In this document: one piece after another, positions 1 through 32,000 of the stretch
How positions within the stretch are numbered: the stretch's first letter is position 1
How the letters are laid out: each line of letters opens with the position of its first letter
From: Phycisphaera mikurensis NBRC 102666
GTDB taxonomy: Bacteria; Planctomycetota; Phycisphaerae; Phycisphaerales; Phycisphaeraceae
Direction of reading: 5' to 3'
DNA length: 32,000 bases
NCBI RefSeq assembly: GCF_000284115.1
Contig: NC_017080.1
Coordinates: forward strand, 30,001-62,000
Notes under the pieces: generated by a model
Told to the model about the DNA's origin: nothing
What the model saw: only the letters and a program-made list of their open reading frames with translations
Databases searched by the model: none
Program-made: the position numbers and the translations under genes

Positions 1-454
1 GCGGAGGCCATGGGAAGCTTTCTCTTGGGGTGCGGACAGTCACGCGCCAGCGGGGCGAGCAGGCTCCTCATCGGAAGGAGGACGGGGCGGCTTCAGGGGT
101 CGAGCAGAGGAGCGGGGCGTCGCACGCCACCGCCCCTCTGCATCTGCACCCGTCGTGTTGTGCGCGTCGGGCAACTCTCGGTGCTGGGCGGACGCTCGCG
201 TTCCCTCCGGTCTTAGTCCCGCACGTCAATCCCGACCCCAGTGATGGACACGCTGATGAATGCAGAAACAGCCTGTGCGCCCTGCCGAGCGTGGCGGGCC
301 GCTTCAGCTGGGCTGCCCGCCTCCGCTTCTGGATCCACGGGGTGGATGAGCCACCTGTGCAGCCAACGGGCCGGGTGCAGCCCCTCCCGCGCAGCGTTGC
401 GCTGCCGCGTGATGCTCTTGTGCTCCTGCTCCTTCGCTCCCCGATCCAGATCCT

Positions 455-1516
455 TCAGCTGCTGTAGGTCGCGGCCTTCACGGCCTCGACGATCTTCTGG
501 GCGTTGGGGAGCATCTCCTGCTCCATCGCGCGGTTGTACGGCGCGGGGATGTCGTCGTTGTGGACGCGCTTCACGCTGTTGTCCAGGTCGTCGAAGCAGT
601 GCTCGTGGATCTGGGCGGCGACCTCGGCGCCGACGCTGGCGAAGGGCCAGCTCTGGTCGACGACGACGGCGTAGTTGGTCTTCTTCACGCTCCGGACGAT
701 CGTGTCGGTGTCCAGCGGGCGGTAGGTGCGGACGTTGATGACCTCGACGTCCAGGCCCTCCTTCTCCAGCGCCTCGGCGGCTTCGAGCGCGAAGTGGACC
801 GGCCGGCCGGCGGCGACGATGGTGCAGTCGGTGCCCTCCTTGATGACCTCGGCCTGGCCGAGCGGGATGACGAAGTCGTCGTCGTCCTCGGGCGGAGCCC
901 AGAGGCCGTCGTGCAGGTAGCGGGAGAAGTCCTTGTCGCCGCGGGCCCCCATGCCCAGCATCCGCTCGGACTCCAGGTTGAAGAAGGGATCGGGGTCCTG
1001 CAGGCCGGCCTTGAGCAGGCCTTTCGCGTCGCGGGGGGTGGCGGGCACGGCCAGCTTGAGGCCGGGCACCGAGCTGAACATGCTCTCAACCGACCAGCTG
1101 TGCGTGGAGCCCAGCTGCCCGCCGGCGCCGTTGTTGCCGCGGAAGACGATGTTGCAGCCGAACTGGCCGCCGCTCATGTAGAGCATCTTCGGCGCGTTGT
1201 TGATGATCTGGTCGGCGGAGACCAGGCAGAACGACCAGCTCATGAACTCGATGATGGGCTTGAGGCCGTACATCGCCGCCCCGATGCCCAGGCCCGAGAA
1301 ACCGGTCTCGGAGATCGGCGCGTCGACGATCCGGCGCGGGCCGAACTCGTCGAGCATGCCCTCGCTGACCTTGTACGCGCCGTTGTACTCGGCGACCTCC
1401 TCGCCCATGAGGAAGTGCCGGTCGTCCTTGCGCATCTCCTCCTCCATGGCTTCGCGGAGGGCGTGGCGGTACTGGATCTTGCGGTCGGTTCTCGTGTCGG
1501 CGGCCATGGTGTTCAA
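455..1516 (-). CDS. pdhB: Pyruvate/2-oxoacid dehydrogenase E1 component, beta subunit
   Basis: 353-aa ORF with transketolase-like pyrimidine-binding and C-terminal regions (FLMGEEVAEYNGAYKVSEGMLDEFGPRRIVDAPISE..., GSTHSWSVE). The ORF-track start at 1516 is TTG. An in-frame ATG at 1507 (MAADTRT...) is equally plausible. Confidence 0.93.
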   Translation of the reverse strand: MNTMAADTRTDRKIQYRHALREAMEEEMRKDDRHFLMGEEVAEYNGAYKVSEGMLDEFGPRRIVDAPISETGFSGLGIGAAMYGLKPIIEFMSWSFCLVSADQIINNAPKMLYMSGGQFGCNIVFRGNNGAGGQLGSTHSWSVESMFSSVPGLKLAVPATPRDAKGLLKAGLQDPDPFFNLESERMLGMGARGDKDFSRYLHDGLWAPPEDDDDFVIPLGQAEVIKEGTDCTIVAAGRPVHFALEAAEALEKEGLDVEVINVRTYRPLDTDTIVRSVKKTNYAVVVDQSWPFASVGAEVAAQIHEHCFDDLDNSVKRVHNDDIPAPYNRAMEQEMLPNAQKIVEAVKAATYSS

Positions 1517-1526
1517 AGTAGAGGAT

Positions 1527-1724
1527 TCAGCTTTCGCCCTCGGGGACGGGGATCTCCAAGGCCCTGCAGATGGAGCGGGCGGTGTTGTGTTGGATCTCCT
1601 TGTGCCGGGGGACCGCCTGCACCCGGCCGTTGAACAGGTTCACCCAGATCGTGTGGCTCCCGCCTTCAGGGTCGACGCGACAGCAGTGGCGGCGGAGGTG
1701 CTTCTCCAGCTTCCGCAGCTTCAA
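1527..1724 (-). CDS. hicA: HicA-family type II toxin (mRNA interferase)
   Basis: 65 aa. GSH motif and C-terminal VPRHKEIQHNTARSICRALEIP match the HicA/YcfA fold signature. The TTG start overlaps the hicB stop (TTGA). Confidence 0.8.
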   Translation of the reverse strand: MKLRKLEKHLRRHCCRVDPEGGSHTIWVNLFNGRVQAVPRHKEIQHNTARSICRALEIPVPEGES

Positions 1725-1963
1725 AGGCTGAGCTTCCGACAGACGGCGCCCTCTGGGAGGCGTTTCATTGCCTGCGCCCGCCGGTACGCAAAGAGTTCAA
1801 GCAACGACTCTTCGAGGTTGGCGATGGCCGTCGCTTCGGTCGGCCCCTCCCCATTGGCCTCGTAAAACTCGGCGCAGGCGGCGTGGAACCCCGTCTCCCC
1901 CTCGTCCGGCGGCGTGATGATGTACGTGATCTCCAGATTCGCGTGCTGGGTGGTAGCGGTCAT
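1721..1963 (-). CDS. hicB: HicB-like antitoxin (N-terminal HicB fold only, no obvious DNA-binding domain)
   Basis: 80 aa. The pattern ...YIITPPDEGETGFHAACAEFYEANGEGPTEATAIANLEESLLELF resembles the HicB_lk_antitox domain. It is directly coupled to hicA by a 4-nt overlap. Confidence 0.7.
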   Translation of the reverse strand: MTATTQHANLEITYIITPPDEGETGFHAACAEFYEANGEGPTEATAIANLEESLLELFAYRRAQAMKRLPEGAVCRKLSL

Positions 1964-1970
1964 GACGGAT

Positions 1971-2117
1971 TCAGAAGATTACGAGGTAGAGGAACACGGC
2001 CAGGAGCGGCCCGCCCATGCCGGCGATGCCGAAGATGATCAGGCCGACGAGCCAAAGGGGCGTGGGATCGTCGTCGTCGCCCATCGTCTCCGCCGGCTTT
2101 GGAGACGCGGGCGGCAT
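1971..2117 (-). CDS. Small single-pass membrane peptide (48 aa), hypothetical
   Basis: MPPASPKPAETMGDDDDPTPLWLVGLIIFGIAGMGGPLLAVFLYLVIF. The ATG is preceded by GGAGGAGGATTGAAC, a strong SD embedded in the pdhA stop region. Third-position GC is high. The stop lies 7 nt before the hicB ATG. A second Met gives a 37-aa alternative. Confidence 0.5.
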   Translation of the reverse strand: MPPASPKPAETMGDDDDPTPLWLVGLIIFGIAGMGGPLLAVFLYLVIF

Positions 2118-2119
2118 GT

Positions 2120-3337
2120 TCAATCCTCCTCCCGGGCCTCCGTCGCCGCGTCCGGTGCGGCGAAAGCGGGGTTGGGCTCGCCCTGCTTGTACGGGCCGTA
2201 GGGGTTGGCGTACACGTCCGTGAACAGCTCGCTCCGGGGCATCGGGTCGGCGGCCTCGGCGTGGGCGAGGGCCTGCTTCGCGGCGTCCTTGGCCTTGGCG
2301 TCGAGCTTGTCGATCGACTCCTGGTCGAGCAGGTCGTGCTCGATGAGGTGAGCGACGAGCCGGTTGATGCAGTCGACGTCCTGCTTCCCGCTGACCTCGT
2401 CCTTGCTGCGGTACTTCTGCGGGTCGCTCATCGAGTGGCCCTGGTACCGGTAGGTCTTCACGTTGATGAAGCACGGGCCCGGCGTGCGGCCGCCGACGTC
2501 GTACGTGGGGATTGACTCCCGCTTGCCGGTTTTCTCATTGTAGTTGATGGGTCGGGCGTTTCGGGTGCGCTTCACCTCGTCGCGGAAGGTCACGTAGGTG
2601 TCCAGCACGTCCTGGCCGTCGCACTCGGCGTAGCGCATGCCGTAGGCCTCGGCCCGCTGCCGCTGGTCGTGGGCCATGGCGGTCCCGCGGGCGATGTCGG
2701 TGCCCATGGAGTAGCCGTTGTTCTCCAGCACGAAGATCAGCGGCAGGTTGTAGACGCTCGCGAGGTTCATCGCCTCGTGCGTGGCGCCCTGGTTGAGCGC
2801 TCCGTCGCCCATGAAGCACAGAGCGACGTGGTCCTTCTTCGTGTACTGGATGCCCCAGCCCAGGCCGCAGCCCAGCGGGTTCTGCCCGCCGACGATGGCG
2901 TGGCCGCCGTACATGTCGTTGGGCTTGTCGAACATGTGCATCGACCCGCCCTTGCCCTTGGCGCAGCCGGTGGCCTTGCCGAACATCTCGGCCATGCAGG
3001 CGTCGGGGTGCATGCCCTTGGCCAGCGCGTGGCCGTGGTCGCGGTAGGCGGTGACCACCGGGTCGCCCTCCTTCAGGGCGGCGATGGCGCCCACGGCGGT
3101 GGCCTCCTGGCCGATGTAGATGTGGCAGAAGCCGCCGATCTTCGCCTGCTGGTAGGCCTGCATCGTCCGCTCCTCGAAGCGGCGGATGAGCATCATGTCG
3201 TAGAGCAGGCCGGAGAGCCGCTCGGGGGAGAGGCCATGGTCGGGGTCGGCCCCGCGTGCAACGCCGGGGGCGTCGTCGGAGGAGCCGCCCTCGGAAGGAG
3301 CGGCTGCGGCGGGGGCTTCGGCGGTGGCGCTGGTCAT
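2120..3337 (-). CDS. pdhA: Pyruvate dehydrogenase E1 component, alpha subunit (TPP-binding)
   Basis: 405 aa. FCHIYIGQEATAVGAIAALKEGDPVVTAYRDHGHALAKG and GDGALNQGATHEAMNLASVYNLPLIFVLENNGYSMGT form the TPP-binding motif. ATG start. Confidence 0.95.
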   Translation of the reverse strand: MTSATAEAPAAAAPSEGGSSDDAPGVARGADPDHGLSPERLSGLLYDMMLIRRFEERTMQAYQQAKIGGFCHIYIGQEATAVGAIAALKEGDPVVTAYRDHGHALAKGMHPDACMAEMFGKATGCAKGKGGSMHMFDKPNDMYGGHAIVGGQNPLGCGLGWGIQYTKKDHVALCFMGDGALNQGATHEAMNLASVYNLPLIFVLENNGYSMGTDIARGTAMAHDQRQRAEAYGMRYAECDGQDVLDTYVTFRDEVKRTRNARPINYNEKTGKRESIPTYDVGGRTPGPCFINVKTYRYQGHSMSDPQKYRSKDEVSGKQDVDCINRLVAHLIEHDLLDQESIDKLDAKAKDAAKQALAHAEAADPMPRSELFTDVYANPYGPYKQGEPNPAFAAPDAATEAREED

Positions 3338-3575
3338 GACGGGTTGAGCTTAGGGATGGGGGGCGGGTGGGCGCTCCCCGGGGCGTTTCGGTCGGGCGGG
3401 GCCGCGAGATGAGGCCCCCGGGAGCCGACCGTGCCGCGGATCCGCGGACCGTCGGCCCGGGGACGCCGAGGGGCCGGCGGTCCGCGGCGCGACGGAATGC
3501 GTCCCGCAGGAGCGGCGCAGGGGGCGGCGGGGAGCCTGGCAGAACCGGTTGAAGCCCGGTCTCGTCTGAACGATC

Positions 3576-4262
3576 ATGCGATCCGCTCTCCGACTCTTCG
3601 TGCCCCTCCTGCTCCTACCCTTGACCATGGCTGGAATCTCCTGCTCGACGTCACACGCCGCCCCGTCCGGCTTCCCCGCCCCGCCGGCCGAGCAGCCGGC
3701 GGGGGTGGAGGCGGTGAACGAGGAGGGCGAGGCCGTGGCGGTGCTCGCCGGGGGCTGCTTCTGGTGCACCGAGGCCGTCTTCGAGCGGCTGGCGGGCGTG
3801 AAGACGGTGGTCTCCGGCTACGCCGGTGGCACGGCCGAGGACGCGGACTACAAGAAGGTCTCCGGCGGGCTGACCGAGCACGCCGAGGCGATCAAGATCG
3901 TCTACGACCCGGCCCAGACGCGTTTCCTCGACCTGCTGGAGGTGTTCTTTGCGGTGGCCCACAACCCCACGCACGTGAACCGGCAGGGCAACGACCACGG
4001 TCCGCAGTACCGCTCGGCGGTCTTCTACGCCAACGACGCGCAGAAGGCGGCGGCGGAGGCGTACATCCAGGAAATCGACGCGAGCGGCGTCTACCCCGAC
4101 CCGGTGGCGACGAAGATGGAGCCGCTCAACCGCTTCTACGAGGCGGAGCCCTACCACCAGGACTACGCGGCGAACAACCCCGACAACCCGTACGTGCGGG
4201 GGGTGGGTCAGCCAAAGGTGGACAAGCTGGAGAAGAGCTTCCCCGAGCGCCTGAAGAAGTGA
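3576..4262 (+). CDS. msrA: Peptide-methionine (S)-S-oxide reductase MsrA with N-terminal signal peptide
   Basis: 228 aa. Catalytic GGCFWCTEAVF motif, and GPQYRSAVFY plus YHQDY motifs. The N-terminus MRSALRLFVPLLLLPLTMAGISCSTSHA looks like a secretion signal. Confidence 0.93.
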   Translation: MRSALRLFVPLLLLPLTMAGISCSTSHAAPSGFPAPPAEQPAGVEAVNEEGEAVAVLAGGCFWCTEAVFERLAGVKTVVSGYAGGTAEDADYKKVSGGLTEHAEAIKIVYDPAQTRFLDLLEVFFAVAHNPTHVNRQGNDHGPQYRSAVFYANDAQKAAAEAYIQEIDASGVYPDPVATKMEPLNRFYEAEPYHQDYAANNPDNPYVRGVGQPKVDKLEKSFPERLKK

Positions 4263-4269
4263 CCGCGCC

Positions 4270-4298
4270 CCCCGCCGCCGCTCCGACGGCGGGCGGGG
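4270..4298. terminator. GC-rich hairpin between convergent msrA and the 951-aa gene (putative bidirectional terminator)
   Basis: CCCCGCCGCCG-ctccga-CGGCGGGCGGGG forms an 11-bp stem with one bulge. There is no U-tract, which may be usual at this GC content. Confidence 0.4.
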
Positions 4299-7154
4299 TC
4301 AGCGGAGGGCGGCGGCGCGGATCGCGCGGAGGCGGGCGGCGGAGGCGGGACCGCCCAAGGCGGGGTCCTGGTCCTCGAGCTGCGCGACGGAGAGGCCGAC
4401 GCGGTCGACGCCTTCGCCCAGGGCGAGGTTGATCGAGAGCCGGCGGGCCCAGGCGTTCCAGAAGGCCGGCGGTCGCGTGCCGGCGAGGCCGCGGATCAAG
4501 CGGTCGTAGTACGGCGCGGCGCCGCGGGCGGCGGCGTCGGCCCCGGGCTCGTCGGTGAGCGTGAACGCGGTGCCGCCGGCGTCGCGGGTGCGGCGGACGC
4601 CCAGGGCGAAGCGGGCCTCGGCGGCGGCTTCGAGCACGCCGGCGTCGGCGGGGAAGGCGGCCTCCACGCCGGACTCCGCGAGGAAGGCGATGGCGCCGCC
4701 GGGGTCCCCCGAGCGGGTGAGGCCGTTGGCGTAAGCCAGCCGCCAGGGCAGCATGTCGGCTTCGGAGAGGCCGCGCCGGTTGGCGTCGGCCAGCAGCAGC
4801 GCCGCGAGCTGCACGGCGGAGGCGGAGACGCCGGCGGCCTCGTCCTCCAGCTCGGCGGCCCGGCTGGCGGAGGCGTCGCGGGCCCGCTCGGCCAGGGCGT
4901 CGGCCCGGGCCAGGAGGTCGGCGAGCACGCTCTTGACGACGCCGGCGGCGGCGGCGGGGTGGGCCTCCATCATCCCCGCGGCCTCGGCGGCGGCGGCGGC
5001 GGGCTCCCCGGCGGCGAGGAAGGCGGCGACGCGGAGCCCGGCGGCTTCGGCGAGCAGGCCGGGGACCGCGGCGGTGGCGGCGGGGTCGCCGCTGACCGAC
5101 GCGAGGCGGGCATCGAGGCCGTCGAGCCCGGCGGCGGCGGCGGAGGGGTTGCCGCGGGCGCTCTGGATGCGGGCGGCCGCGAGCGCGGCGCGGCCGACGC
5201 CGAGCACGGCGGCCGCGGGGTCGGCCCGGCCGCGGGCCCGGGCCTCGGCGGCGAGCCGCTCGGCGGTGGCCTCGGCGGCGTCGAGCAGCGTCCGCGCCGC
5301 TTCCCGCGAGGGCGCGGCGGCCGCGGCACGCTCCCGCGCGTCCAGGGACAGGCCGAGCGCGTCGAGCCGCTGCGGGTGGTCCGCGGGCACGAGCTCGTAC
5401 ACGGCCGCCGCTCCCGCATCGTCGCCGCGGAGGGTGTGGCCGGCGTAGGCCCAGTACAGCCGGTGGCGTTCGGCGGCGGGGGTCTCGGCGAAGCGGGAGA
5501 ACAGCAGCGACATCACCTCGGCGTAGCGGTCGGCGACCGGGCCATCGGGTCGGCTGGCCGAGGCCTGCGCCGAGGCGGCGAGGTCGGCGGCGCGGGCGAT
5601 CGCGGGCTCGGCCTCGGCGGACCGGGGGAAGTCGCGGGCGATCGCGAGCAGCGACGCGATCGACGCGTCGACGGCGGCGGGGTCGTCGGGCGAGGCCGCC
5701 GCGGTGGCGGCGGCGAGGTCGGCGGCGGCACCCAGGGCGGCGTCGCGCTCGACGCCTTCGGGCAGCGCGGCGGGGTCCCCCAGGCCGGACACCGCGGCGG
5801 ACGCGGCGGCGGCGGCCCGGGCGTGGTCGCCGGCGGCGAGGGCCTCGCGGGCGACGGCGGCGGCGACGCGGGGCGGCAGGCCGGCGGCTTCGACGCCGGC
5901 GCCAGCGGCGAGCGACGCCTGCCGCGAGCGGGCGAGCGCATCGAGCGCGGGCGGCAGGCCGTCGTAGGCGCCGGCCGCGGCGGCGGCGTCGCCCGCGGCG
6001 GCGGCGTGGCGGGCGGCGGCGTCGGCCACGAGCAGGGCCAGCATCGGGTCGCTGCTGCGGGTGGCGGCCGCGGCGGCGGCGGCCAGCGCCGCCTCCGCGG
6101 CCGCGCCGTCCTGGGTCGCGGCGAGCGCGAGCCTGGCGGTGACGGCGAGGCGGCCGGGCGGCAGCTCCGGCACGAGGTTGCGGAGCGTCGCGGCGGCGCC
6201 GGCAAGATCGCCCGAAGCGGCGTTGGCGCGGGCGAGCAGGAGCGAGGCGGCGGGGGCGAGCGGGCCGGGGTCGCCGTCGAGCAGGGCCCGGGCCGATCGC
6301 CGGGCGAGATCGAGCAGGCGCCGCCGCTCGGCGGCGGGATCGTCGAGGCGGCCGGCGAGCGGCACGGGCGGCGCGGCGTCGTGATACGGGTCGCCGGCGG
6401 GCAGCGTCGCCAGGCCGAGCGCGGCGGTGGCGACGCCAAGCGGCGCGCGCCGCTCGGCCACTCCCCGGAGCACGGCGTCGGCGAGCCCGGAGGCGCGGGC
6501 GTCGGCCTCGGCGGCGCGGTCGCGGCCGAGCGCGTTCCGCAGGCGGGCGGCGGCGGCGCCGGCCTCCTGCGCGGCGGCGAGCGCCTCGGCCAGGGCGGGG
6601 GCGACGGGGGCGGCTTCGCTCGGGGACGGCCGGCCGTACGCGACGGAGAGGTCGGCGTGGCGGAGCCGGCGTTCCAGCCGGCCGACGAGCAGCGCCTCGG
6701 CGAGGTCGGCGGCGAAGAGCGCCCGCTGGGGGTGGCCCGCCAGCGCCGGGTCGGTGGCGAGCTCGCGGAGCGCCGCGAGCCGGGCGTTCGATGCGGCCGC
6801 GGCCCGCGTGGCCGCGGCCCGCAGCGCGTCGGCGTCGCCCGCCGCGGCGGCGGCGCGGCCGGCGGCGTCGGCCGAGACCTCCGCCGCGTGGGCCCCGGCC
6901 GCCGCGAGCACCCGCGCGGTCGCGGGGTCGTCCAGCGGCGGGGCGTCGGCCGCCCAGCGCTCCAGGAGCGCCGGGAGCCCTCGCTGCCCGAGGTCCCGCA
7001 GCAGCCGGTGCTCGGTGAAGGCGTCGGTGGTGCCCGCGGCGGGCGCCGCCGACGCGCCCGGCGAGACGCCCGCTGCGATCAGGACGGTGGCGGCGTGGAG
7101 GAAGCGGTGGCGGAGCGCGTGGGGCATGGGCACGGGGTGTCGGCGTGGCGTCAC
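4299..7154 (-). CDS. Alanine-rich 951-aa exported or membrane-anchored protein, probably all-helical (TPR/solenoid- or TolA-like); last gene of the ExbBD-vWA operon
   Basis: Long ORF whose start overlaps the exbD stop (GTGA). N-terminus ...MPHALRHRFLHAATVLIAAGVSPGASAAPAAG is hydrophobic and contains His. Ala/Leu/Arg/Asp-rich throughout. The start is GTG at 7154 or ATG at 7127. Confidence 0.7.
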   Translation of the reverse strand: MTPRRHPVPMPHALRHRFLHAATVLIAAGVSPGASAAPAAGTTDAFTEHRLLRDLGQRGLPALLERWAADAPPLDDPATARVLAAAGAHAAEVSADAAGRAAAAAGDADALRAAATRAAAASNARLAALRELATDPALAGHPQRALFAADLAEALLVGRLERRLRHADLSVAYGRPSPSEAAPVAPALAEALAAAQEAGAAAARLRNALGRDRAAEADARASGLADAVLRGVAERRAPLGVATAALGLATLPAGDPYHDAAPPVPLAGRLDDPAAERRRLLDLARRSARALLDGDPGPLAPAASLLLARANAASGDLAGAAATLRNLVPELPPGRLAVTARLALAATQDGAAAEAALAAAAAAATRSSDPMLALLVADAAARHAAAAGDAAAAAGAYDGLPPALDALARSRQASLAAGAGVEAAGLPPRVAAAVAREALAAGDHARAAAAASAAVSGLGDPAALPEGVERDAALGAAADLAAATAAASPDDPAAVDASIASLLAIARDFPRSAEAEPAIARAADLAASAQASASRPDGPVADRYAEVMSLLFSRFAETPAAERHRLYWAYAGHTLRGDDAGAAAVYELVPADHPQRLDALGLSLDARERAAAAAPSREAARTLLDAAEATAERLAAEARARGRADPAAAVLGVGRAALAAARIQSARGNPSAAAAGLDGLDARLASVSGDPAATAAVPGLLAEAAGLRVAAFLAAGEPAAAAAEAAGMMEAHPAAAAGVVKSVLADLLARADALAERARDASASRAAELEDEAAGVSASAVQLAALLLADANRRGLSEADMLPWRLAYANGLTRSGDPGGAIAFLAESGVEAAFPADAGVLEAAAEARFALGVRRTRDAGGTAFTLTDEPGADAAARGAAPYYDRLIRGLAGTRPPAFWNAWARRLSINLALGEGVDRVGLSVAQLEDQDPALGGPASAARLRAIRAAALR

Positions 7155-7621
7155 TTCATCGCGACGCGGGTGTAGCCCGCGGCGACGGCGGCGTTGAAGG
7201 CGTCGACGGTGTGCTGCCAGCGCACCGCGGGGTCGGCCTCGATGAGGATCGGGTGGTCGCTCTCGTAGAGGGCGCTCGGGCTGCGGCCGGGCCCGCGGCG
7301 CTGCGCCGCCAGGTCGTCGCGCAGCTCGGCGACGCCGGCGTAACGCCGGCGGCCGCGGGTGATTACCGCGGCGGTGTCGTCGCCGGCCGGCACGGCGATC
7401 TCGATCACGACCTTCTGCACCGGCAGCTCGTCGAGCGGTGGCGGCTGGCCGGTGCCCCGCGGCAGCTGGGCCTCCAGCACGCCCTCGTCCACCTGGAAGT
7501 TCGCGGTGATGACGAAGTAGATGAGCAGCAGGAAGATCACGTCGATCATCGACGTGAGGTTCAGCTGGCCCACGCGGGCGGCGCCCCGGCCGCGGCGGGA
7601 TCTGGGGCGGGCGTCGCTCAC
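7151..7621 (-). CDS. exbD: Biopolymer transport protein ExbD/TolR family (copy 2)
   Basis: 156 aa. N-terminal TM LNLTSMIDVIFLLLIYFVI carries the conserved membrane Asp. The GTG start overlaps the upstream exbD stop (GTGA). Confidence 0.88.
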   Translation of the reverse strand: MSDARPRSRRGRGAARVGQLNLTSMIDVIFLLLIYFVITANFQVDEGVLEAQLPRGTGQPPPLDELPVQKVVIEIAVPAGDDTAAVITRGRRRYAGVAELRDDLAAQRRGPGRSPSALYESDHPILIEADPAVRWQHTVDAFNAAVAAGYTRVAMK

Positions 7622-8100
7622 CGGTCGGTCCCCGCGACGACGTCGATCTTGGCGACGCCCGCCGCCGTCACGGCCGCCATCACCGGGCGGACCTGGTCCT
7701 GGAAGAGCGCGGCGTCGGCGCGGAGCAGCACGCGGACGCCGGGGCGCCGCGCCACCGCTTCGCGGACGGCTGCGGTGATGCCGGCGGCGTCGCCGGGCTC
7801 GAAGCGGCCCAGCGCCCCCACCTGCACGAAGCTCGCGCGGCCGTCGTGGTTCAGCGGCTGCTGCGCGCGGCCGTCGCCGAAGGGCTGGGGCGCGATCGAG
7901 ACGATCAGCGTGTCGGCCTCGGGGGTCTCGCTGGTCTGCGGGTCCGAGGGCGTGGGCGGCAGCAGCGGCACCAGCTCGCTGGCGACGATGTTGTTCACGA
8001 GCATGAAGAACACGATGAGCAGGAAGGTGACGTCGATCAGCGGCGTCAGGTTCATCGTGGGCGTCACGCCCCGGCGTTTGGCGCTGCGGCGGGCGTCCAT
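7618..8100 (-). CDS. exbD: Biopolymer transport protein ExbD/TolR family (copy 1)
   Basis: 160 aa from the internal ATG (MDARRSAKRRGVTPTMNLTPLIDVTFLLIVFFML). The ATG shares one base with the exbB stop (TGATG). The longer ORF-track version (to 8382) overlaps exbB and was rejected. Confidence 0.88.
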   Translation of the reverse strand: MDARRSAKRRGVTPTMNLTPLIDVTFLLIVFFMLVNNIVASELVPLLPPTPSDPQTSETPEADTLIVSIAPQPFGDGRAQQPLNHDGRASFVQVGALGRFEPGDAAGITAAVREAVARRPGVRVLLRADAALFQDQVRPVMAAVTAAGVAKIDVVAGTDR

Positions 8101-8984
8101 CAGAAGTACGCCCCGTCGGCGGCGGGCGGCGCGGGCGCGGCCGGGGGGGCCGGAGGAGCCGGGGGCGGCGCGGGCGCGGGCGCGGGGGCGGGCGGCGCCG
8201 GGGCGGGAGCCGCGGCCGGGGCGGGCGGCTTGCGCTTCGCGGCCGCGGAACCCTTCCCGCTCGGCCGGAAAGGCCGAAGGATTGCTTCGGCCTCGAGCAC
8301 GGCGTCGGCCGCCAGCGCGTCCACGCGGTTGTGCAGCAGGGCGTACGCGGCCAGCGCCGGGATCGCGACGACCAGGCCCCACAGCGTCGTCACCAGCGCC
8401 GTGGAGATGCCGCCGGCGAGCTGCACCGGGTCCGGCGAGCCGCCGGAGGACACCAGCGACTGGAAGGCGACGATCATGCCGTAGACGGTGCCGAAGAGGC
8501 CCATCATCGGGGCGATGTTGCCGAGCACGTTCAGCGCCTCGATGGGCCGCAGCAGCTTGGCCGTCTCGGCGTCGCCGGTCTCCAGCAGCGTCCGCTCCAT
8601 CACCTCGTAGCCCGCGGGCGCCTCGACGAGCGCGGCGGCGGTCAGGTCGCCCAGCAGGCTGCCGTCCTTCTGCGCCGCGTCGAGCGCTTCGCGGAACTTG
8701 CGCTCGCCGAGCAGGCGCTTCAGCTCGGGCTTCAAGCCGGCCGGCAGCAGCGTCGCCCGGCGGAATTGCACGGCGTAGCGGATCGCCAGCGTCAGGCTGA
8801 TCATCGACAGCAGCACGAGCACCCAGATGAAGACAAGCCCCACCGGGTCGTCGCTCCAGAAGAACATCCCGAAGAAGGAGGTCTGCGTCGGGCCGGCGGG
8901 CGCGTCGCCGGGCTGGGCCGCGGCCGATGCGGCGGGGAGCAGAAGCAGCGGCAGGACCGGGAGGAGGCGGCGGGCGTGGATCAT
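8100..8984 (-). CDS. exbB: MotA/TolQ/ExbB proton-channel family protein with N-terminal signal sequence and C-terminal Pro/Ala-rich tail
   Basis: 294 aa. GNIAPMMGLFGTVYGMIVAF and GGISTALVTTLWGLVVAIPALAAYALLHNRV are typical MotA_ExbB TM2/TM3 motifs. The tail reads KRKPPAPAAAPAPAPPAPAPAPAPPPAPPAPPAAPAPPAADGAYF. Confidence 0.92.
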   Translation of the reverse strand: MIHARRLLPVLPLLLLPAASAAAQPGDAPAGPTQTSFFGMFFWSDDPVGLVFIWVLVLLSMISLTLAIRYAVQFRRATLLPAGLKPELKRLLGERKFREALDAAQKDGSLLGDLTAAALVEAPAGYEVMERTLLETGDAETAKLLRPIEALNVLGNIAPMMGLFGTVYGMIVAFQSLVSSGGSPDPVQLAGGISTALVTTLWGLVVAIPALAAYALLHNRVDALAADAVLEAEAILRPFRPSGKGSAAAKRKPPAPAAAPAPAPPAPAPAPAPPPAPPAPPAAPAPPAADGAYF

Positions 8985-8994
8985 GGGCGGGGGG

Positions 8995-9510
8995 TCATCG
9001 GGCGGCGGCGAGCCGGTCGAGCGTGGCGGCGTCGCCGCCGCGGACCAGAAGCGGCTCGGCCTCGAGGAGCAGGCGGTCCGCGGCGGCTTCGGCCTCGGGG
9101 CCGCCGAGCAGGCGGAGCGTGACGGCGGCCTCCAGAAGGGCCGGGCCGTGGAGCGGTCCGCCGGCGGGCCCGGCGGCGGCGGAGCGCAGGAAGGCGAGCG
9201 CCGCGTCCAGCCGGAGCGTCCGGGCCGCCCCCGCTTCGGCGGCCGCCCGTGCCCGGACCCGCAGGGCGACGCCGGCGAGCAGGTGGTGGCGGGCCCGGCC
9301 GTCGGCGTCCCCGGGCGGGCGGCGGTCCAGCGCGGCGAGGGCGGCCGCGGCCGCGGCGGCGTCGCCCGCCGCGGCCGCCCGCTGCAGCTCCGCCGCGGGG
9401 CGGTCGCCCGCGAGGGCCGCGGGGGCGGTCCACGCGGGCATCTCCCGCCCGAGCGCGGGCGTCGCGAGCAGCCCGACGGCCGCGAGAATCAGCAGGAGGT
9501 TCCTCTTCAT
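8995..9510 (-). CDS. Secreted Ala-rich helical protein (171 aa), hypothetical, possibly TPR-like
   Basis: Signal peptide MKRNLLLILAAVGLLATPALG. The ATG overlaps the upstream vWA stop (ATGA). The stop lies 10 nt before the exbB start. Confidence 0.65.
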   Translation of the reverse strand: MKRNLLLILAAVGLLATPALGREMPAWTAPAALAGDRPAAELQRAAAAGDAAAAAAALAALDRRPPGDADGRARHHLLAGVALRVRARAAAEAGAARTLRLDAALAFLRSAAAGPAGGPLHGPALLEAAVTLRLLGGPEAEAAADRLLLEAEPLLVRGGDAATLDRLAAAR

Positions 9511-10475
9511 CGCAGGCCCATGTCCTCTTCGCTCACGAAGGTGTACGTGCCGCCGGTCGCGGCGGCGATCTTCTCCAGCGTGCCCGCCTCGCCCGCGGCC
9601 TGCCAGCGATCCTGGTTCAGGAACTGGATCGTGTTGATCTTGGTGTTGCTGCGGTTCACCTCGGCGATCCGCTCCAGCAGGTCCGCCTGCTCGATCTGGT
9701 ACTCCGCCCGCCCGGTGATCTCATCGGACAGAAGAAAGACCAGCTGCGGCCGGTACCGCTCGAGCGCCTGCCGCAGCGCCGGCACCGGGTCCCCCGACCC
9801 GATCGCGTACACGTTGCCCGCGTCGAGGTCGATCCACGAGGCGACGTCGTTCTTGCGCTGCGTGCTCGCGGGCTGGAGCCCCGCCGGCGGCACCTCGCGG
9901 AAGGGCTCGCCCTCGAAGTCGCCGAAGAAGATCACCGCGAACCGCTGCTCGTTGCTGAGCTTTCGGATCGAGGCCTTGAGCTCCTGGATCACGAAGGGCA
10001 GCTCCGCCACGCCGCCGCCGGAGGCGTCGATGAGGAAGACCAGCTCGCGGGCGTCGCCGCCGCGGCTGCCCATGAACGTGGCGGCGAGCTGCGCCGGCGG
10101 CGCCGCGGGGGGGGGCGGCGGCGGCGGCGGCGGGCCGACGGCCAGGGCCGGCAGCGGCGGCGCGGCGGGCGCCGCGGGCGCGGGCGGCGGCGGGACCGGC
10201 GGCGGTGGCACGGCCGAGGGCACCGGGGGCGGTGTCGCCTCGGTCGCGGGCGTGGGCGTGGTCACCACCACCGCGTCGTCGGGCGTGTCGGCCAGCTCCA
10301 GGAGCGGCGAGACGTCCTCCTTCTGCGCCTGCACGACCGTCCAGACCGCAAGCCCCGCGACGGCGATGACCAGGGCGTGCGCGACGATGGACACCACCCA
10401 CGGCATCGCCCGCGTGAAGAAGTCCGCCTCGCGCGGCGGCACGCTCCGGCCGCTGTTCGTGATTCCCTCGGCCAT
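9507..10475 (-). CDS. Membrane-anchored von Willebrand factor A (vWA) domain protein with TonB-like N-terminal TM helix and poly-Pro spacer
   Basis: 322 aa from ATG 10475, with SD GGGGGAG 7 nt upstream. TM helix PWVVSIVAHALVIAVAGLAVW carries an SxxxH pattern. A Pro-rich linker includes P9. The vWA core is ELVFLIDASGGG...RFAVIFFGD...LVFLLSDE. Confidence 0.85.
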   Translation of the reverse strand: MAEGITNSGRSVPPREADFFTRAMPWVVSIVAHALVIAVAGLAVWTVVQAQKEDVSPLLELADTPDDAVVVTTPTPATEATPPPVPSAVPPPPVPPPPAPAAPAAPPLPALAVGPPPPPPPPPAAPPAQLAATFMGSRGGDARELVFLIDASGGGVAELPFVIQELKASIRKLSNEQRFAVIFFGDFEGEPFREVPPAGLQPASTQRKNDVASWIDLDAGNVYAIGSGDPVPALRQALERYRPQLVFLLSDEITGRAEYQIEQADLLERIAEVNRSNTKINTIQFLNQDRWQAAGEAGTLEKIAAATGGTYTFVSEEDMGLR

Positions 10476-10629
10476 GACGCGTCTCCCCCGGGGCATCAAC
10501 CTTACCGGGCACCCGGCTGGACCGGCGGGCACGCGGCGCCGGCGACGCCCGGGACCCCGCCCGGAGCGGGGCGGTCCGCAACCCCCGCTGCGCGAGGCAC
10601 GACCGCTTCGCACGCCCGCGCCGCCCCGA

Positions 10630-11754
10630 TCAGAAGCCCACGAAGCGGTGCGTCCCCCCGGTCACCGCGCTCATCAGCTCCAGCGTCGGCTTCCCGCCGT
10701 CGGCGGGGGCGGCGGCGCGGTCGACGAACTGGACCGTGTGGATCGCGGTCTCCGCGGCGACCCGCGTGGCCGCGGCAACCAGCCGCACCCGGGTGCCGGC
10801 GGGATCGACCCGGCCGTCCACCTGGTCGGACAGCAGGATCACCGTGTCGGGTTCGAGGGCCAGCGCCGCCTCGAGCGCCGCCGCCGCGTCGGCGCGGCCG
10901 GCGGGGAGCACGTGGCCGGCTTCGGGCGAGACGAAGGCGGCGCTGGCCCGCAGCAGGTCGCGTCGCGCGGCGGCCATGCGGCCGGGCGGCACCGCCACAG
11001 CCCGGCCGTCCAGGAAGAAGACGACGGCGTAGGACTGGGCCGGGCCGAGGCTCAATAGCGACCTCTCCAGCTCGCGCTGCACCGAGGCGAAGCTGTCGAT
11101 GAGCGAGCCGCTCGCGTCGATGAGGTAGACCGTGCGCCAGCCGGCGGGCAGGCCGAAGAAGGCGCCCGTCTCGAATTGGGCACGCCCGGCCCGCGGGACC
11201 GGCTGGGTGGTGAGCTCGGCCTCCCCGGCGGCGGGAGCCGGAGCCGAGGCCGACGCGGAGGCCGGGCCAACGGCGGACGCCGCCTCGGGCCCGGCCTCCC
11301 AGCGGACCTCGCCGAAGCCGCCGCGGCCGTCGTCGATGCGGTGCCGGGTCGGCCCCCGGGAGACGAGGCCCGCCGGAGCCGGGGCCGGGGTTGTCGCCGC
11401 CGCTGTCGCGGCCGCGGCCGCCGGCGCGGCGGGCCGGGCCTCCGCCGCCGCGGGCAAGCCGGCGCCGGCGGCGGCGGCGGCGGGCCCCGGAGCCGCCCGC
11501 TTGCCCAGCGGCACCAGCGACGGCCCGGCCGCCGGGCCGGTGGATGCCCGGGCGATCGGGTGCTCGCCGCCGAGGCCCAGCGAGACGCCGATGAGGGCGG
11601 TCGCGGCGAGGCCGATCACCAGGTGTGCGGCGAGGGCGCGGTGCGTGCCGCGGGCGGGTTGGGGGTCGTGCGGGTCGGTTGCCAAGGGAAGCCTCGGGGA
11701 AAGATGCGGTCGGTGGCGGCTTTCATCGACCACGGCGCGGGCGTGGCGCCACAC
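10630..11754 (-). CDS. Membrane-anchored vWA domain protein (second paralogous architecture)
   Basis: His-containing TM helix HRALAAHLVIGLAATALIGVSLGL, then an Ala/Pro-rich linker. The vWA core RTVYLIDASGSLIDSF...YAVVFFLDG...VILLSDQVDG has an intact DxSxS MIDAS start. The GTG start at 11754 is uncertain. Confidence 0.8.
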   Translation of the reverse strand: MWRHARAVVDESRHRPHLSPRLPLATDPHDPQPARGTHRALAAHLVIGLAATALIGVSLGLGGEHPIARASTGPAAGPSLVPLGKRAAPGPAAAAAGAGLPAAAEARPAAPAAAAATAAATTPAPAPAGLVSRGPTRHRIDDGRGGFGEVRWEAGPEAASAVGPASASASAPAPAAGEAELTTQPVPRAGRAQFETGAFFGLPAGWRTVYLIDASGSLIDSFASVQRELERSLLSLGPAQSYAVVFFLDGRAVAVPPGRMAAARRDLLRASAAFVSPEAGHVLPAGRADAAAALEAALALEPDTVILLSDQVDGRVDPAGTRVRLVAAATRVAAETAIHTVQFVDRAAAPADGGKPTLELMSAVTGGTHRFVGF

Positions 11755-11824
11755 GCGGGGCGCGGTCGGCGCCGCGGTGGCGGGGTCCCACCGGCCCGGA
11801 GAAGACGCCCCACCGCCGGGCCGC

Positions 11825-12424
11825 TCAGCCGGCCGCGGCGAGCACCTTGTCCACGTACGCCCGGGTCATCGGACCCGCGTGCGCCGCGACGAGCCGCTCG
11901 GAGCTCATCTGCGGGTTCTCGCGGAGCAGCCTCGCCACGCGGGTCGGGCCCATGTGGTACGCCGCGACGGCGAGCCGCCGGTCGCCGTCGAAGCGCTCCA
12001 GCAGGTAGGCGAGGTAGCGGCTGCCGACCTCCACGTTGTGCACCGGGTCGAAGAGGTCGCCCGCCTCCATCCCGAAGCGACGCTGCGCTTCCTTGTGCGT
12101 CATCGGCATGATCTGCATCAGCCCGTGGGCGCCGGCGGAGGACACGGCATCAGGGTTGCCGCCGCTCTCGCAGAGCACCACGGCGCGGAGCAGCGCCGGG
12201 TCGAGGCCGTGCCGGGCGGACGCGTCGTCGAGCAGGTCCGACCAGTGCGACACCGTCCAGCCGCCGGCGGGGGCCCCGCGGCCCGCGTCGCCGCCGCCCC
12301 GCCACGCCAGGCCGATCGCGACCAGCAGCAGCGCGACGCCGGCGGAAGCCGCCAGCAGCCGGAGCGTGCCGCCGGGCCGCTCCGCCAGGTGCGCCCGCCA
12401 GCCGTTGCGGCCGCGACGCCTCAC
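11825..12424 (-). CDS. Lytic transglycosylase (SLT domain) with N-terminal membrane anchor
   Basis: SLT motifs CESGGNP, GLMQIMP and AAYHMGP. TM helix LRLLAASAGVALLLVAIGLAW. I prefer the GTG at 12424, which has GGGAG 6 nt upstream. The ATG at 12613 would overlap ftsY by 74 nt. Confidence 0.85.
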   Translation of the reverse strand: MRRRGRNGWRAHLAERPGGTLRLLAASAGVALLLVAIGLAWRGGGDAGRGAPAGGWTVSHWSDLLDDASARHGLDPALLRAVVLCESGGNPDAVSSAGAHGLMQIMPMTHKEAQRRFGMEAGDLFDPVHNVEVGSRYLAYLLERFDGDRRLAVAAYHMGPTRVARLLRENPQMSSERLVAAHAGPMTRAYVDKVLAAAG

Positions 12425-12539
12425 CGGCGGGCTCCCGCCCGCGGGGCGCCGCGGACCGTGCGGCCCGACGCCGGTTGAGGCCCGCGGTCCGCGGAAGCCC
12501 GGCGCCGCGGAGCGTCGCGCGTGCCCGGCGGCGACCCGC

Positions 12540-13472
12540 TCACGAGAACAGCGCCTCGACGAAGGCCGCGGGCTCGAAGGGCGCGACGTCGGCGGGCGTC
12601 TCGCCGAGGCCAACGAACTTCACCGGCAGGTTCAGCGCCTCGCGGATCGCGACGACGATGCCGCCCTTGGCGGAGCCGTCGAGCTTGGTGAGGAAGATGC
12701 CCGTCACCTCCGTCGCCTCGCTGAAGACCCGCGCCTGGTTCACGCCGTTCTGGCCGGTGGTCGCGTCGATCACCAGCAGCACCTCGTGCGGTGCGCCGGG
12801 GATCTGCTTGGCCACCACGCGGCGGATCTTGGAGAGCTGGTCCATCAGCGGCTTCTGCGTGTGCAGCCGGCCGGCGGTGTCGAGGAGGAGCACGTCGACC
12901 CCGCGGGCGACGGCGGCCGCGGCCGCGTCGAAGGCCACCGCCGCGGGGTCGCCGCCCTGGCTCCCTCGCACCACCTGCACGCCGAGCCGCTCGGCCCATA
13001 CGCCCAGCTGCTCGACCGCGGCGGCGCGGAAGGTGTCGCAGGCCGCGAGCAGCACGGTCTGCTCGCGGTCCCGCAGCACCTTGCAGAGCTTCGCGATGGA
13101 GGTGGTCTTGCCGGCACCGTTGATCCCGGCCACGAGGATCACGGTCGGGCCGGCGCCCGGGGCCGCCGCGGCGAGCGTGCGGTCTTCGTCGGGGAAGTAC
13201 GCCACGAGCTGCTCCTTGAGCATCGGCAAAGCCTCGTCGCCGGTGGCGACCTCGCCGCGTTCCCACATCGCCTCCAGGTCCTTCCGCAGCTCGATCGCCG
13301 TCTTCACGCCGACGTCGGCGCTGATCAGCGCCTTCTCCAGGTCCCGGAGCACGGCCTTGGACAGGGGCTTGCCCAGCAGCACACGCTTGATCGCCCCGCC
13401 CGTGGCGGAGCCGGCGCCGCCGCGCGAGAGGCCCTTCTTCAGGGTGTCGACGACGGAGCGGAAGAGGGCCAC
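12540..13472 (-). CDS. ftsY: Signal recognition particle receptor FtsY (short form, NG domain only)
   Basis: 310 aa. GINGAGKTTSIAKL (G1), DTAGRLH (G3), TKLDGSAKGG (G4). GTG start. Confidence 0.95.
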   Translation of the reverse strand: MALFRSVVDTLKKGLSRGGAGSATGGAIKRVLLGKPLSKAVLRDLEKALISADVGVKTAIELRKDLEAMWERGEVATGDEALPMLKEQLVAYFPDEDRTLAAAAPGAGPTVILVAGINGAGKTTSIAKLCKVLRDREQTVLLAACDTFRAAAVEQLGVWAERLGVQVVRGSQGGDPAAVAFDAAAAAVARGVDVLLLDTAGRLHTQKPLMDQLSKIRRVVAKQIPGAPHEVLLVIDATTGQNGVNQARVFSEATEVTGIFLTKLDGSAKGGIVVAIREALNLPVKFVGLGETPADVAPFEPAAFVEALFS

Positions 13473-13532
13473 GGGGCGGAGCAGCGACGGGAGGAACGGG
13501 GGACGACGGAGGGCGGGAGGCGGCCCGCGGGT

Positions 13533-14477
13533 TTAGGCGTCGCGGCGGGCGGCGGCGGCGGACCAGGGGTCGGCGGGGGCGTCGGGACCGGGGTCCGCGT
13601 CCCGCCCTCGCTCCGCCGGCGGCTCCGCCCGGCGGGCCTCGGCCTCGGCGGCCTGCCGCTCGCGCTCCTCGCGGAGCTCCTGGGCGTCGCGCTTCGGGCC
13701 GACCTTCGCGGCCATCTCGGCCTTCCGCTGGCGGAAGCGTTCGCGCTGGCCGCGGCGGGCCTCGGCGGCGCCGGCGGGCGGCGGCTTCTCGCCCCGGCGG
13801 ACGGGGCCGGCCGCGTCACCCGCCGCCGCCGCCCCGGGCGACGCGCCGCGGGCGATCGCGTCGAGCACGGCGTTCACGAAGCCGGGCGTGCGGTCCTCGC
13901 CGAAGGCTTTGGCCAGCTCGACCGCCTCGTCGAGGACCACCGCGGGGGGCGCCCGCCGCGTCGCCAGCTCGTGGTGGGCGAGCCGGAGGATGGCGCGGTC
14001 GACCGGCGGCTGGCGGAGCGTCGGCCACGCCGGCACCTGCGCCACGACGGCCGCGTCCGCCGCCTGGTGGCCGGCCCAGGCGGCGAGGGCCAGCGCGACC
14101 GCGGCTTCCTTCGCGGCGTCGGTCTGCTCGGCGTGGCCGTCGGGCTCGTCCTCGTCGTCGAAAGGCTCGTCCAGCGCCTCGAGCAGGCGAGCGGCCGGGG
14201 CGTCGGGCTCGGTTCCGAGGAGGTAGAGGGCCTGCACCGCGAGGCGGCGGACGGAGCCGGGGTCCACGCGGGGCGACGGAGCCGGCCGCGCGTCCGCCGG
14301 CGTCGGCGCCGGCGGGGGCGTCTCCGCGGCGGGCCGGGGGCGCGGCGGGTCCGTCGGCGGCAGCGGCGTTCCCGCGGCCTCCCCGGTCGCCGCACCGGGC
14401 CCGGGCGGCCGCTGCAACGCCGCCCGCAGCCACGGATCCTCCGCCGCCGGCTCTGATTTCGCGGTCTCTTCGGGCAC
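13533..14477 (-). CDS. nusB: Transcription antitermination factor NusB with long N- and C-terminal low-complexity extensions
   Basis: Core RRLAVQALYLL...VDRAILRLAHHEL...PPAVVLDEAVELAKAFGEDRTPGFVNAVLDAI is NusB-like. The start is uncertain: GTG at 14477, or GTG at 14267 just before the core. Confidence 0.8.
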   Translation of the reverse strand: MPEETAKSEPAAEDPWLRAALQRPPGPGAATGEAAGTPLPPTDPPRPRPAAETPPPAPTPADARPAPSPRVDPGSVRRLAVQALYLLGTEPDAPAARLLEALDEPFDDEDEPDGHAEQTDAAKEAAVALALAAWAGHQAADAAVVAQVPAWPTLRQPPVDRAILRLAHHELATRRAPPAVVLDEAVELAKAFGEDRTPGFVNAVLDAIARGASPGAAAAGDAAGPVRRGEKPPPAGAAEARRGQRERFRQRKAEMAAKVGPKRDAQELREERERQAAEAEARRAEPPAERGRDADPGPDAPADPWSAAAARRDA

Positions 14478-14513
14478 GGCCGCAGACTACGCGGAGGGAC
14501 CGGCCCCGGTTGC

Positions 14514-14523
14514 GCTACATTCC
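14514..14523 (+). promoter_or_regulatory. Candidate -10-containing promoter motif GCTACATTCC upstream of the RRM gene
   Basis: This AT-rich 10-mer lies 35 nt upstream of the ATG. It is identical to the 10-mer just upstream of tRNA-Ile. No clear -35 element. Confidence 0.3.
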
Positions 14524-14557
14524 GTGCCGGCTTCCCACCCCGGGCACGAGTCTCCCC

Positions 14558-15058
14558 ATGATCAACATCTACATCGGCAACCTGCCTTACAAGACCGGCG
14601 AGGCCGACCTCGCCGACCTCTTCTCGCGCTTCGGCACGGTGGAGCGGGCGACGATCGTCAAGGACCGCGACACGGGCCGCTCGCGAGGCTTCGGCTTCGT
14701 GGAGATGGAAGACCACGCCGCGGGCACGCTCGCCATCGAGACGCTGCTCGCCGAGGAGTACAACGGCCGGCCGCTCACGATCAACGAGGCACGCCCACGC
14801 GGCGGGGGCGGGGGCGGCACCGGCGGGGGCGGCGGCGGTTCGCCGTCGCGCAGCCCGTCGCCGCCCGCTTCCGCCCCGCCGCGGGCGCCGCGGACCAGCT
14901 TCGGCAACTCGATCGGCTACTCCAACCAGCTCGCCGAGGGACGCGCCGCCGCGGAGAGCGGCAGAGCAGAACCCGACCCCGCGGCCGAGCCCGAGGACGC
15001 GTCGGTGCCCGAGCCGCCGGTGAGCCGGGGGTACACCAACGACTTCCTGCCCGGTTGA
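14558..15058 (+). CDS. RRM-type RNA-binding protein with Gly-rich and acidic C-terminal tail
   Basis: IYIGNLPY (RNP2) and RGFGFVEM (RNP1), followed by GGGGGGTGGGGGG. The ATG at 14558 is preferred over the TTG at 14510. Confidence 0.9.
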   Translation: MINIYIGNLPYKTGEADLADLFSRFGTVERATIVKDRDTGRSRGFGFVEMEDHAAGTLAIETLLAEEYNGRPLTINEARPRGGGGGGTGGGGGGSPSRSPSPPASAPPRAPRTSFGNSIGYSNQLAEGRAAAESGRAEPDPAAEPEDASVPEPPVSRGYTNDFLPG

Positions 15059-15135
15059 GTGCGGCCCCCGAGGCACCGCCCGCGGGCCGCAGGCAGCCGG
15101 GTCCGCGTGGCGGAATGAAGGTCCCCCAGGTCCTC

Positions 15136-16377
15136 TCAGCCCGCCGCGCCGGGCGCCACCTCGCTGTCGATCTCCAGCCCGAAGCCCGCGAGCGACCCGC
15201 GCTGCGCCGGATGGCCCGGGTGCCGGGTGATCAGCTTGAGCTTCCGCACGCCCAGGTCGCGCAGGATCTGGCAGCCGATGCCGTGGTCGCTCTTGTGCAC
15301 GACGGCCGGGGTGTCGGCCGCGGCGGCCCGGTCGGGGTCGGGCCGCACGCGCTCGTCGTGCGGGTCGGGCGGGCCGTCGGCCAGCGTCGCGCGGCGCGTG
15401 TGCAGGTCGCGGACGAGCCCGCGGCCCATCGCCTCGTGCCGCAGGTAGACCACCGCGCCGCGGCCGGCCCGCTCGATCATCGCCATCGAGGCCTCCAGCG
15501 TCTCGCCGGAGGGCTGCTCGCGGTCGCCGAACACGTCGCCGAGCAGGTTCTGGCTGTGCATCCGCACCAGCACCGGCTCGGGGTCGTCGGCGACGCGGCC
15601 GAGCGGATCGGCCGCGCCCACGTCGCCCTTGACCAGCGCCACGTGCGGGAAGGGGTCGACGTCGCTGGAGTAGGCGATCAGCGTCCAGTCGCCGAAGGCG
15701 TTGGTCAGCGGCCGCTCGGTCACGCGGCGCACCAGCCGGTCACGCTCGAGCCGGTGGCCGATGAGGTCGGCGACGGAGCACGCCGGGAGCGCGTGCTCGC
15801 GGCACAGCCGGTCCAGGTCGCTCTGCCGGGCCATCGTTCCGTCGGGGTTCATCACCTCGATGCCGACCGCCGCCGGCCGGCAGCCGGCCAGCCGCATCAG
15901 GTCGATGAGCCCCTCGGTGTGGCCGGCCCGCACGAGCGTCCCGCCCTCGCGGGCCCGCAGCGGCTGCACGTGGCCGGGCCGGTCGAAGTCGCCCGGCTCC
16001 GCGTCGGCCGCCGCGAGGCGCCGGATCGTCGCGGAGCGATCGGCCGTCGACACGCCCGTCGTCACGCCGAAGGCCTCCGCCGCGTCGACCGTCAGCGTGT
16101 ACGCGGTGCCGCGCTGCGTGGTGTTCACGCGGTGCTGCGGCGGCAGGTCGAGCCGGTCGCAGGTCTCGCCGTCGAGCGCCACGAAGAGCATGCCGCGGCC
16201 GTGGGTGAGCATGAAGTTGATGACCTCCGGCGTCGCGTGCTCCGCCGCGCACAGGAGGTCGCCCTCGTTCTCACGCTGCTCGTCGTCGATGAGCACCGCG
16301 ATGCGGCCGGCGCGGAGCGCCTCCACCACGGGCACGATGGGGTCCGGTGAGGCGGCGGGGGCGGAGGAGGCGGGCAT
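15136..16377 (-). CDS. ribBA: 3,4-dihydroxy-2-butanone-4-phosphate synthase fused to a GTP cyclohydrolase II-like domain (RibBA/RibBX-type)
   Basis: The N-terminal half has DHBP synthase motifs (DDEQRENEGDL, GHTEG). The C-terminal half aligns to RibA but reads HSQNLLGDVFGDREQPSG where RibA has HSECLTGD...LRCDCG. Confidence 0.9.
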   Translation of the reverse strand: MPASSAPAASPDPIVPVVEALRAGRIAVLIDDEQRENEGDLLCAAEHATPEVINFMLTHGRGMLFVALDGETCDRLDLPPQHRVNTTQRGTAYTLTVDAAEAFGVTTGVSTADRSATIRRLAAADAEPGDFDRPGHVQPLRAREGGTLVRAGHTEGLIDLMRLAGCRPAAVGIEVMNPDGTMARQSDLDRLCREHALPACSVADLIGHRLERDRLVRRVTERPLTNAFGDWTLIAYSSDVDPFPHVALVKGDVGAADPLGRVADDPEPVLVRMHSQNLLGDVFGDREQPSGETLEASMAMIERAGRGAVVYLRHEAMGRGLVRDLHTRRATLADGPPDPHDERVRPDPDRAAAADTPAVVHKSDHGIGCQILRDLGVRKLKLITRHPGHPAQRGSLAGFGLEIDSEVAPGAAG

Positions 16378-16465
16378 CGGGGGAGAAAGCTAGCGCCCGA
16401 GCGGGCCGTGGCGGCCGGCGGGAACGCGGCCTGCCTCCGCCGCCGGCGGCTGTCATAGTGGTCGC

Positions 16466-17419
16466 ATGAACCTCTCCGGGGAATCGCGTCGGGCGCTGCT
16501 GCGCCTCCTGCTCGCCGCCGTGCTGCTCGCGGCCCCGGCCCGGGCGGGGGAAGCGGTCGCCATCGAGGTGGACGTGGCGCTGGTGCGGCAAGCCTTCGTG
16601 GAGGTCCATGCCGGGCACTCGGCGGACGAGGTGGTGGTGCAGGAGGGCCTCAACGCGGCCTTCCTCAACGCCTGCGCCCGCCTGCACCGGCGCAGCGCGG
16701 ACCGCTTGGGCGAGGCGAAGATCGTGGCGTTCACCACGGCGTGCAATCGGGCGCTGCTCAACCTGCGGAAGGCCGGCGGGCTCCGCGGCGAGGACGCCCG
16801 GACGACCCGCCGCCACGCCGACCGGGAGGGTGCCCCCCCGCCGGACGCGTACCGGCACGCGGCGGAGATCGCGGCGCGGCGGGTGACCGACGCCCACGCC
16901 GCGACGCTCGACGACGTGCTCTGCGACCCGACCCTGCGGGCGGCCTTCGCGGCGGAGGGGCACGCGCTGGCGGGGCCGGTGGAGGGCCTCCGCGACGAGG
17001 ACCTGCGGCGGGCGGCGCTCACGCTGCGGAAGAGCCGGCGGCTGCGGCCGGAGCTGGTCGTGCGGGTCGCGGATTGGGGCCGGACGATGGGCGACGCGCC
17101 CGCGGGCGAGCTGGCGGCGGCCTTCGCCGGAAGCGAGGAGCCGGTGCCCGCCGCGCCGGGCGTCTACCTCCTCGCCGACGGCGGCGGCTACCTGTACATC
17201 GGCGAGGCGTTGGACCTGGCGGCCCGGCTGCGTCAGCACCTCGACGAGAGCGACCGCACGGCGCTGCGTCACCACCTGCTGGAGAACGGGCTGGCCGGGG
17301 TGACCGTGGAGTGGCACGCCTTCGACCCGGCGAGCGACGCGCGGCTGGCCCGGTACCGGCGGGCCTACGAGAGCGACCTGATCGCGTCGCGCCGCCCGCG
17401 CTTCAACGTGCGGCCCTGA
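16466..17419 (+). CDS. GIY-YIG nuclease-domain protein with Tat/Sec-like signal peptide and duplicated N-terminal domain
   Basis: C-terminus PGVYLLADGGGYLYIGEALDLAARLRQH...RRAYESDLIASRRPRFN is GIY-YIG-like. The N-terminus is MNLSGESRRALLRLLLAAVLLAAPARAGEA. Two similar segments each end ...LNLRKAGGL and ...LTLRKSRRL. Confidence 0.75.
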   Translation: MNLSGESRRALLRLLLAAVLLAAPARAGEAVAIEVDVALVRQAFVEVHAGHSADEVVVQEGLNAAFLNACARLHRRSADRLGEAKIVAFTTACNRALLNLRKAGGLRGEDARTTRRHADREGAPPPDAYRHAAEIAARRVTDAHAATLDDVLCDPTLRAAFAAEGHALAGPVEGLRDEDLRRAALTLRKSRRLRPELVVRVADWGRTMGDAPAGELAAAFAGSEEPVPAAPGVYLLADGGGYLYIGEALDLAARLRQHLDESDRTALRHHLLENGLAGVTVEWHAFDPASDARLARYRRAYESDLIASRRPRFNVRP

Positions 17420-17460
17420 GGGCTCGACCTCCGACACATCCTCCCAAACCCGCCGATGCC

Positions 17461-18045
17461 CGGGTGCCACGCCGCTCGCGGGGTGGGAAGCGCGGGAGGT
17501 CGTCGCGACGCGGCCACCCCCCAAGGGGCGTGGCACCCGGGAACCCTCATCGAGCGGAGATCTCGGGTGCCACGCCGCTTGCGGGGTGGCGAGCGCGGGA
17601 GGTCGTCGCGACGCGGCCACCCCCCAAGGGGCGTGGCACCCGGGAACGCCCATCAAGCGGAGATCTCGGGTGCCACGCCGCTCGCGGGGTGGCGAGCGCG
17701 GGAGGTCGTTGCGACGCGGCCACCCCCCAAGGGGCGTGGCACCCGGGAACCCCAACCAAGCGGAGGTGTTGGGTGCCACGCCGCTTGCGGGGTGGCGAGC
17801 GCGGGAGGTCGTCGCGACGCGGCCACCCCCCAAGGGGCGTGGCACCCGGGAACGCCCATCAAGCGGAGATCTCGGGTGCCACGCCGCTCGCGGGGTGGCG
17901 AGCGCGGGAGGTCGTCGCGACGCGGCCACCCCCCAAGGGGCGTGGCACCCGGGAATCGCGAAAGAGCGGGAACCTCGGGTGCCGAGCATCCGGGTCTCCT
18001 TAAGAGGTGCGTCGAAGGCTGAGCCCTGGAGGGCGTGGCACCCCG
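17461..18045. repeat. Tandem array of 103-bp structured (nested-hairpin) repeats: 5 full units plus 1 divergent terminal unit
   Basis: Unit starts are 17461, 17564, 17667, 17770, 17873 and 17976. Each unit has outer arms CGGGTGCCACGCC/GGCGTGGCACCCG and inner arms GGGGTGGC/GCCACCCC. The apical part is CGCG-GGAGGTCGT-CGCG, followed by a 24-nt semi-conserved linker. Confidence 0.95.
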
Positions 18046-18088
18046 ACCCGTATCTGCTTGATCGTCCGGGTGTTCTCGGCAACGCGGA

Positions 18089-19474
18089 TCAGGCGAGCAC
18101 GACCCTCGCCCGGCACGGCCGCACGGCGGCCATCGCGTTCCGGGTGTCGACCACGAGCGACGCGTGCTCGCCGACGAGCGCGAGGTCGAGCGCCGCGTGG
18201 TCGGTGGCGACGACCACGGCGTCCGCGGCGGCGAGCGTCGCGGCGGTGAGCGGGACGCTCGCGAGGCCGGCGTGGCGCGGCGAGCGGGGCACGTGCGGAT
18301 CGTGGCAGCTCACCGCCGCGCCGGCTTCTTGGAGGCGGTCGATCAGGTCCAGCGCCGGGCTTTCACGCGTGTCGGCGACGTCGGCCTTGTACGCGAGCCC
18401 CAGCACGAGCACGCGGGCGCCGCGGACCGGGCGGCCGCCGCCGGCGAGCGCGGCCGCGGTCCGCTCGGCGACCCGCGCAGGCGTGCGGCGGTTGACCTCG
18501 CCGGCGAGCTCGATGAAGCGCGGATCCAGCCCCGCCTCCCGCGCCCGCCACGCGAGGTAGTGCGGGTCGATCGGGATGCAGTGGCCGCCGATGCCCGGAC
18601 CGGGGTCGAAGCGCATGAAGCCGAAGGGCTTGGTCGCCGCGGCGTCGAGCACCTCGAAGGGGTCGATGCCCAGCTCCAGCCAGAGCTCCTTCTGCTCATT
18701 CACGAGGCCGATGTTCACCGCCCGGAACACGTTCTCGTGCAGCTTGGCCGCCTCGGCCACCTCCGCGGAGGAGACCTCGACCACCCGCGAGATCGCCGCG
18801 CGGTACAGCGTGGCGGCGAGGCGGCCCGAGGCGGCGTCGAGCCCGCCGACGAGGCGCGGGATCGTTGCGGTCGTGTGATCGCGGCGGCCGGGGTCCTCCC
18901 GCTCGGGCGCGTAGGCGACGAAGACGGACCGGCCGAGCACCAGGCCCGCCGCCTCCAGCGGCGGCAGCACCACCTCGCGGGTGGTGCCGGGGTAGGTGGT
19001 GCTCTCCAGCACGACCAGCTGGCCGGGCCGAGCGGCGGCGGCGACCGCCGCGGCGGTGTCGCGGACGAAGGAGAGGTCCGGCGAGAGGTCCGGCTTCAGC
19101 GGCGTCGGCACGCACAGCAGCACGGCGTCGGCGTCGGCCAGCCGGGCGGCGTCGCCGGTGGCCTCGAAGCGCCCGGAGCCGACGAGGCGCTCGACGAAGC
19201 CCTCGCCCAGGTGCGGGACCCAGTCCCGCGCCGGCCGGGCCGAAGCCGCGGCGACCTTGGCGGGATCGGCGTCGAAGCCGAGCACGCGGAAGCCGGCGTC
19301 GAGCATCGCTCGGCACAGCGGCAGCCCCACGTAGCCGAGCCCCACCACCGCCACCGCCGCGGTCCGGTCGGCGAACCGCCGCGCCAGCTCCGCCCCGGCG
19401 GCCGTCGCATCGGGCGGAGCCGGGGGCTCCGCCGGGGCCGGGGGCGTTCGGGATGCCGGTTCCGGATCGGTCAC
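18089..19474 (-). CDS. Nucleotide-sugar dehydrogenase (UDP-GlcNAc/UDP-ManNAc 6-dehydrogenase family)
   Basis: Rossmann motif VAVVGLGYVGLPL. The catalytic region GGHCIPIDPHYL is typical of the WbpA/WecC/TviB branch. The GTG start is uncertain. Confidence 0.88.
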   Translation of the reverse strand: MTDPEPASRTPPAPAEPPAPPDATAAGAELARRFADRTAAVAVVGLGYVGLPLCRAMLDAGFRVLGFDADPAKVAAASARPARDWVPHLGEGFVERLVGSGRFEATGDAARLADADAVLLCVPTPLKPDLSPDLSFVRDTAAAVAAAARPGQLVVLESTTYPGTTREVVLPPLEAAGLVLGRSVFVAYAPEREDPGRRDHTTATIPRLVGGLDAASGRLAATLYRAAISRVVEVSSAEVAEAAKLHENVFRAVNIGLVNEQKELWLELGIDPFEVLDAAATKPFGFMRFDPGPGIGGHCIPIDPHYLAWRAREAGLDPRFIELAGEVNRRTPARVAERTAAALAGGGRPVRGARVLVLGLAYKADVADTRESPALDLIDRLQEAGAAVSCHDPHVPRSPRHAGLASVPLTAATLAAADAVVVATDHAALDLALVGEHASLVVDTRNAMAAVRPCRARVVLA

Positions 19475-19507
19475 GACGCCATCATGCCGCCGGTGCCCGC
19501 CGCCGGC

Positions 19508-19933
19508 TCAGCCGCCGCCGGCCCGCTTGGCGGCCGAGGCCGGGCGGCGGGACCCGGGCATCGTGAACTCCAGCGGCTTCGGGTCGAAGCCCAGACCCGC
19601 GGCGTCCGCCGCGGCGGACGCCGCAGGCCCGCCCGGCTCCGCCACCGCCTCGGCGTCGACGAACCCGCCCGGTGCGCGGGTGGGCACGAGGCCGGTGCCG
19701 TCGGGGGCGAGGGTGTAGGCGTCCCCGCCGGGTGCGTCGGGCGTGCCGCGGACCTCCCGGACCGGCCGGCGGAGCTCCGCCGCGGTCGCGGCGGGGAGGA
19801 CCGTCCGCGCGGCGTGAGCCCCCGCGGGGCGGGCGTGGTAGCCGATCACGCCGACGAGGCTGAAGGCGCAGAGCAGGCTGGCGGCGAGGAGGAGGCGGGG
19901 GCGGCTGGCGGCGGTGTCCATGGGACCGTTCAT
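19508..19933 (-). CDS. Hypothetical membrane-anchored protein (141 aa)
   Basis: ATG start. N-terminal TM helix RPRLLLAASLLCAFSLVGVIGY. Strong third-position GC bias. It lies 33 nt upstream of the dehydrogenase gene. Confidence 0.55.
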   Translation of the reverse strand: MNGPMDTAASRPRLLLAASLLCAFSLVGVIGYHARPAGAHAARTVLPAATAAELRRPVREVRGTPDAPGGDAYTLAPDGTGLVPTRAPGGFVDAEAVAEPGGPAASAAADAAGLGFDPKPLEFTMPGSRRPASAAKRAGGG

Positions 19934-19998
19934 CGGCGTGGCCGCGGGCCCGCTGAAGGGCGGGCGGGGCCCCGCCGCCGACCCCCCGCGACGCGTTT

Positions 19999-20008
19999 GC
20001 TACATTCC
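19999..20008 (+). promoter_or_regulatory. Candidate -10-containing promoter motif GCTACATTCC upstream of tRNA-Ile
   Basis: Context TTTGCTACATTCC reads as TGnTACATT, an extended -10-like element. It ends 9 nt before the mature tRNA 5' end. Confidence 0.3.
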
Positions 20009-20016
20009 CGCTCCGC

Positions 20017-20090
<74 letters not shown>

Positions 20091-20150
20091 TCGAGACCCC
20101 CGCCGTCTCCCGCCGCCCCGGCGTCCGCTCCCGCGGAGCCGGGGCTTTTC

Positions 20151-21320
20151 ATGGCCCCGGGACCTCCGCCGACCCCGCCCGCCGCGGCGCCGCCTCCGCT
20201 GCCGGCGTCGCTGCGTCGGGTGCTGGTGGTGCAGACCGACCACCACCTGGGCAACACCGCCCTCTCGCTGCCGGTGGTCGCGGCGCTGGGCGCCCACTTC
20301 TGCCGGGGGGTCGACCTCCTCGTCGACGCGCGCTACGCCGGCGTCGTGGGCGGCGTGCCGGGCGTCCGCCGCGTGCGGTCGATGCCGGCGCAGCGGGACG
20401 GCTTCGGGAACAAGCGGCGCGGGATCCCCGCCACCGCCCTGCTGCTGGCGCGGCTGGCGGCGCGGCGGTACGAGGCGGTGATCGACCTCGCCGGCGGCGT
20501 GCGGACCGGCATCCTCGTGCGGGCGGCGGGCTGGGCGACGCGCGAGCGGGTGGGCTTCCTGCAGGCCCGCCGGCCCGGGGCGTACACCCGCACGATCGAT
20601 GCGCCCGACACCGCCCGCACCGGCACGCACTTCTTCGACCGCTACGCCCGGACGCTCGCCTGCATCGGCCGCGATCCCGGCGCGCCCTGGCCGCCCCCGG
20701 TCCGGCTGCGGCCGACCGACGCCGACCACGCCGCCGGCGCGGCGGCGATCGCGCACGCCTTCCCCGACGCCGCCGGGCCGCTGGTGGTGCTGCACCCCGC
20801 CGCGGGCATCGCCTGGCGCTGCTGGCCGCCGGAGCGGTTCGCCGCGGTGGCCCGCGGGCTCGTGGCCCGGCGCGACGCGCGGGTGCTCATCGTCGGCGTC
20901 GACGGCGACCGCGAGCGGGCGGAGGCGATCATCGCCGCCGCCGCGGCCGGCCCCGGAGGCGCGGCAACCGGCCGCGTCGCCTTCGCCTCGCGGCCGCTGC
21001 CGGTGACGCTGGCGGTGCTGGCCGCGGCGGACCTGCTCGTCTCCAACGAGAGCGGCCCAACGCACCTCGCCGCGGCCGCGGGCACGCCGGTGGTCACCGT
21101 CTTCGGCCCCACCGACGAGACGCGCTGGCGCCCGCTGCCGCTCTCGCCCGACCGCCTCGACGTGCTGCGGGGCTCCGCCTGCGACCCCGGCTGCCACGGA
21201 AGGACCTGCGTGTCCGGGCGGCGTTGCCTCCTGAGCCTGTCGGCGGACGCGGTGCTCGCCGCCGCGTGCGACATGCTCGACCGGGCCCCGAAGCGGCCGC
21301 TTCCTACCTTCGGGCCATGA
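20151..21320 (+). CDS. Glycosyltransferase family 9 (heptosyltransferase-like)
   Basis: VVLHPAAG...RCWPPERFAAVA...LLVSNESGPTHLAAAAGTPVVTVFGPTD matches the GT9 C-terminal signature. The ATG at 20151 is chosen because the longer ORF would overlap the tRNA. Confidence 0.85.
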   Translation: MAPGPPPTPPAAAPPPLPASLRRVLVVQTDHHLGNTALSLPVVAALGAHFCRGVDLLVDARYAGVVGGVPGVRRVRSMPAQRDGFGNKRRGIPATALLLARLAARRYEAVIDLAGGVRTGILVRAAGWATRERVGFLQARRPGAYTRTIDAPDTARTGTHFFDRYARTLACIGRDPGAPWPPPVRLRPTDADHAAGAAAIAHAFPDAAGPLVVLHPAAGIAWRCWPPERFAAVARGLVARRDARVLIVGVDGDRERAEAIIAAAAAGPGGAATGRVAFASRPLPVTLAVLAAADLLVSNESGPTHLAAAAGTPVVTVFGPTDETRWRPLPLSPDRLDVLRGSACDPGCHGRTCVSGRRCLLSLSADAVLAAACDMLDRAPKRPLPTFGP

Positions 21321-22771
21321 CCGGCCGCCTCCTCTTGCCGGTCCTGCTCGCGGTCCTGCTCGCGGTCCTGCTCCAAGCGTCCCCCGCCGACGCGAAGACC
21401 CGCCGCGGCCTCACCGGGACGGTCGTGTACGCGACCTGGACGCAGGACCCCACCACCACGCTGACCGTTCACTGGATCGACGACGACCCCGGCGATCCCG
21501 CGGACCGCGGCGGCGGGCGGTCCCCGACGCTCACGGTCCGCGGGATCGACGGCACCGAGGGCGCCGACGCCGGCGTGTCGGTCACCGCCGCCACCATGCT
21601 GCCGATCCCCGGGACCTCCCGCTTCGTCCACCGCGCCGAGGCCACCGGCCTGGCGCCGGGCGCGGCCTACGCGGTCCGCGTGCCCGGCGACCCGCGGCCA
21701 CGCCGCTTCCGCACCGTCGACGCCGACCCCGCGACCCCGACCCGCTTCGTGCTCACCTCCGACGTCTACCGCCGCCGCGACCCCCTGCTGGCGATGCACG
21801 CCCACCTCGCGGCCCGCGATCCCGCCTTCGTCATCCTCGCCGGGGACATCGCCTACGCCAACGGCGACGTGGAGAACGCGGACAGGTGGCTGGACTTCCT
21901 CTGGGCCTGGGACGACCGCGTCGTCACCGCGGAGGGGTTCTCGGTGCCGATGATCGCCCTGATCGGCAACCACGAGGTCGACGGCGGCTACCTCCACGAG
22001 ATCGACCGCGACCGCTACCCCGATCCCGCCGACGCGAGTCCCTTCTTCCGCCGGCTCTTCGCCTTCCCCGGCGAGCGGAGCTACGGCGTGCTGGACTTCG
22101 GCGACGACCTCTCGCTGGTCGCCCTGGACTCGGGCCACCAAGCGGCGATCGCCGGCGAGCAGACCCGCTGGCTGGAGGAGACGCTCGCCGCCCGGCAGCA
22201 CCGCACGCACCTGTTCACCGCCTGGCACGTCCCGGCGTACCCCTCGGCCCGGCGGCTGGCCTCGTCGATGCCCCGTCGCCTCCGCCGCCACTTCGTGCCG
22301 CTCTTGGACCGCTACGGCGTCGACGCCAGCTTCGAGGGCCACGACCACGCGTACAAGCGGACGCAGCCGATCCGCCACGGCAAGATCGACCCGCTGGGAA
22401 CCGTCTACGTGGGCGACGGCGGCTACGCCGACCTCGCCGAGCGGGTCCCCGCCGAACCCGGCCGCGGCGGCTGGTTCTCCGACGCCCGCTGGTACCTCGC
22501 CAACTCCAAGCAGACCGACCACTTCGAGGTGGTGACGCTCACCGGCCCGGACCGCCGCTTCGAGGCCGTCGGCGCCGACGGGGAGGTCTTCGACGCTTGG
22601 GAGAGCCATGGCAACGAGCCCAAGGCGGTGGTGGAGACGCCGGTCACGCCGGTCCCGGCCCGGGCGGAGTTCTGGCTGCTGCTCATCGGCGTGCCGGCGG
22701 CCGTGGGCGCCGGGGCGTGGTGGACGCGCCTGACGCGGTCGCGGCGCCGGGCCGCCGCCGCCGCGGCGTAG
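21317..22771 (+). CDS. Calcineurin-like metallophosphoesterase (purple-acid-phosphatase-like) with signal peptide and C-terminal TM anchor
   Basis: Motifs FVILAGDIAYANGD, LIGNHEVDGG and GHDHAYKRT. Signal peptide MTGRLLLPVLLAVLLAVLLQASPADA. C-terminal TM FWLLLIGVPAAVGAGAWW. The ATG overlaps the GT9 stop (ATGA). Confidence 0.88.
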   Translation: MTGRLLLPVLLAVLLAVLLQASPADAKTRRGLTGTVVYATWTQDPTTTLTVHWIDDDPGDPADRGGGRSPTLTVRGIDGTEGADAGVSVTAATMLPIPGTSRFVHRAEATGLAPGAAYAVRVPGDPRPRRFRTVDADPATPTRFVLTSDVYRRRDPLLAMHAHLAARDPAFVILAGDIAYANGDVENADRWLDFLWAWDDRVVTAEGFSVPMIALIGNHEVDGGYLHEIDRDRYPDPADASPFFRRLFAFPGERSYGVLDFGDDLSLVALDSGHQAAIAGEQTRWLEETLAARQHRTHLFTAWHVPAYPSARRLASSMPRRLRRHFVPLLDRYGVDASFEGHDHAYKRTQPIRHGKIDPLGTVYVGDGGYADLAERVPAEPGRGGWFSDARWYLANSKQTDHFEVVTLTGPDRRFEAVGADGEVFDAWESHGNEPKAVVETPVTPVPARAEFWLLLIGVPAAVGAGAWWTRLTRSRRRAAAAAA

Positions 22772-22781
22772 CTTCGGGCGC

Positions 22782-23573
22782 ATGCCCGCCTCCTCGCTCC
22801 GTCCCGGCCTCGTCTCGATCACCTTCCGGGGGCTCGCGGCGGAGGAGGTGCTCCGGGAGGCCGTCGCCGCCGGGCTGGAGGGCATCGAGTGGGGCGGCGA
22901 CGTGCACGCGCCGCACGGGGACCTGGCGGCGGCCGAGCGGATCGGCCATGCGACGCGCGACGCCGGCCTGGCTCTGCCGACCTACGGGTCGTACCTGCGG
23001 GCCGGTGCCGGGGGGCCCGGCCAGCCCCCGGTGGCCGCGGTCATCGCCTCGGCGGCCGCGCTCGGTGCCGCCGACGTCCGGGTCTGGGCGGGCGGGACGG
23101 GCAGCGCGGAGGCGGAGCCCGCCGACCGCGCCGCGGTCGCCGCGGGCCTCCGCGAGGCCTGCGACCGCGCCGCCGACGCCGGCCTCGGCGTGGCCTTGGA
23201 GTACCACGCCGGCACGCTCACCGACACCGCCGACTCCTGCCTCGCCCTGCTCGACGCCGTCGACCGGCCGAACCTCTCGACGCTCTGGCAGACCACCAAC
23301 GGGGCGAGCGACGCCCACAGCCTCGCGACCCTCCGGCGTCTGCAGCCGCGGGTGCGGCACGCGCACGTGTTCGAGTGGGACACCGGCGCCGCCGACCAGC
23401 GCCCGCTCGCCGCCGGCGCCGACCGCTGGCGCCGCTTCCTCGGCGAACTCGCCGCGCCCGGCGTCGAGCGTTTCTGCCTGATGGAGTTCGTCCGGGGCGG
23501 GACGCTCGGGCAGTTCCACGCCGACGCCGCGACGCTCAAGGGCTGGCTGGCGGGCACCCATCCGCCGGCCTGA
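22782..23573 (+). CDS. Sugar phosphate isomerase/epimerase (xylose isomerase-like TIM barrel)
   Basis: 263 aa. SITFRGL...GLEGIEWGGDVHAPHGD...ALEYHAGTL...HVFEW matches the AP_endonuc_2/TIM-barrel family pattern. Confidence 0.8.
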   Translation: MPASSLRPGLVSITFRGLAAEEVLREAVAAGLEGIEWGGDVHAPHGDLAAAERIGHATRDAGLALPTYGSYLRAGAGGPGQPPVAAVIASAAALGAADVRVWAGGTGSAEAEPADRAAVAAGLREACDRAADAGLGVALEYHAGTLTDTADSCLALLDAVDRPNLSTLWQTTNGASDAHSLATLRRLQPRVRHAHVFEWDTGAADQRPLAAGADRWRRFLGELAAPGVERFCLMEFVRGGTLGQFHADAATLKGWLAGTHPPA

Positions 23574-23604
23574 GCGGTGCCGCACCCGCGTGGAGCACCC
23601 ACAA

Positions 23605-23646
23605 CCGGGTGTCGAAGGTCGCGTCCCGGGGGGCGTGACACCCGGG
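23605..23646. repeat. Solo short-form copy of the 17.5-kb hairpin repeat family, in a convergent intergenic region (possible terminator)
   Basis: CCGGGTGTC-gaaggtcgcgtcccggggggcgt-GACACCCGG. The right arm GGCGTGACACCCGGG differs by 1 nt from the array arm GGCGTGGCACCCGGG. The interior resembles the end of unit 6 (GTCGAAGG...). Confidence 0.6.
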
Positions 23647-23688
23647 CCCCAAACGCTGCGCCCGCCCGCGTCTCTCTCGGGGCGCACC

Positions 23689-24687
23689 TCAGGCCATCGT
23701 GTCTAGCATCGCCGCGTGGATCTCGTGCTGCAGCGCCCCGCCGCCGAGCAGCGCTTCGGCCTCGTCGAGCACCGTCTCGCTCAGGCGGCGGACCTCTCGG
23801 CCGAGGCTCCCGGCGATGTGGCTGGAGAGGTGCGCGTTGGGCAGGTCGTACAGCGGGCTGCCGGCCACCGGCGGCTCGGGCGCGGTGACGTCCAGCAGCG
23901 CGGTCAGGTCGGGCCGCTCGCGGAGGACGCCGACGAGGCCCTCCTCGTCCACCTGGGCGCCCCGCCCCGTGTTCAGGAAGGTCGCCCCGGGCCGCATCGA
24001 GGCGAACAGGTCGCGGGTGAGCGCGTGGCGCAGGCTCGGGAGGTCCGGCAGGTGGTTGCTGACCACCTCGCAGGAGGCGAACGCCTCCTCCATGCCGATC
24101 CTCCGGGCGCCGTGGGCGTCGAGCACGGCGTCGTCGACGAAGGGGTCCACCACGCGGACGTCGAAGCGGAAGTGCCCCAGCAGCTCCGCGGTCATCCGCC
24201 CCACCGCCCCGAAGCCCAGCAGCGCCACCGGGGTGTCCCACACGCCCGGGCCCACCGGCGGGCCGCCGCCGCGGTCCCAGGGGCCCGCGATCGACCGGCT
24301 GTTCCCGAAGTAGTTCTTCGAGGCCAGCAGGATCTGGGCGAGGCTGAACTCCGCGACCGGCCGCCCGTTCGCCTTCCAGGCGCTCACCACCCGCACCCCG
24401 CGGTCGAGCATCGGCCCGGCGAAGCCCTTCACCGTGCCGGCGGCGTAGAAGAGCACCTCCAGGTCGGGCAGCCGGGCCAGCGTGTCCGCCTCCAGCCGGG
24501 GCATGCCCCACGTCGAGAAGGCCCAGCGGACGCCGGCGAGGCCCGCGGCCGGGTCGCCGGTCACCACGCCGGGCCGCAGGTCGGTGAAGGAGGCGAGGCG
24601 GTCGCGGCCGGCGTCGCCGTAGACGCGTTGGATCTGGTCGGGGTCGCCGATGAGCGCGGCGACGGGTCGGGAGCGGTTGGCAACCAT
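23689..24687 (-). CDS. D-isomer-specific 2-hydroxyacid dehydrogenase family, NAD-binding
   Basis: LLGFGAVGRMTAELL (GxGxxG), plus NTGRGAQVDEEGL and SSHIAG motifs. The ATG at 24687 (MVANRSRPV...) is preferred over the start at 24786. Confidence 0.85.
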   Translation of the reverse strand: MVANRSRPVAALIGDPDQIQRVYGDAGRDRLASFTDLRPGVVTGDPAAGLAGVRWAFSTWGMPRLEADTLARLPDLEVLFYAAGTVKGFAGPMLDRGVRVVSAWKANGRPVAEFSLAQILLASKNYFGNSRSIAGPWDRGGGPPVGPGVWDTPVALLGFGAVGRMTAELLGHFRFDVRVVDPFVDDAVLDAHGARRIGMEEAFASCEVVSNHLPDLPSLRHALTRDLFASMRPGATFLNTGRGAQVDEEGLVGVLRERPDLTALLDVTAPEPPVAGSPLYDLPNAHLSSHIAGSLGREVRRLSETVLDEAEALLGGGALQHEIHAAMLDTMA

Positions 24688-24901
24688 CGGCGAGGACCGT
24701 ACCGGCCGGGCCCGGCCGCCTCCGCGGCGAGCCCGCCGGCCACTGGACCCCGCGCTGCACGCCGGGCCTCGCGCGCTTCTACGCATCCCAAGGGGTCCAC
24801 GGGCGTCCGTCGATGCACCGGCTCGGGCGCCACGCCCTGCAGGGCCGGGCTCTCCACGGGACGTTCGGGGCCGGATGCCCGGAAATCCACCGGGATGCGG
24901 A

Positions 24902-25501
24902 TCAGTCGCCGTGCTTCTGCCGCAGCCGGCCCGAAAGCCGCAGCAGCAGGTGGCCCCGCTCGAAGAAGTCCACGACCTCCCTCACCACCGCCGCCAGCGG
25001 GTCGAAGTCCGCGTCGCGGAACCCCGGCCCCACGCCCAACGCTGCGGCCTCCGCCGCGGGCAGCGCCTTGCTCGCCATGCCGCGGTAGCGCGACAGCGTG
25101 CGGTCGCCCATCGCGATCACCGGCTCGAGGTCCTCGGCGAGCAGGTACGTCACCGGCACCCGGAAGCCGCCGTTGACCTGGCTCTTCACCACCAGCTCCG
25201 CGTGCTCCTCCGACCGCGGGAGGAAGCGGAGGCGGATCCTCGCGGGGTTCGCCTCCGCCGCCCGCTGCATCGCCGCACCCTGCAGCGCGCAGTCGCCGCA
25301 CCACGGCCCGGTAAGGCACAGCACGTTCATCTCGCGGGTGAAGCCGCCGAGCGTCGCCCGCTGCGTGTCGTCGAGCGCGAGCTGCCCGTGCCGCTCCCGC
25401 CAGGGACCCAGCTGGCCGGCCGCCTCGCCGGCGGCGCACAGCCCCTCGAAGGAGAGGCCTTTCTCGAAGGAGGACCGGAGGACGTCGGCGGGAGCGAACA
25501 T
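24902..25501 (-). CDS. Thioredoxin-fold protein (WCGDC active site)
   Basis: 199 aa. VLCLTGPWCGDCALQG contains a CxxC motif in thioredoxin context. ATG start. Confidence 0.75.
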   Translation of the reverse strand: MFAPADVLRSSFEKGLSFEGLCAAGEAAGQLGPWRERHGQLALDDTQRATLGGFTREMNVLCLTGPWCGDCALQGAAMQRAAEANPARIRLRFLPRSEEHAELVVKSQVNGGFRVPVTYLLAEDLEPVIAMGDRTLSRYRGMASKALPAAEAAALGVGPGFRDADFDPLAAVVREVVDFFERGHLLLRLSGRLRQKHGD

Positions 25502-25531
25502 GCGGGCACGCTACGCGGGGCCGCGCCCGTC

Positions 25532-25978
25532 TCAGGCCGGCTCGGCCTCAACGCCGCTGAAGCCGAGGTTCACCCGCAGCCGCTGGGCGATGAGCTGGCC
25601 GACCGGGTTGCTGCCGAAGAGCCCGATGTCCAGCCGCACGAAGGTCACGCCGTCGCTCACCGGCTTGATGACGAACTTGTACTCGTGCCCGCGCGGGTTC
25701 ATCGAGACGATCTCGCGGCGGAAGCCGTCCTCGCTGGTCGCGTCGGAGAACACCCGGAACCCCAGCTCGTCGAAGCTGGCGTAGACCGCGTCGGCGACCA
25801 CCTCGGGGGTGGTCATGAGCGCCATGTCGACCTTGCCGAACTTCATCGCGGTCCCGCCGGTCTTCGCCGCGTTGGCCACCGCCCCCAGCGCCGCCAGCTC
25901 CAGCCCGCCCGCGCAGCCGCCGAGCAGCGGCAACGCCGCAACCACCACCCCCGCCGTCCCGACGCGTCTGCCGCTCAT
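25532..25978 (-). CDS. Small lipoprotein, hypothetical (148 aa)
   Basis: MSGRRVGTAGVVVAALPLLGGCAGG has an LLGGC lipobox. The 438-aa ORF-track version is a spurious upstream extension. Confidence 0.7.
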   Translation of the reverse strand: MSGRRVGTAGVVVAALPLLGGCAGGLELAALGAVANAAKTGGTAMKFGKVDMALMTTPEVVADAVYASFDELGFRVFSDATSEDGFRREIVSMNPRGHEYKFVIKPVSDGVTFVRLDIGLFGSNPVGQLIAQRLRVNLGFSGVEAEPA

Positions 25979-26131
25979 CGCGCAGAATCTACGCCGCGGC
26001 TCCCGCGGATCCGCGGACCGCCGCTCCCGAACCGCGAAATCGGCCACGGTCCGCGGCGTCGGGACGGACGCGATCCCGCCCGGCTCCGCGGCGCGCCCGA
26101 CGCGGCGCCCGCCCGCGGACCGCACGCGAAA

Positions 26132-26162
26132 GAGGCCGCCGGACCTCTCGGTCCGCGGCCTC
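26132..26162 (-). terminator. Putative intrinsic terminator downstream of the acidic lipoprotein gene
   Basis: GAGGCCGCCGGACC-tctc-GGTCCGCGGCCTC forms a 13-14 bp stem with one bulge. On the minus strand it is followed by only TTT. Confidence 0.4.
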
Positions 26163-26205
26163 TCGGGCTCAGGCCGCCGCGGGGGCGGCGTGCTCCGGGC
26201 GTGCT

Positions 26206-26736
26206 TCAGCCCCTCATCTGCGTGATCGTCGACTGCAGGCCCTCCACGGCCTCCTCCATCGACGGCACCGACGACAGGTCCATCTCCTTGAGCTTGTCGA
26301 CGGCCGCCTGCGCCTTGTCGAGGTTGCCCTCGCCGATGGCGTTGCCGGCCTCGTTCATCAGCTCGGCCACCTTCGTCTGCATCTGCGCGCTCAGGTCGTT
26401 CACGCCCTCGCCGACCTTCTCCATCGTGGACGTGCCGGCGGCCAGCAGCTCCTCGCCCTTGGCGGCCGCGTCGCCCATGGCGCCCTCGGCGTCCTCCCGC
26501 ACGCCGTCCATCGCCGCGCCGGCGTCCTCCATGAGGCTGTCGCCGGCGGCGTCCGCGTCGTCCATCACGTCCTCGGCGGCGGTCTCGTGCGCCGTGCCGT
26601 CGGCGTGATCGTGCGCGTCGGGGGCGGTCACGGCGGTGTCGACGGCGGCCGGCCCCTCGGGCTGGTCGCAGCCGGTGGCGGCGAGCAGGGCGGCGGCGAG
26701 GGCGGTGGCGGCGAAGGGGGCGGTGGGGAGGCTCAT
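26206..26736 (-). CDS. Highly acidic Met/Asp/His-rich lipoprotein, hypothetical (176 aa)
   Basis: MSLPTAPFAATALAAALLAATGCDQ has an LAATGC lipobox. The mature part is D/E/M-rich with quasi-repeats (VMDDADAAGDS, LMEDAGAAMDG, VREDAEGAMGD). Confidence 0.7.
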   Translation of the reverse strand: MSLPTAPFAATALAAALLAATGCDQPEGPAAVDTAVTAPDAHDHADGTAHETAAEDVMDDADAAGDSLMEDAGAAMDGVREDAEGAMGDAAAKGEELLAAGTSTMEKVGEGVNDLSAQMQTKVAELMNEAGNAIGEGNLDKAQAAVDKLKEMDLSSVPSMEEAVEGLQSTITQMRG

Positions 26737-26854
26737 GGCGCTGACGGATTCTCGGGGTGCGGGGGAGGAACGGGCGGGGCCGCCCGCCGCAACGGCTTGC
26801 GGCGGGGGGCCACAGCCTATCCCCTCCGGGCGACGACGGCCACAGCACAAACCC

Positions 26855-27832
26855 TCAATCCGCCGCCCCGCCCGGCGCCTCGCCCCGCGGCCGGATCACC
26901 CGCACGTCCATCTGCGGGAAGGGGATGGCCAGGCCCGCCGCGTCCAGGTGCGTCTTGACCGCCCGCGTCAGCGCCTCGTGAACCGGCCAGTAGCGCGACT
27001 TCTCCGTCCAGAAGCGGACCTTCCACGCGACCGCCGAGTCGCCGAGGCCGTCGAGGAAGACCTGGTGCCCGCGACCCTCGCCGTCCACGCGGTCCGCGGC
27101 GAGGGAATCCGCCGCGGCGTTGAGCACCTCCCGGGTCCGGTCCAGGTCCGCGTCGTAGGCGACGCCGACGGGCACCTCCACCCGGCGGTGCTCGTGGAAG
27201 GTCACGTTCTCGATCTTCGCCCCGTAGATCTCGCCGTTGGGGACGAGGATGCGGCGGTTGTCGAAGGTGTCGAAGGTCGTGGTGAACAGCTCGATCGCGT
27301 CGACCTTCGCCGTCAGCCCCGCCGCGGAGACCACGTCGCCCACCTTGAACGGCCGGAACACCAGCAGCATCACCCCCGCCGCGAAGTTCTGCAGCGTGCC
27401 CGAGAGCGCCAGGCCGATCGCGAAGCCCGCCGCCGCGATCATCGCCGCGAAGCTGGTCATCGGGATGCCCGCGTAGCCCAGCGCCGTCAGCACGCCGAGC
27501 AGGAACACGGCGTAGAAGACCAGCTTCGCGGCGAACCGCACCAGCGTCTCCTCGATCCGGGCCCGCCGCGCCGCCTTCGCGACGAAGCCCGAGGCCACCT
27601 TCGCCAGGACCGCCCCGCCCACCAGGAGGGCGACCGCGACCCCCGCCGGCACCAGGAAGCCGGTGACCAGCGGCCAGGCCGCCTCCAGGTCGCCGCGGCG
27701 GAGGCCGTCGAGGGCGACGAACAGCGTGTCCGCCGCGCGGCCCGCGAGGGCGTCGGCGCCCGCGCCGGCCGCGTTCAGGGGGGAGGGATCGGGGTCGGCC
27801 TGGGCCAGCGTGGCAGGGAGGATCGGCGGCAT
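26855..27832 (-). CDS. mscS: Small-conductance mechanosensitive channel (MscS family)
   Basis: LLVFRPFKVGDVVSAAGLTAKVDAIELFTTTFDTFDNRRILVPNGEI is the MscS pore/beta-domain signature. The ATG at 27832 is preferred over the start at 27919. Confidence 0.88.
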   Translation of the reverse strand: MPPILPATLAQADPDPSPLNAAGAGADALAGRAADTLFVALDGLRRGDLEAAWPLVTGFLVPAGVAVALLVGGAVLAKVASGFVAKAARRARIEETLVRFAAKLVFYAVFLLGVLTALGYAGIPMTSFAAMIAAAGFAIGLALSGTLQNFAAGVMLLVFRPFKVGDVVSAAGLTAKVDAIELFTTTFDTFDNRRILVPNGEIYGAKIENVTFHEHRRVEVPVGVAYDADLDRTREVLNAAADSLAADRVDGEGRGHQVFLDGLGDSAVAWKVRFWTEKSRYWPVHEALTRAVKTHLDAAGLAIPFPQMDVRVIRPRGEAPGGAAD

Positions 27833-27938
27833 CGTCCCCCGGTTTCGGCACGACGCCCGCGGGAAGGCCACCGCCGTGCCACACTGCCGCCCCGGGGGCC
27901 AGCGGGCCCCTCCCCCCACCCCCCAGGAACCGCGGCAG

Positions 27939-28397
27939 ATGAAGATCGTTCAGGAGTTCAAGGAGTTCATCCTCAAAGGCAACATGGTCGACCTCGCGGT
28001 CGGCATCGTGATCGGCGCCGCCTTCAGCAAGGTCGTCACCACCCTGGTGGGCAGCGTCATCATGCCGCCCACCGCCTTCCTGATGGGCGGCGTCGACCTC
28101 GCCTCCAAGAAGACCCTCCTCATCGAGGAGCTCCGCGAGGGCGACACGCACCCCGTCTACCAGAACACGGTCGAGAAGGACATCCCCGCGGTCTACCTCG
28201 AGTGGGGGGCGATGCTCCAGGCTCTCTTCGAGCTGCTCGTCGTCGGCCTCGCGATCTTCGTCGTCATCAAGGCCATCAACGCGATGCGGAAGAAGCAGGA
28301 GGAGGCCCCCAAGGAGGAGCCGACGCCCGTGGAGGTCGAGCTGCTGCGGGACATCCGCGACGAGCTGCGCAGCCGCGGCGGCCCGCCGCCGGCCTGA
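27939..28397 (+). CDS. mscL: Large-conductance mechanosensitive channel MscL
   Basis: MKIVQEFKEFILKGNMVDLAVGIVIGAAFSKVVTTLVGSVIMPP is near-canonical for the MscL N-terminus and TM1. 152 aa. Confidence 0.93.
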   Translation: MKIVQEFKEFILKGNMVDLAVGIVIGAAFSKVVTTLVGSVIMPPTAFLMGGVDLASKKTLLIEELREGDTHPVYQNTVEKDIPAVYLEWGAMLQALFELLVVGLAIFVVIKAINAMRKKQEEAPKEEPTPVEVELLRDIRDELRSRGGPPPA

Positions 28398-28440
28398 GGG
28401 CGACGGAGCCGGCGGCGCGGGGACGCCCCCGCGCGCGCGA

Positions 28441-28465
28441 CGACGCCCGCGGAGCGCGGGCGTCG
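28441..28465. terminator. Perfect 10-bp GC hairpin between convergent mscL and the DUF4394 gene (putative bidirectional terminator)
   Basis: CGACGCCCGC-ggagc-GCGGGCGTCG. No U-tract. Confidence 0.45.
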
Positions 28466-28489
28466 GGTCCCCCGCGGCGGCTCCGGGCC

Positions 28490-29380
28490 TCAGGCCCGCC
28501 GGCGACGCAGCAGCGCCAGCCCGCCGAGGCCGAGCACGGCCGCGGCCGTCGGCTCGGGCACGACGGTGAGGTCGCGGATCAGGTCGCCGGTCGTGATCGC
28601 GCCCAACGAGGTGGCGACACCGGTGTCCAGGTCGATCGTGTAGAGCGCCGAGTTCGGGCCGCTCTGCAGGTTCGCGTACGCGATCCCGGTCGCCCCGGAG
28701 ATGTCCAGGCCCAGCTCGTTGGTCAGCGGGCTCACGCCCAGCGAGCCGATCGTGTTCAGCGTGCCCGCGTTGTTCGCGACCGTCACCAGCACGCCGAGCT
28801 TCTGGTCGATGCCGAACTGCTGCGTGGTCGTCGCGCCCGCGACGCTGTTCGTGTACGCGATGCCGGCGATGTTCGGGTCGGCCCCCTCGTTCGCATCGCC
28901 CGCCGCGTAGAAGACCGGGGTCTTCTCGACGGGGCCGAGGTACTGCCCGCTGTCGCCGCTGACGACGCGGTTGTTGTCGGTGTCGCTGATGATCCGGGCA
29001 AACTCGCCGGACATGAAGGCCGGGTTGAAGTCGAACGCGAAGCTCGTGCCCCGAAGCCGCGGGCTGAACGCCGCGAAGGGCGTCGCCTCGAAGGTGTCGG
29101 TGTCGAAGGTGTAGAGCCGGTTGGTGGAGCCCAGCAGGTAGATCTCGTCGGTCGCCGGCCGGTAATCGATCGCGAGCAGGTTCTCGTTGTTCGCCAGGCC
29201 GGTGACCGCCCCGCCGTCGATCGACACGCTCGGCGCCGCGCTGTCGAACACCGTGACGCTGTTCTGCGTCGTCAGGCCGTAGATCAGCTCCGCCGAGGCG
29301 GCGGAAGTGACCCCCACCGCCGCGATCGCCAGGCCGGCGGCGGCTAGGGAGCGGGTGGGATGACTCGTCGGGTTCTGCAT
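28490..29380 (-). CDS. DUF4394-like secreted protein with PEP-CTERM sorting signal
   Basis: 296 aa from ATG 29380, with AGGAG 6 nt upstream. Signal peptide SLAAAGLAIAAVGVTSAASA. LLAIDYRPATDEIYLLG is a DUF4394-type motif. The C-terminus VPEPTAAAVLGLGGLALLRRRRA is PEP-CTERM. Confidence 0.85.
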   Translation of the reverse strand: MQNPTSHPTRSLAAAGLAIAAVGVTSAASAELIYGLTTQNSVTVFDSAAPSVSIDGGAVTGLANNENLLAIDYRPATDEIYLLGSTNRLYTFDTDTFEATPFAAFSPRLRGTSFAFDFNPAFMSGEFARIISDTDNNRVVSGDSGQYLGPVEKTPVFYAAGDANEGADPNIAGIAYTNSVAGATTTQQFGIDQKLGVLVTVANNAGTLNTIGSLGVSPLTNELGLDISGATGIAYANLQSGPNSALYTIDLDTGVATSLGAITTGDLIRDLTVVPEPTAAAVLGLGGLALLRRRRA

Positions 29381-29529
29381 CAGGTTCTCCTGCGGGGGGG
29401 AAGGACTGCGGCCACCGCGGGCTCGCAACGGATGGTGGATATCCCGAGACGGGGAATCCACCACGGTGAACCTACGCGGCACCCCCCGCCCCGGATGCAC
29501 CCCACCCCCGAGAAGTTTTCTCCCCAAAG

Positions 29530-29700
29530 CCGCCGCCCATCCAGCCCCCTCGCGCACAAGGCAGACAAAGCGGCGTCGCCGCTCAGCTCTCGCCGCCACC
29601 CTGGCCGCGCGAGCTGCGTGGCGACGCCACGCTGTCCGAGCCGCCAATCCAGCTCCCTCGCGCACAAGCCAAACAGAGCGGCGTCGCCGCTCAGCTCTCG
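29530..29700. repeat. REPIN-like repeat array, 3' flank of the RAYT gene (about 1.5 units of a 107-108-bp repeat)
   Basis: Palindrome P1 GCGTGGCGACGCCACGC lies at 29616-29632. Palindrome P2 AGCGGCGTCGCCGCT lies at 29569-29583 and 29677-29691. The array ends 32 nt from the RAYT stop. Confidence 0.9.
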
Positions 29701-29722
29701 CAGCCAATCCCGCTCGATGCCC

Positions 29723-30325
29723 TCACGCTCCTTCGCGCAATCCGCGGGCGCGCTCCACCGGGACGAACGCACCACGCTCCACCGACTCCCCCAGCCGCCA
29801 CCGCTCCACCAGCCGCTGCCCCTCCGCGGGAGGCCGCAGCCCGCGGTCGATATCCCAGAACCACCCCGGGTGGTCCGGCAGGTATGCGAACCGCTGGAAG
29901 CGATACTTGCGGCGGCTCTGAATCCGGAAACAATCTCCGCCCTTCGAGAACAGAGATCCACCCCCCGCCCCATCCCCCCGCTCCCGCCTCAGCCCCGCCG
30001 AGACCGAACGCTTCATCGCCGCCCGCACCCGCTCCGCCTCCCGCGTGCCGTGCCACGCCACGAGCGTGTGCAAGTGCGACGCCGAGCTGCCCACCGCGAT
30101 GAGGAGCAGCCGCTGGCGGGCCGCCGCCTCTTGCAGCCAACCGATGCACGACCGCTGCAACGCGGGCGTGCATACCACCTCCGCCCTCTTCATCAAGGCC
30201 CGGTGATGCCGAGCCCGAGCCTCGTTCGGCGGCCGGGTCACCCGCCACCGACGGTCGTGATGCCCCGCCTCCCGGTCGACCATCCAGGACCCGTACGTGT
30301 GGAGCGTGATGAGAAACAGCGGCAC
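29723..30325 (-). CDS. IS200/IS605-like HUH Y1 transposase, REP-associated (RAYT-like)
   Basis: 200 aa with a GTG start. The N-terminus LFLITLHTYGSW matches the family. HUH motif is H84-L85-H86 (SSASHLHTLVAW). Candidate catalytic Tyr148 (QRFAYLPDHP) is 62 residues after it. Palindromic repeat arrays flank both sides. Confidence 0.75.
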   Translation of the reverse strand: MPLFLITLHTYGSWMVDREAGHHDRRWRVTRPPNEARARHHRALMKRAEVVCTPALQRSCIGWLQEAAARQRLLLIAVGSSASHLHTLVAWHGTREAERVRAAMKRSVSAGLRRERGDGAGGGSLFSKGGDCFRIQSRRKYRFQRFAYLPDHPGWFWDIDRGLRPPAEGQRLVERWRLGESVERGAFVPVERARGLREGA

Positions 30326-30417
30326 AGCGACAAACCTACCAAAGACCGGTCATTCGCGAGCGGCCGCGGTTCCCCTCTCATACACCGCCCTCACACGCAA
30401 GCCGAAGAAACCGCCGC

Positions 30418-30738
30418 AGCCACCCCGGCCGCGGTAGCTGCGTGGCGACGCCACGCTGTCCGACTCCCCATCCAGCTCCCTCGCGCACAAGGCAGACAGA
30501 GCGGCGTCGCCGCTCCGCTCTCGAAGCCACCCTGGCCGCGCTAGCTGCGTGGCGACGCCACGCTGTCCGAGCCGCCGATCCAGCTCCCTCGCGCACAAGC
30601 AGACAGAGCGGCGTCGCCGCTCAGCTCTCGGAGCCAGCCTGGCCGCGGTAGCTGCGTGGCGACGCCACGCTGTCCGACTCCCCATCCAGCCCCCTCGCGC
30701 ACAAGGCAGACAGAGCGGCGTCGCCGCTCAGCTCTCGG
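30418..30738. repeat. REPIN-like repeat array, 5' flank of the RAYT gene (3 units, period 107 bp)
   Basis: P1 lies at 30440-30456, 30547-30563 and 30654-30670. P2 lies at 30500-30514, 30607-30621 and 30714-30728. P1 and P2 cores (GGCGACGCC / GGCGTCGCC) are reverse complements, so each unit is an inverted REP doublet. Confidence 0.92.
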
Positions 30739-30779
30739 TCGTCAGAGTTCCGGCCCCAACGATCTCGAAGCGCTCGCCC

Positions 30780-30989
30780 TCAGCCGAACCTCGCGCTGAG
30801 CCCGAAGAAGCCCGTGTGGTTCTTGGCCCGGACCCGCCGAGCGGTCGCGTCCTCCGCCACCCGGAGCGTCCGCTCTTCCGCTTCTCGAACCAGCCGCGCG
30901 TTGACCTCCTTCGCGGTCTCCGGCGTGGCCTTGGAGACGCCGTCTTCTGCCCCACCGGACGGATCAGGCTGGTTGTTCTTCGCGTTCAT
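30780..30989 (-). CDS. Small hypothetical protein (69 aa)
   Basis: MNAKNNQPDPSGGAEDGVSKATPETAKEVNARLVREAEERTLRVAEDATARRVRAKNHTGFFGLSARFG. The ATG overlaps the 3' end of the upstream 256-aa gene by 26 nt. No recognisable motif, so it could be non-coding. Confidence 0.35.
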   Translation of the reverse strand: MNAKNNQPDPSGGAEDGVSKATPETAKEVNARLVREAEERTLRVAEDATARRVRAKNHTGFFGLSARFG

Positions 30990-31734
30990 GGCGTGTCTCT
31001 TCGACCGAAAGAGTAGCCGGGGCGACCGCCTGCGCCCCTCCCTGCGACACGATGGCAAGCAGGATCCCCGCGACCCCCAGAACCAGCGCGTACACCATCG
31101 CTCCCCCGCTCGCTCTGGTCTTCGCGAGCAGCTCGTCGTTGCGTGCCTGAAGGTTGAGGAAAGCGGCCGACACCGCCTCGTACGACAGCTTCAGAGAGGT
31201 CAGCTCGTCTTCCGTGTCGATCCGCAGCAGCTCCACCGGGAGGCGGAGGTGACCGCTTGCGCTGTTGACGGCTCCATCGTCCCCGGCGGCCGGCGGCTGC
31301 GGCCCGCACGATTCCGCGATCATCCGGCGGAGCGGCGGGTCTTGCCGCGGCCGCCAGAGGAACAAGACGCGCAACCGGCACCGCATCGTGCCGCACCAGG
31401 CCCAGCACCGCCGCGGCCACCGCTTCGGGAACGCGCCAAAGACCAGCTTCGCGAAGGCGAGCCCCGCCGCGACCAGCGAGAGCGTCAGAAGGACCACCGC
31501 CCCGAAGAAGGCGGGCCCGCCGATCCTCGGCAGCAGCGTCACGGCTGCCGTGAAGACCGCACCGGTCGCCGCCACCAGGAGCCCGACGCTGAGCTGGAGC
31601 TCCCGCTGGATCAACCGCGCCCGCTCCTCCTCTGCGGCCCAAGCGAAGCGGGCGTGCTCCAGCAGCACCGCCCCGGCCTTCAGCTGCACACCTTCGTCTT
31701 GCTGAGACTGCAGCAGGAACCCCGAAGAAGCCAT
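30964..31734 (-). CDS. Hypothetical multi-pass membrane protein (256 aa)
   Basis: ATG start. Two adjacent TM helices (LSVGLLVAATGAVFTAAVTLL, FFGAVVLLTLSLVAAGLAFAKLVFG). A Cys/Trp/Arg-rich loop and a helical segment follow, then a third TM helix (AMVYALVLGVAGILLAIV). Confidence 0.55.
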   Translation of the reverse strand: MASSGFLLQSQQDEGVQLKAGAVLLEHARFAWAAEEERARLIQRELQLSVGLLVAATGAVFTAAVTLLPRIGGPAFFGAVVLLTLSLVAAGLAFAKLVFGAFPKRWPRRCWAWCGTMRCRLRVLFLWRPRQDPPLRRMIAESCGPQPPAAGDDGAVNSASGHLRLPVELLRIDTEDELTSLKLSYEAVSAAFLNLQARNDELLAKTRASGGAMVYALVLGVAGILLAIVSQGGAQAVAPATLSVEETRHEREEQPA

Positions 31735-31833
31735 GATTCAACGGTACAGGACCCCCCTGAGCTCCACCCGGACGCCGACCCTCGAGAAGCCCATCAAGAC
31801 GCGGAAGACGCCCGCCCCACAGCCGCGAGAGCG

Positions 31834-31907
31834 GCGTGGCGACACCACGCCGCCCCACCCCCGATTCGGCCCACCTCCGCACAAGCAGACAGAGCGGCGT
31901 CACCGCT
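31834..31907. repeat. Degenerate solo REPIN copy
   Basis: GCGTGGCGACACCACGC (31834-31850) and AGCGGCGTCACCGCT (31893-31907) have the same spacing and spacer (...cgcacaagcagacag...) as the RAYT-flanking units. Each palindrome carries one G-to-A change. Confidence 0.75.
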
Positions 31908-32000
31908 CGGTTTCCTCAGTCAGCCCTCACGGAGGGGCTTGTTCGCAGGCACCACAGCCGTGCCCGAGTCCTCGGACCGCGTCGCCGGCGTCGAACACGA

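Follow-up and report, generated by a model that had tools for sequence, protein, structure and literature searches.

A putative vWA-type force-transduction module with an ExbB-ExbD-ExbD motor in Phycisphaera mikurensis

What does a proton motor of the ExbB-ExbD family act on when it is encoded together with two membrane-anchored vWA proteins and two exported Ala-rich proteins? The question is raised by an operon of Phycisphaera mikurensis in which seven co-oriented genes (vWA2, vWA1, p171, ExbB/TolQ-like, ExbD1, ExbD2 and p951) occupy positions 4299-11754 on the minus strand of the window, that is, the whole 32-kb stretch of DNA analysed here. The minus-strand ORFs were found where the first-pass annotation had placed them (Table 1), and every start/stop overlap that it had claimed was present when the junctions were read directly: ATGA between vWA1 and p171, TGATG between ExbB and ExbD1, and GTGA both between ExbD1 and ExbD2 and between ExbD2 and p951, with p171 and ExbB joined by TGA, 10 nt and ATG. 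Judging from the sequence, these overlaps are of the translational-coupling type. The vWA1 protein is identical to PSMK_00360 of P. mikurensis (100% identity); its ORF spans 9507-10613, position 10613 being the first in-frame start codon, and the true start is likely to be the ATG at 10475 or, as annotated for PSMK_00360, the GTG at 10442, either of which agrees with the homologous sequences.

Table 1. Coordinates of the operon genes and of the neighbouring transglycosylase gene in the window
Feature	Coordinates	Strand	Description
vWA2	10630..11754	-	ORF; putative TonB-like transducer, paralogue of vWA1
vWA1 (PSMK_00360)	9507..10475	-	ORF; putative TonB-like transducer; Pfam VWA_3
p171	8995..9510	-	ORF; exported Ala-rich helical protein, 171 aa
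ExbB/TolQ-like	8100..8984	-	ORF; predicted pentamer subunit of proton motor; Pfam MotA_ExbB
ExbD1/TolR-like	7618..8100	-	ORF; Pfam ExbD; membrane Asp (LIDV)
ExbD2/TolR-like	7151..7621	-	ORF; Pfam ExbD; membrane Asp (MIDV)
p951	4299..7154	-	ORF; large exported Ala-rich helical repeat protein, 951 aa
Lytic transglycosylase (SLT domain)	11825..12613	-	Pfam SLT; operon neighbour only

The motor subunits belong to the 5:2-type proton motor family and share with Ton its conserved Asp and Thr residues. ExbB matched Pfam MotA_ExbB (7e-28) and, in a likeness to Tol-Pal, scored slightly higher on the NCBIfam TolQ model (72 bits) than on the ExbB model (62.7 bits), both values lying under the equivalog cut-offs; it also bears a signal-peptide-like N-terminal extension and a Pro/Ala-rich C-terminal tail. 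Its channel motifs had been described as intact, which is mostly right: in the alignment to E. coli TolQ (8odt) the Thr residues of TM2 and TM3 are kept, but the position equivalent to TolQ E173 and ExbB E176 is a Thr, a difference from Ton. Both ExbD proteins were recognized by Pfam ExbD (4.8e-15 for ExbD1 and 1.9e-17 for ExbD2), and the membrane Asp reported for the two copies aligns to the FIDV of E. coli ExbD. Ton has one ExbD gene and the present operon two different ones, which probably form a heterodimeric plug; a stator with two different TolR-like subunits is likewise a departure from Tol-Pal.

Both vWA proteins appear, from their sequences and AF2 models, to have a TonB-like build, with one membrane helix carrying a conserved His, a proline-flanked strand, a linker of 90-140 residues and a vWA fold. 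In vWA1, which matched Pfam VWA_3 above the curated cut-off (1.4e-7), the membrane helix (residues 19-50) contains PW..S29...H33, an S-x3-H motif like that of TonB and TolA, and is followed by the D-box-like strand P57-LLELADT-P65, a disordered linker of 90 residues (36% Pro) and, at the C-terminus, a vWA domain (residues 144-322 of the AF2 model) for which Foldseek returned matches to vWA domains. No Pfam hit was obtained for vWA2, which is a paralogue of vWA1 (BLASTP 5e-16, 33% identity) with His45 in its membrane helix, the D-box-like strand PIARASTGP, a disordered Ala/Pro-rich linker of about 140 residues and, C-terminally, a vWA domain (205-374) whose MIDAS motif (DASGS) is intact. AF2 gave the same succession of helix, disordered linker and confident vWA fold for both proteins (for vWA2, helix at 38-64, pLDDT <50 over 66-197 and >90 in the vWA domain).

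These features are conserved in the family. In an alignment of 98 sequences the helix columns P25 (89/98), W26 (89/98), S29 (82/98) and W45 (90/98) are kept, and a hydrophobic helix containing His was present in 96 of 103 vWA ORFs. The strand columns P57 and P65 are each kept in 91/98 sequences, L61 in 64/98 and S62 in 67/98, and the MIDAS columns D150, S152, S154 and D251 in 94, 92, 91 and 95 of the 98, respectively. The family strand consists of seven residues between two prolines, about 24 residues past the His, for which the counterpart in E. coli TonB is P-ISVTMVT-P (PMC10907165); its hydrophobic register differs from that of TonB. Of the SHLS motif, vWA1 keeps half (S and H, with A40 and V44 in place of L and S) and vWA2 the His alone.

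Conservation of the gene order was evident on comparison of 65 informative loci, which were drawn from different species and are almost all Phycisphaerae: 59 of them keep vWA-ExbB-ExbD-ExbD in this order on one strand, an arrangement far beyond chance. The conserved plan comprises one to three vWA copies, an optional 'middle' gene, ExbB, two ExbD genes (46/51 loci) and a large TPR gene downstream of ExbD2 (39/44 informative loci), and vWA2 orthologues lie upstream of vWA1 in L007-L012, L025 and L029. The lytic transglycosylase just upstream of the operon (Pfam SLT 1.5e-30), which the first reading had linked to envelope-spanning machines, has no counterpart at the 69 related loci and therefore falls outside the system.

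Synteny also helps to place the two exported proteins. In most relatives the gene between vWA and ExbB encodes a 'middle' protein of 350-450 aa with weak TPR hits (it is absent from L003, L035 and L070). The p171 protein, whose signal peptide can be read in its sequence (MKRNLLLILAAVGLLATPALG), matched the L005 middle protein over residues 232-358 (BLASTP 3e-10), and also the profile of the middle-protein family (hhalign 86%); it is a shortened middle protein made of signal peptide and C-terminal domain. The p951 protein (33% Ala) gave no Pfam hit; its low-GC orthologue in Poriferisphaera (L070 13016-15796, phmmer 2e-30) passed the cut-offs of both TPR_14 (1.8e-9) and TPR_19 (8.9e-9), and its orthologues in relatives are TPR proteins of about 930-960 aa. 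A periplasmic scaffold or adaptor is the likely function of p951.

The combination of vWA proteins with an ExbBD motor had been taken for an undescribed system. A class of 'vWA force transducers', encoded beside TPR-tolQ-tolR-tolR genes in PVC bacteria, Planctomycetes among them, has already been predicted from AF3 models and synteny, with Tichowtungia aerotolerans (our L076) as the reference locus (PMC12204202, Mol Biol Evol 2025). The Tichowtungia locus has the same parts list as the P. mikurensis operon: two paralogous transducers, one gene for an ExbB/TolQ-like protein, two for different ExbD/TolR-like proteins, and large TPR gene(s). The vWA1 profile matched Tichowtungia transducer 1 (hhalign probability 96.7%, E 3e-10), and the transducers have in common a single membrane helix with S-x3-H, a motor/stator box just past it, and a disordered linker that leads to a vWA fold at the C-terminus. 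ExbB scored 94.6 bits against Ti_ExbB and 43.6 bits against E. coli TolQ, ExbD1 40.0 bits to Ti_ExbD1 vs 20.5 to Ti_ExbD2, and ExbD2 31.7 bits to Ti_ExbD2 vs 18.1 to Ti_ExbD1; the matches of the ExbD pair are reciprocal, and ExbB is orthologous to Ti_ExbB, and ExbD1 and ExbD2 to the first and second ExbD of Tichowtungia, respectively.

The two loci differ in gene order, which is vWA-vWA-small-ExbB-ExbD-ExbD-TPR in P. mikurensis and TPR-110aa-vWA781-TPR-262aa-ExbB-ExbD-ExbD-vWA-vWA in Tichowtungia, and in their vWA domains, which are compact in Phycisphaerae (about 180 residues, MIDAS in >90% of members) and longer in Tichowtungia (about 330 residues with insertions). The TPR proteins and the small proteins upstream of ExbB have no detectable homology between the loci, hhalign giving 4-7% between the large Phycisphaerae and Tichowtungia TPR proteins. 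The idea that MIDAS-type vWA domains act in this system must be qualified: vWA2 keeps DASGS, but vWA1 has lost the second MIDAS Ser (DASGG in P. mikurensis vs DASGS in 91/98 relatives) and the Tichowtungia proteins are devoid of the motif (DADKR), so metal-dependent ligand gripping cannot be a universal mechanism. The TPH-vWA/tolQ-only family of the same study also combines an inner-membrane-tethered vWA domain with an adjoining tolQ-like gene, but it bears an Asp-containing ExbD-like trans-pore helix and lacks tolR/exbD genes (PMC12204202), whereas in P. mikurensis the vWA helix carries a His but lacks an Asp, and the operon contains two exbD genes. The operon is a well-conserved new member of the class predicted computationally in 2025 and not a new kind of system.

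A Pfam scan of the seven operon proteins, the transglycosylase and 20 further selected ORFs of the window found no TonB_C, TolA (domain III included), TolB, Pal or TonB-dependent barrel, as the first-pass annotation had reported; nor did the gene clusters conserved at the flanks of the 59 loci include any TonB, TolB, Pal or TonB-dependent barrel. These findings separate the locus from Ton and Tol-Pal, as does the vWA domain that takes the place of TonB_C at the transducer C-terminus, while the N-terminal His-bearing helix, D-box-like strand and Pro-rich linker are shared with TonB and the overall topology with TolA. According to a first alternative, the motor works for a canonical TonB or TolA whose gene lies elsewhere, and the vWA and TPR proteins form a separate, Bat-like envelope set that happens to share the operon. 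The TonB search covered the 32-kb window of the P. mikurensis genome, and one metaproteomic study places a population of Phycisphaerae in a group with TBDT-rich taxa (PMC7029141). Six loci (L024, L028, L041, L044, L069 and L075) carry vWA paralogues without motor genes, in pairs at L044, L024 and L075, indicating that genes of this family need not accompany those of the motor; the vWA proteins of these loci either use a motor in trans or are motor-independent. The anchored vWA pair encoded beside TPR proteins resembles BatA/BatB/BatC of the BatA-BatE aerotolerance operon of Bacteroides and spirochaetes in domain content, and to this extent the likeness drawn earlier holds; however, the Pfam and NCBIfam hits included no family bearing a Bat name, the scanned ORFs of the window contained neither MoxR nor DUF58 genes, and we know of no link between Bat operons and ExbB/ExbD. 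A simple anchor would hardly explain a near-invariant His helix and a proline-flanked strand at TonB-like positions, and the synteny in 59/65 loci and across phyla (Tichowtungia), together with the start/stop overlaps that join vWA1 through to the motor genes, also makes a separate set unlikely.

We therefore consider it probable that the operon encodes a PMF-driven module for envelope force transduction, of the 'vWA force transducer' type, with vWA1 and vWA2 replacing TonB or TolA. That anchored vWA proteins act as energy transducers, as first proposed, is supported by the synteny, the S-x3-H helix, the proline-flanked strand, the linker and vWA fold, and the lack of a nearby conserved TonB or receptor. 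Starting from the domain identities, motifs, topology and synteny observed for the module, we infer that ExbB would form a pentameric proton channel plugged by an ExbD1-ExbD2 heterodimer with a proton-binding Asp in each subunit, and that the single His-bearing helix of each vWA protein (S-x3-H in vWA1) would dock outside the ExbB ring. The periplasmic ExbD domains would capture the proline-flanked strand (PLLELADTP in vWA1, PIARASTGP in vWA2), as occurs with the D-box of TonB, and the Pro/Ala-rich linker would cross the periplasm. The vWA domain would then grip a partner at the outer membrane or close to it, using the MIDAS in the case of vWA2 and of most family members, and motor activity would pull on that partner. 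The exported TPR proteins (p951 and p171/middle) are probably periplasmic adaptors or scaffolds, for which CpoB, the TPR protein of tol-pal, offers a possible analogy; those of the present system are far larger than CpoB, to which relatedness is not demonstrated.

The same coupling might instead serve surface adhesion or gliding as in Agl-Glt, with the vWA heads acting as CglB-like adhesins or connecting to them. The heteromeric stator of one ExbB and two distinct ExbD genes would resemble AglR/AglQ/AglS, vWA domains are typical adhesion modules, and gliding has been suggested as a possible role of the class (PMC12204202). Yet no Glt, Cgl or other gliding gene was found in the window ORFs scanned or the conserved flanks, the sole GltJ hit (17.9 bits against a cut-off of 450) falling within the Pro-rich linker, and inner-membrane tethering by linkers of only 90-140 residues implies that the vWA domains cannot reach the cell surface alone. 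In addition, P. mikurensis has been described as a flagellated swimmer, not a glider, and we judge this role very unlikely.

A role in import, in which the vWA heads of the same coupled motor would energise uptake through an unrecognised outer-membrane transporter as an analogue of Ton, would suit the TonB-like architecture and has comparably little probability. An autotransporter-type barrel gene is located just downstream of the module in one relative (L005). Across the 59 loci no conserved barrel gene accompanies the module, and to our knowledge vWA domains have no strand-pairing mode resembling that of the Ton box.

Considering that no pal is recorded for Planctomycetes in the SI of the study that described the class (PMC12204202), we speculate that the role of the P. 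mikurensis module may be Tol-Pal-like, in envelope maintenance or outer-membrane tethering.

The seven minus-strand ORFs of the operon (vWA2, vWA1, p171, ExbB, ExbD1, ExbD2 and p951) occupy, in the ORF listing of the window, exactly the positions proposed in the first-pass annotation, and direct reading of the junctions bore out the start/stop overlaps it had described: ATGA at vWA1/p171, 10 nt separating p171 from ExbB, TGATG at ExbB/ExbD1, and GTGA at both ExbD1/ExbD2 and ExbD2/p951. At 100% identity, vWA1 corresponds to PSMK_00360 of Phycisphaera mikurensis NBRC 102666. Pfam identified ExbB as MotA_ExbB (7e-28), the two ExbD proteins as ExbD (4.8e-15 and 1.9e-17) and vWA1 as VWA_3 (1.4e-7, above the cut-off), with no match for vWA2, p171 or p951. 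vWA2 is a paralogue of vWA1 (BLASTP 5e-16). The exported protein p171 aligns with the C-terminal part (~130 residues) of a "middle" protein, 350-450 aa long and weakly TPR-like, which is encoded at the same position, between vWA and ExbB, in most relatives. The orthologues of the larger exported protein, p951, measure ~930-960 aa, and the low-GC Poriferisphaera copy exceeds the TPR_14 and TPR_19 cut-offs. The GC content of the window is 65-84%; within the p951 gene all frames on both strands are open for hundreds of codons, so ORF lists there are mostly spurious, and the promoter and terminator scan around the operon returned nothing informative.

Features with coordinates in the window and in two related loci
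Sequence	Coordinates	Strand	Feature	Observation
Window	4299-11754	-	Seven-gene operon	vWA2, vWA1, p171, ExbB, ExbD1, ExbD2, p951
Window	3900-13600		Promoter/terminator scan	75-84% GC
Window	5001-7000	-	p951 gene	GC up to 83-84%; product 33% Ala
Window	8100-8984	-	ExbB gene	Signal-peptide-like N-terminal extension MIHARRLLPVLPLLLLPAASAAAQP; C-terminal tail of ~45 residues, Pro/Ala-rich
Window	26855-28397	- and +	MscS-type gene (-) and MscL gene (+)	Back to back
Window	28490-29707		DUF4394 protein	Pfam 2.2e-62
Window	29360-30544		First ORF after the DUF4394 gene	No Pfam match
Window	30549-31016		Second ORF after the DUF4394 gene	No Pfam match
Window	30964-31734		Third ORF after the DUF4394 gene	No Pfam match
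L005 (related locus)	17121-19487		Autotransporter-type barrel gene (PF03797)	Directly after the large TPR gene; not among the conserved flanking clusters
L076 (Tichowtungia aerotolerans)	2267-4612		Third vWA protein, 781 aa (P0163)	Same N-terminal helix AAAVSIVVHILLILLAGS; flanked on both sides by large TPR genes, upstream of the motor

The AF2 models of vWA1 and vWA2 agree on a shared three-part, TonB-like build, in which a helix is predicted to be joined through a linker to a vWA domain. In vWA1 the model has a membrane helix at residues 19-50, low confidence over most of 51-140 (pLDDT <50 for much of 53-139) and an alpha/beta vWA domain at 144-322 (pLDDT >90); in vWA2 the helix spans 38-64, the disordered linker 65-204 (pLDDT <50 over 66-197) and the vWA domain 205-374 (pLDDT >90). 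The top Foldseek matches are vWA domains (ITIH1, 4fx5, ANTXR2 and alpha2-delta), and proline makes up 36% of the vWA1 linker. Counting columns over 98 family sequences, we found P25 (89/98), W26 (89/98), S29 (82/98) and W45 (90/98) conserved in the helix, which in vWA1 also carries H33; a His-bearing helix was detected in 96 of 103 vWA ORFs. The S29-x3-H33 pattern of vWA1 is half of the SHLS motif of TonB and TolA, with A40 and V44 at the L and S positions, and vWA2 keeps the His alone. The membrane helices of both proteins have this His and lack an Asp.

A second conserved element begins 24 residues past the His and reads P57 (91/98), x3, L61 (64/98), S62 (67/98), x2, P65 (91/98), corresponding to the proline-flanked seven-residue strands PLLELADTP in vWA1 and PIARASTGP in vWA2. 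Likewise, seven residues lie between two prolines in the D-box of E. coli TonB (P-ISVTMVT-P), a strand captured by a pair of ExbD periplasmic domains (PMC10907165). In the vWA domain the MIDAS columns are D150 (94/98), S152 (92/98), S154 (91/98) and D251 (95/98). The proposal that both vWA proteins keep a MIDAS site holds for vWA2, whose DASGS motif is intact, but not for vWA1, which reads DASGG, being one of only two sequences among the 98 with Gly154, and has Ala at position 157 where 90/98 relatives have Asp. Judging from these motifs, the two arms may differ in ligand binding.

Alignment to E. coli ExbD shows that both ExbD copies retain the essential Asp of the membrane helix. The claim of intact channel motifs in ExbB was right for the TM2 and TM3 Thr residues, which are conserved in the alignment to E. 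coli TolQ (8odt), but the position of TolQ E173 and ExbB E176 is occupied by Thr. With NCBIfam the window ExbB scores 72 bits against the TolQ model (cut-off 221) and 62.7 bits against ExbB, both far under the equivalog cut-offs, which sets the motor apart from both the standard TolQR and the standard ExbBD; the TolR model gives 40.7 bits against an equivalog cut-off of 127.3.

A pattern scan with an 8-sequence alignment, keeping one genome per species, yielded 69 related loci, nearly all from Phycisphaerae MAGs and including two cultured strains, Poriferisphaera sp. WC338 and strain ZRK32; the window proteins were searched with phmmer against all ORFs of these loci. In 59 loci the vWA gene is followed on its own strand by an ExbB gene, four loci end at a contig edge and six have room for a motor and lack one, so that the vWA-motor order is conserved in 59 of the 65 informative loci. 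Two ExbD genes are present in 46/51 informative motor loci and three in 4, and a large TPR gene in 39/44 informative loci. Motor loci carry one vWA copy in 35 cases, two in 20 and three in 4. The middle gene is usual among them and is missing from L003, L035 and the Poriferisphaera locus L070. The family profile, in a full HMMER search, recovered 985 metagenomic cluster representatives (50% identity) at E <= 1e-30. Each of the four loci with three ExbD genes (L050, L055, L056 and L068) has at least two vWA copies, as do 24/59 motor loci overall, counts too low to tie ExbD copy number firmly to that of vWA.

The six motor-less loci (L024, L028, L041, L044, L069 and L075) encode vWA proteins with the same His-bearing helix and no ExbB or ExbD. 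At least three represent a second copy, the same MAG also having a motor-linked locus (L024 with L022, L075 with L014, L069 with L067), and motor-less vWA proteins may use a motor in trans.

Regarding the remaining surroundings, Pfam confirms an SLT lytic transglycosylase upstream of the window operon, which had been linked to the machine. An SLT homologue is present in 0/69 related loci, and the transglycosylase is excluded from the machine on this ground. Clustering of the flanking ORFs of the 59 motor loci gave three recurring families, an aldo-keto reductase in 24 loci, a rhomboid-like protein in 14 and a GFO_IDH oxidoreductase in 10, none of them plausible as an outer-membrane partner; neither a barrel nor TonB nor any other envelope partner proved to be conserved. 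The conserved module thus comprises one or more vWA proteins, ExbB, ExbD1, ExbD2 and the large TPR protein, with the middle protein as an optional member.

These components were compared with the known systems that combine such parts. None of the seven operon products, nor the transglycosylase or any of 20 further ORFs selected from the window, matched TonB_C, TolA, TolB, Pal or a TonB-dependent barrel in Pfam, in agreement with the earlier view that canonical partners are absent. The Ton system differs by its TonB C-terminal domain and barrel receptors, for which neither Pfam nor NCBIfam gave a TonB_C or TonB_dep_Rec match in the seven proteins or the scanned window ORFs, and no barrel gene is conserved in the flanks of the 59 loci; that the locus encodes an importer is, in our estimation, quite improbable. 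From Tol-Pal it differs in that TolA domain III, the TolB beta-propeller and the Pal lipoprotein were not found by Pfam or NCBIfam among the scanned window ORFs. The vWA domains could instead belong to Bat-like (BatA-E) proteins uncoupled from the motor, which we regard as unlikely, with no Bat-named Pfam or NCBIfam match among the seven proteins and no MoxR ATPase or DUF58 match among the scanned window ORFs. A gliding machine of the Agl-Glt type, for which the only match is one to GltJ of 17.9 bits (cut-off 450) within the Pro-rich linker, is hardly probable, other Glt genes being absent from the scanned window ORFs and the conserved flanks. The TPH-vWA/TolQ-only family of PMC12204202 requires an Asp-bearing trans-pore helix and no tolR/exbD, and the window has a His-bearing helix and two exbD genes. 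The Zorya anti-phage system (ZorA tail, ZorB, ZorC/D or ZorE) is represented solely by a 17.2-bit ZorA match in the shared MotA/ExbB channel region; the PADLOC scan produced no other match, and a defence-system reading was not adopted.

The first-pass annotation had presented the vWA arms as energy transducers of a system not previously described. The first part proved largely right, the transglycosylase and the double MIDAS site being the side claims corrected here; the second did not stand, since the class has been published as a computational prediction. In PMC12204202 its members are vWA proteins tethered to the inner membrane that combine an SHLS/His helix with a disordered linker carrying a motor box and a C-terminal vWA domain, found in Proteobacteria, Planctomycetes, Verrucomicrobia, Bacteroidetes and Rhodothermaeota; the paper notes that deletion phenotypes have not been reported for the class. 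The window proteins resemble that description in the helix His (S29/H33 in vWA1, the His only in vWA2), in a linker whose P57-x7-P65 strand (91/98) lies at the distance from the His of the published "stator box" (about residues 55-60), in a C-terminal vWA fold that replaces the TonB/TolA C-terminal domain in both proteins, and in the accompanying tolQ-like gene, two different tolR-like genes and TPR gene. Literature searches returned no later experimental work on vWA force transducers and, for Phycisphaera with TonB or ExbD, no study of the window locus.

Using the Tichowtungia transducer sequences of the PMC12204202 supplement as reference, we retrieved the corresponding locus (L076), whose gene order (TPR904, 110 aa, vWA781, TPR938, 262 aa, ExbB, ExbD, ExbD, vWA476, vWA474) differs from that of the window. 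The vWA1 family profile matches Tichowtungia transducer 1 with 96.7% probability (E 3e-10, hhalign), and the window ExbB scores 94.6 bits against the Tichowtungia ExbB versus 43.6 against E. coli TolQ. ExbD1 scores 40.0 bits against its positional counterpart versus 20.5 against the other Tichowtungia copy, and ExbD2 31.7 versus 18.1, with reciprocal matches, which indicates that the ExbD duplication is older than the split between Phycisphaerae and Kiritimatiellota. Between the two groups, hhalign detects no homology for the large TPR proteins or for the small ones encoded upstream of ExbB (0.3-7%), and the 32% hhalign probability between the Phycisphaerae middle-protein profile and TPR938 is not claimed as homology. 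Unlike the window family, the vWA domains of Tichowtungia have no MIDAS (DADKR), and they are also larger. The 781-aa vWA protein of L076 is not discussed in the available portions of PMC12204202.

The annotated neighbours of the operon are pyruvate dehydrogenase E1, MsrA, FtsY, NusB, RibBA, UDP-glucose dehydrogenase, a heptosyltransferase, MscS, MscL and a DUF4394 protein. The listed MscL ORF has ~95 extra N-terminal residues that overlap MscS, and its start is therefore probably near 27948.

For the locus, the domain identities and topology of the proteins, the conservation of motifs and gene order, and the orthology of the motor to the published reference have been established, and the best-supported reading of these sequences and models is that vWA1 and vWA2 would be TonB/TolA-equivalent arms of a heteromeric ExbB5-ExbD1-ExbD2 motor. 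The vWA helix would dock on ExbB through its His, the periplasmic domains of ExbD would grip the proline-flanked strand, and motion driven by the PMF would pull on whatever the vWA head holds; the exported TPR proteins, as the sole other conserved components, are candidate adaptors or partners. A Tol-like role at the envelope is our preferred, if speculative, guess at the cellular function, prompted by the housekeeping neighbours in the window and by the lack of a pal record for Planctomycetes in the PMC12204202 supplement. It is possible, and we put it forward only tentatively, that the system forms a third, functionally distinct class of PMF-driven envelope force transduction beside Ton and Tol, in which MIDAS-bearing vWA heads on TonB-like arms pull an outer-membrane or cell-wall partner, and that in Phycisphaerae it replaces the missing Tol-Pal in tethering or constricting the outer membrane, in a lineage that divides by binary fission and is not known to use FtsZ.

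Ton and Tol are the two classic Gram-negative routes by which inner-membrane energy reaches the outer membrane, and a third class, in which the same "arm" bears a different "hand", would, if true, widen this picture. So far the class has been a computational prediction of 2025 only. The locus described here is a well-conserved further case of it, which brings the class into a planctomycete that is cultured and fully sequenced and presents it as a stable, widely conserved Phycisphaerae operon (59 species-level loci). It also adds testable details, namely the near-invariant helix His, the proline-flanked D-box-like strand, the MIDAS of most Phycisphaerae members and the ancient ExbD paralogues, and the conserved residues among them provide concrete targets for mutagenesis and cross-linking.

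Follow-up and report, generated by a model that had tools for sequence, protein, structure and literature searches.

PSMK_00360 of Phycisphaera mikurensis NBRC 102666 is probably (probability about 0.75) a periplasm-spanning transducer of force, or of conformational energy, that follows the plan of TonB and TolA and ends in a different head. Its anatomy and conservation, the synteny of its gene, its homology to a published type of vWA protein and a partial network of contact residues in the partner ExbB are established here. The protein is not of a new kind: on sequence grounds it belongs to the predicted "vWA force transducers", a type with the same anatomy and synteny that was described in PVC bacteria as a computational prediction (Williams-Jones et al., 2025, Mol Biol Evol 42:msaf138). 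The original prediction for this gene, which joined a TonB-like helix to a vWA domain, coincides with that independent published one, and the putative TonB-like energy-coupling N-terminus on a vWA domain is supported by the Ser/His face of the helix, by synteny with ExbB/ExbD, by a D-box-like motif and by equivalents of ExbB Ser34 and Pro190. A description of PSMK_00360 as a putative inner-membrane protein with a docking helix and tether of TonB/TolA style and a vWA head is largely right. Ton and Tol are the sole well-understood routes by which proton energy of the inner membrane reaches the outer membrane in diderms, and the combination of docking helix, D-box and tether with a vWA adhesion head would imply a further, unexplored output of the 5:2 proton motors.

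Anatomy of PSMK_00360

Within the window, the stretch of 32,000 nucleotides that was analysed, the reading frame listed in Table 1 corresponds to PSMK_00360 with 100% identity. The annotated start is 11 codons shorter than this frame, and a GGAG-like Shine-Dalgarno sequence lies 7-8 nt 5' of the ATG at 10475. A single transmembrane (TM) helix with the motif PWxxSxxxH is followed by roughly 85 disordered residues that form a tether, and then by a confidently modelled vWA domain. AF2 places a helix over residues 19-52, with pLDDT values of 87-96 across residues 21-50. The helix, TRAMPWVVSIVAHALVIAVAGLAVW, was found as the original prediction had quoted it, and the E. coli TonB segment set beside it agrees fully with PDB chain 9ddo_F. 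The spacing of S29-x3-H33 (minus-strand codons 10389-10391 and 10377-10379) does match that of TonB S16-x3-H20, and S29, H33, A40 and V44 together form a helix face (i, i+4, i+11, i+15) with the spacing of the TonB SHLS residues. Ala40 and Val44 occupy the Leu and Ser positions of SHLS, which are conserved in the family but as other residues; the cryo-EM paper on TonB-ExbB contacts reports lower conservation of this Leu and Ser within Ton itself. Of the "same Pro-Trp" said to precede the Ser, the residues are present but the register is not that of TonB, since the pair stands 4 residues ahead of Ser here and 6 in TonB, a shift of two.

The conserved TM columns in an alignment of 92 sequences are P25 (88/92), W26 (88/92), S29 (83/92), A40 (78/92), V44 (68/92) and W45 (82/92), along with H33, whose 92/92 holds by construction because the sequences were picked with a pattern that demanded His. 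Counted without that pattern, His with Ser, Ala or Thr at -4 is kept in 91/91 full-length orthologs from 77 Phycisphaerae loci, so that the failing of SxxxH/PW among orthologs, named at the outset as evidence against the idea, was looked for and did not appear. The complete PWxx[SAT]xxxH motif is carried by 141 of 165 proteins, a set made up of the initial PSMK_00360 homologs and the best 150 of a wider family search, in which one sequence stands for each cluster at 50% identity. In one family member that is linked to a motor, Thr and Trp replace Ser and His. The TM helices of PSMK_00360 and of its paralog at 10630-11754 both lack a TM Asp. The family as a whole numbers 1494 clusters (50% identity) at E<=1e-30, and one distant member carries an N-terminal zinc ribbon.

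Comparison of the N-terminus with TonB at the level of profiles gave a moderate signal in one kind of search and none in another. With hhalign, the N-terminal module of the family matched the N-termini of TonB and TolA with a probability of 69% (E=4.4e-5) and with Ser and His in register, at a score that exceeded those of 200/200 full column shuffles and 199/200 shuffles of the TM block. Homology at the HMM level in Pfam and the PDB was not borne out. The N-terminal regions of PSMK_00360 (132 residues) and its paralog (195 residues) had no Pfam match at E<=10, the TonB N-terminal family included, and when the N-terminal family profile was run over the complete set of PDB sequences, nothing but MFS transporters at chance level came up at E<=10, TonB and TolA being absent even though full-length TonB is in the set.

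The helix is followed by a motif with the family consensus EE-x-I-I-P-x-A-R-L-S-x-T-P-G-x-P-L, in which the conserved columns include P57 (86/92), L61 (63/92), S62 (65/92) and P65 (81/92). In PSMK_00360 it aligns without gaps with residues 43-54 of E. coli TonB (QPISVTMVTPAD) at an offset of 13, and IIPxxxLSxTP sets in 24 residues past the His, as does the TonB D-box. This exact distance was considered as a special signal and rejected: where a simple pattern could be matched (73 of 141 proteins) the commonest spacing is 26 and the range 18-36. The motif is disordered and without a strand in the monomer AF2 model, as would be expected if it pairs with a strand of a partner.

The Pro/Ala-rich spacer that had been noted after the helix is present, with 49% Pro and 21% Ala over residues 70-131, but a poly-proline rod like that of TonB is peculiar to P. 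mikurensis and not a trait of the family, in which the median Pro fraction of the tether is 0.08 and the 0.49 of PSMK_00360 is the highest of 92. The distance from the end of the TM helix to the vWA domain has a family median of 88 residues (IQR 87-90; 85 in PSMK_00360); the family conserves the length of the tether and not its composition.

That a vWA domain stands in the C-terminal position is agreed by Pfam (VWA_3 on residues 144-313, with 32.6 bits where 27 are required), by AF2 (pLDDT > 90 over residues 144-314) and by Foldseek (probability 1.0 against solved vWA domains). Its MIDAS is degenerate. The five positions read D150, S152, G154, G228 and D251, whereas the family columns hold D150 in 88/92, S152 in 86/92, S154 in 84/92, S/T228 in 65/92 and D251 in 89/92. 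Two of the five residues are thus missing, and metal-dependent binding of a ligand by this vWA domain is therefore doubtful. In addition, A157 replaces an Asp of the family. The contrast that had been drawn between DASGG in PSMK_00360 and DASGS in the paralog can be read from both sequences.

Table 1. Features of PSMK_00360 and its operon, in window coordinates
Feature	Position	Strand	Details and basis
PSMK_00360, putative force transducer (TM helix, tether, vWA)	9507..10475	-	322 aa; ORF, Pfam, AF2, Foldseek
TM helix core, residues 25-47, PWVVSIVAHALVIAVAGLAVWTV	10335..10403	-	AF2, column conservation
D-box or "motor box"-like motif, residues 55-69, VSPLLELADTPDDAV	10269..10313	-	Column conservation; register with TonB D-box
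Disordered Pro/Ala-rich tether, residues 70-131	10083..10268	-	pLDDT about 50-60 (AF2)
vWA domain, residues 132-314, including a beta-hairpin preamble at its N-terminus (F134-x-G136...G140-N-A)	9534..10082	-	Pfam, AF2, Foldseek
Upstream paralog: TM helix with AxxxH, long linker rich in Ala and Pro, vWA domain reading DASGS	10630..11754	-	374 aa; sequence, BLASTP
Small secreted helical/TPR-like protein	8995..9510	-	171 aa; start overlaps PSMK_00360 stop (ATGA)
ExbB/TolQ-like proton-channel pentamer subunit	8100..8984	-	Pfam MotA_ExbB 7e-28; NCBIfam and PDB TolQ/ExbB matches
ExbD/TolR-like subunit 1, TM Asp in LIDV	7618..8100	-	Start overlaps ExbB stop (TGATG)
ExbD/TolR-like subunit 2, TM Asp in MIDV	7151..7621	-	4-nt overlap with ExbD subunit 1
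Ala-rich secreted protein; TPR repeats in orthologs	4299..7154	-	951 aa; 4-nt overlap with ExbD subunit 2

Operon and motor

The operon runs from the vWA paralog through PSMK_00360, the small TPR-like gene, the ExbB-like gene and the two ExbD-like genes to the 951-aa TPR protein, and PSMK_00360 is translationally coupled into it. Among 77 Phycisphaerae loci, 75 have enough downstream DNA, and 69 of these (92%) show the order vWA, X, ExbB, ExbD, ExbD, TPR; in the other 6/75 the vWA gene has no adjoining motor genes. The 171-aa protein is a short version of a conserved gene of about 350-400 aa. The upstream paralog has, as the original prediction stated, the same layout with a His-containing helix (ALAAHLVIGL) and Ala at the Ser position; it matches PSMK_00360 across the vWA domain (BLASTP, E=5e-16), its TM His is kept in 9/9 orthologs of its type, and it is likely to be a second transducer.

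TonB_C or TolA-like genes were not found in the cluster, and TolA domain III, tolB and pal were found neither in the window operon nor in related loci. Planctomycetes have been reported to be without pal. The upstream gene for an SLT lytic transglycosylase at 11825-12613 was considered as a member of the module and rejected, since none of the related loci contains an equivalent of it. PADLOC returned nothing beyond a generic ZorA/MotA-family match for ExbB, and the module is therefore not a known defence system.

Cryo-EM has TonB S16 and H20 touching ExbB S34 and W38, with a relay onward to P190. In the P. mikurensis ExbB, S60, the pore threonines T166 and T200, and P209 correspond to E. coli S34, T148, T181 and P190 and are invariant in 69/69 Phycisphaerae ExbBs. 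The equivalent of Trp38 is aliphatic (V/I/M/L) in the Phycisphaerae family, and the TonB-contact network in ExbB is for this reason only partly conserved.

Proposed mechanism and its alternatives

The docking of PSMK_00360, its PMF dependence, the ligand of its vWA domain and its role in the cell are what we infer from this evidence. The Ser29/His33 face of the N-terminal helix would dock on the outside of the ExbB-like pentamer, and the periplasmic domains of an ExbD1/ExbD2 heterodimer would capture the strand-prone motif just outside the membrane. Proton flow through ExbB5-ExbD2 would then pull or re-orient PSMK_00360, and the tether of about 88 residues would pass this work to the C-terminal vWA domain, which would grip a partner in the outer membrane or close to it. 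Plausible partners are the two secreted TPR proteins of the operon, or whatever these bind. The paralog would act as a second transducer on the same motor. In published AF3 models of vWA transducers the TMH His docks at the edge of the motor (Williams-Jones et al., 2025).

Whether the protein moves at all may be questioned. It could be a vWA scaffold or adhesin that is anchored in the membrane but passive, resembling BatA/BatB, with a TM His that serves oligomerisation or stability and a neighbouring motor that energises the TPR proteins directly or a protein of TonB/TolA type whose gene lies elsewhere, but we regard this as unlikely. Paired membrane-anchored vWA proteins, BatA and BatB, are co-encoded with TPR proteins in the bat operons of Bacteroides and Leptospira, which the vWA gene pair and TPR genes here resemble, and a scaffold would also be in keeping with the six loci in which motor genes do not adjoin, with the lack of an HMM-level link to TonB N-termini and with the motor-linked member that has no His. 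Such a protein would nevertheless leave unaccounted for the His, a polar residue within a single-pass helix, which is kept in 91/91 orthologs at the face and depth of TonB/TolA, a D-box-like strand conserved at the TonB position, motor synteny of 92% with overlapping start and stop codons, invariant equivalents of ExbB S34 and P190, and a cluster that has no TonB_C gene. To our knowledge bat operons are without ExbB/ExbD, and we know of no SxxxH helix in BatA or BatB. Quite improbable, in turn, is that PSMK_00360 binds the motor as a stator anchor, its vWA head fixing ExbBD to a landmark in the periplasm or outer membrane in the manner of peptidoglycan anchors like MotB or Pal while the moving output lies elsewhere, for example in the TPR proteins. 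The tightly fixed tether (IQR 87-90 residues) would suit a spacer or anchor, a MIDAS that P. mikurensis can dispense with agrees with it, and genes for two secreted TPR proteins invariably accompany it; however, in Ton and Tol the helix at this site of ExbB/TolQ is that of the output protein, and contact with peptidoglycan is made by ExbD/TolR themselves.

A third arrangement would put the TM helix inside the ExbB pentamer as a trans-pore helix like that of TolR, as proposed for TPH-vWA, the second vWA family of the 2025 paper, which likewise joins a TM helix to a vWA domain and occurs in heterologous pairs. Members of that family have a TM Asp and no SHLS residues, and their tolQ genes come without tolR or exbD (Williams-Jones et al., 2025). 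With no TM Asp in PSMK_00360 or its paralog, two ExbD genes with a TM Asp in the operon and the SxxxH face present here and missing there, this placement is extremely unlikely and was rejected.

If PSMK_00360 is the force transducer favoured here, the conserved module of the Phycisphaerae, a lineage reported to lack Pal, might tentatively constitute a third functional class of Ton/Tol type, concerned with neither import nor Pal tethering. The module consists of ExbB, ExbD1 and ExbD2, a small TPR-like and a large TPR protein, and between one and three vWA transducers. Several heterologous transducers would use the Ser/His site to share one motor with a heterodimeric stator, a ruler fixed at about 88 residues would set the reach of each, and the vWA heads would form force-sensitive, integrin-like bonds to TPR or outer-membrane partners and so organise or remodel the envelope. 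Were this true, the P. mikurensis pair, with a degenerate MIDAS in one paralog and DASGS in the other, would represent a division of labour. P. mikurensis is cultured and its genome closed, which makes this a concrete operon for biochemical tests.

Relation to known systems

The closest known systems are the vWA transducers of Tichowtungia aerotolerans and other PVC bacteria. In these a Ser-x3-His TMH is followed by a disordered linker that contains the motor box, by domain II with its roughly 100 residues and by a C-terminal vWA domain. They occur two to a locus, next to one gene like tolQ, a heterologous pair like tolR and a gene for a TPR protein. PSMK_00360 likewise combines a Ser/His TMH, a motor box, domain II with vWA, the synteny and the homology: in hhalign the family profile matched transducer 1 of Tichowtungia aerotolerans with a probability of 97.2% (E=3.2e-11) over 151 vWA columns that include the F-F-G preamble, the TM helix lying outside this local alignment. 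In P. mikurensis, unlike Tichowtungia, the vWA genes are upstream of the motor and an extra small TPR-like gene stands between; the Phycisphaerae add a nearly invariant Pro-Trp ahead of Ser; and their MIDAS is mostly an intact DxSxS, whereas Tichowtungia has DADKR/DANKL. The paper and the supplements consulted make no mention of P. mikurensis. Four observations made here, which the description as consulted does not contain, add constraints for biochemical tests: the fixed length of the tether, the unconserved poly-proline, the partial ExbB network (Ser34/Pro190 kept, Trp38 lost) and the added Pro-Trp.

With TonB of E. coli (PDB 9ddo, 8p9r) the protein shares a single TM helix of N-in orientation whose Ser-x3-His lies towards the cytoplasm, a distance of 24 residues from the His to the D-box-like motif, a tether that is long, non-globular and, in P. 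mikurensis, Pro-rich, an ExbB/ExbD operon and a partner ExbB with equivalents of S34 and P190. It differs from TonB in bearing a vWA head and no match to TonB_C, the domain that binds the Ton box, in having Ala/Val for Leu27/Ser31, in the Pro-Trp displaced by two, in an aliphatic equivalent of ExbB W38, in two different ExbD subunits and in that HMM-level sequence homology was not found. Literature on TonB and TonB-dependent transporters in Phycisphaera or Planctomycetes provided nothing usable. The likeness to E. coli TolA, as seen in cryo-EM of TolQRA, lies in an SHLS-type helix at the TolQ Ser28/Trp32 site, a motor-box strand after the helix, a role in the envelope rather than in import and a TPR companion (CpoB with Tol-Pal), whereas PSMK_00360 is without TolA domain III and its cluster without TolB and Pal.

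Single-pass TonB-like proteins, GltG and GltJ, are driven by a TolQR-type motor in the Agl-Glt gliding machine of Myxococcus, which also contains a vWA adhesin, CglB. The heads of GltG and GltJ are TonB_C domains in contrast to the vWA domain here, and the P. mikurensis locus has no other glt genes. For the Agl-Glt machine Williams-Jones et al. (2025) cite Islam et al. (2023). Against the NCBIfam model gliding_GltJ, the TM helix and linker of PSMK_00360 gave a weak match (E=0.0028, 16.8 bits), far under the cut-off of 450 bits, which may come from Pro-rich composition.

A vWA protein encoded with an ExbB/ExbD motor

The best-supported reading of PSMK_00360 is that of a transducer in the style of TonB and TolA, to which we assign a probability of roughly 0.75; the anatomy, conservation, synteny and homology of its module are matters of direct observation. 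The gene was found where the original prediction placed it, as a minus-strand open reading frame of 322 codons, with a GGAG-like ribosome-binding site immediately 5' of the ATG at 10475 and a first Met that coincides with the alignment start of close homologs. Its product matches PSMK_00360 of Phycisphaera mikurensis NBRC 102666 at 100% identity. G+C across the window is 65-84%. The strings on which the prediction was built were all quoted correctly, that is, the transmembrane segment TRAMPWVVSIVAHALVIAVAGLAVW, the Pro/Ala-rich spacer, the MIDAS strings (DASGG in this protein, DASGS in the upstream paralog) and a stretch of E. coli TonB that matches PDB chain 9ddo_F exactly. The C-terminal domain is a vWA domain: Pfam VWA_3 matches residues 144-313 (32.6 bits; cut-off 27), and Foldseek pairs the domain with solved vWA domains at a probability of 1.0 (ITIH1, calcium-channel alpha2delta, vWF A1, TRAP and CMG2). 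An AlphaFold2 model, with 21 homologs as input, has a helix at residues 19-52 (pLDDT 87-96 across residues 21-50), low confidence over residues 53-130 and, for the domain at 144-314, pLDDT values that are mostly >90. The paralog is related through its vWA domain (BLASTP E=5e-16), and its transmembrane helix also contains a His.

Genes of the vWA/ExbBD operon and its upstream neighbours
Feature	Position	Strand	Operon gene
FtsY-like ORF, 310 aa	12540-13472	-	
Lytic transglycosylase, SLT domain	11825-12613	-	
vWA paralog	10630-11754	-	1
PSMK_00360, vWA protein	9507-10475	-	2
Secreted helical protein, 171 aa	8995-9510	-	3
ExbB/TolQ-like protein	8100-8984	-	4
ExbD/TolR-like protein 1, TM Asp	7618-8100	-	5
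ExbD/TolR-like protein 2, TM Asp	7151-7621	-	6
Ala-rich secreted protein, 951 aa	4299-7154	-	7

Several junctions in the operon overlap, which indicates translational coupling: the PSMK_00360 stop overlaps the start of the 171-aa gene (ATGA), the ExbB stop overlaps the ExbD1 start (TGATG), and the ExbD1/ExbD2 and ExbD2/951-aa gene overlaps are each 4 nt. A species-level genome scan yielded 76 Phycisphaerae loci, to which protein look-ups added three, giving 77 distinct loci, and the operon proteins were compared by tblastn with all of them. The same one-strand order recurs in 69 of the 75 loci with sufficient downstream DNA, namely the vWA gene, a gap of ~1.2 kb with a small TPR-like gene, ExbB, ExbD, ExbD and a large TPR protein, and gene calls on independent contigs agree with it. 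For two of the six exceptions (L021 and L079), the genome contains another locus, and that one is motor-linked (L019 and L011). Two or three tandem transducer genes are present in ~24 loci, and no TonB_C or TolA-type gene was found within these clusters.

Three tandem copies of the PSMK_00360 type precede a single motor at L049 and L061, and two at L032, L048, L069, L074 and others; ExbD is present as three paralogs at L055, L061, L062 and L074, and L064 holds an additional transducer with a separate ExbD pair after it. TPR repeats are present in orthologs of the 951-aa protein; the one at L075 exceeds the Pfam thresholds for TPR_14, TPR_19 and TPR_6. The P. mikurensis product is extremely Ala-rich and has no Pfam match; G+C reaches 83-84% across its gene, especially at 5001-7000. 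Orthologs of the small gene usually encode ~350-400 aa, with a signal peptide, a conserved N-terminal region ('AD-x-VKLGGFWI...DGQL.Y') and a C-terminal TPR signal, though a weak one. In P. mikurensis the gene is a short version and has no such N-terminal region; a few other short versions occur, at L040 and L077. The ExbB-like protein has an N-terminal extension resembling a signal peptide and a Pro/Ala-rich C-terminal tail of ~50 residues (KPPAPAAAPAPAPPAP...). The lytic transglycosylase gene (SLT domain, 1.5e-30) directly upstream of the vWA paralog has no counterpart in the 77 related loci, so that its adjacency is probably incidental. A further ORF resembles, on its translation alone, FtsY, the receptor of the signal-recognition particle (GINGAGKTT and DTAGR motifs), and appears unrelated to the module.

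The transmembrane helix and its likeness to TonB and TolA

The Ser/His pattern, whose loss among orthologs would have spoken against the prediction, is conserved. Among 91 full-length genes of the PSMK_00360 type, 72 encode PWxxSxxxH, nine SxxxH without the exact PW and eight PWxx[A/T]xxxH; since the two left unclassified by the script also have the motif on inspection, the His is kept in 91/91. Column counts over 92 sequences give P25 in 88, W26 in 88, S29 in 83 (Ala in six, Thr in three), A40 in 78, V44 in 68 and W45 in 82; H33 is 92/92 by construction, because the sequences were chosen by a pattern that requires His, the pattern-free check being the 91-gene set. When 1.84 billion cluster representatives were searched exhaustively by HMM, 1494 proteins reached E<=1e-30. 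In a set of 165 proteins, comprising the initial homologs and the best 150 of those 1494 (cluster representatives, 50% identity), 141 have PWxx[SAT]xxxH and the remainder are mostly fragments. Two proteins lack the His. One, P0153, is a divergent upstream paralog with Tyr in its place and a canonical copy adjoining. The other, P0087 (L080:8001-9050), is of the PSMK_00360 type, with Thr and Trp replacing Ser and His (PWAITILIWSAII), and is a true natural exception: its locus has a complete ExbB-ExbD-ExbD-TPR operon despite the missing residues, and the first 105 residues of the other, upstream vWA-sized gene contain no transmembrane His. The paralog helix had been described as having His and lacking Ser; all nine paralog-type proteins retain the His, but the Ser is not retained.

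Positions 29, 33, 40 and 44 fall at i, i+4, i+11 and i+15, the exact spacing of the SHLS face of TonB and TolA (16, 20, 27, 31), although the last two are Ala and Val rather than Leu and Ser. Direct profile tests were negative: at E<=10, Pfam gave no match to the N-terminal regions of PSMK_00360 (132 residues) or the paralog (195 residues), and the family N-terminal profile retrieved no TonB or TolA from PDB sequences, though full-length TonB was in the searched file. By contrast, hhalign of the family against 11 TonB/TolA N-termini (those of TonB and TolA from E. coli, plus nine from the supplement of Williams-Jones et al., 2025) aligned the two Ser positions with each other, and likewise the two His positions, across 42 columns at a probability of 69% and E=4.4e-5. 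Its score, 24.9, was above those of 200/200 full column shuffles (mean 7.0, maximum 14.7) and of 199/200 shuffles of the TM block only (mean 13.5, sd 3.3), so the likeness lies in residue order and not in composition alone. At the level of sequence profiles the resemblance is moderate, short of proof of common descent. The Pro-Trp likeness is looser than proposed: PW is present, but that of TonB aligns two residues upstream of the family PW.

With an ungapped offset of 13, TonB S16 and H20 correspond to S29 and H33, and the TonB D-box (43-54, QPISVTMVTPAD), the segment captured by the ExbD dimer via strand recruitment (PMC10907165; peptide in PDB 8p9r), corresponds to residues 56-67 (SPLLELADTPDD), with P44, T51, P52 and D54 matched. 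The family consensus here is EE-x-I-I-P-x-A-R-L-S-x-T-P-G-x-P-L (P57 in 86/92, P65 in 81/92). A simple pattern located the motif in 73 of 141 proteins, where the commonest His-to-Pro distance was 26 and the range 18-36; the exact 24 of PSMK_00360 is therefore a coincidence inside a conserved range.

Putative motor contacts, tether and head

Cryo-EM has shown that TonB S16/H20 touch ExbB S34/W38, that TolA S18/H22 touch TolQ S28/W32, and that the Trp of this site contacts a TM3 Pro, P190 in ExbB (PMC12215075). In alignments of the window ExbB to that of E. coli, and of 69 Phycisphaerae ExbBs to one another, the equivalents of S34, P190, T148 and T181 (S60, P209, T166 and T200) were invariant in 69/69, and the W38 equivalent, position 64, was aliphatic (V25, I23, M8, L7). 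The relay thus retains two of its three residues, and one might speculate that Trp26 on the helix of the transducer makes up for the Trp that ExbB lacks.

The proposed TonB-like poly-proline rod is Pro-rich in PSMK_00360 but not conserved: residues 70-131 are 49% Pro, the highest among 92 sequences, against a family median of 8%, and Ser/Thr-rich linkers are common. Base composition (~75% G+C in the organism) is the simplest explanation. Tether length, by contrast, is conserved: the distance from the TM end to the vWA preamble in the family alignment is a median of 88 residues (IQR 87-90, range 82-127), which fits a tether that sets reach. The family MIDAS is mostly D150, S152, S154, S/T228 and D251, and the paralog retains DASGS. 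PSMK_00360 has G154, G228 and A157, and DASGG is common to its three closest relatives; its MIDAS is degenerate, making metal-dependent ligand binding doubtful for this one protein.

Preferred and competing readings, and predicted vWA transducers

A passive, anchored vWA scaffold of the BatA/B kind is an unlikely account of this protein, and a role as stator anchor, not as output, is quite unlikely. Williams-Jones et al. (2025) described a second vWA family, in which tolR is absent and the trans-pore helix contains Asp; PSMK_00360 does not fit it, and a trans-pore helix is most improbable here. For the best-supported reading, a TonB/TolA-style transducer, we infer docking, PMF dependence, a ligand and a cellular role. 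The helix would dock at the edge of the ExbB pentamer via Ser29/His33, and the D-box-like strand would be captured by an ExbD1/ExbD2 heterodimer. Proton flow would then drive a pull or conformational cycle, and the ~88-residue tether would pass the movement to the vWA head, which may grip a partner; obvious candidates are the two secreted TPR proteins of the operon. The original observation is confirmed and its interpretation supported, with corrections to where PW lies, to the proline rod and to the MIDAS, which is degenerate.

With its large Phycisphaerae clade, PSMK_00360 is a new member of a kind already predicted. In the vWA force transducers of that prediction, a TMH with the SHLS residues leads into a disordered linker that contains a motor box, then into a domain II of ~100 residues and lastly a C-terminal vWA domain. 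These proteins occur in Proteobacteria, Planctomycetes, Verrucomicrobia, Bacteroidetes and Rhodothermaeota, AF3 models place their TMH His at the TonB/TolA site, and they have no known phenotypes (Williams-Jones et al., 2025, Mol Biol Evol 42:msaf138). The supplement states that pal is missing from Planctomycetes, and it includes two type proteins from Tichowtungia aerotolerans; P. mikurensis is not named in the text or the supplements examined. The family profile matches Tichowtungia transducer 1 with a probability of 97.2% (E=3.2e-11) in the vWA domain, including a shared F-F-G preamble, and the Tichowtungia TM helices (AAAISIGIHVILILLAGSIV) resemble the Phycisphaerae consensus (ISILFHVGLVLLAIFIV). 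PSMK_00360 also matches the NCBIfam GltJ model weakly. In a distant member with 25% identity (P0021, L082:459-1670), whose small gene and ExbB still lie downstream, the PWxxSxxxH helix is preceded by a cytoplasmic CxxC...CxxC zinc-ribbon, recalling the zinc-ribbon N-terminus of Myxococcus GltJ.

Follow-up and report, generated by a model that had tools for sequence, protein, structure and literature searches.

To our knowledge, REP, BIME and REPIN elements have been studied almost entirely in Proteobacteria. In Escherichia coli, BIME-2 elements are REP/iREP pairs that occur in tandem copies, homogeneous within each locus and variable in number among strains, and strand transfer by TnpA-REP has been proposed to assemble these tandem copies (Ton-Hoang et al. 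2012, PMC3333891). BIMEs of this species bind IHF, gyrase and Pol I (PMC3333891). The E. coli cluster REP325 illustrates the consequences that such arrays may have for their surroundings: it is a partly Rho-dependent terminator and a stabilizer of the upstream mRNA, where REPs separate convergent genes, both genes tend to be expressed more highly, and the cluster brings about no measurable chromosome compaction (Harris et al. 2026, bioRxiv 10.64898/2026.03.23.713779). Planctomycetes enter the picture through the class 3 HuH-Y1 (TnpA-Y1) genes, which occur mainly in this group and in Acidobacteria and are flanked by atypical hairpins for which high copy numbers are possible (Quentin et al. 2018, PMC6006769).

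Here we consider a tandem array of palindromes in the planctomycete Phycisphaera mikurensis NBRC 102666. It lies in a 32,000-nucleotide stretch of contig NC_017080.1 (positions 30,001 to 62,000 of the forward strand), which we call the window and to which all coordinates below refer. We judge it likely, on balance, that this array is a locally amplified, head-to-tail cluster of a REPIN/BIME-like palindromic intergenic repeat. As such, it is best compared with the tandem REP/BIME clusters of E. coli rather than read as a new RNA gene.

The array and its surroundings

The strongest tandem array of the window, as called by TRF, spans 17461-17955 with a period of 103, 4.8 copies, 94% matches and a score of 892, and it fills the gap (17420-18088) that separates the stop codons of two convergent ORFs (Table 1). 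An initial annotation, prepared from the letters and a list of open reading frames, had described five full 103-bp units and a divergent sixth in a convergent gap of about 670 bp. Both TRF and in-register alignment confirm that description, and the gap measures 669 bp. Units 1 to 5 follow one another in register with pairwise identities of 91-102/103; unit 6 reaches 29-35/103 in register to the other units, and its predicted fold has an energy of -35 kcal/mol.

Each 103-bp unit is composed of a 79-nt nested palindrome and a 24-nt tail. The palindrome is laid out as a 13-bp outer stem, a 6x6 internal region, an 8-bp inner stem and an apical CGCG-type stem, with GGGAGG in the apical region and GGAG in the tail. 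Pairing within the 6x6 region extends to four of six positions in B units and three of six in A units. This nested anatomy and the A-B-A-B-A alternation of units had both been read from the letters, and were right in all details checked; the alternation is real, but is carried by just two columns, 17 (C/T) and 85 (C/G). The 24-nt linkers between palindromes are repeated too, and the whole 103 bp constitutes the repeat. A CRISPR array, with identical repeats and unique spacers, is ruled out by this repetition of the linkers, the very argument by which the annotation had dismissed it. Most private changes are found in the edge units 1 and 5, which is the pattern expected if the array was homogenized from its center.

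Table 1. Coordinates of the palindromic units and of the two genes that enclose them, as positions in the window
Feature	Coordinates	Strand	Description
GIY-YIG-domain protein	16466..17419	+	BAM02202, exact match; stop 41 bp before the array; context, outside the element
Unit 1	17461..17563		A-type edge variant: inner stem GGGAAGC, divergent tail; palindrome 17461-17539 plus 24-nt tail; 92-97/103 to other units
Unit 2	17564..17666		B-type, GCTTGC; palindrome 17564-17642 plus tail; 102/103 to unit 4
Unit 3	17667..17769		A-type, GCTCGC; private variants GTTGCGAC, tail CCCCAACCAAGCGGAGGTGT; missing from the draft assembly
Unit 4	17770..17872		B-type; nearly identical to unit 2; missing from the draft assembly
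Unit 5	17873..17975		A-type; diverged terminal tail GGGAATCGCGAAAGAGCGGGAACCT
Unit 6	17976..18045		Degenerate palindrome; family arms alone retained (CGGGTGCC ... GGCGTGGCACCCC), interior unrelated
Nucleotide-sugar dehydrogenase (UDP-glucose/GDP-mannose dehydrogenase family)	18089..19474	-	BAM02204, exact match; stop 43 bp after unit 6; context

A second, draft assembly of the strain (GCA_014207395.1) presents the array as units 1, 2, 5 and 6. It is without exactly units 3 and 4—206 bp, or one A-B pair—while the flanks are 100% identical between the two assemblies, which contain five and three full units, respectively. Two short-read contigs end at the edge of the array, and the difference in unit number may reflect either real copy-number instability or collapse during short-read assembly. 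The proposal of a recent 206-bp higher-order duplication is sustained by the loss of precisely this pair from the draft and by the agreement of units 2 and 4 at 102 of 103 positions.

The gene upstream of the array, BAM02202, encodes a conserved Planctomycetota protein with 207 homologs at about 45-50% identity across orders. Its GIY-YIG domain scores 22.5 bits against a cut-off of 22.6, and most of the homologs, among the matches listed, have the domain. A functional link between this gene and the array was considered and rejected: the protein is conserved, and downstream of its three closest homologs (85, 77 and 71% identity) there is neither an array nor a shared neighbor, the next gene following within 19-83 bp. 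Downstream of the dehydrogenase gene, the closest homologs (79 and 75% identity) have no array either. About 50 kb of the P. mikurensis chromosome contained no further copy, and a profile search detected none in about 60 kb from close relatives. Because the relatives are without it at both flanking genes and no copy occurs in those 60 kb, the array is specific to the P. mikurensis lineage; it sits next to a nuclease gene incidentally. Near-matches to the arms in a contig of the closest relative come from a tandem gene duplication of 1,323 bp that is unrelated to the array, and plasmid, phage and viral collections gave no match to the array. Within the window, the 107-bp family at 29.5-30.7 kb is distinct in sequence, as had been stated from the outset: a unit-profile search there matches the 103-bp array alone.

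Palindromes with the same arms in other Planctomycetota

In a collection with a single genome for each species, the 12-nt arm pair GGGTGCCACGCC ... GGCGTGGCACCC, separated by any interior of 35-65 nt, was found in 53 stretches. Apart from one 7.8-kb contig that carries the label Rhodothermaeota, all come from Planctomycetota MAGs—of Planctomycetaceae, Pirellulales, Pirellulaceae and Brocadiia. Metagenomes, scanned for the subtype in which G follows the arm, added three single copies, bringing the total to 56 stretches, and a viral scan for the arm pair found none. The copies almost always stand alone and are dispersed; a single 8.3-Mb contig contains at least 30 of them with exact arms. The copy-rich MAGs are MFD04540.bin.1.38 and MFD00964.bin.3.253. 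P. mikurensis itself was not returned by the genome-collection scan, which is unusable for counting copies there. The arms were the anchors of the search, and arm identity alone proves nothing; matches restricted to one phylum across several unrelated interior types are not what chance would give.

The design of the arm is shared, with GGGTGC leading into a small hairpin, CACGCC..loop..GGCGTG, in which the stem bases vary by lineage and pairing is kept. In most lineages the arm forms this hairpin of its own; in P. mikurensis it does so weakly, with 7 bp and one mismatch. By the arm lies a six-base element, GCTYKS in the relatives and GCTYGC in P. mikurensis, whose polymorphic position varies independently in the two arms (CG 4, CA 4, TA 7 and TG 11 observed, against 4.6, 3.4, 7.6 and 10.4 expected). 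By this measure the hexamer acts like an unpaired loop instead of a stem, in keeping with the 6x6 region of the P. mikurensis unit, which is likewise non-complementary. The center of the related palindromes is variable, and their interiors are lineage-specific. Directly after the palindrome, on one side, AGA occurs in 17 of 44 oriented copies against an expected 1 in 64. In P. mikurensis this tag appears as GGCACCCG-AGA on the minus strand at three junctions, after units 1, 2 and 4, which are those where the standard tail meets the next unit.

Beyond the 12-nt arms, the likeness of the P. mikurensis unit to the dispersed family is architectural and short, and a profile built from the unit scores the MAG copies weakly (best 12.9 bits, E 0.05). 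We infer that the unit is homologous with the dispersed family and, because the similarity of interior sequence is weak, grade that relationship as likely, not proven. What is unusual here is a 12-nt arm that is identical across several classes of the phylum while the interiors drift. The arm sequence led to only an unrelated eIF4F paper in the searchable literature.

The dispersed copies behave like REP/BIME/REPIN-type elements. About 80% of them are located between ORFs, and ORF calls over-extended through the palindrome can account for the others. Neighboring genes are found in all arrangements (++ 12, -- 10, +- 9, -+ 7), and the orientation of the element relative to gene direction follows no rule (6 versus 4). 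No protein family recurs beside the copies, and neither a transposase nor a GIY-YIG relative lies nearby; tblastn of the GIY-YIG protein against the 53 MAG loci likewise returned nothing. One protein family that had seemed to recur was discarded, being the palindrome itself translated by over-extended ORFs.

Two related MAGs, at about 90-93% DNA identity, permit a direct comparison of sites. Copies at some orthologous sites are shared between them, and two loci are filled in one and empty in the other. The segment present in just one MAG at one of these loci consists of the palindrome and some 55 nt that adjoin it on the AGA side alone, and the two filled/empty sites show no clean target-site duplication. 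Where orthologous copies are shared, the palindrome is identical at 254 of 261 positions, with all differences in loops, and the flanks at 1,055 of 1,213 (adjacent 300 bp, two pairs with alignable flanks). A mosaic of other short repeats, among them a mini-palindrome with a GTAG foot, flanks the copies. In the MAG that is richest in copies there is also a repeat of 1.5 kb (99.6% identity) that may be an IS.

Several approaches were directed at an enzyme that might accompany the palindromes. No RAYT/Y1 or any other transposase was found next to any copy, no class 3 HuH-Y1 gene was seen near any copy, and a regular expression for the HuH...Y motif had no match over the ORFs in about 600 kb of sequence. 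The ORFs between paired copies at two loci (L053 and L017) are not RAYT-like by eye. Around the array itself, no RAYT (PF01797)-type or transposase Pfam match is on record within about 25 kb.

Predicted folding and rival explanations

Unit 2 is predicted to fold very stably in each form considered: at -71.5 kcal/mol as plus-strand RNA (z -5.7), -66.8 kcal/mol as minus-strand RNA (z -5.8) and -44.2 kcal/mol as single-stranded DNA (z -6.5), with no shuffle as low in any of these cases. Because the arms of one unit can pair with those of another, the fold of the whole array is degenerate (MFE frequency 0.0002) and is uninformative about a defined higher-order RNA. The long ORFs that cross the array are artifacts of 75% GC and have no consistent reading frame, every unit being read in another frame because 103 is not a multiple of 3; a protein database search with the six-frame translation of the array gave no match and is uninformative. 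A tRNA-like origin was also rejected, the only ARAGORN prediction being a tRNA-Ile at 20017-20090.

Among the options raised by the annotation was a multi-hairpin regulatory RNA, either a CsrB/RsmZ-like sponge presenting GGA/GGAGG from the plus strand or a set of anti-SD CCUCC loops on the minus strand. The apical GGGAGG and the GGAG in the tail of each unit lend this idea some appeal, as does a repeated-hairpin layout superficially like that of sponge RNAs. The remaining evidence points the other way, and we consider such an RNA extremely improbable. An Rfam scan, which the annotation had proposed as a check, was run and gave no family at gathering thresholds and, even at E ≤ 10, just sub-threshold, spurious miRNA hairpin models. 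Between 17000 and 18500 neither strand contains a sigma-70-like promoter consensus or an intrinsic terminator (GC-rich hairpin plus T-tract, 0 sites), and the two strands fold equally well. The stems are 30-bp near-perfect palindromes, as against the short GGA-presenting hairpins of sponge RNAs, and three GGA per 103 nt is close to chance at this composition (estimate about 1.8). Nor is the GGAGG apical loop kept in the related elements, whose apical sequence varies and which occur in either orientation, and close relatives are without the array. A hairpin that lacks a U-tail might nevertheless hinder transcription or exonucleases.

The alternatives that concern the origin of the array turn largely on what is made of the related palindromes. 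If their arm identity with the P. mikurensis unit were a coincidence, the array could have arisen entirely on the spot, by tandem duplication of a solitary hairpin such as one that once terminated a flanking gene. Long GC-rich hairpins are numerous and chance matches to a 12-mer foot are conceivable; outside the anchors the likeness to MAG copies is weak, and a second locus was found neither in the 50 kb or so of chromosome searched nor in close relatives. We nonetheless find this explanation unlikely, given that all genome matches but one contig (Rhodothermaeota) fall in the query's own phylum and in several sequence types, and that the P. mikurensis unit and the MAG copies agree in where the hexamer loop lies, in how the arm hairpin is built and in the AGA tag. 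Unit 6 also combines the family arms with another interior, as is usual among independent members of the family. A second class of explanation accepts the arms as meaningful and has the host maintain them: the array would be a protein-binding or DNA-structuring array with 103-bp phasing, its arms a site for a conserved planctomycete protein, whether nucleoid-associated, gyrase or centromere-like. Conservation of the arms across classes while interiors drift, the better conservation of stems than flanks in orthologous copies, a unit length of about ten helical turns and the precedent of the proteins bound by E. coli BIMEs (PMC3333891) are all compatible with it. Conserved arms are predicted equally by a transposase recognition site, however, and the closest relatives are without the array at both flanks, the dispersed copies have no gene association and no partition or DNA-binding gene lies nearby. 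With REP325 showing no measurable compaction (bioRxiv 10.64898/2026.03.23.713779), a host-maintained array appears distinctly unlikely.

A non-autonomous derivative of a DDE-type transposon (MITE) is a further candidate, whose arms would be terminal inverted repeats for an IS transposase and whose array would have arisen by repeated insertion or recombination. Terminal inverted arms, dispersal and presence/absence polymorphism are what such an element would display, and the 1.5-kb repeat of the richest MAG might be taken for its IS. The arms are indeed inverted repeats, but the other marks of a MITE did not emerge: the two filled/empty sites are without target-site duplication, and no related autonomous IS with these ends occurs in any of the 53 8-kb loci. 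The palindrome is also continuous from the very end and carries a one-sided tail, unlike TIR-bounded MITEs. We regard a MITE as very unlikely. A REP/BIME-like cluster, which the annotation had listed among its options, is favored instead by related copies that are intergenic, orientation-free and presence/absence-polymorphic, and by the precedent of BIME-2.

Proposed origin and comparison with known systems

In the REPIN/BIME-like reading that we prefer, each 103-bp unit would be one whole element, in which a 79-nt hairpin is closed by the two inverted arms and followed on one side by the 24-nt tail. A whole element is the best explanation of the unit, as opposed to a hairpin with a random spacer. 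The element would be a member of the family of palindromes with the arms described above, which in other Planctomycetota are single, dispersed and extragenic. One such element would have reached the convergent gap in the P. mikurensis lineage and been amplified in place, the latest step being that of a 206-bp A-B dimer. Amplification may have proceeded by unequal recombination or slippage between units or, alternatively, by strand transfer through the family's putative mobilizing enzyme. The likeliest type of enzyme would be one that acts on single-stranded DNA hairpins, for instance a HuH-Y1/RAYT-type protein.

Any effect on the host would probably be a by-product of very stable hairpins. Such an effect would most likely be that of a two-way barrier to read-through and 3' exonucleases, by which the array might serve as a 3'-end stabilizer for the transcripts of both convergent genes; we suggest this by analogy, because REP325 in E. 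coli is a partial Rho-dependent terminator and mRNA stabilizer. If the array is such a two-way transcript barrier, it would amount to a compact insulator of natural origin, in an organism of very high GC content in which terminators have no U-tracts.

A bolder proposal, which we regard as rather doubtful, is that the GGGTGCCACGCC-armed palindromes are undescribed phylum-wide replicators of Planctomycetota, with a non-GTAG foot and a one-sided AGA tail, mobilized by an enzyme such as class 3 HuH-Y1, and that the array is a multimer made by strand transfer, not by recombination. Were this true, an array made by the enzyme's strand transfer would keep a record of the amplification step, and the orphan class 3 HuH-Y1 proteins may gain a substrate. 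More broadly, a family with identical 12-nt arms across planctomycete classes would help to find the protein that recognizes such hairpins. On the practical side, assembly of the P. mikurensis genome is likely to break or collapse at the array, and spurious ORFs are likely to be called there; the array is also a candidate variable-number locus for strain typing.

How closely does the array resemble the systems already described? Like REP, BIME and REPIN elements, it is extragenic—situated in a convergent gap, with relatives that lie mostly between ORFs—and consists of an inverted palindromic doublet able to form a long hairpin. Neither GTAG nor CGTC, the foot tags that mark the described REP super-families, is present; GGGTGC forms the foot, and AGA is the sole recurrent flank tag. 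With regard to high copy number, a hallmark of REPs, the one locus in about 50 kb of P. mikurensis stands beside the 30 or more copies of the richest 8.3-Mb contig.

The nearest parallel is with the BIME-2 or tandem REP clusters of E. coli, such as REP325 (Ton-Hoang et al. 2012, PMC3333891; Harris et al. 2026). Inverted palindromic arm pairs joined by short linkers run head-to-tail in intergenic sequence in both, often at gene 3' ends in the E. coli case, and the copies at a locus are near-identical and vary in number between isolates. In P. mikurensis the corresponding figures are the 91-102/103 identity among units and the count of five versus three, to which assembly collapse may contribute. 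An effect on read-through and 3'-end stability would be expected by analogy. The differences from BIME-2 are that the P. mikurensis array has neither a GTAG foot nor an identified cognate RAYT, that one locus was found in about 50 kb, and that its arms form one 79-nt nested hairpin with a 25-nt structured center, in contrast to two REPs of 30-40 nt.

The REPINs of Pseudomonas and enterobacteria (Bertels & Rainey 2011, PMC3116915) provide a template for the dispersed relatives. These, too, are inverted-repeat doublets that form a long hairpin, dispersed, intergenic and orientation-independent, and they persist at orthologous sites with conserved stems. A single-copy RAYT gene, itself flanked by REPs, goes with REPIN populations (PMC3116915) and was not found among the sequence examined here, and REPIN sequences are usually lineage-specific, whereas the present arms are identical across several planctomycete classes. 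The hairpins of class 3 HuH-Y1 genes (PMC6006769) belong to the same phylum and are likewise high-copy, atypical structures that are neither classical REPs nor IS ends. Compared by description only, they have a 5' CnGA foot, as against GGGTGC with AGA on the other side; the supplements of that study contain no planctomycete hairpin sequences to compare. Closer at hand, the 107-bp family of the same window (29532-29706 and 30415-30743) is also made of intergenic tandem units of about 105 bp with inverted short palindromes, but is unrelated in sequence, folds much more weakly (z -1.5) and occupies two loci in the window. Set against these systems, the palindromes are best classed as a planctomycete REPIN/BIME-like family, present in P. 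mikurensis in tandem form and new within a known class of element.

Annotation and repeats in the window

The gap that holds the 103-bp hairpin array of Phycisphaera mikurensis (window 17420-18088) is bounded by a GIY-YIG gene on the plus strand (BAM02202) and a nucleotide-sugar dehydrogenase gene on the minus strand (BAM02204). Judging purely from the numbering of these flanking accessions, which leaves one number between them, BAM02203 is probably an ORF annotated within the repeats; such an ORF would be spurious. The newer annotation of a second assembly of the same strain (GCA_014207395.1) calls no gene in the gap. A second tandem family occupies two loci of the window, with 107-bp units made up of the inverted short palindromes GCGTGGCGACGCCACGC and GAGCGGCGTCGCCGCTC. 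The family is unrelated to the array and folds only weakly (z -1.5); its units are close in length to those of the array.

Elsewhere in the window, three small genes, one of the HicA toxin family, lie between genes for dehydrogenase E1 alpha-like (PF00676) and beta-like (PF02779/PF02780) subunits, and GC content in the first 3 kb is lower, at 65-68% vs about 75%. An ORF of 942 residues has no Pfam family on record; its DNA has 83-84% GC with long GCG/GGC triplet-like tracts, an extreme composition that is unusual even for this genome.

Positions of the features described (L-numbers are sequence loci)
Feature	Location	Strand or extent
Three small genes	window about 1500-2120; L062 11221-11811	minus (window)
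942-residue ORF	window 4299-7127	minus
Triplet-like tracts (TRF)	window 5794-6026	
107-bp family, locus 1	window 29532-29706	about 1.6 units
107-bp family, locus 2	window 30415-30743	about 3 units
Doubled-foot palindrome	L060 1689-1801	
Palindrome-containing segment	L024 5972-6170	
Uninterrupted gene start	L034 1167-1184	
Tandem gene duplication	L056 9700-12957	1,323 bp
1.5-kb repeat	L009 3887-5364; L038 4967-6443	two copies

Individual palindrome copies

Among the dispersed palindromes that share arms with the array units, one from a metagenome carries its foot twice, CCGCGTGGCACCGTCCC-GGGTGCCACGCC ... GGCGTGGCACCC-GGGACGGTGCCACGCGG, similar to the junction of neighbouring units in the P. mikurensis array; its arm motif occurs four times, also pairing across a 6-nt loop. 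In one MAG, a palindrome-containing segment sits at the extreme 5' end of a conserved gene, replacing the codons for its N-terminal hydrophobic segment. The start of the same gene is uninterrupted in a related MAG, and insertion may therefore have shifted the start codon. A duplication unrelated to the array lies on the contig of the closest relative, where a gene of unknown function is tandemly duplicated and a 46-nt palindrome (CCGCGGACCGTCGAGGTTTTGG..CAAAACCGCCACGGTCCGCGG) precedes each copy.

Repeats beside the palindromes

Palindrome-bearing intergenic regions in Planctomycetaceae MAGs are mosaics of several repeat types. A 1.5-kb segment present twice in one MAG contig at 99.6% identity, which may be an insertion sequence, does not adjoin the palindromes. 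Other short repeats recur beside the palindromes (flanks in L015, L018, L021, L025, L026, L032, L038 and L049). One such flank repeat is GGGTTAACGGCGTAGAGTGCCAC, found for example in L009 and L012; another, TTTGAAGTAGACGGTCTACTA, includes a GTAG-footed mini-palindrome that resembles classical REPs.
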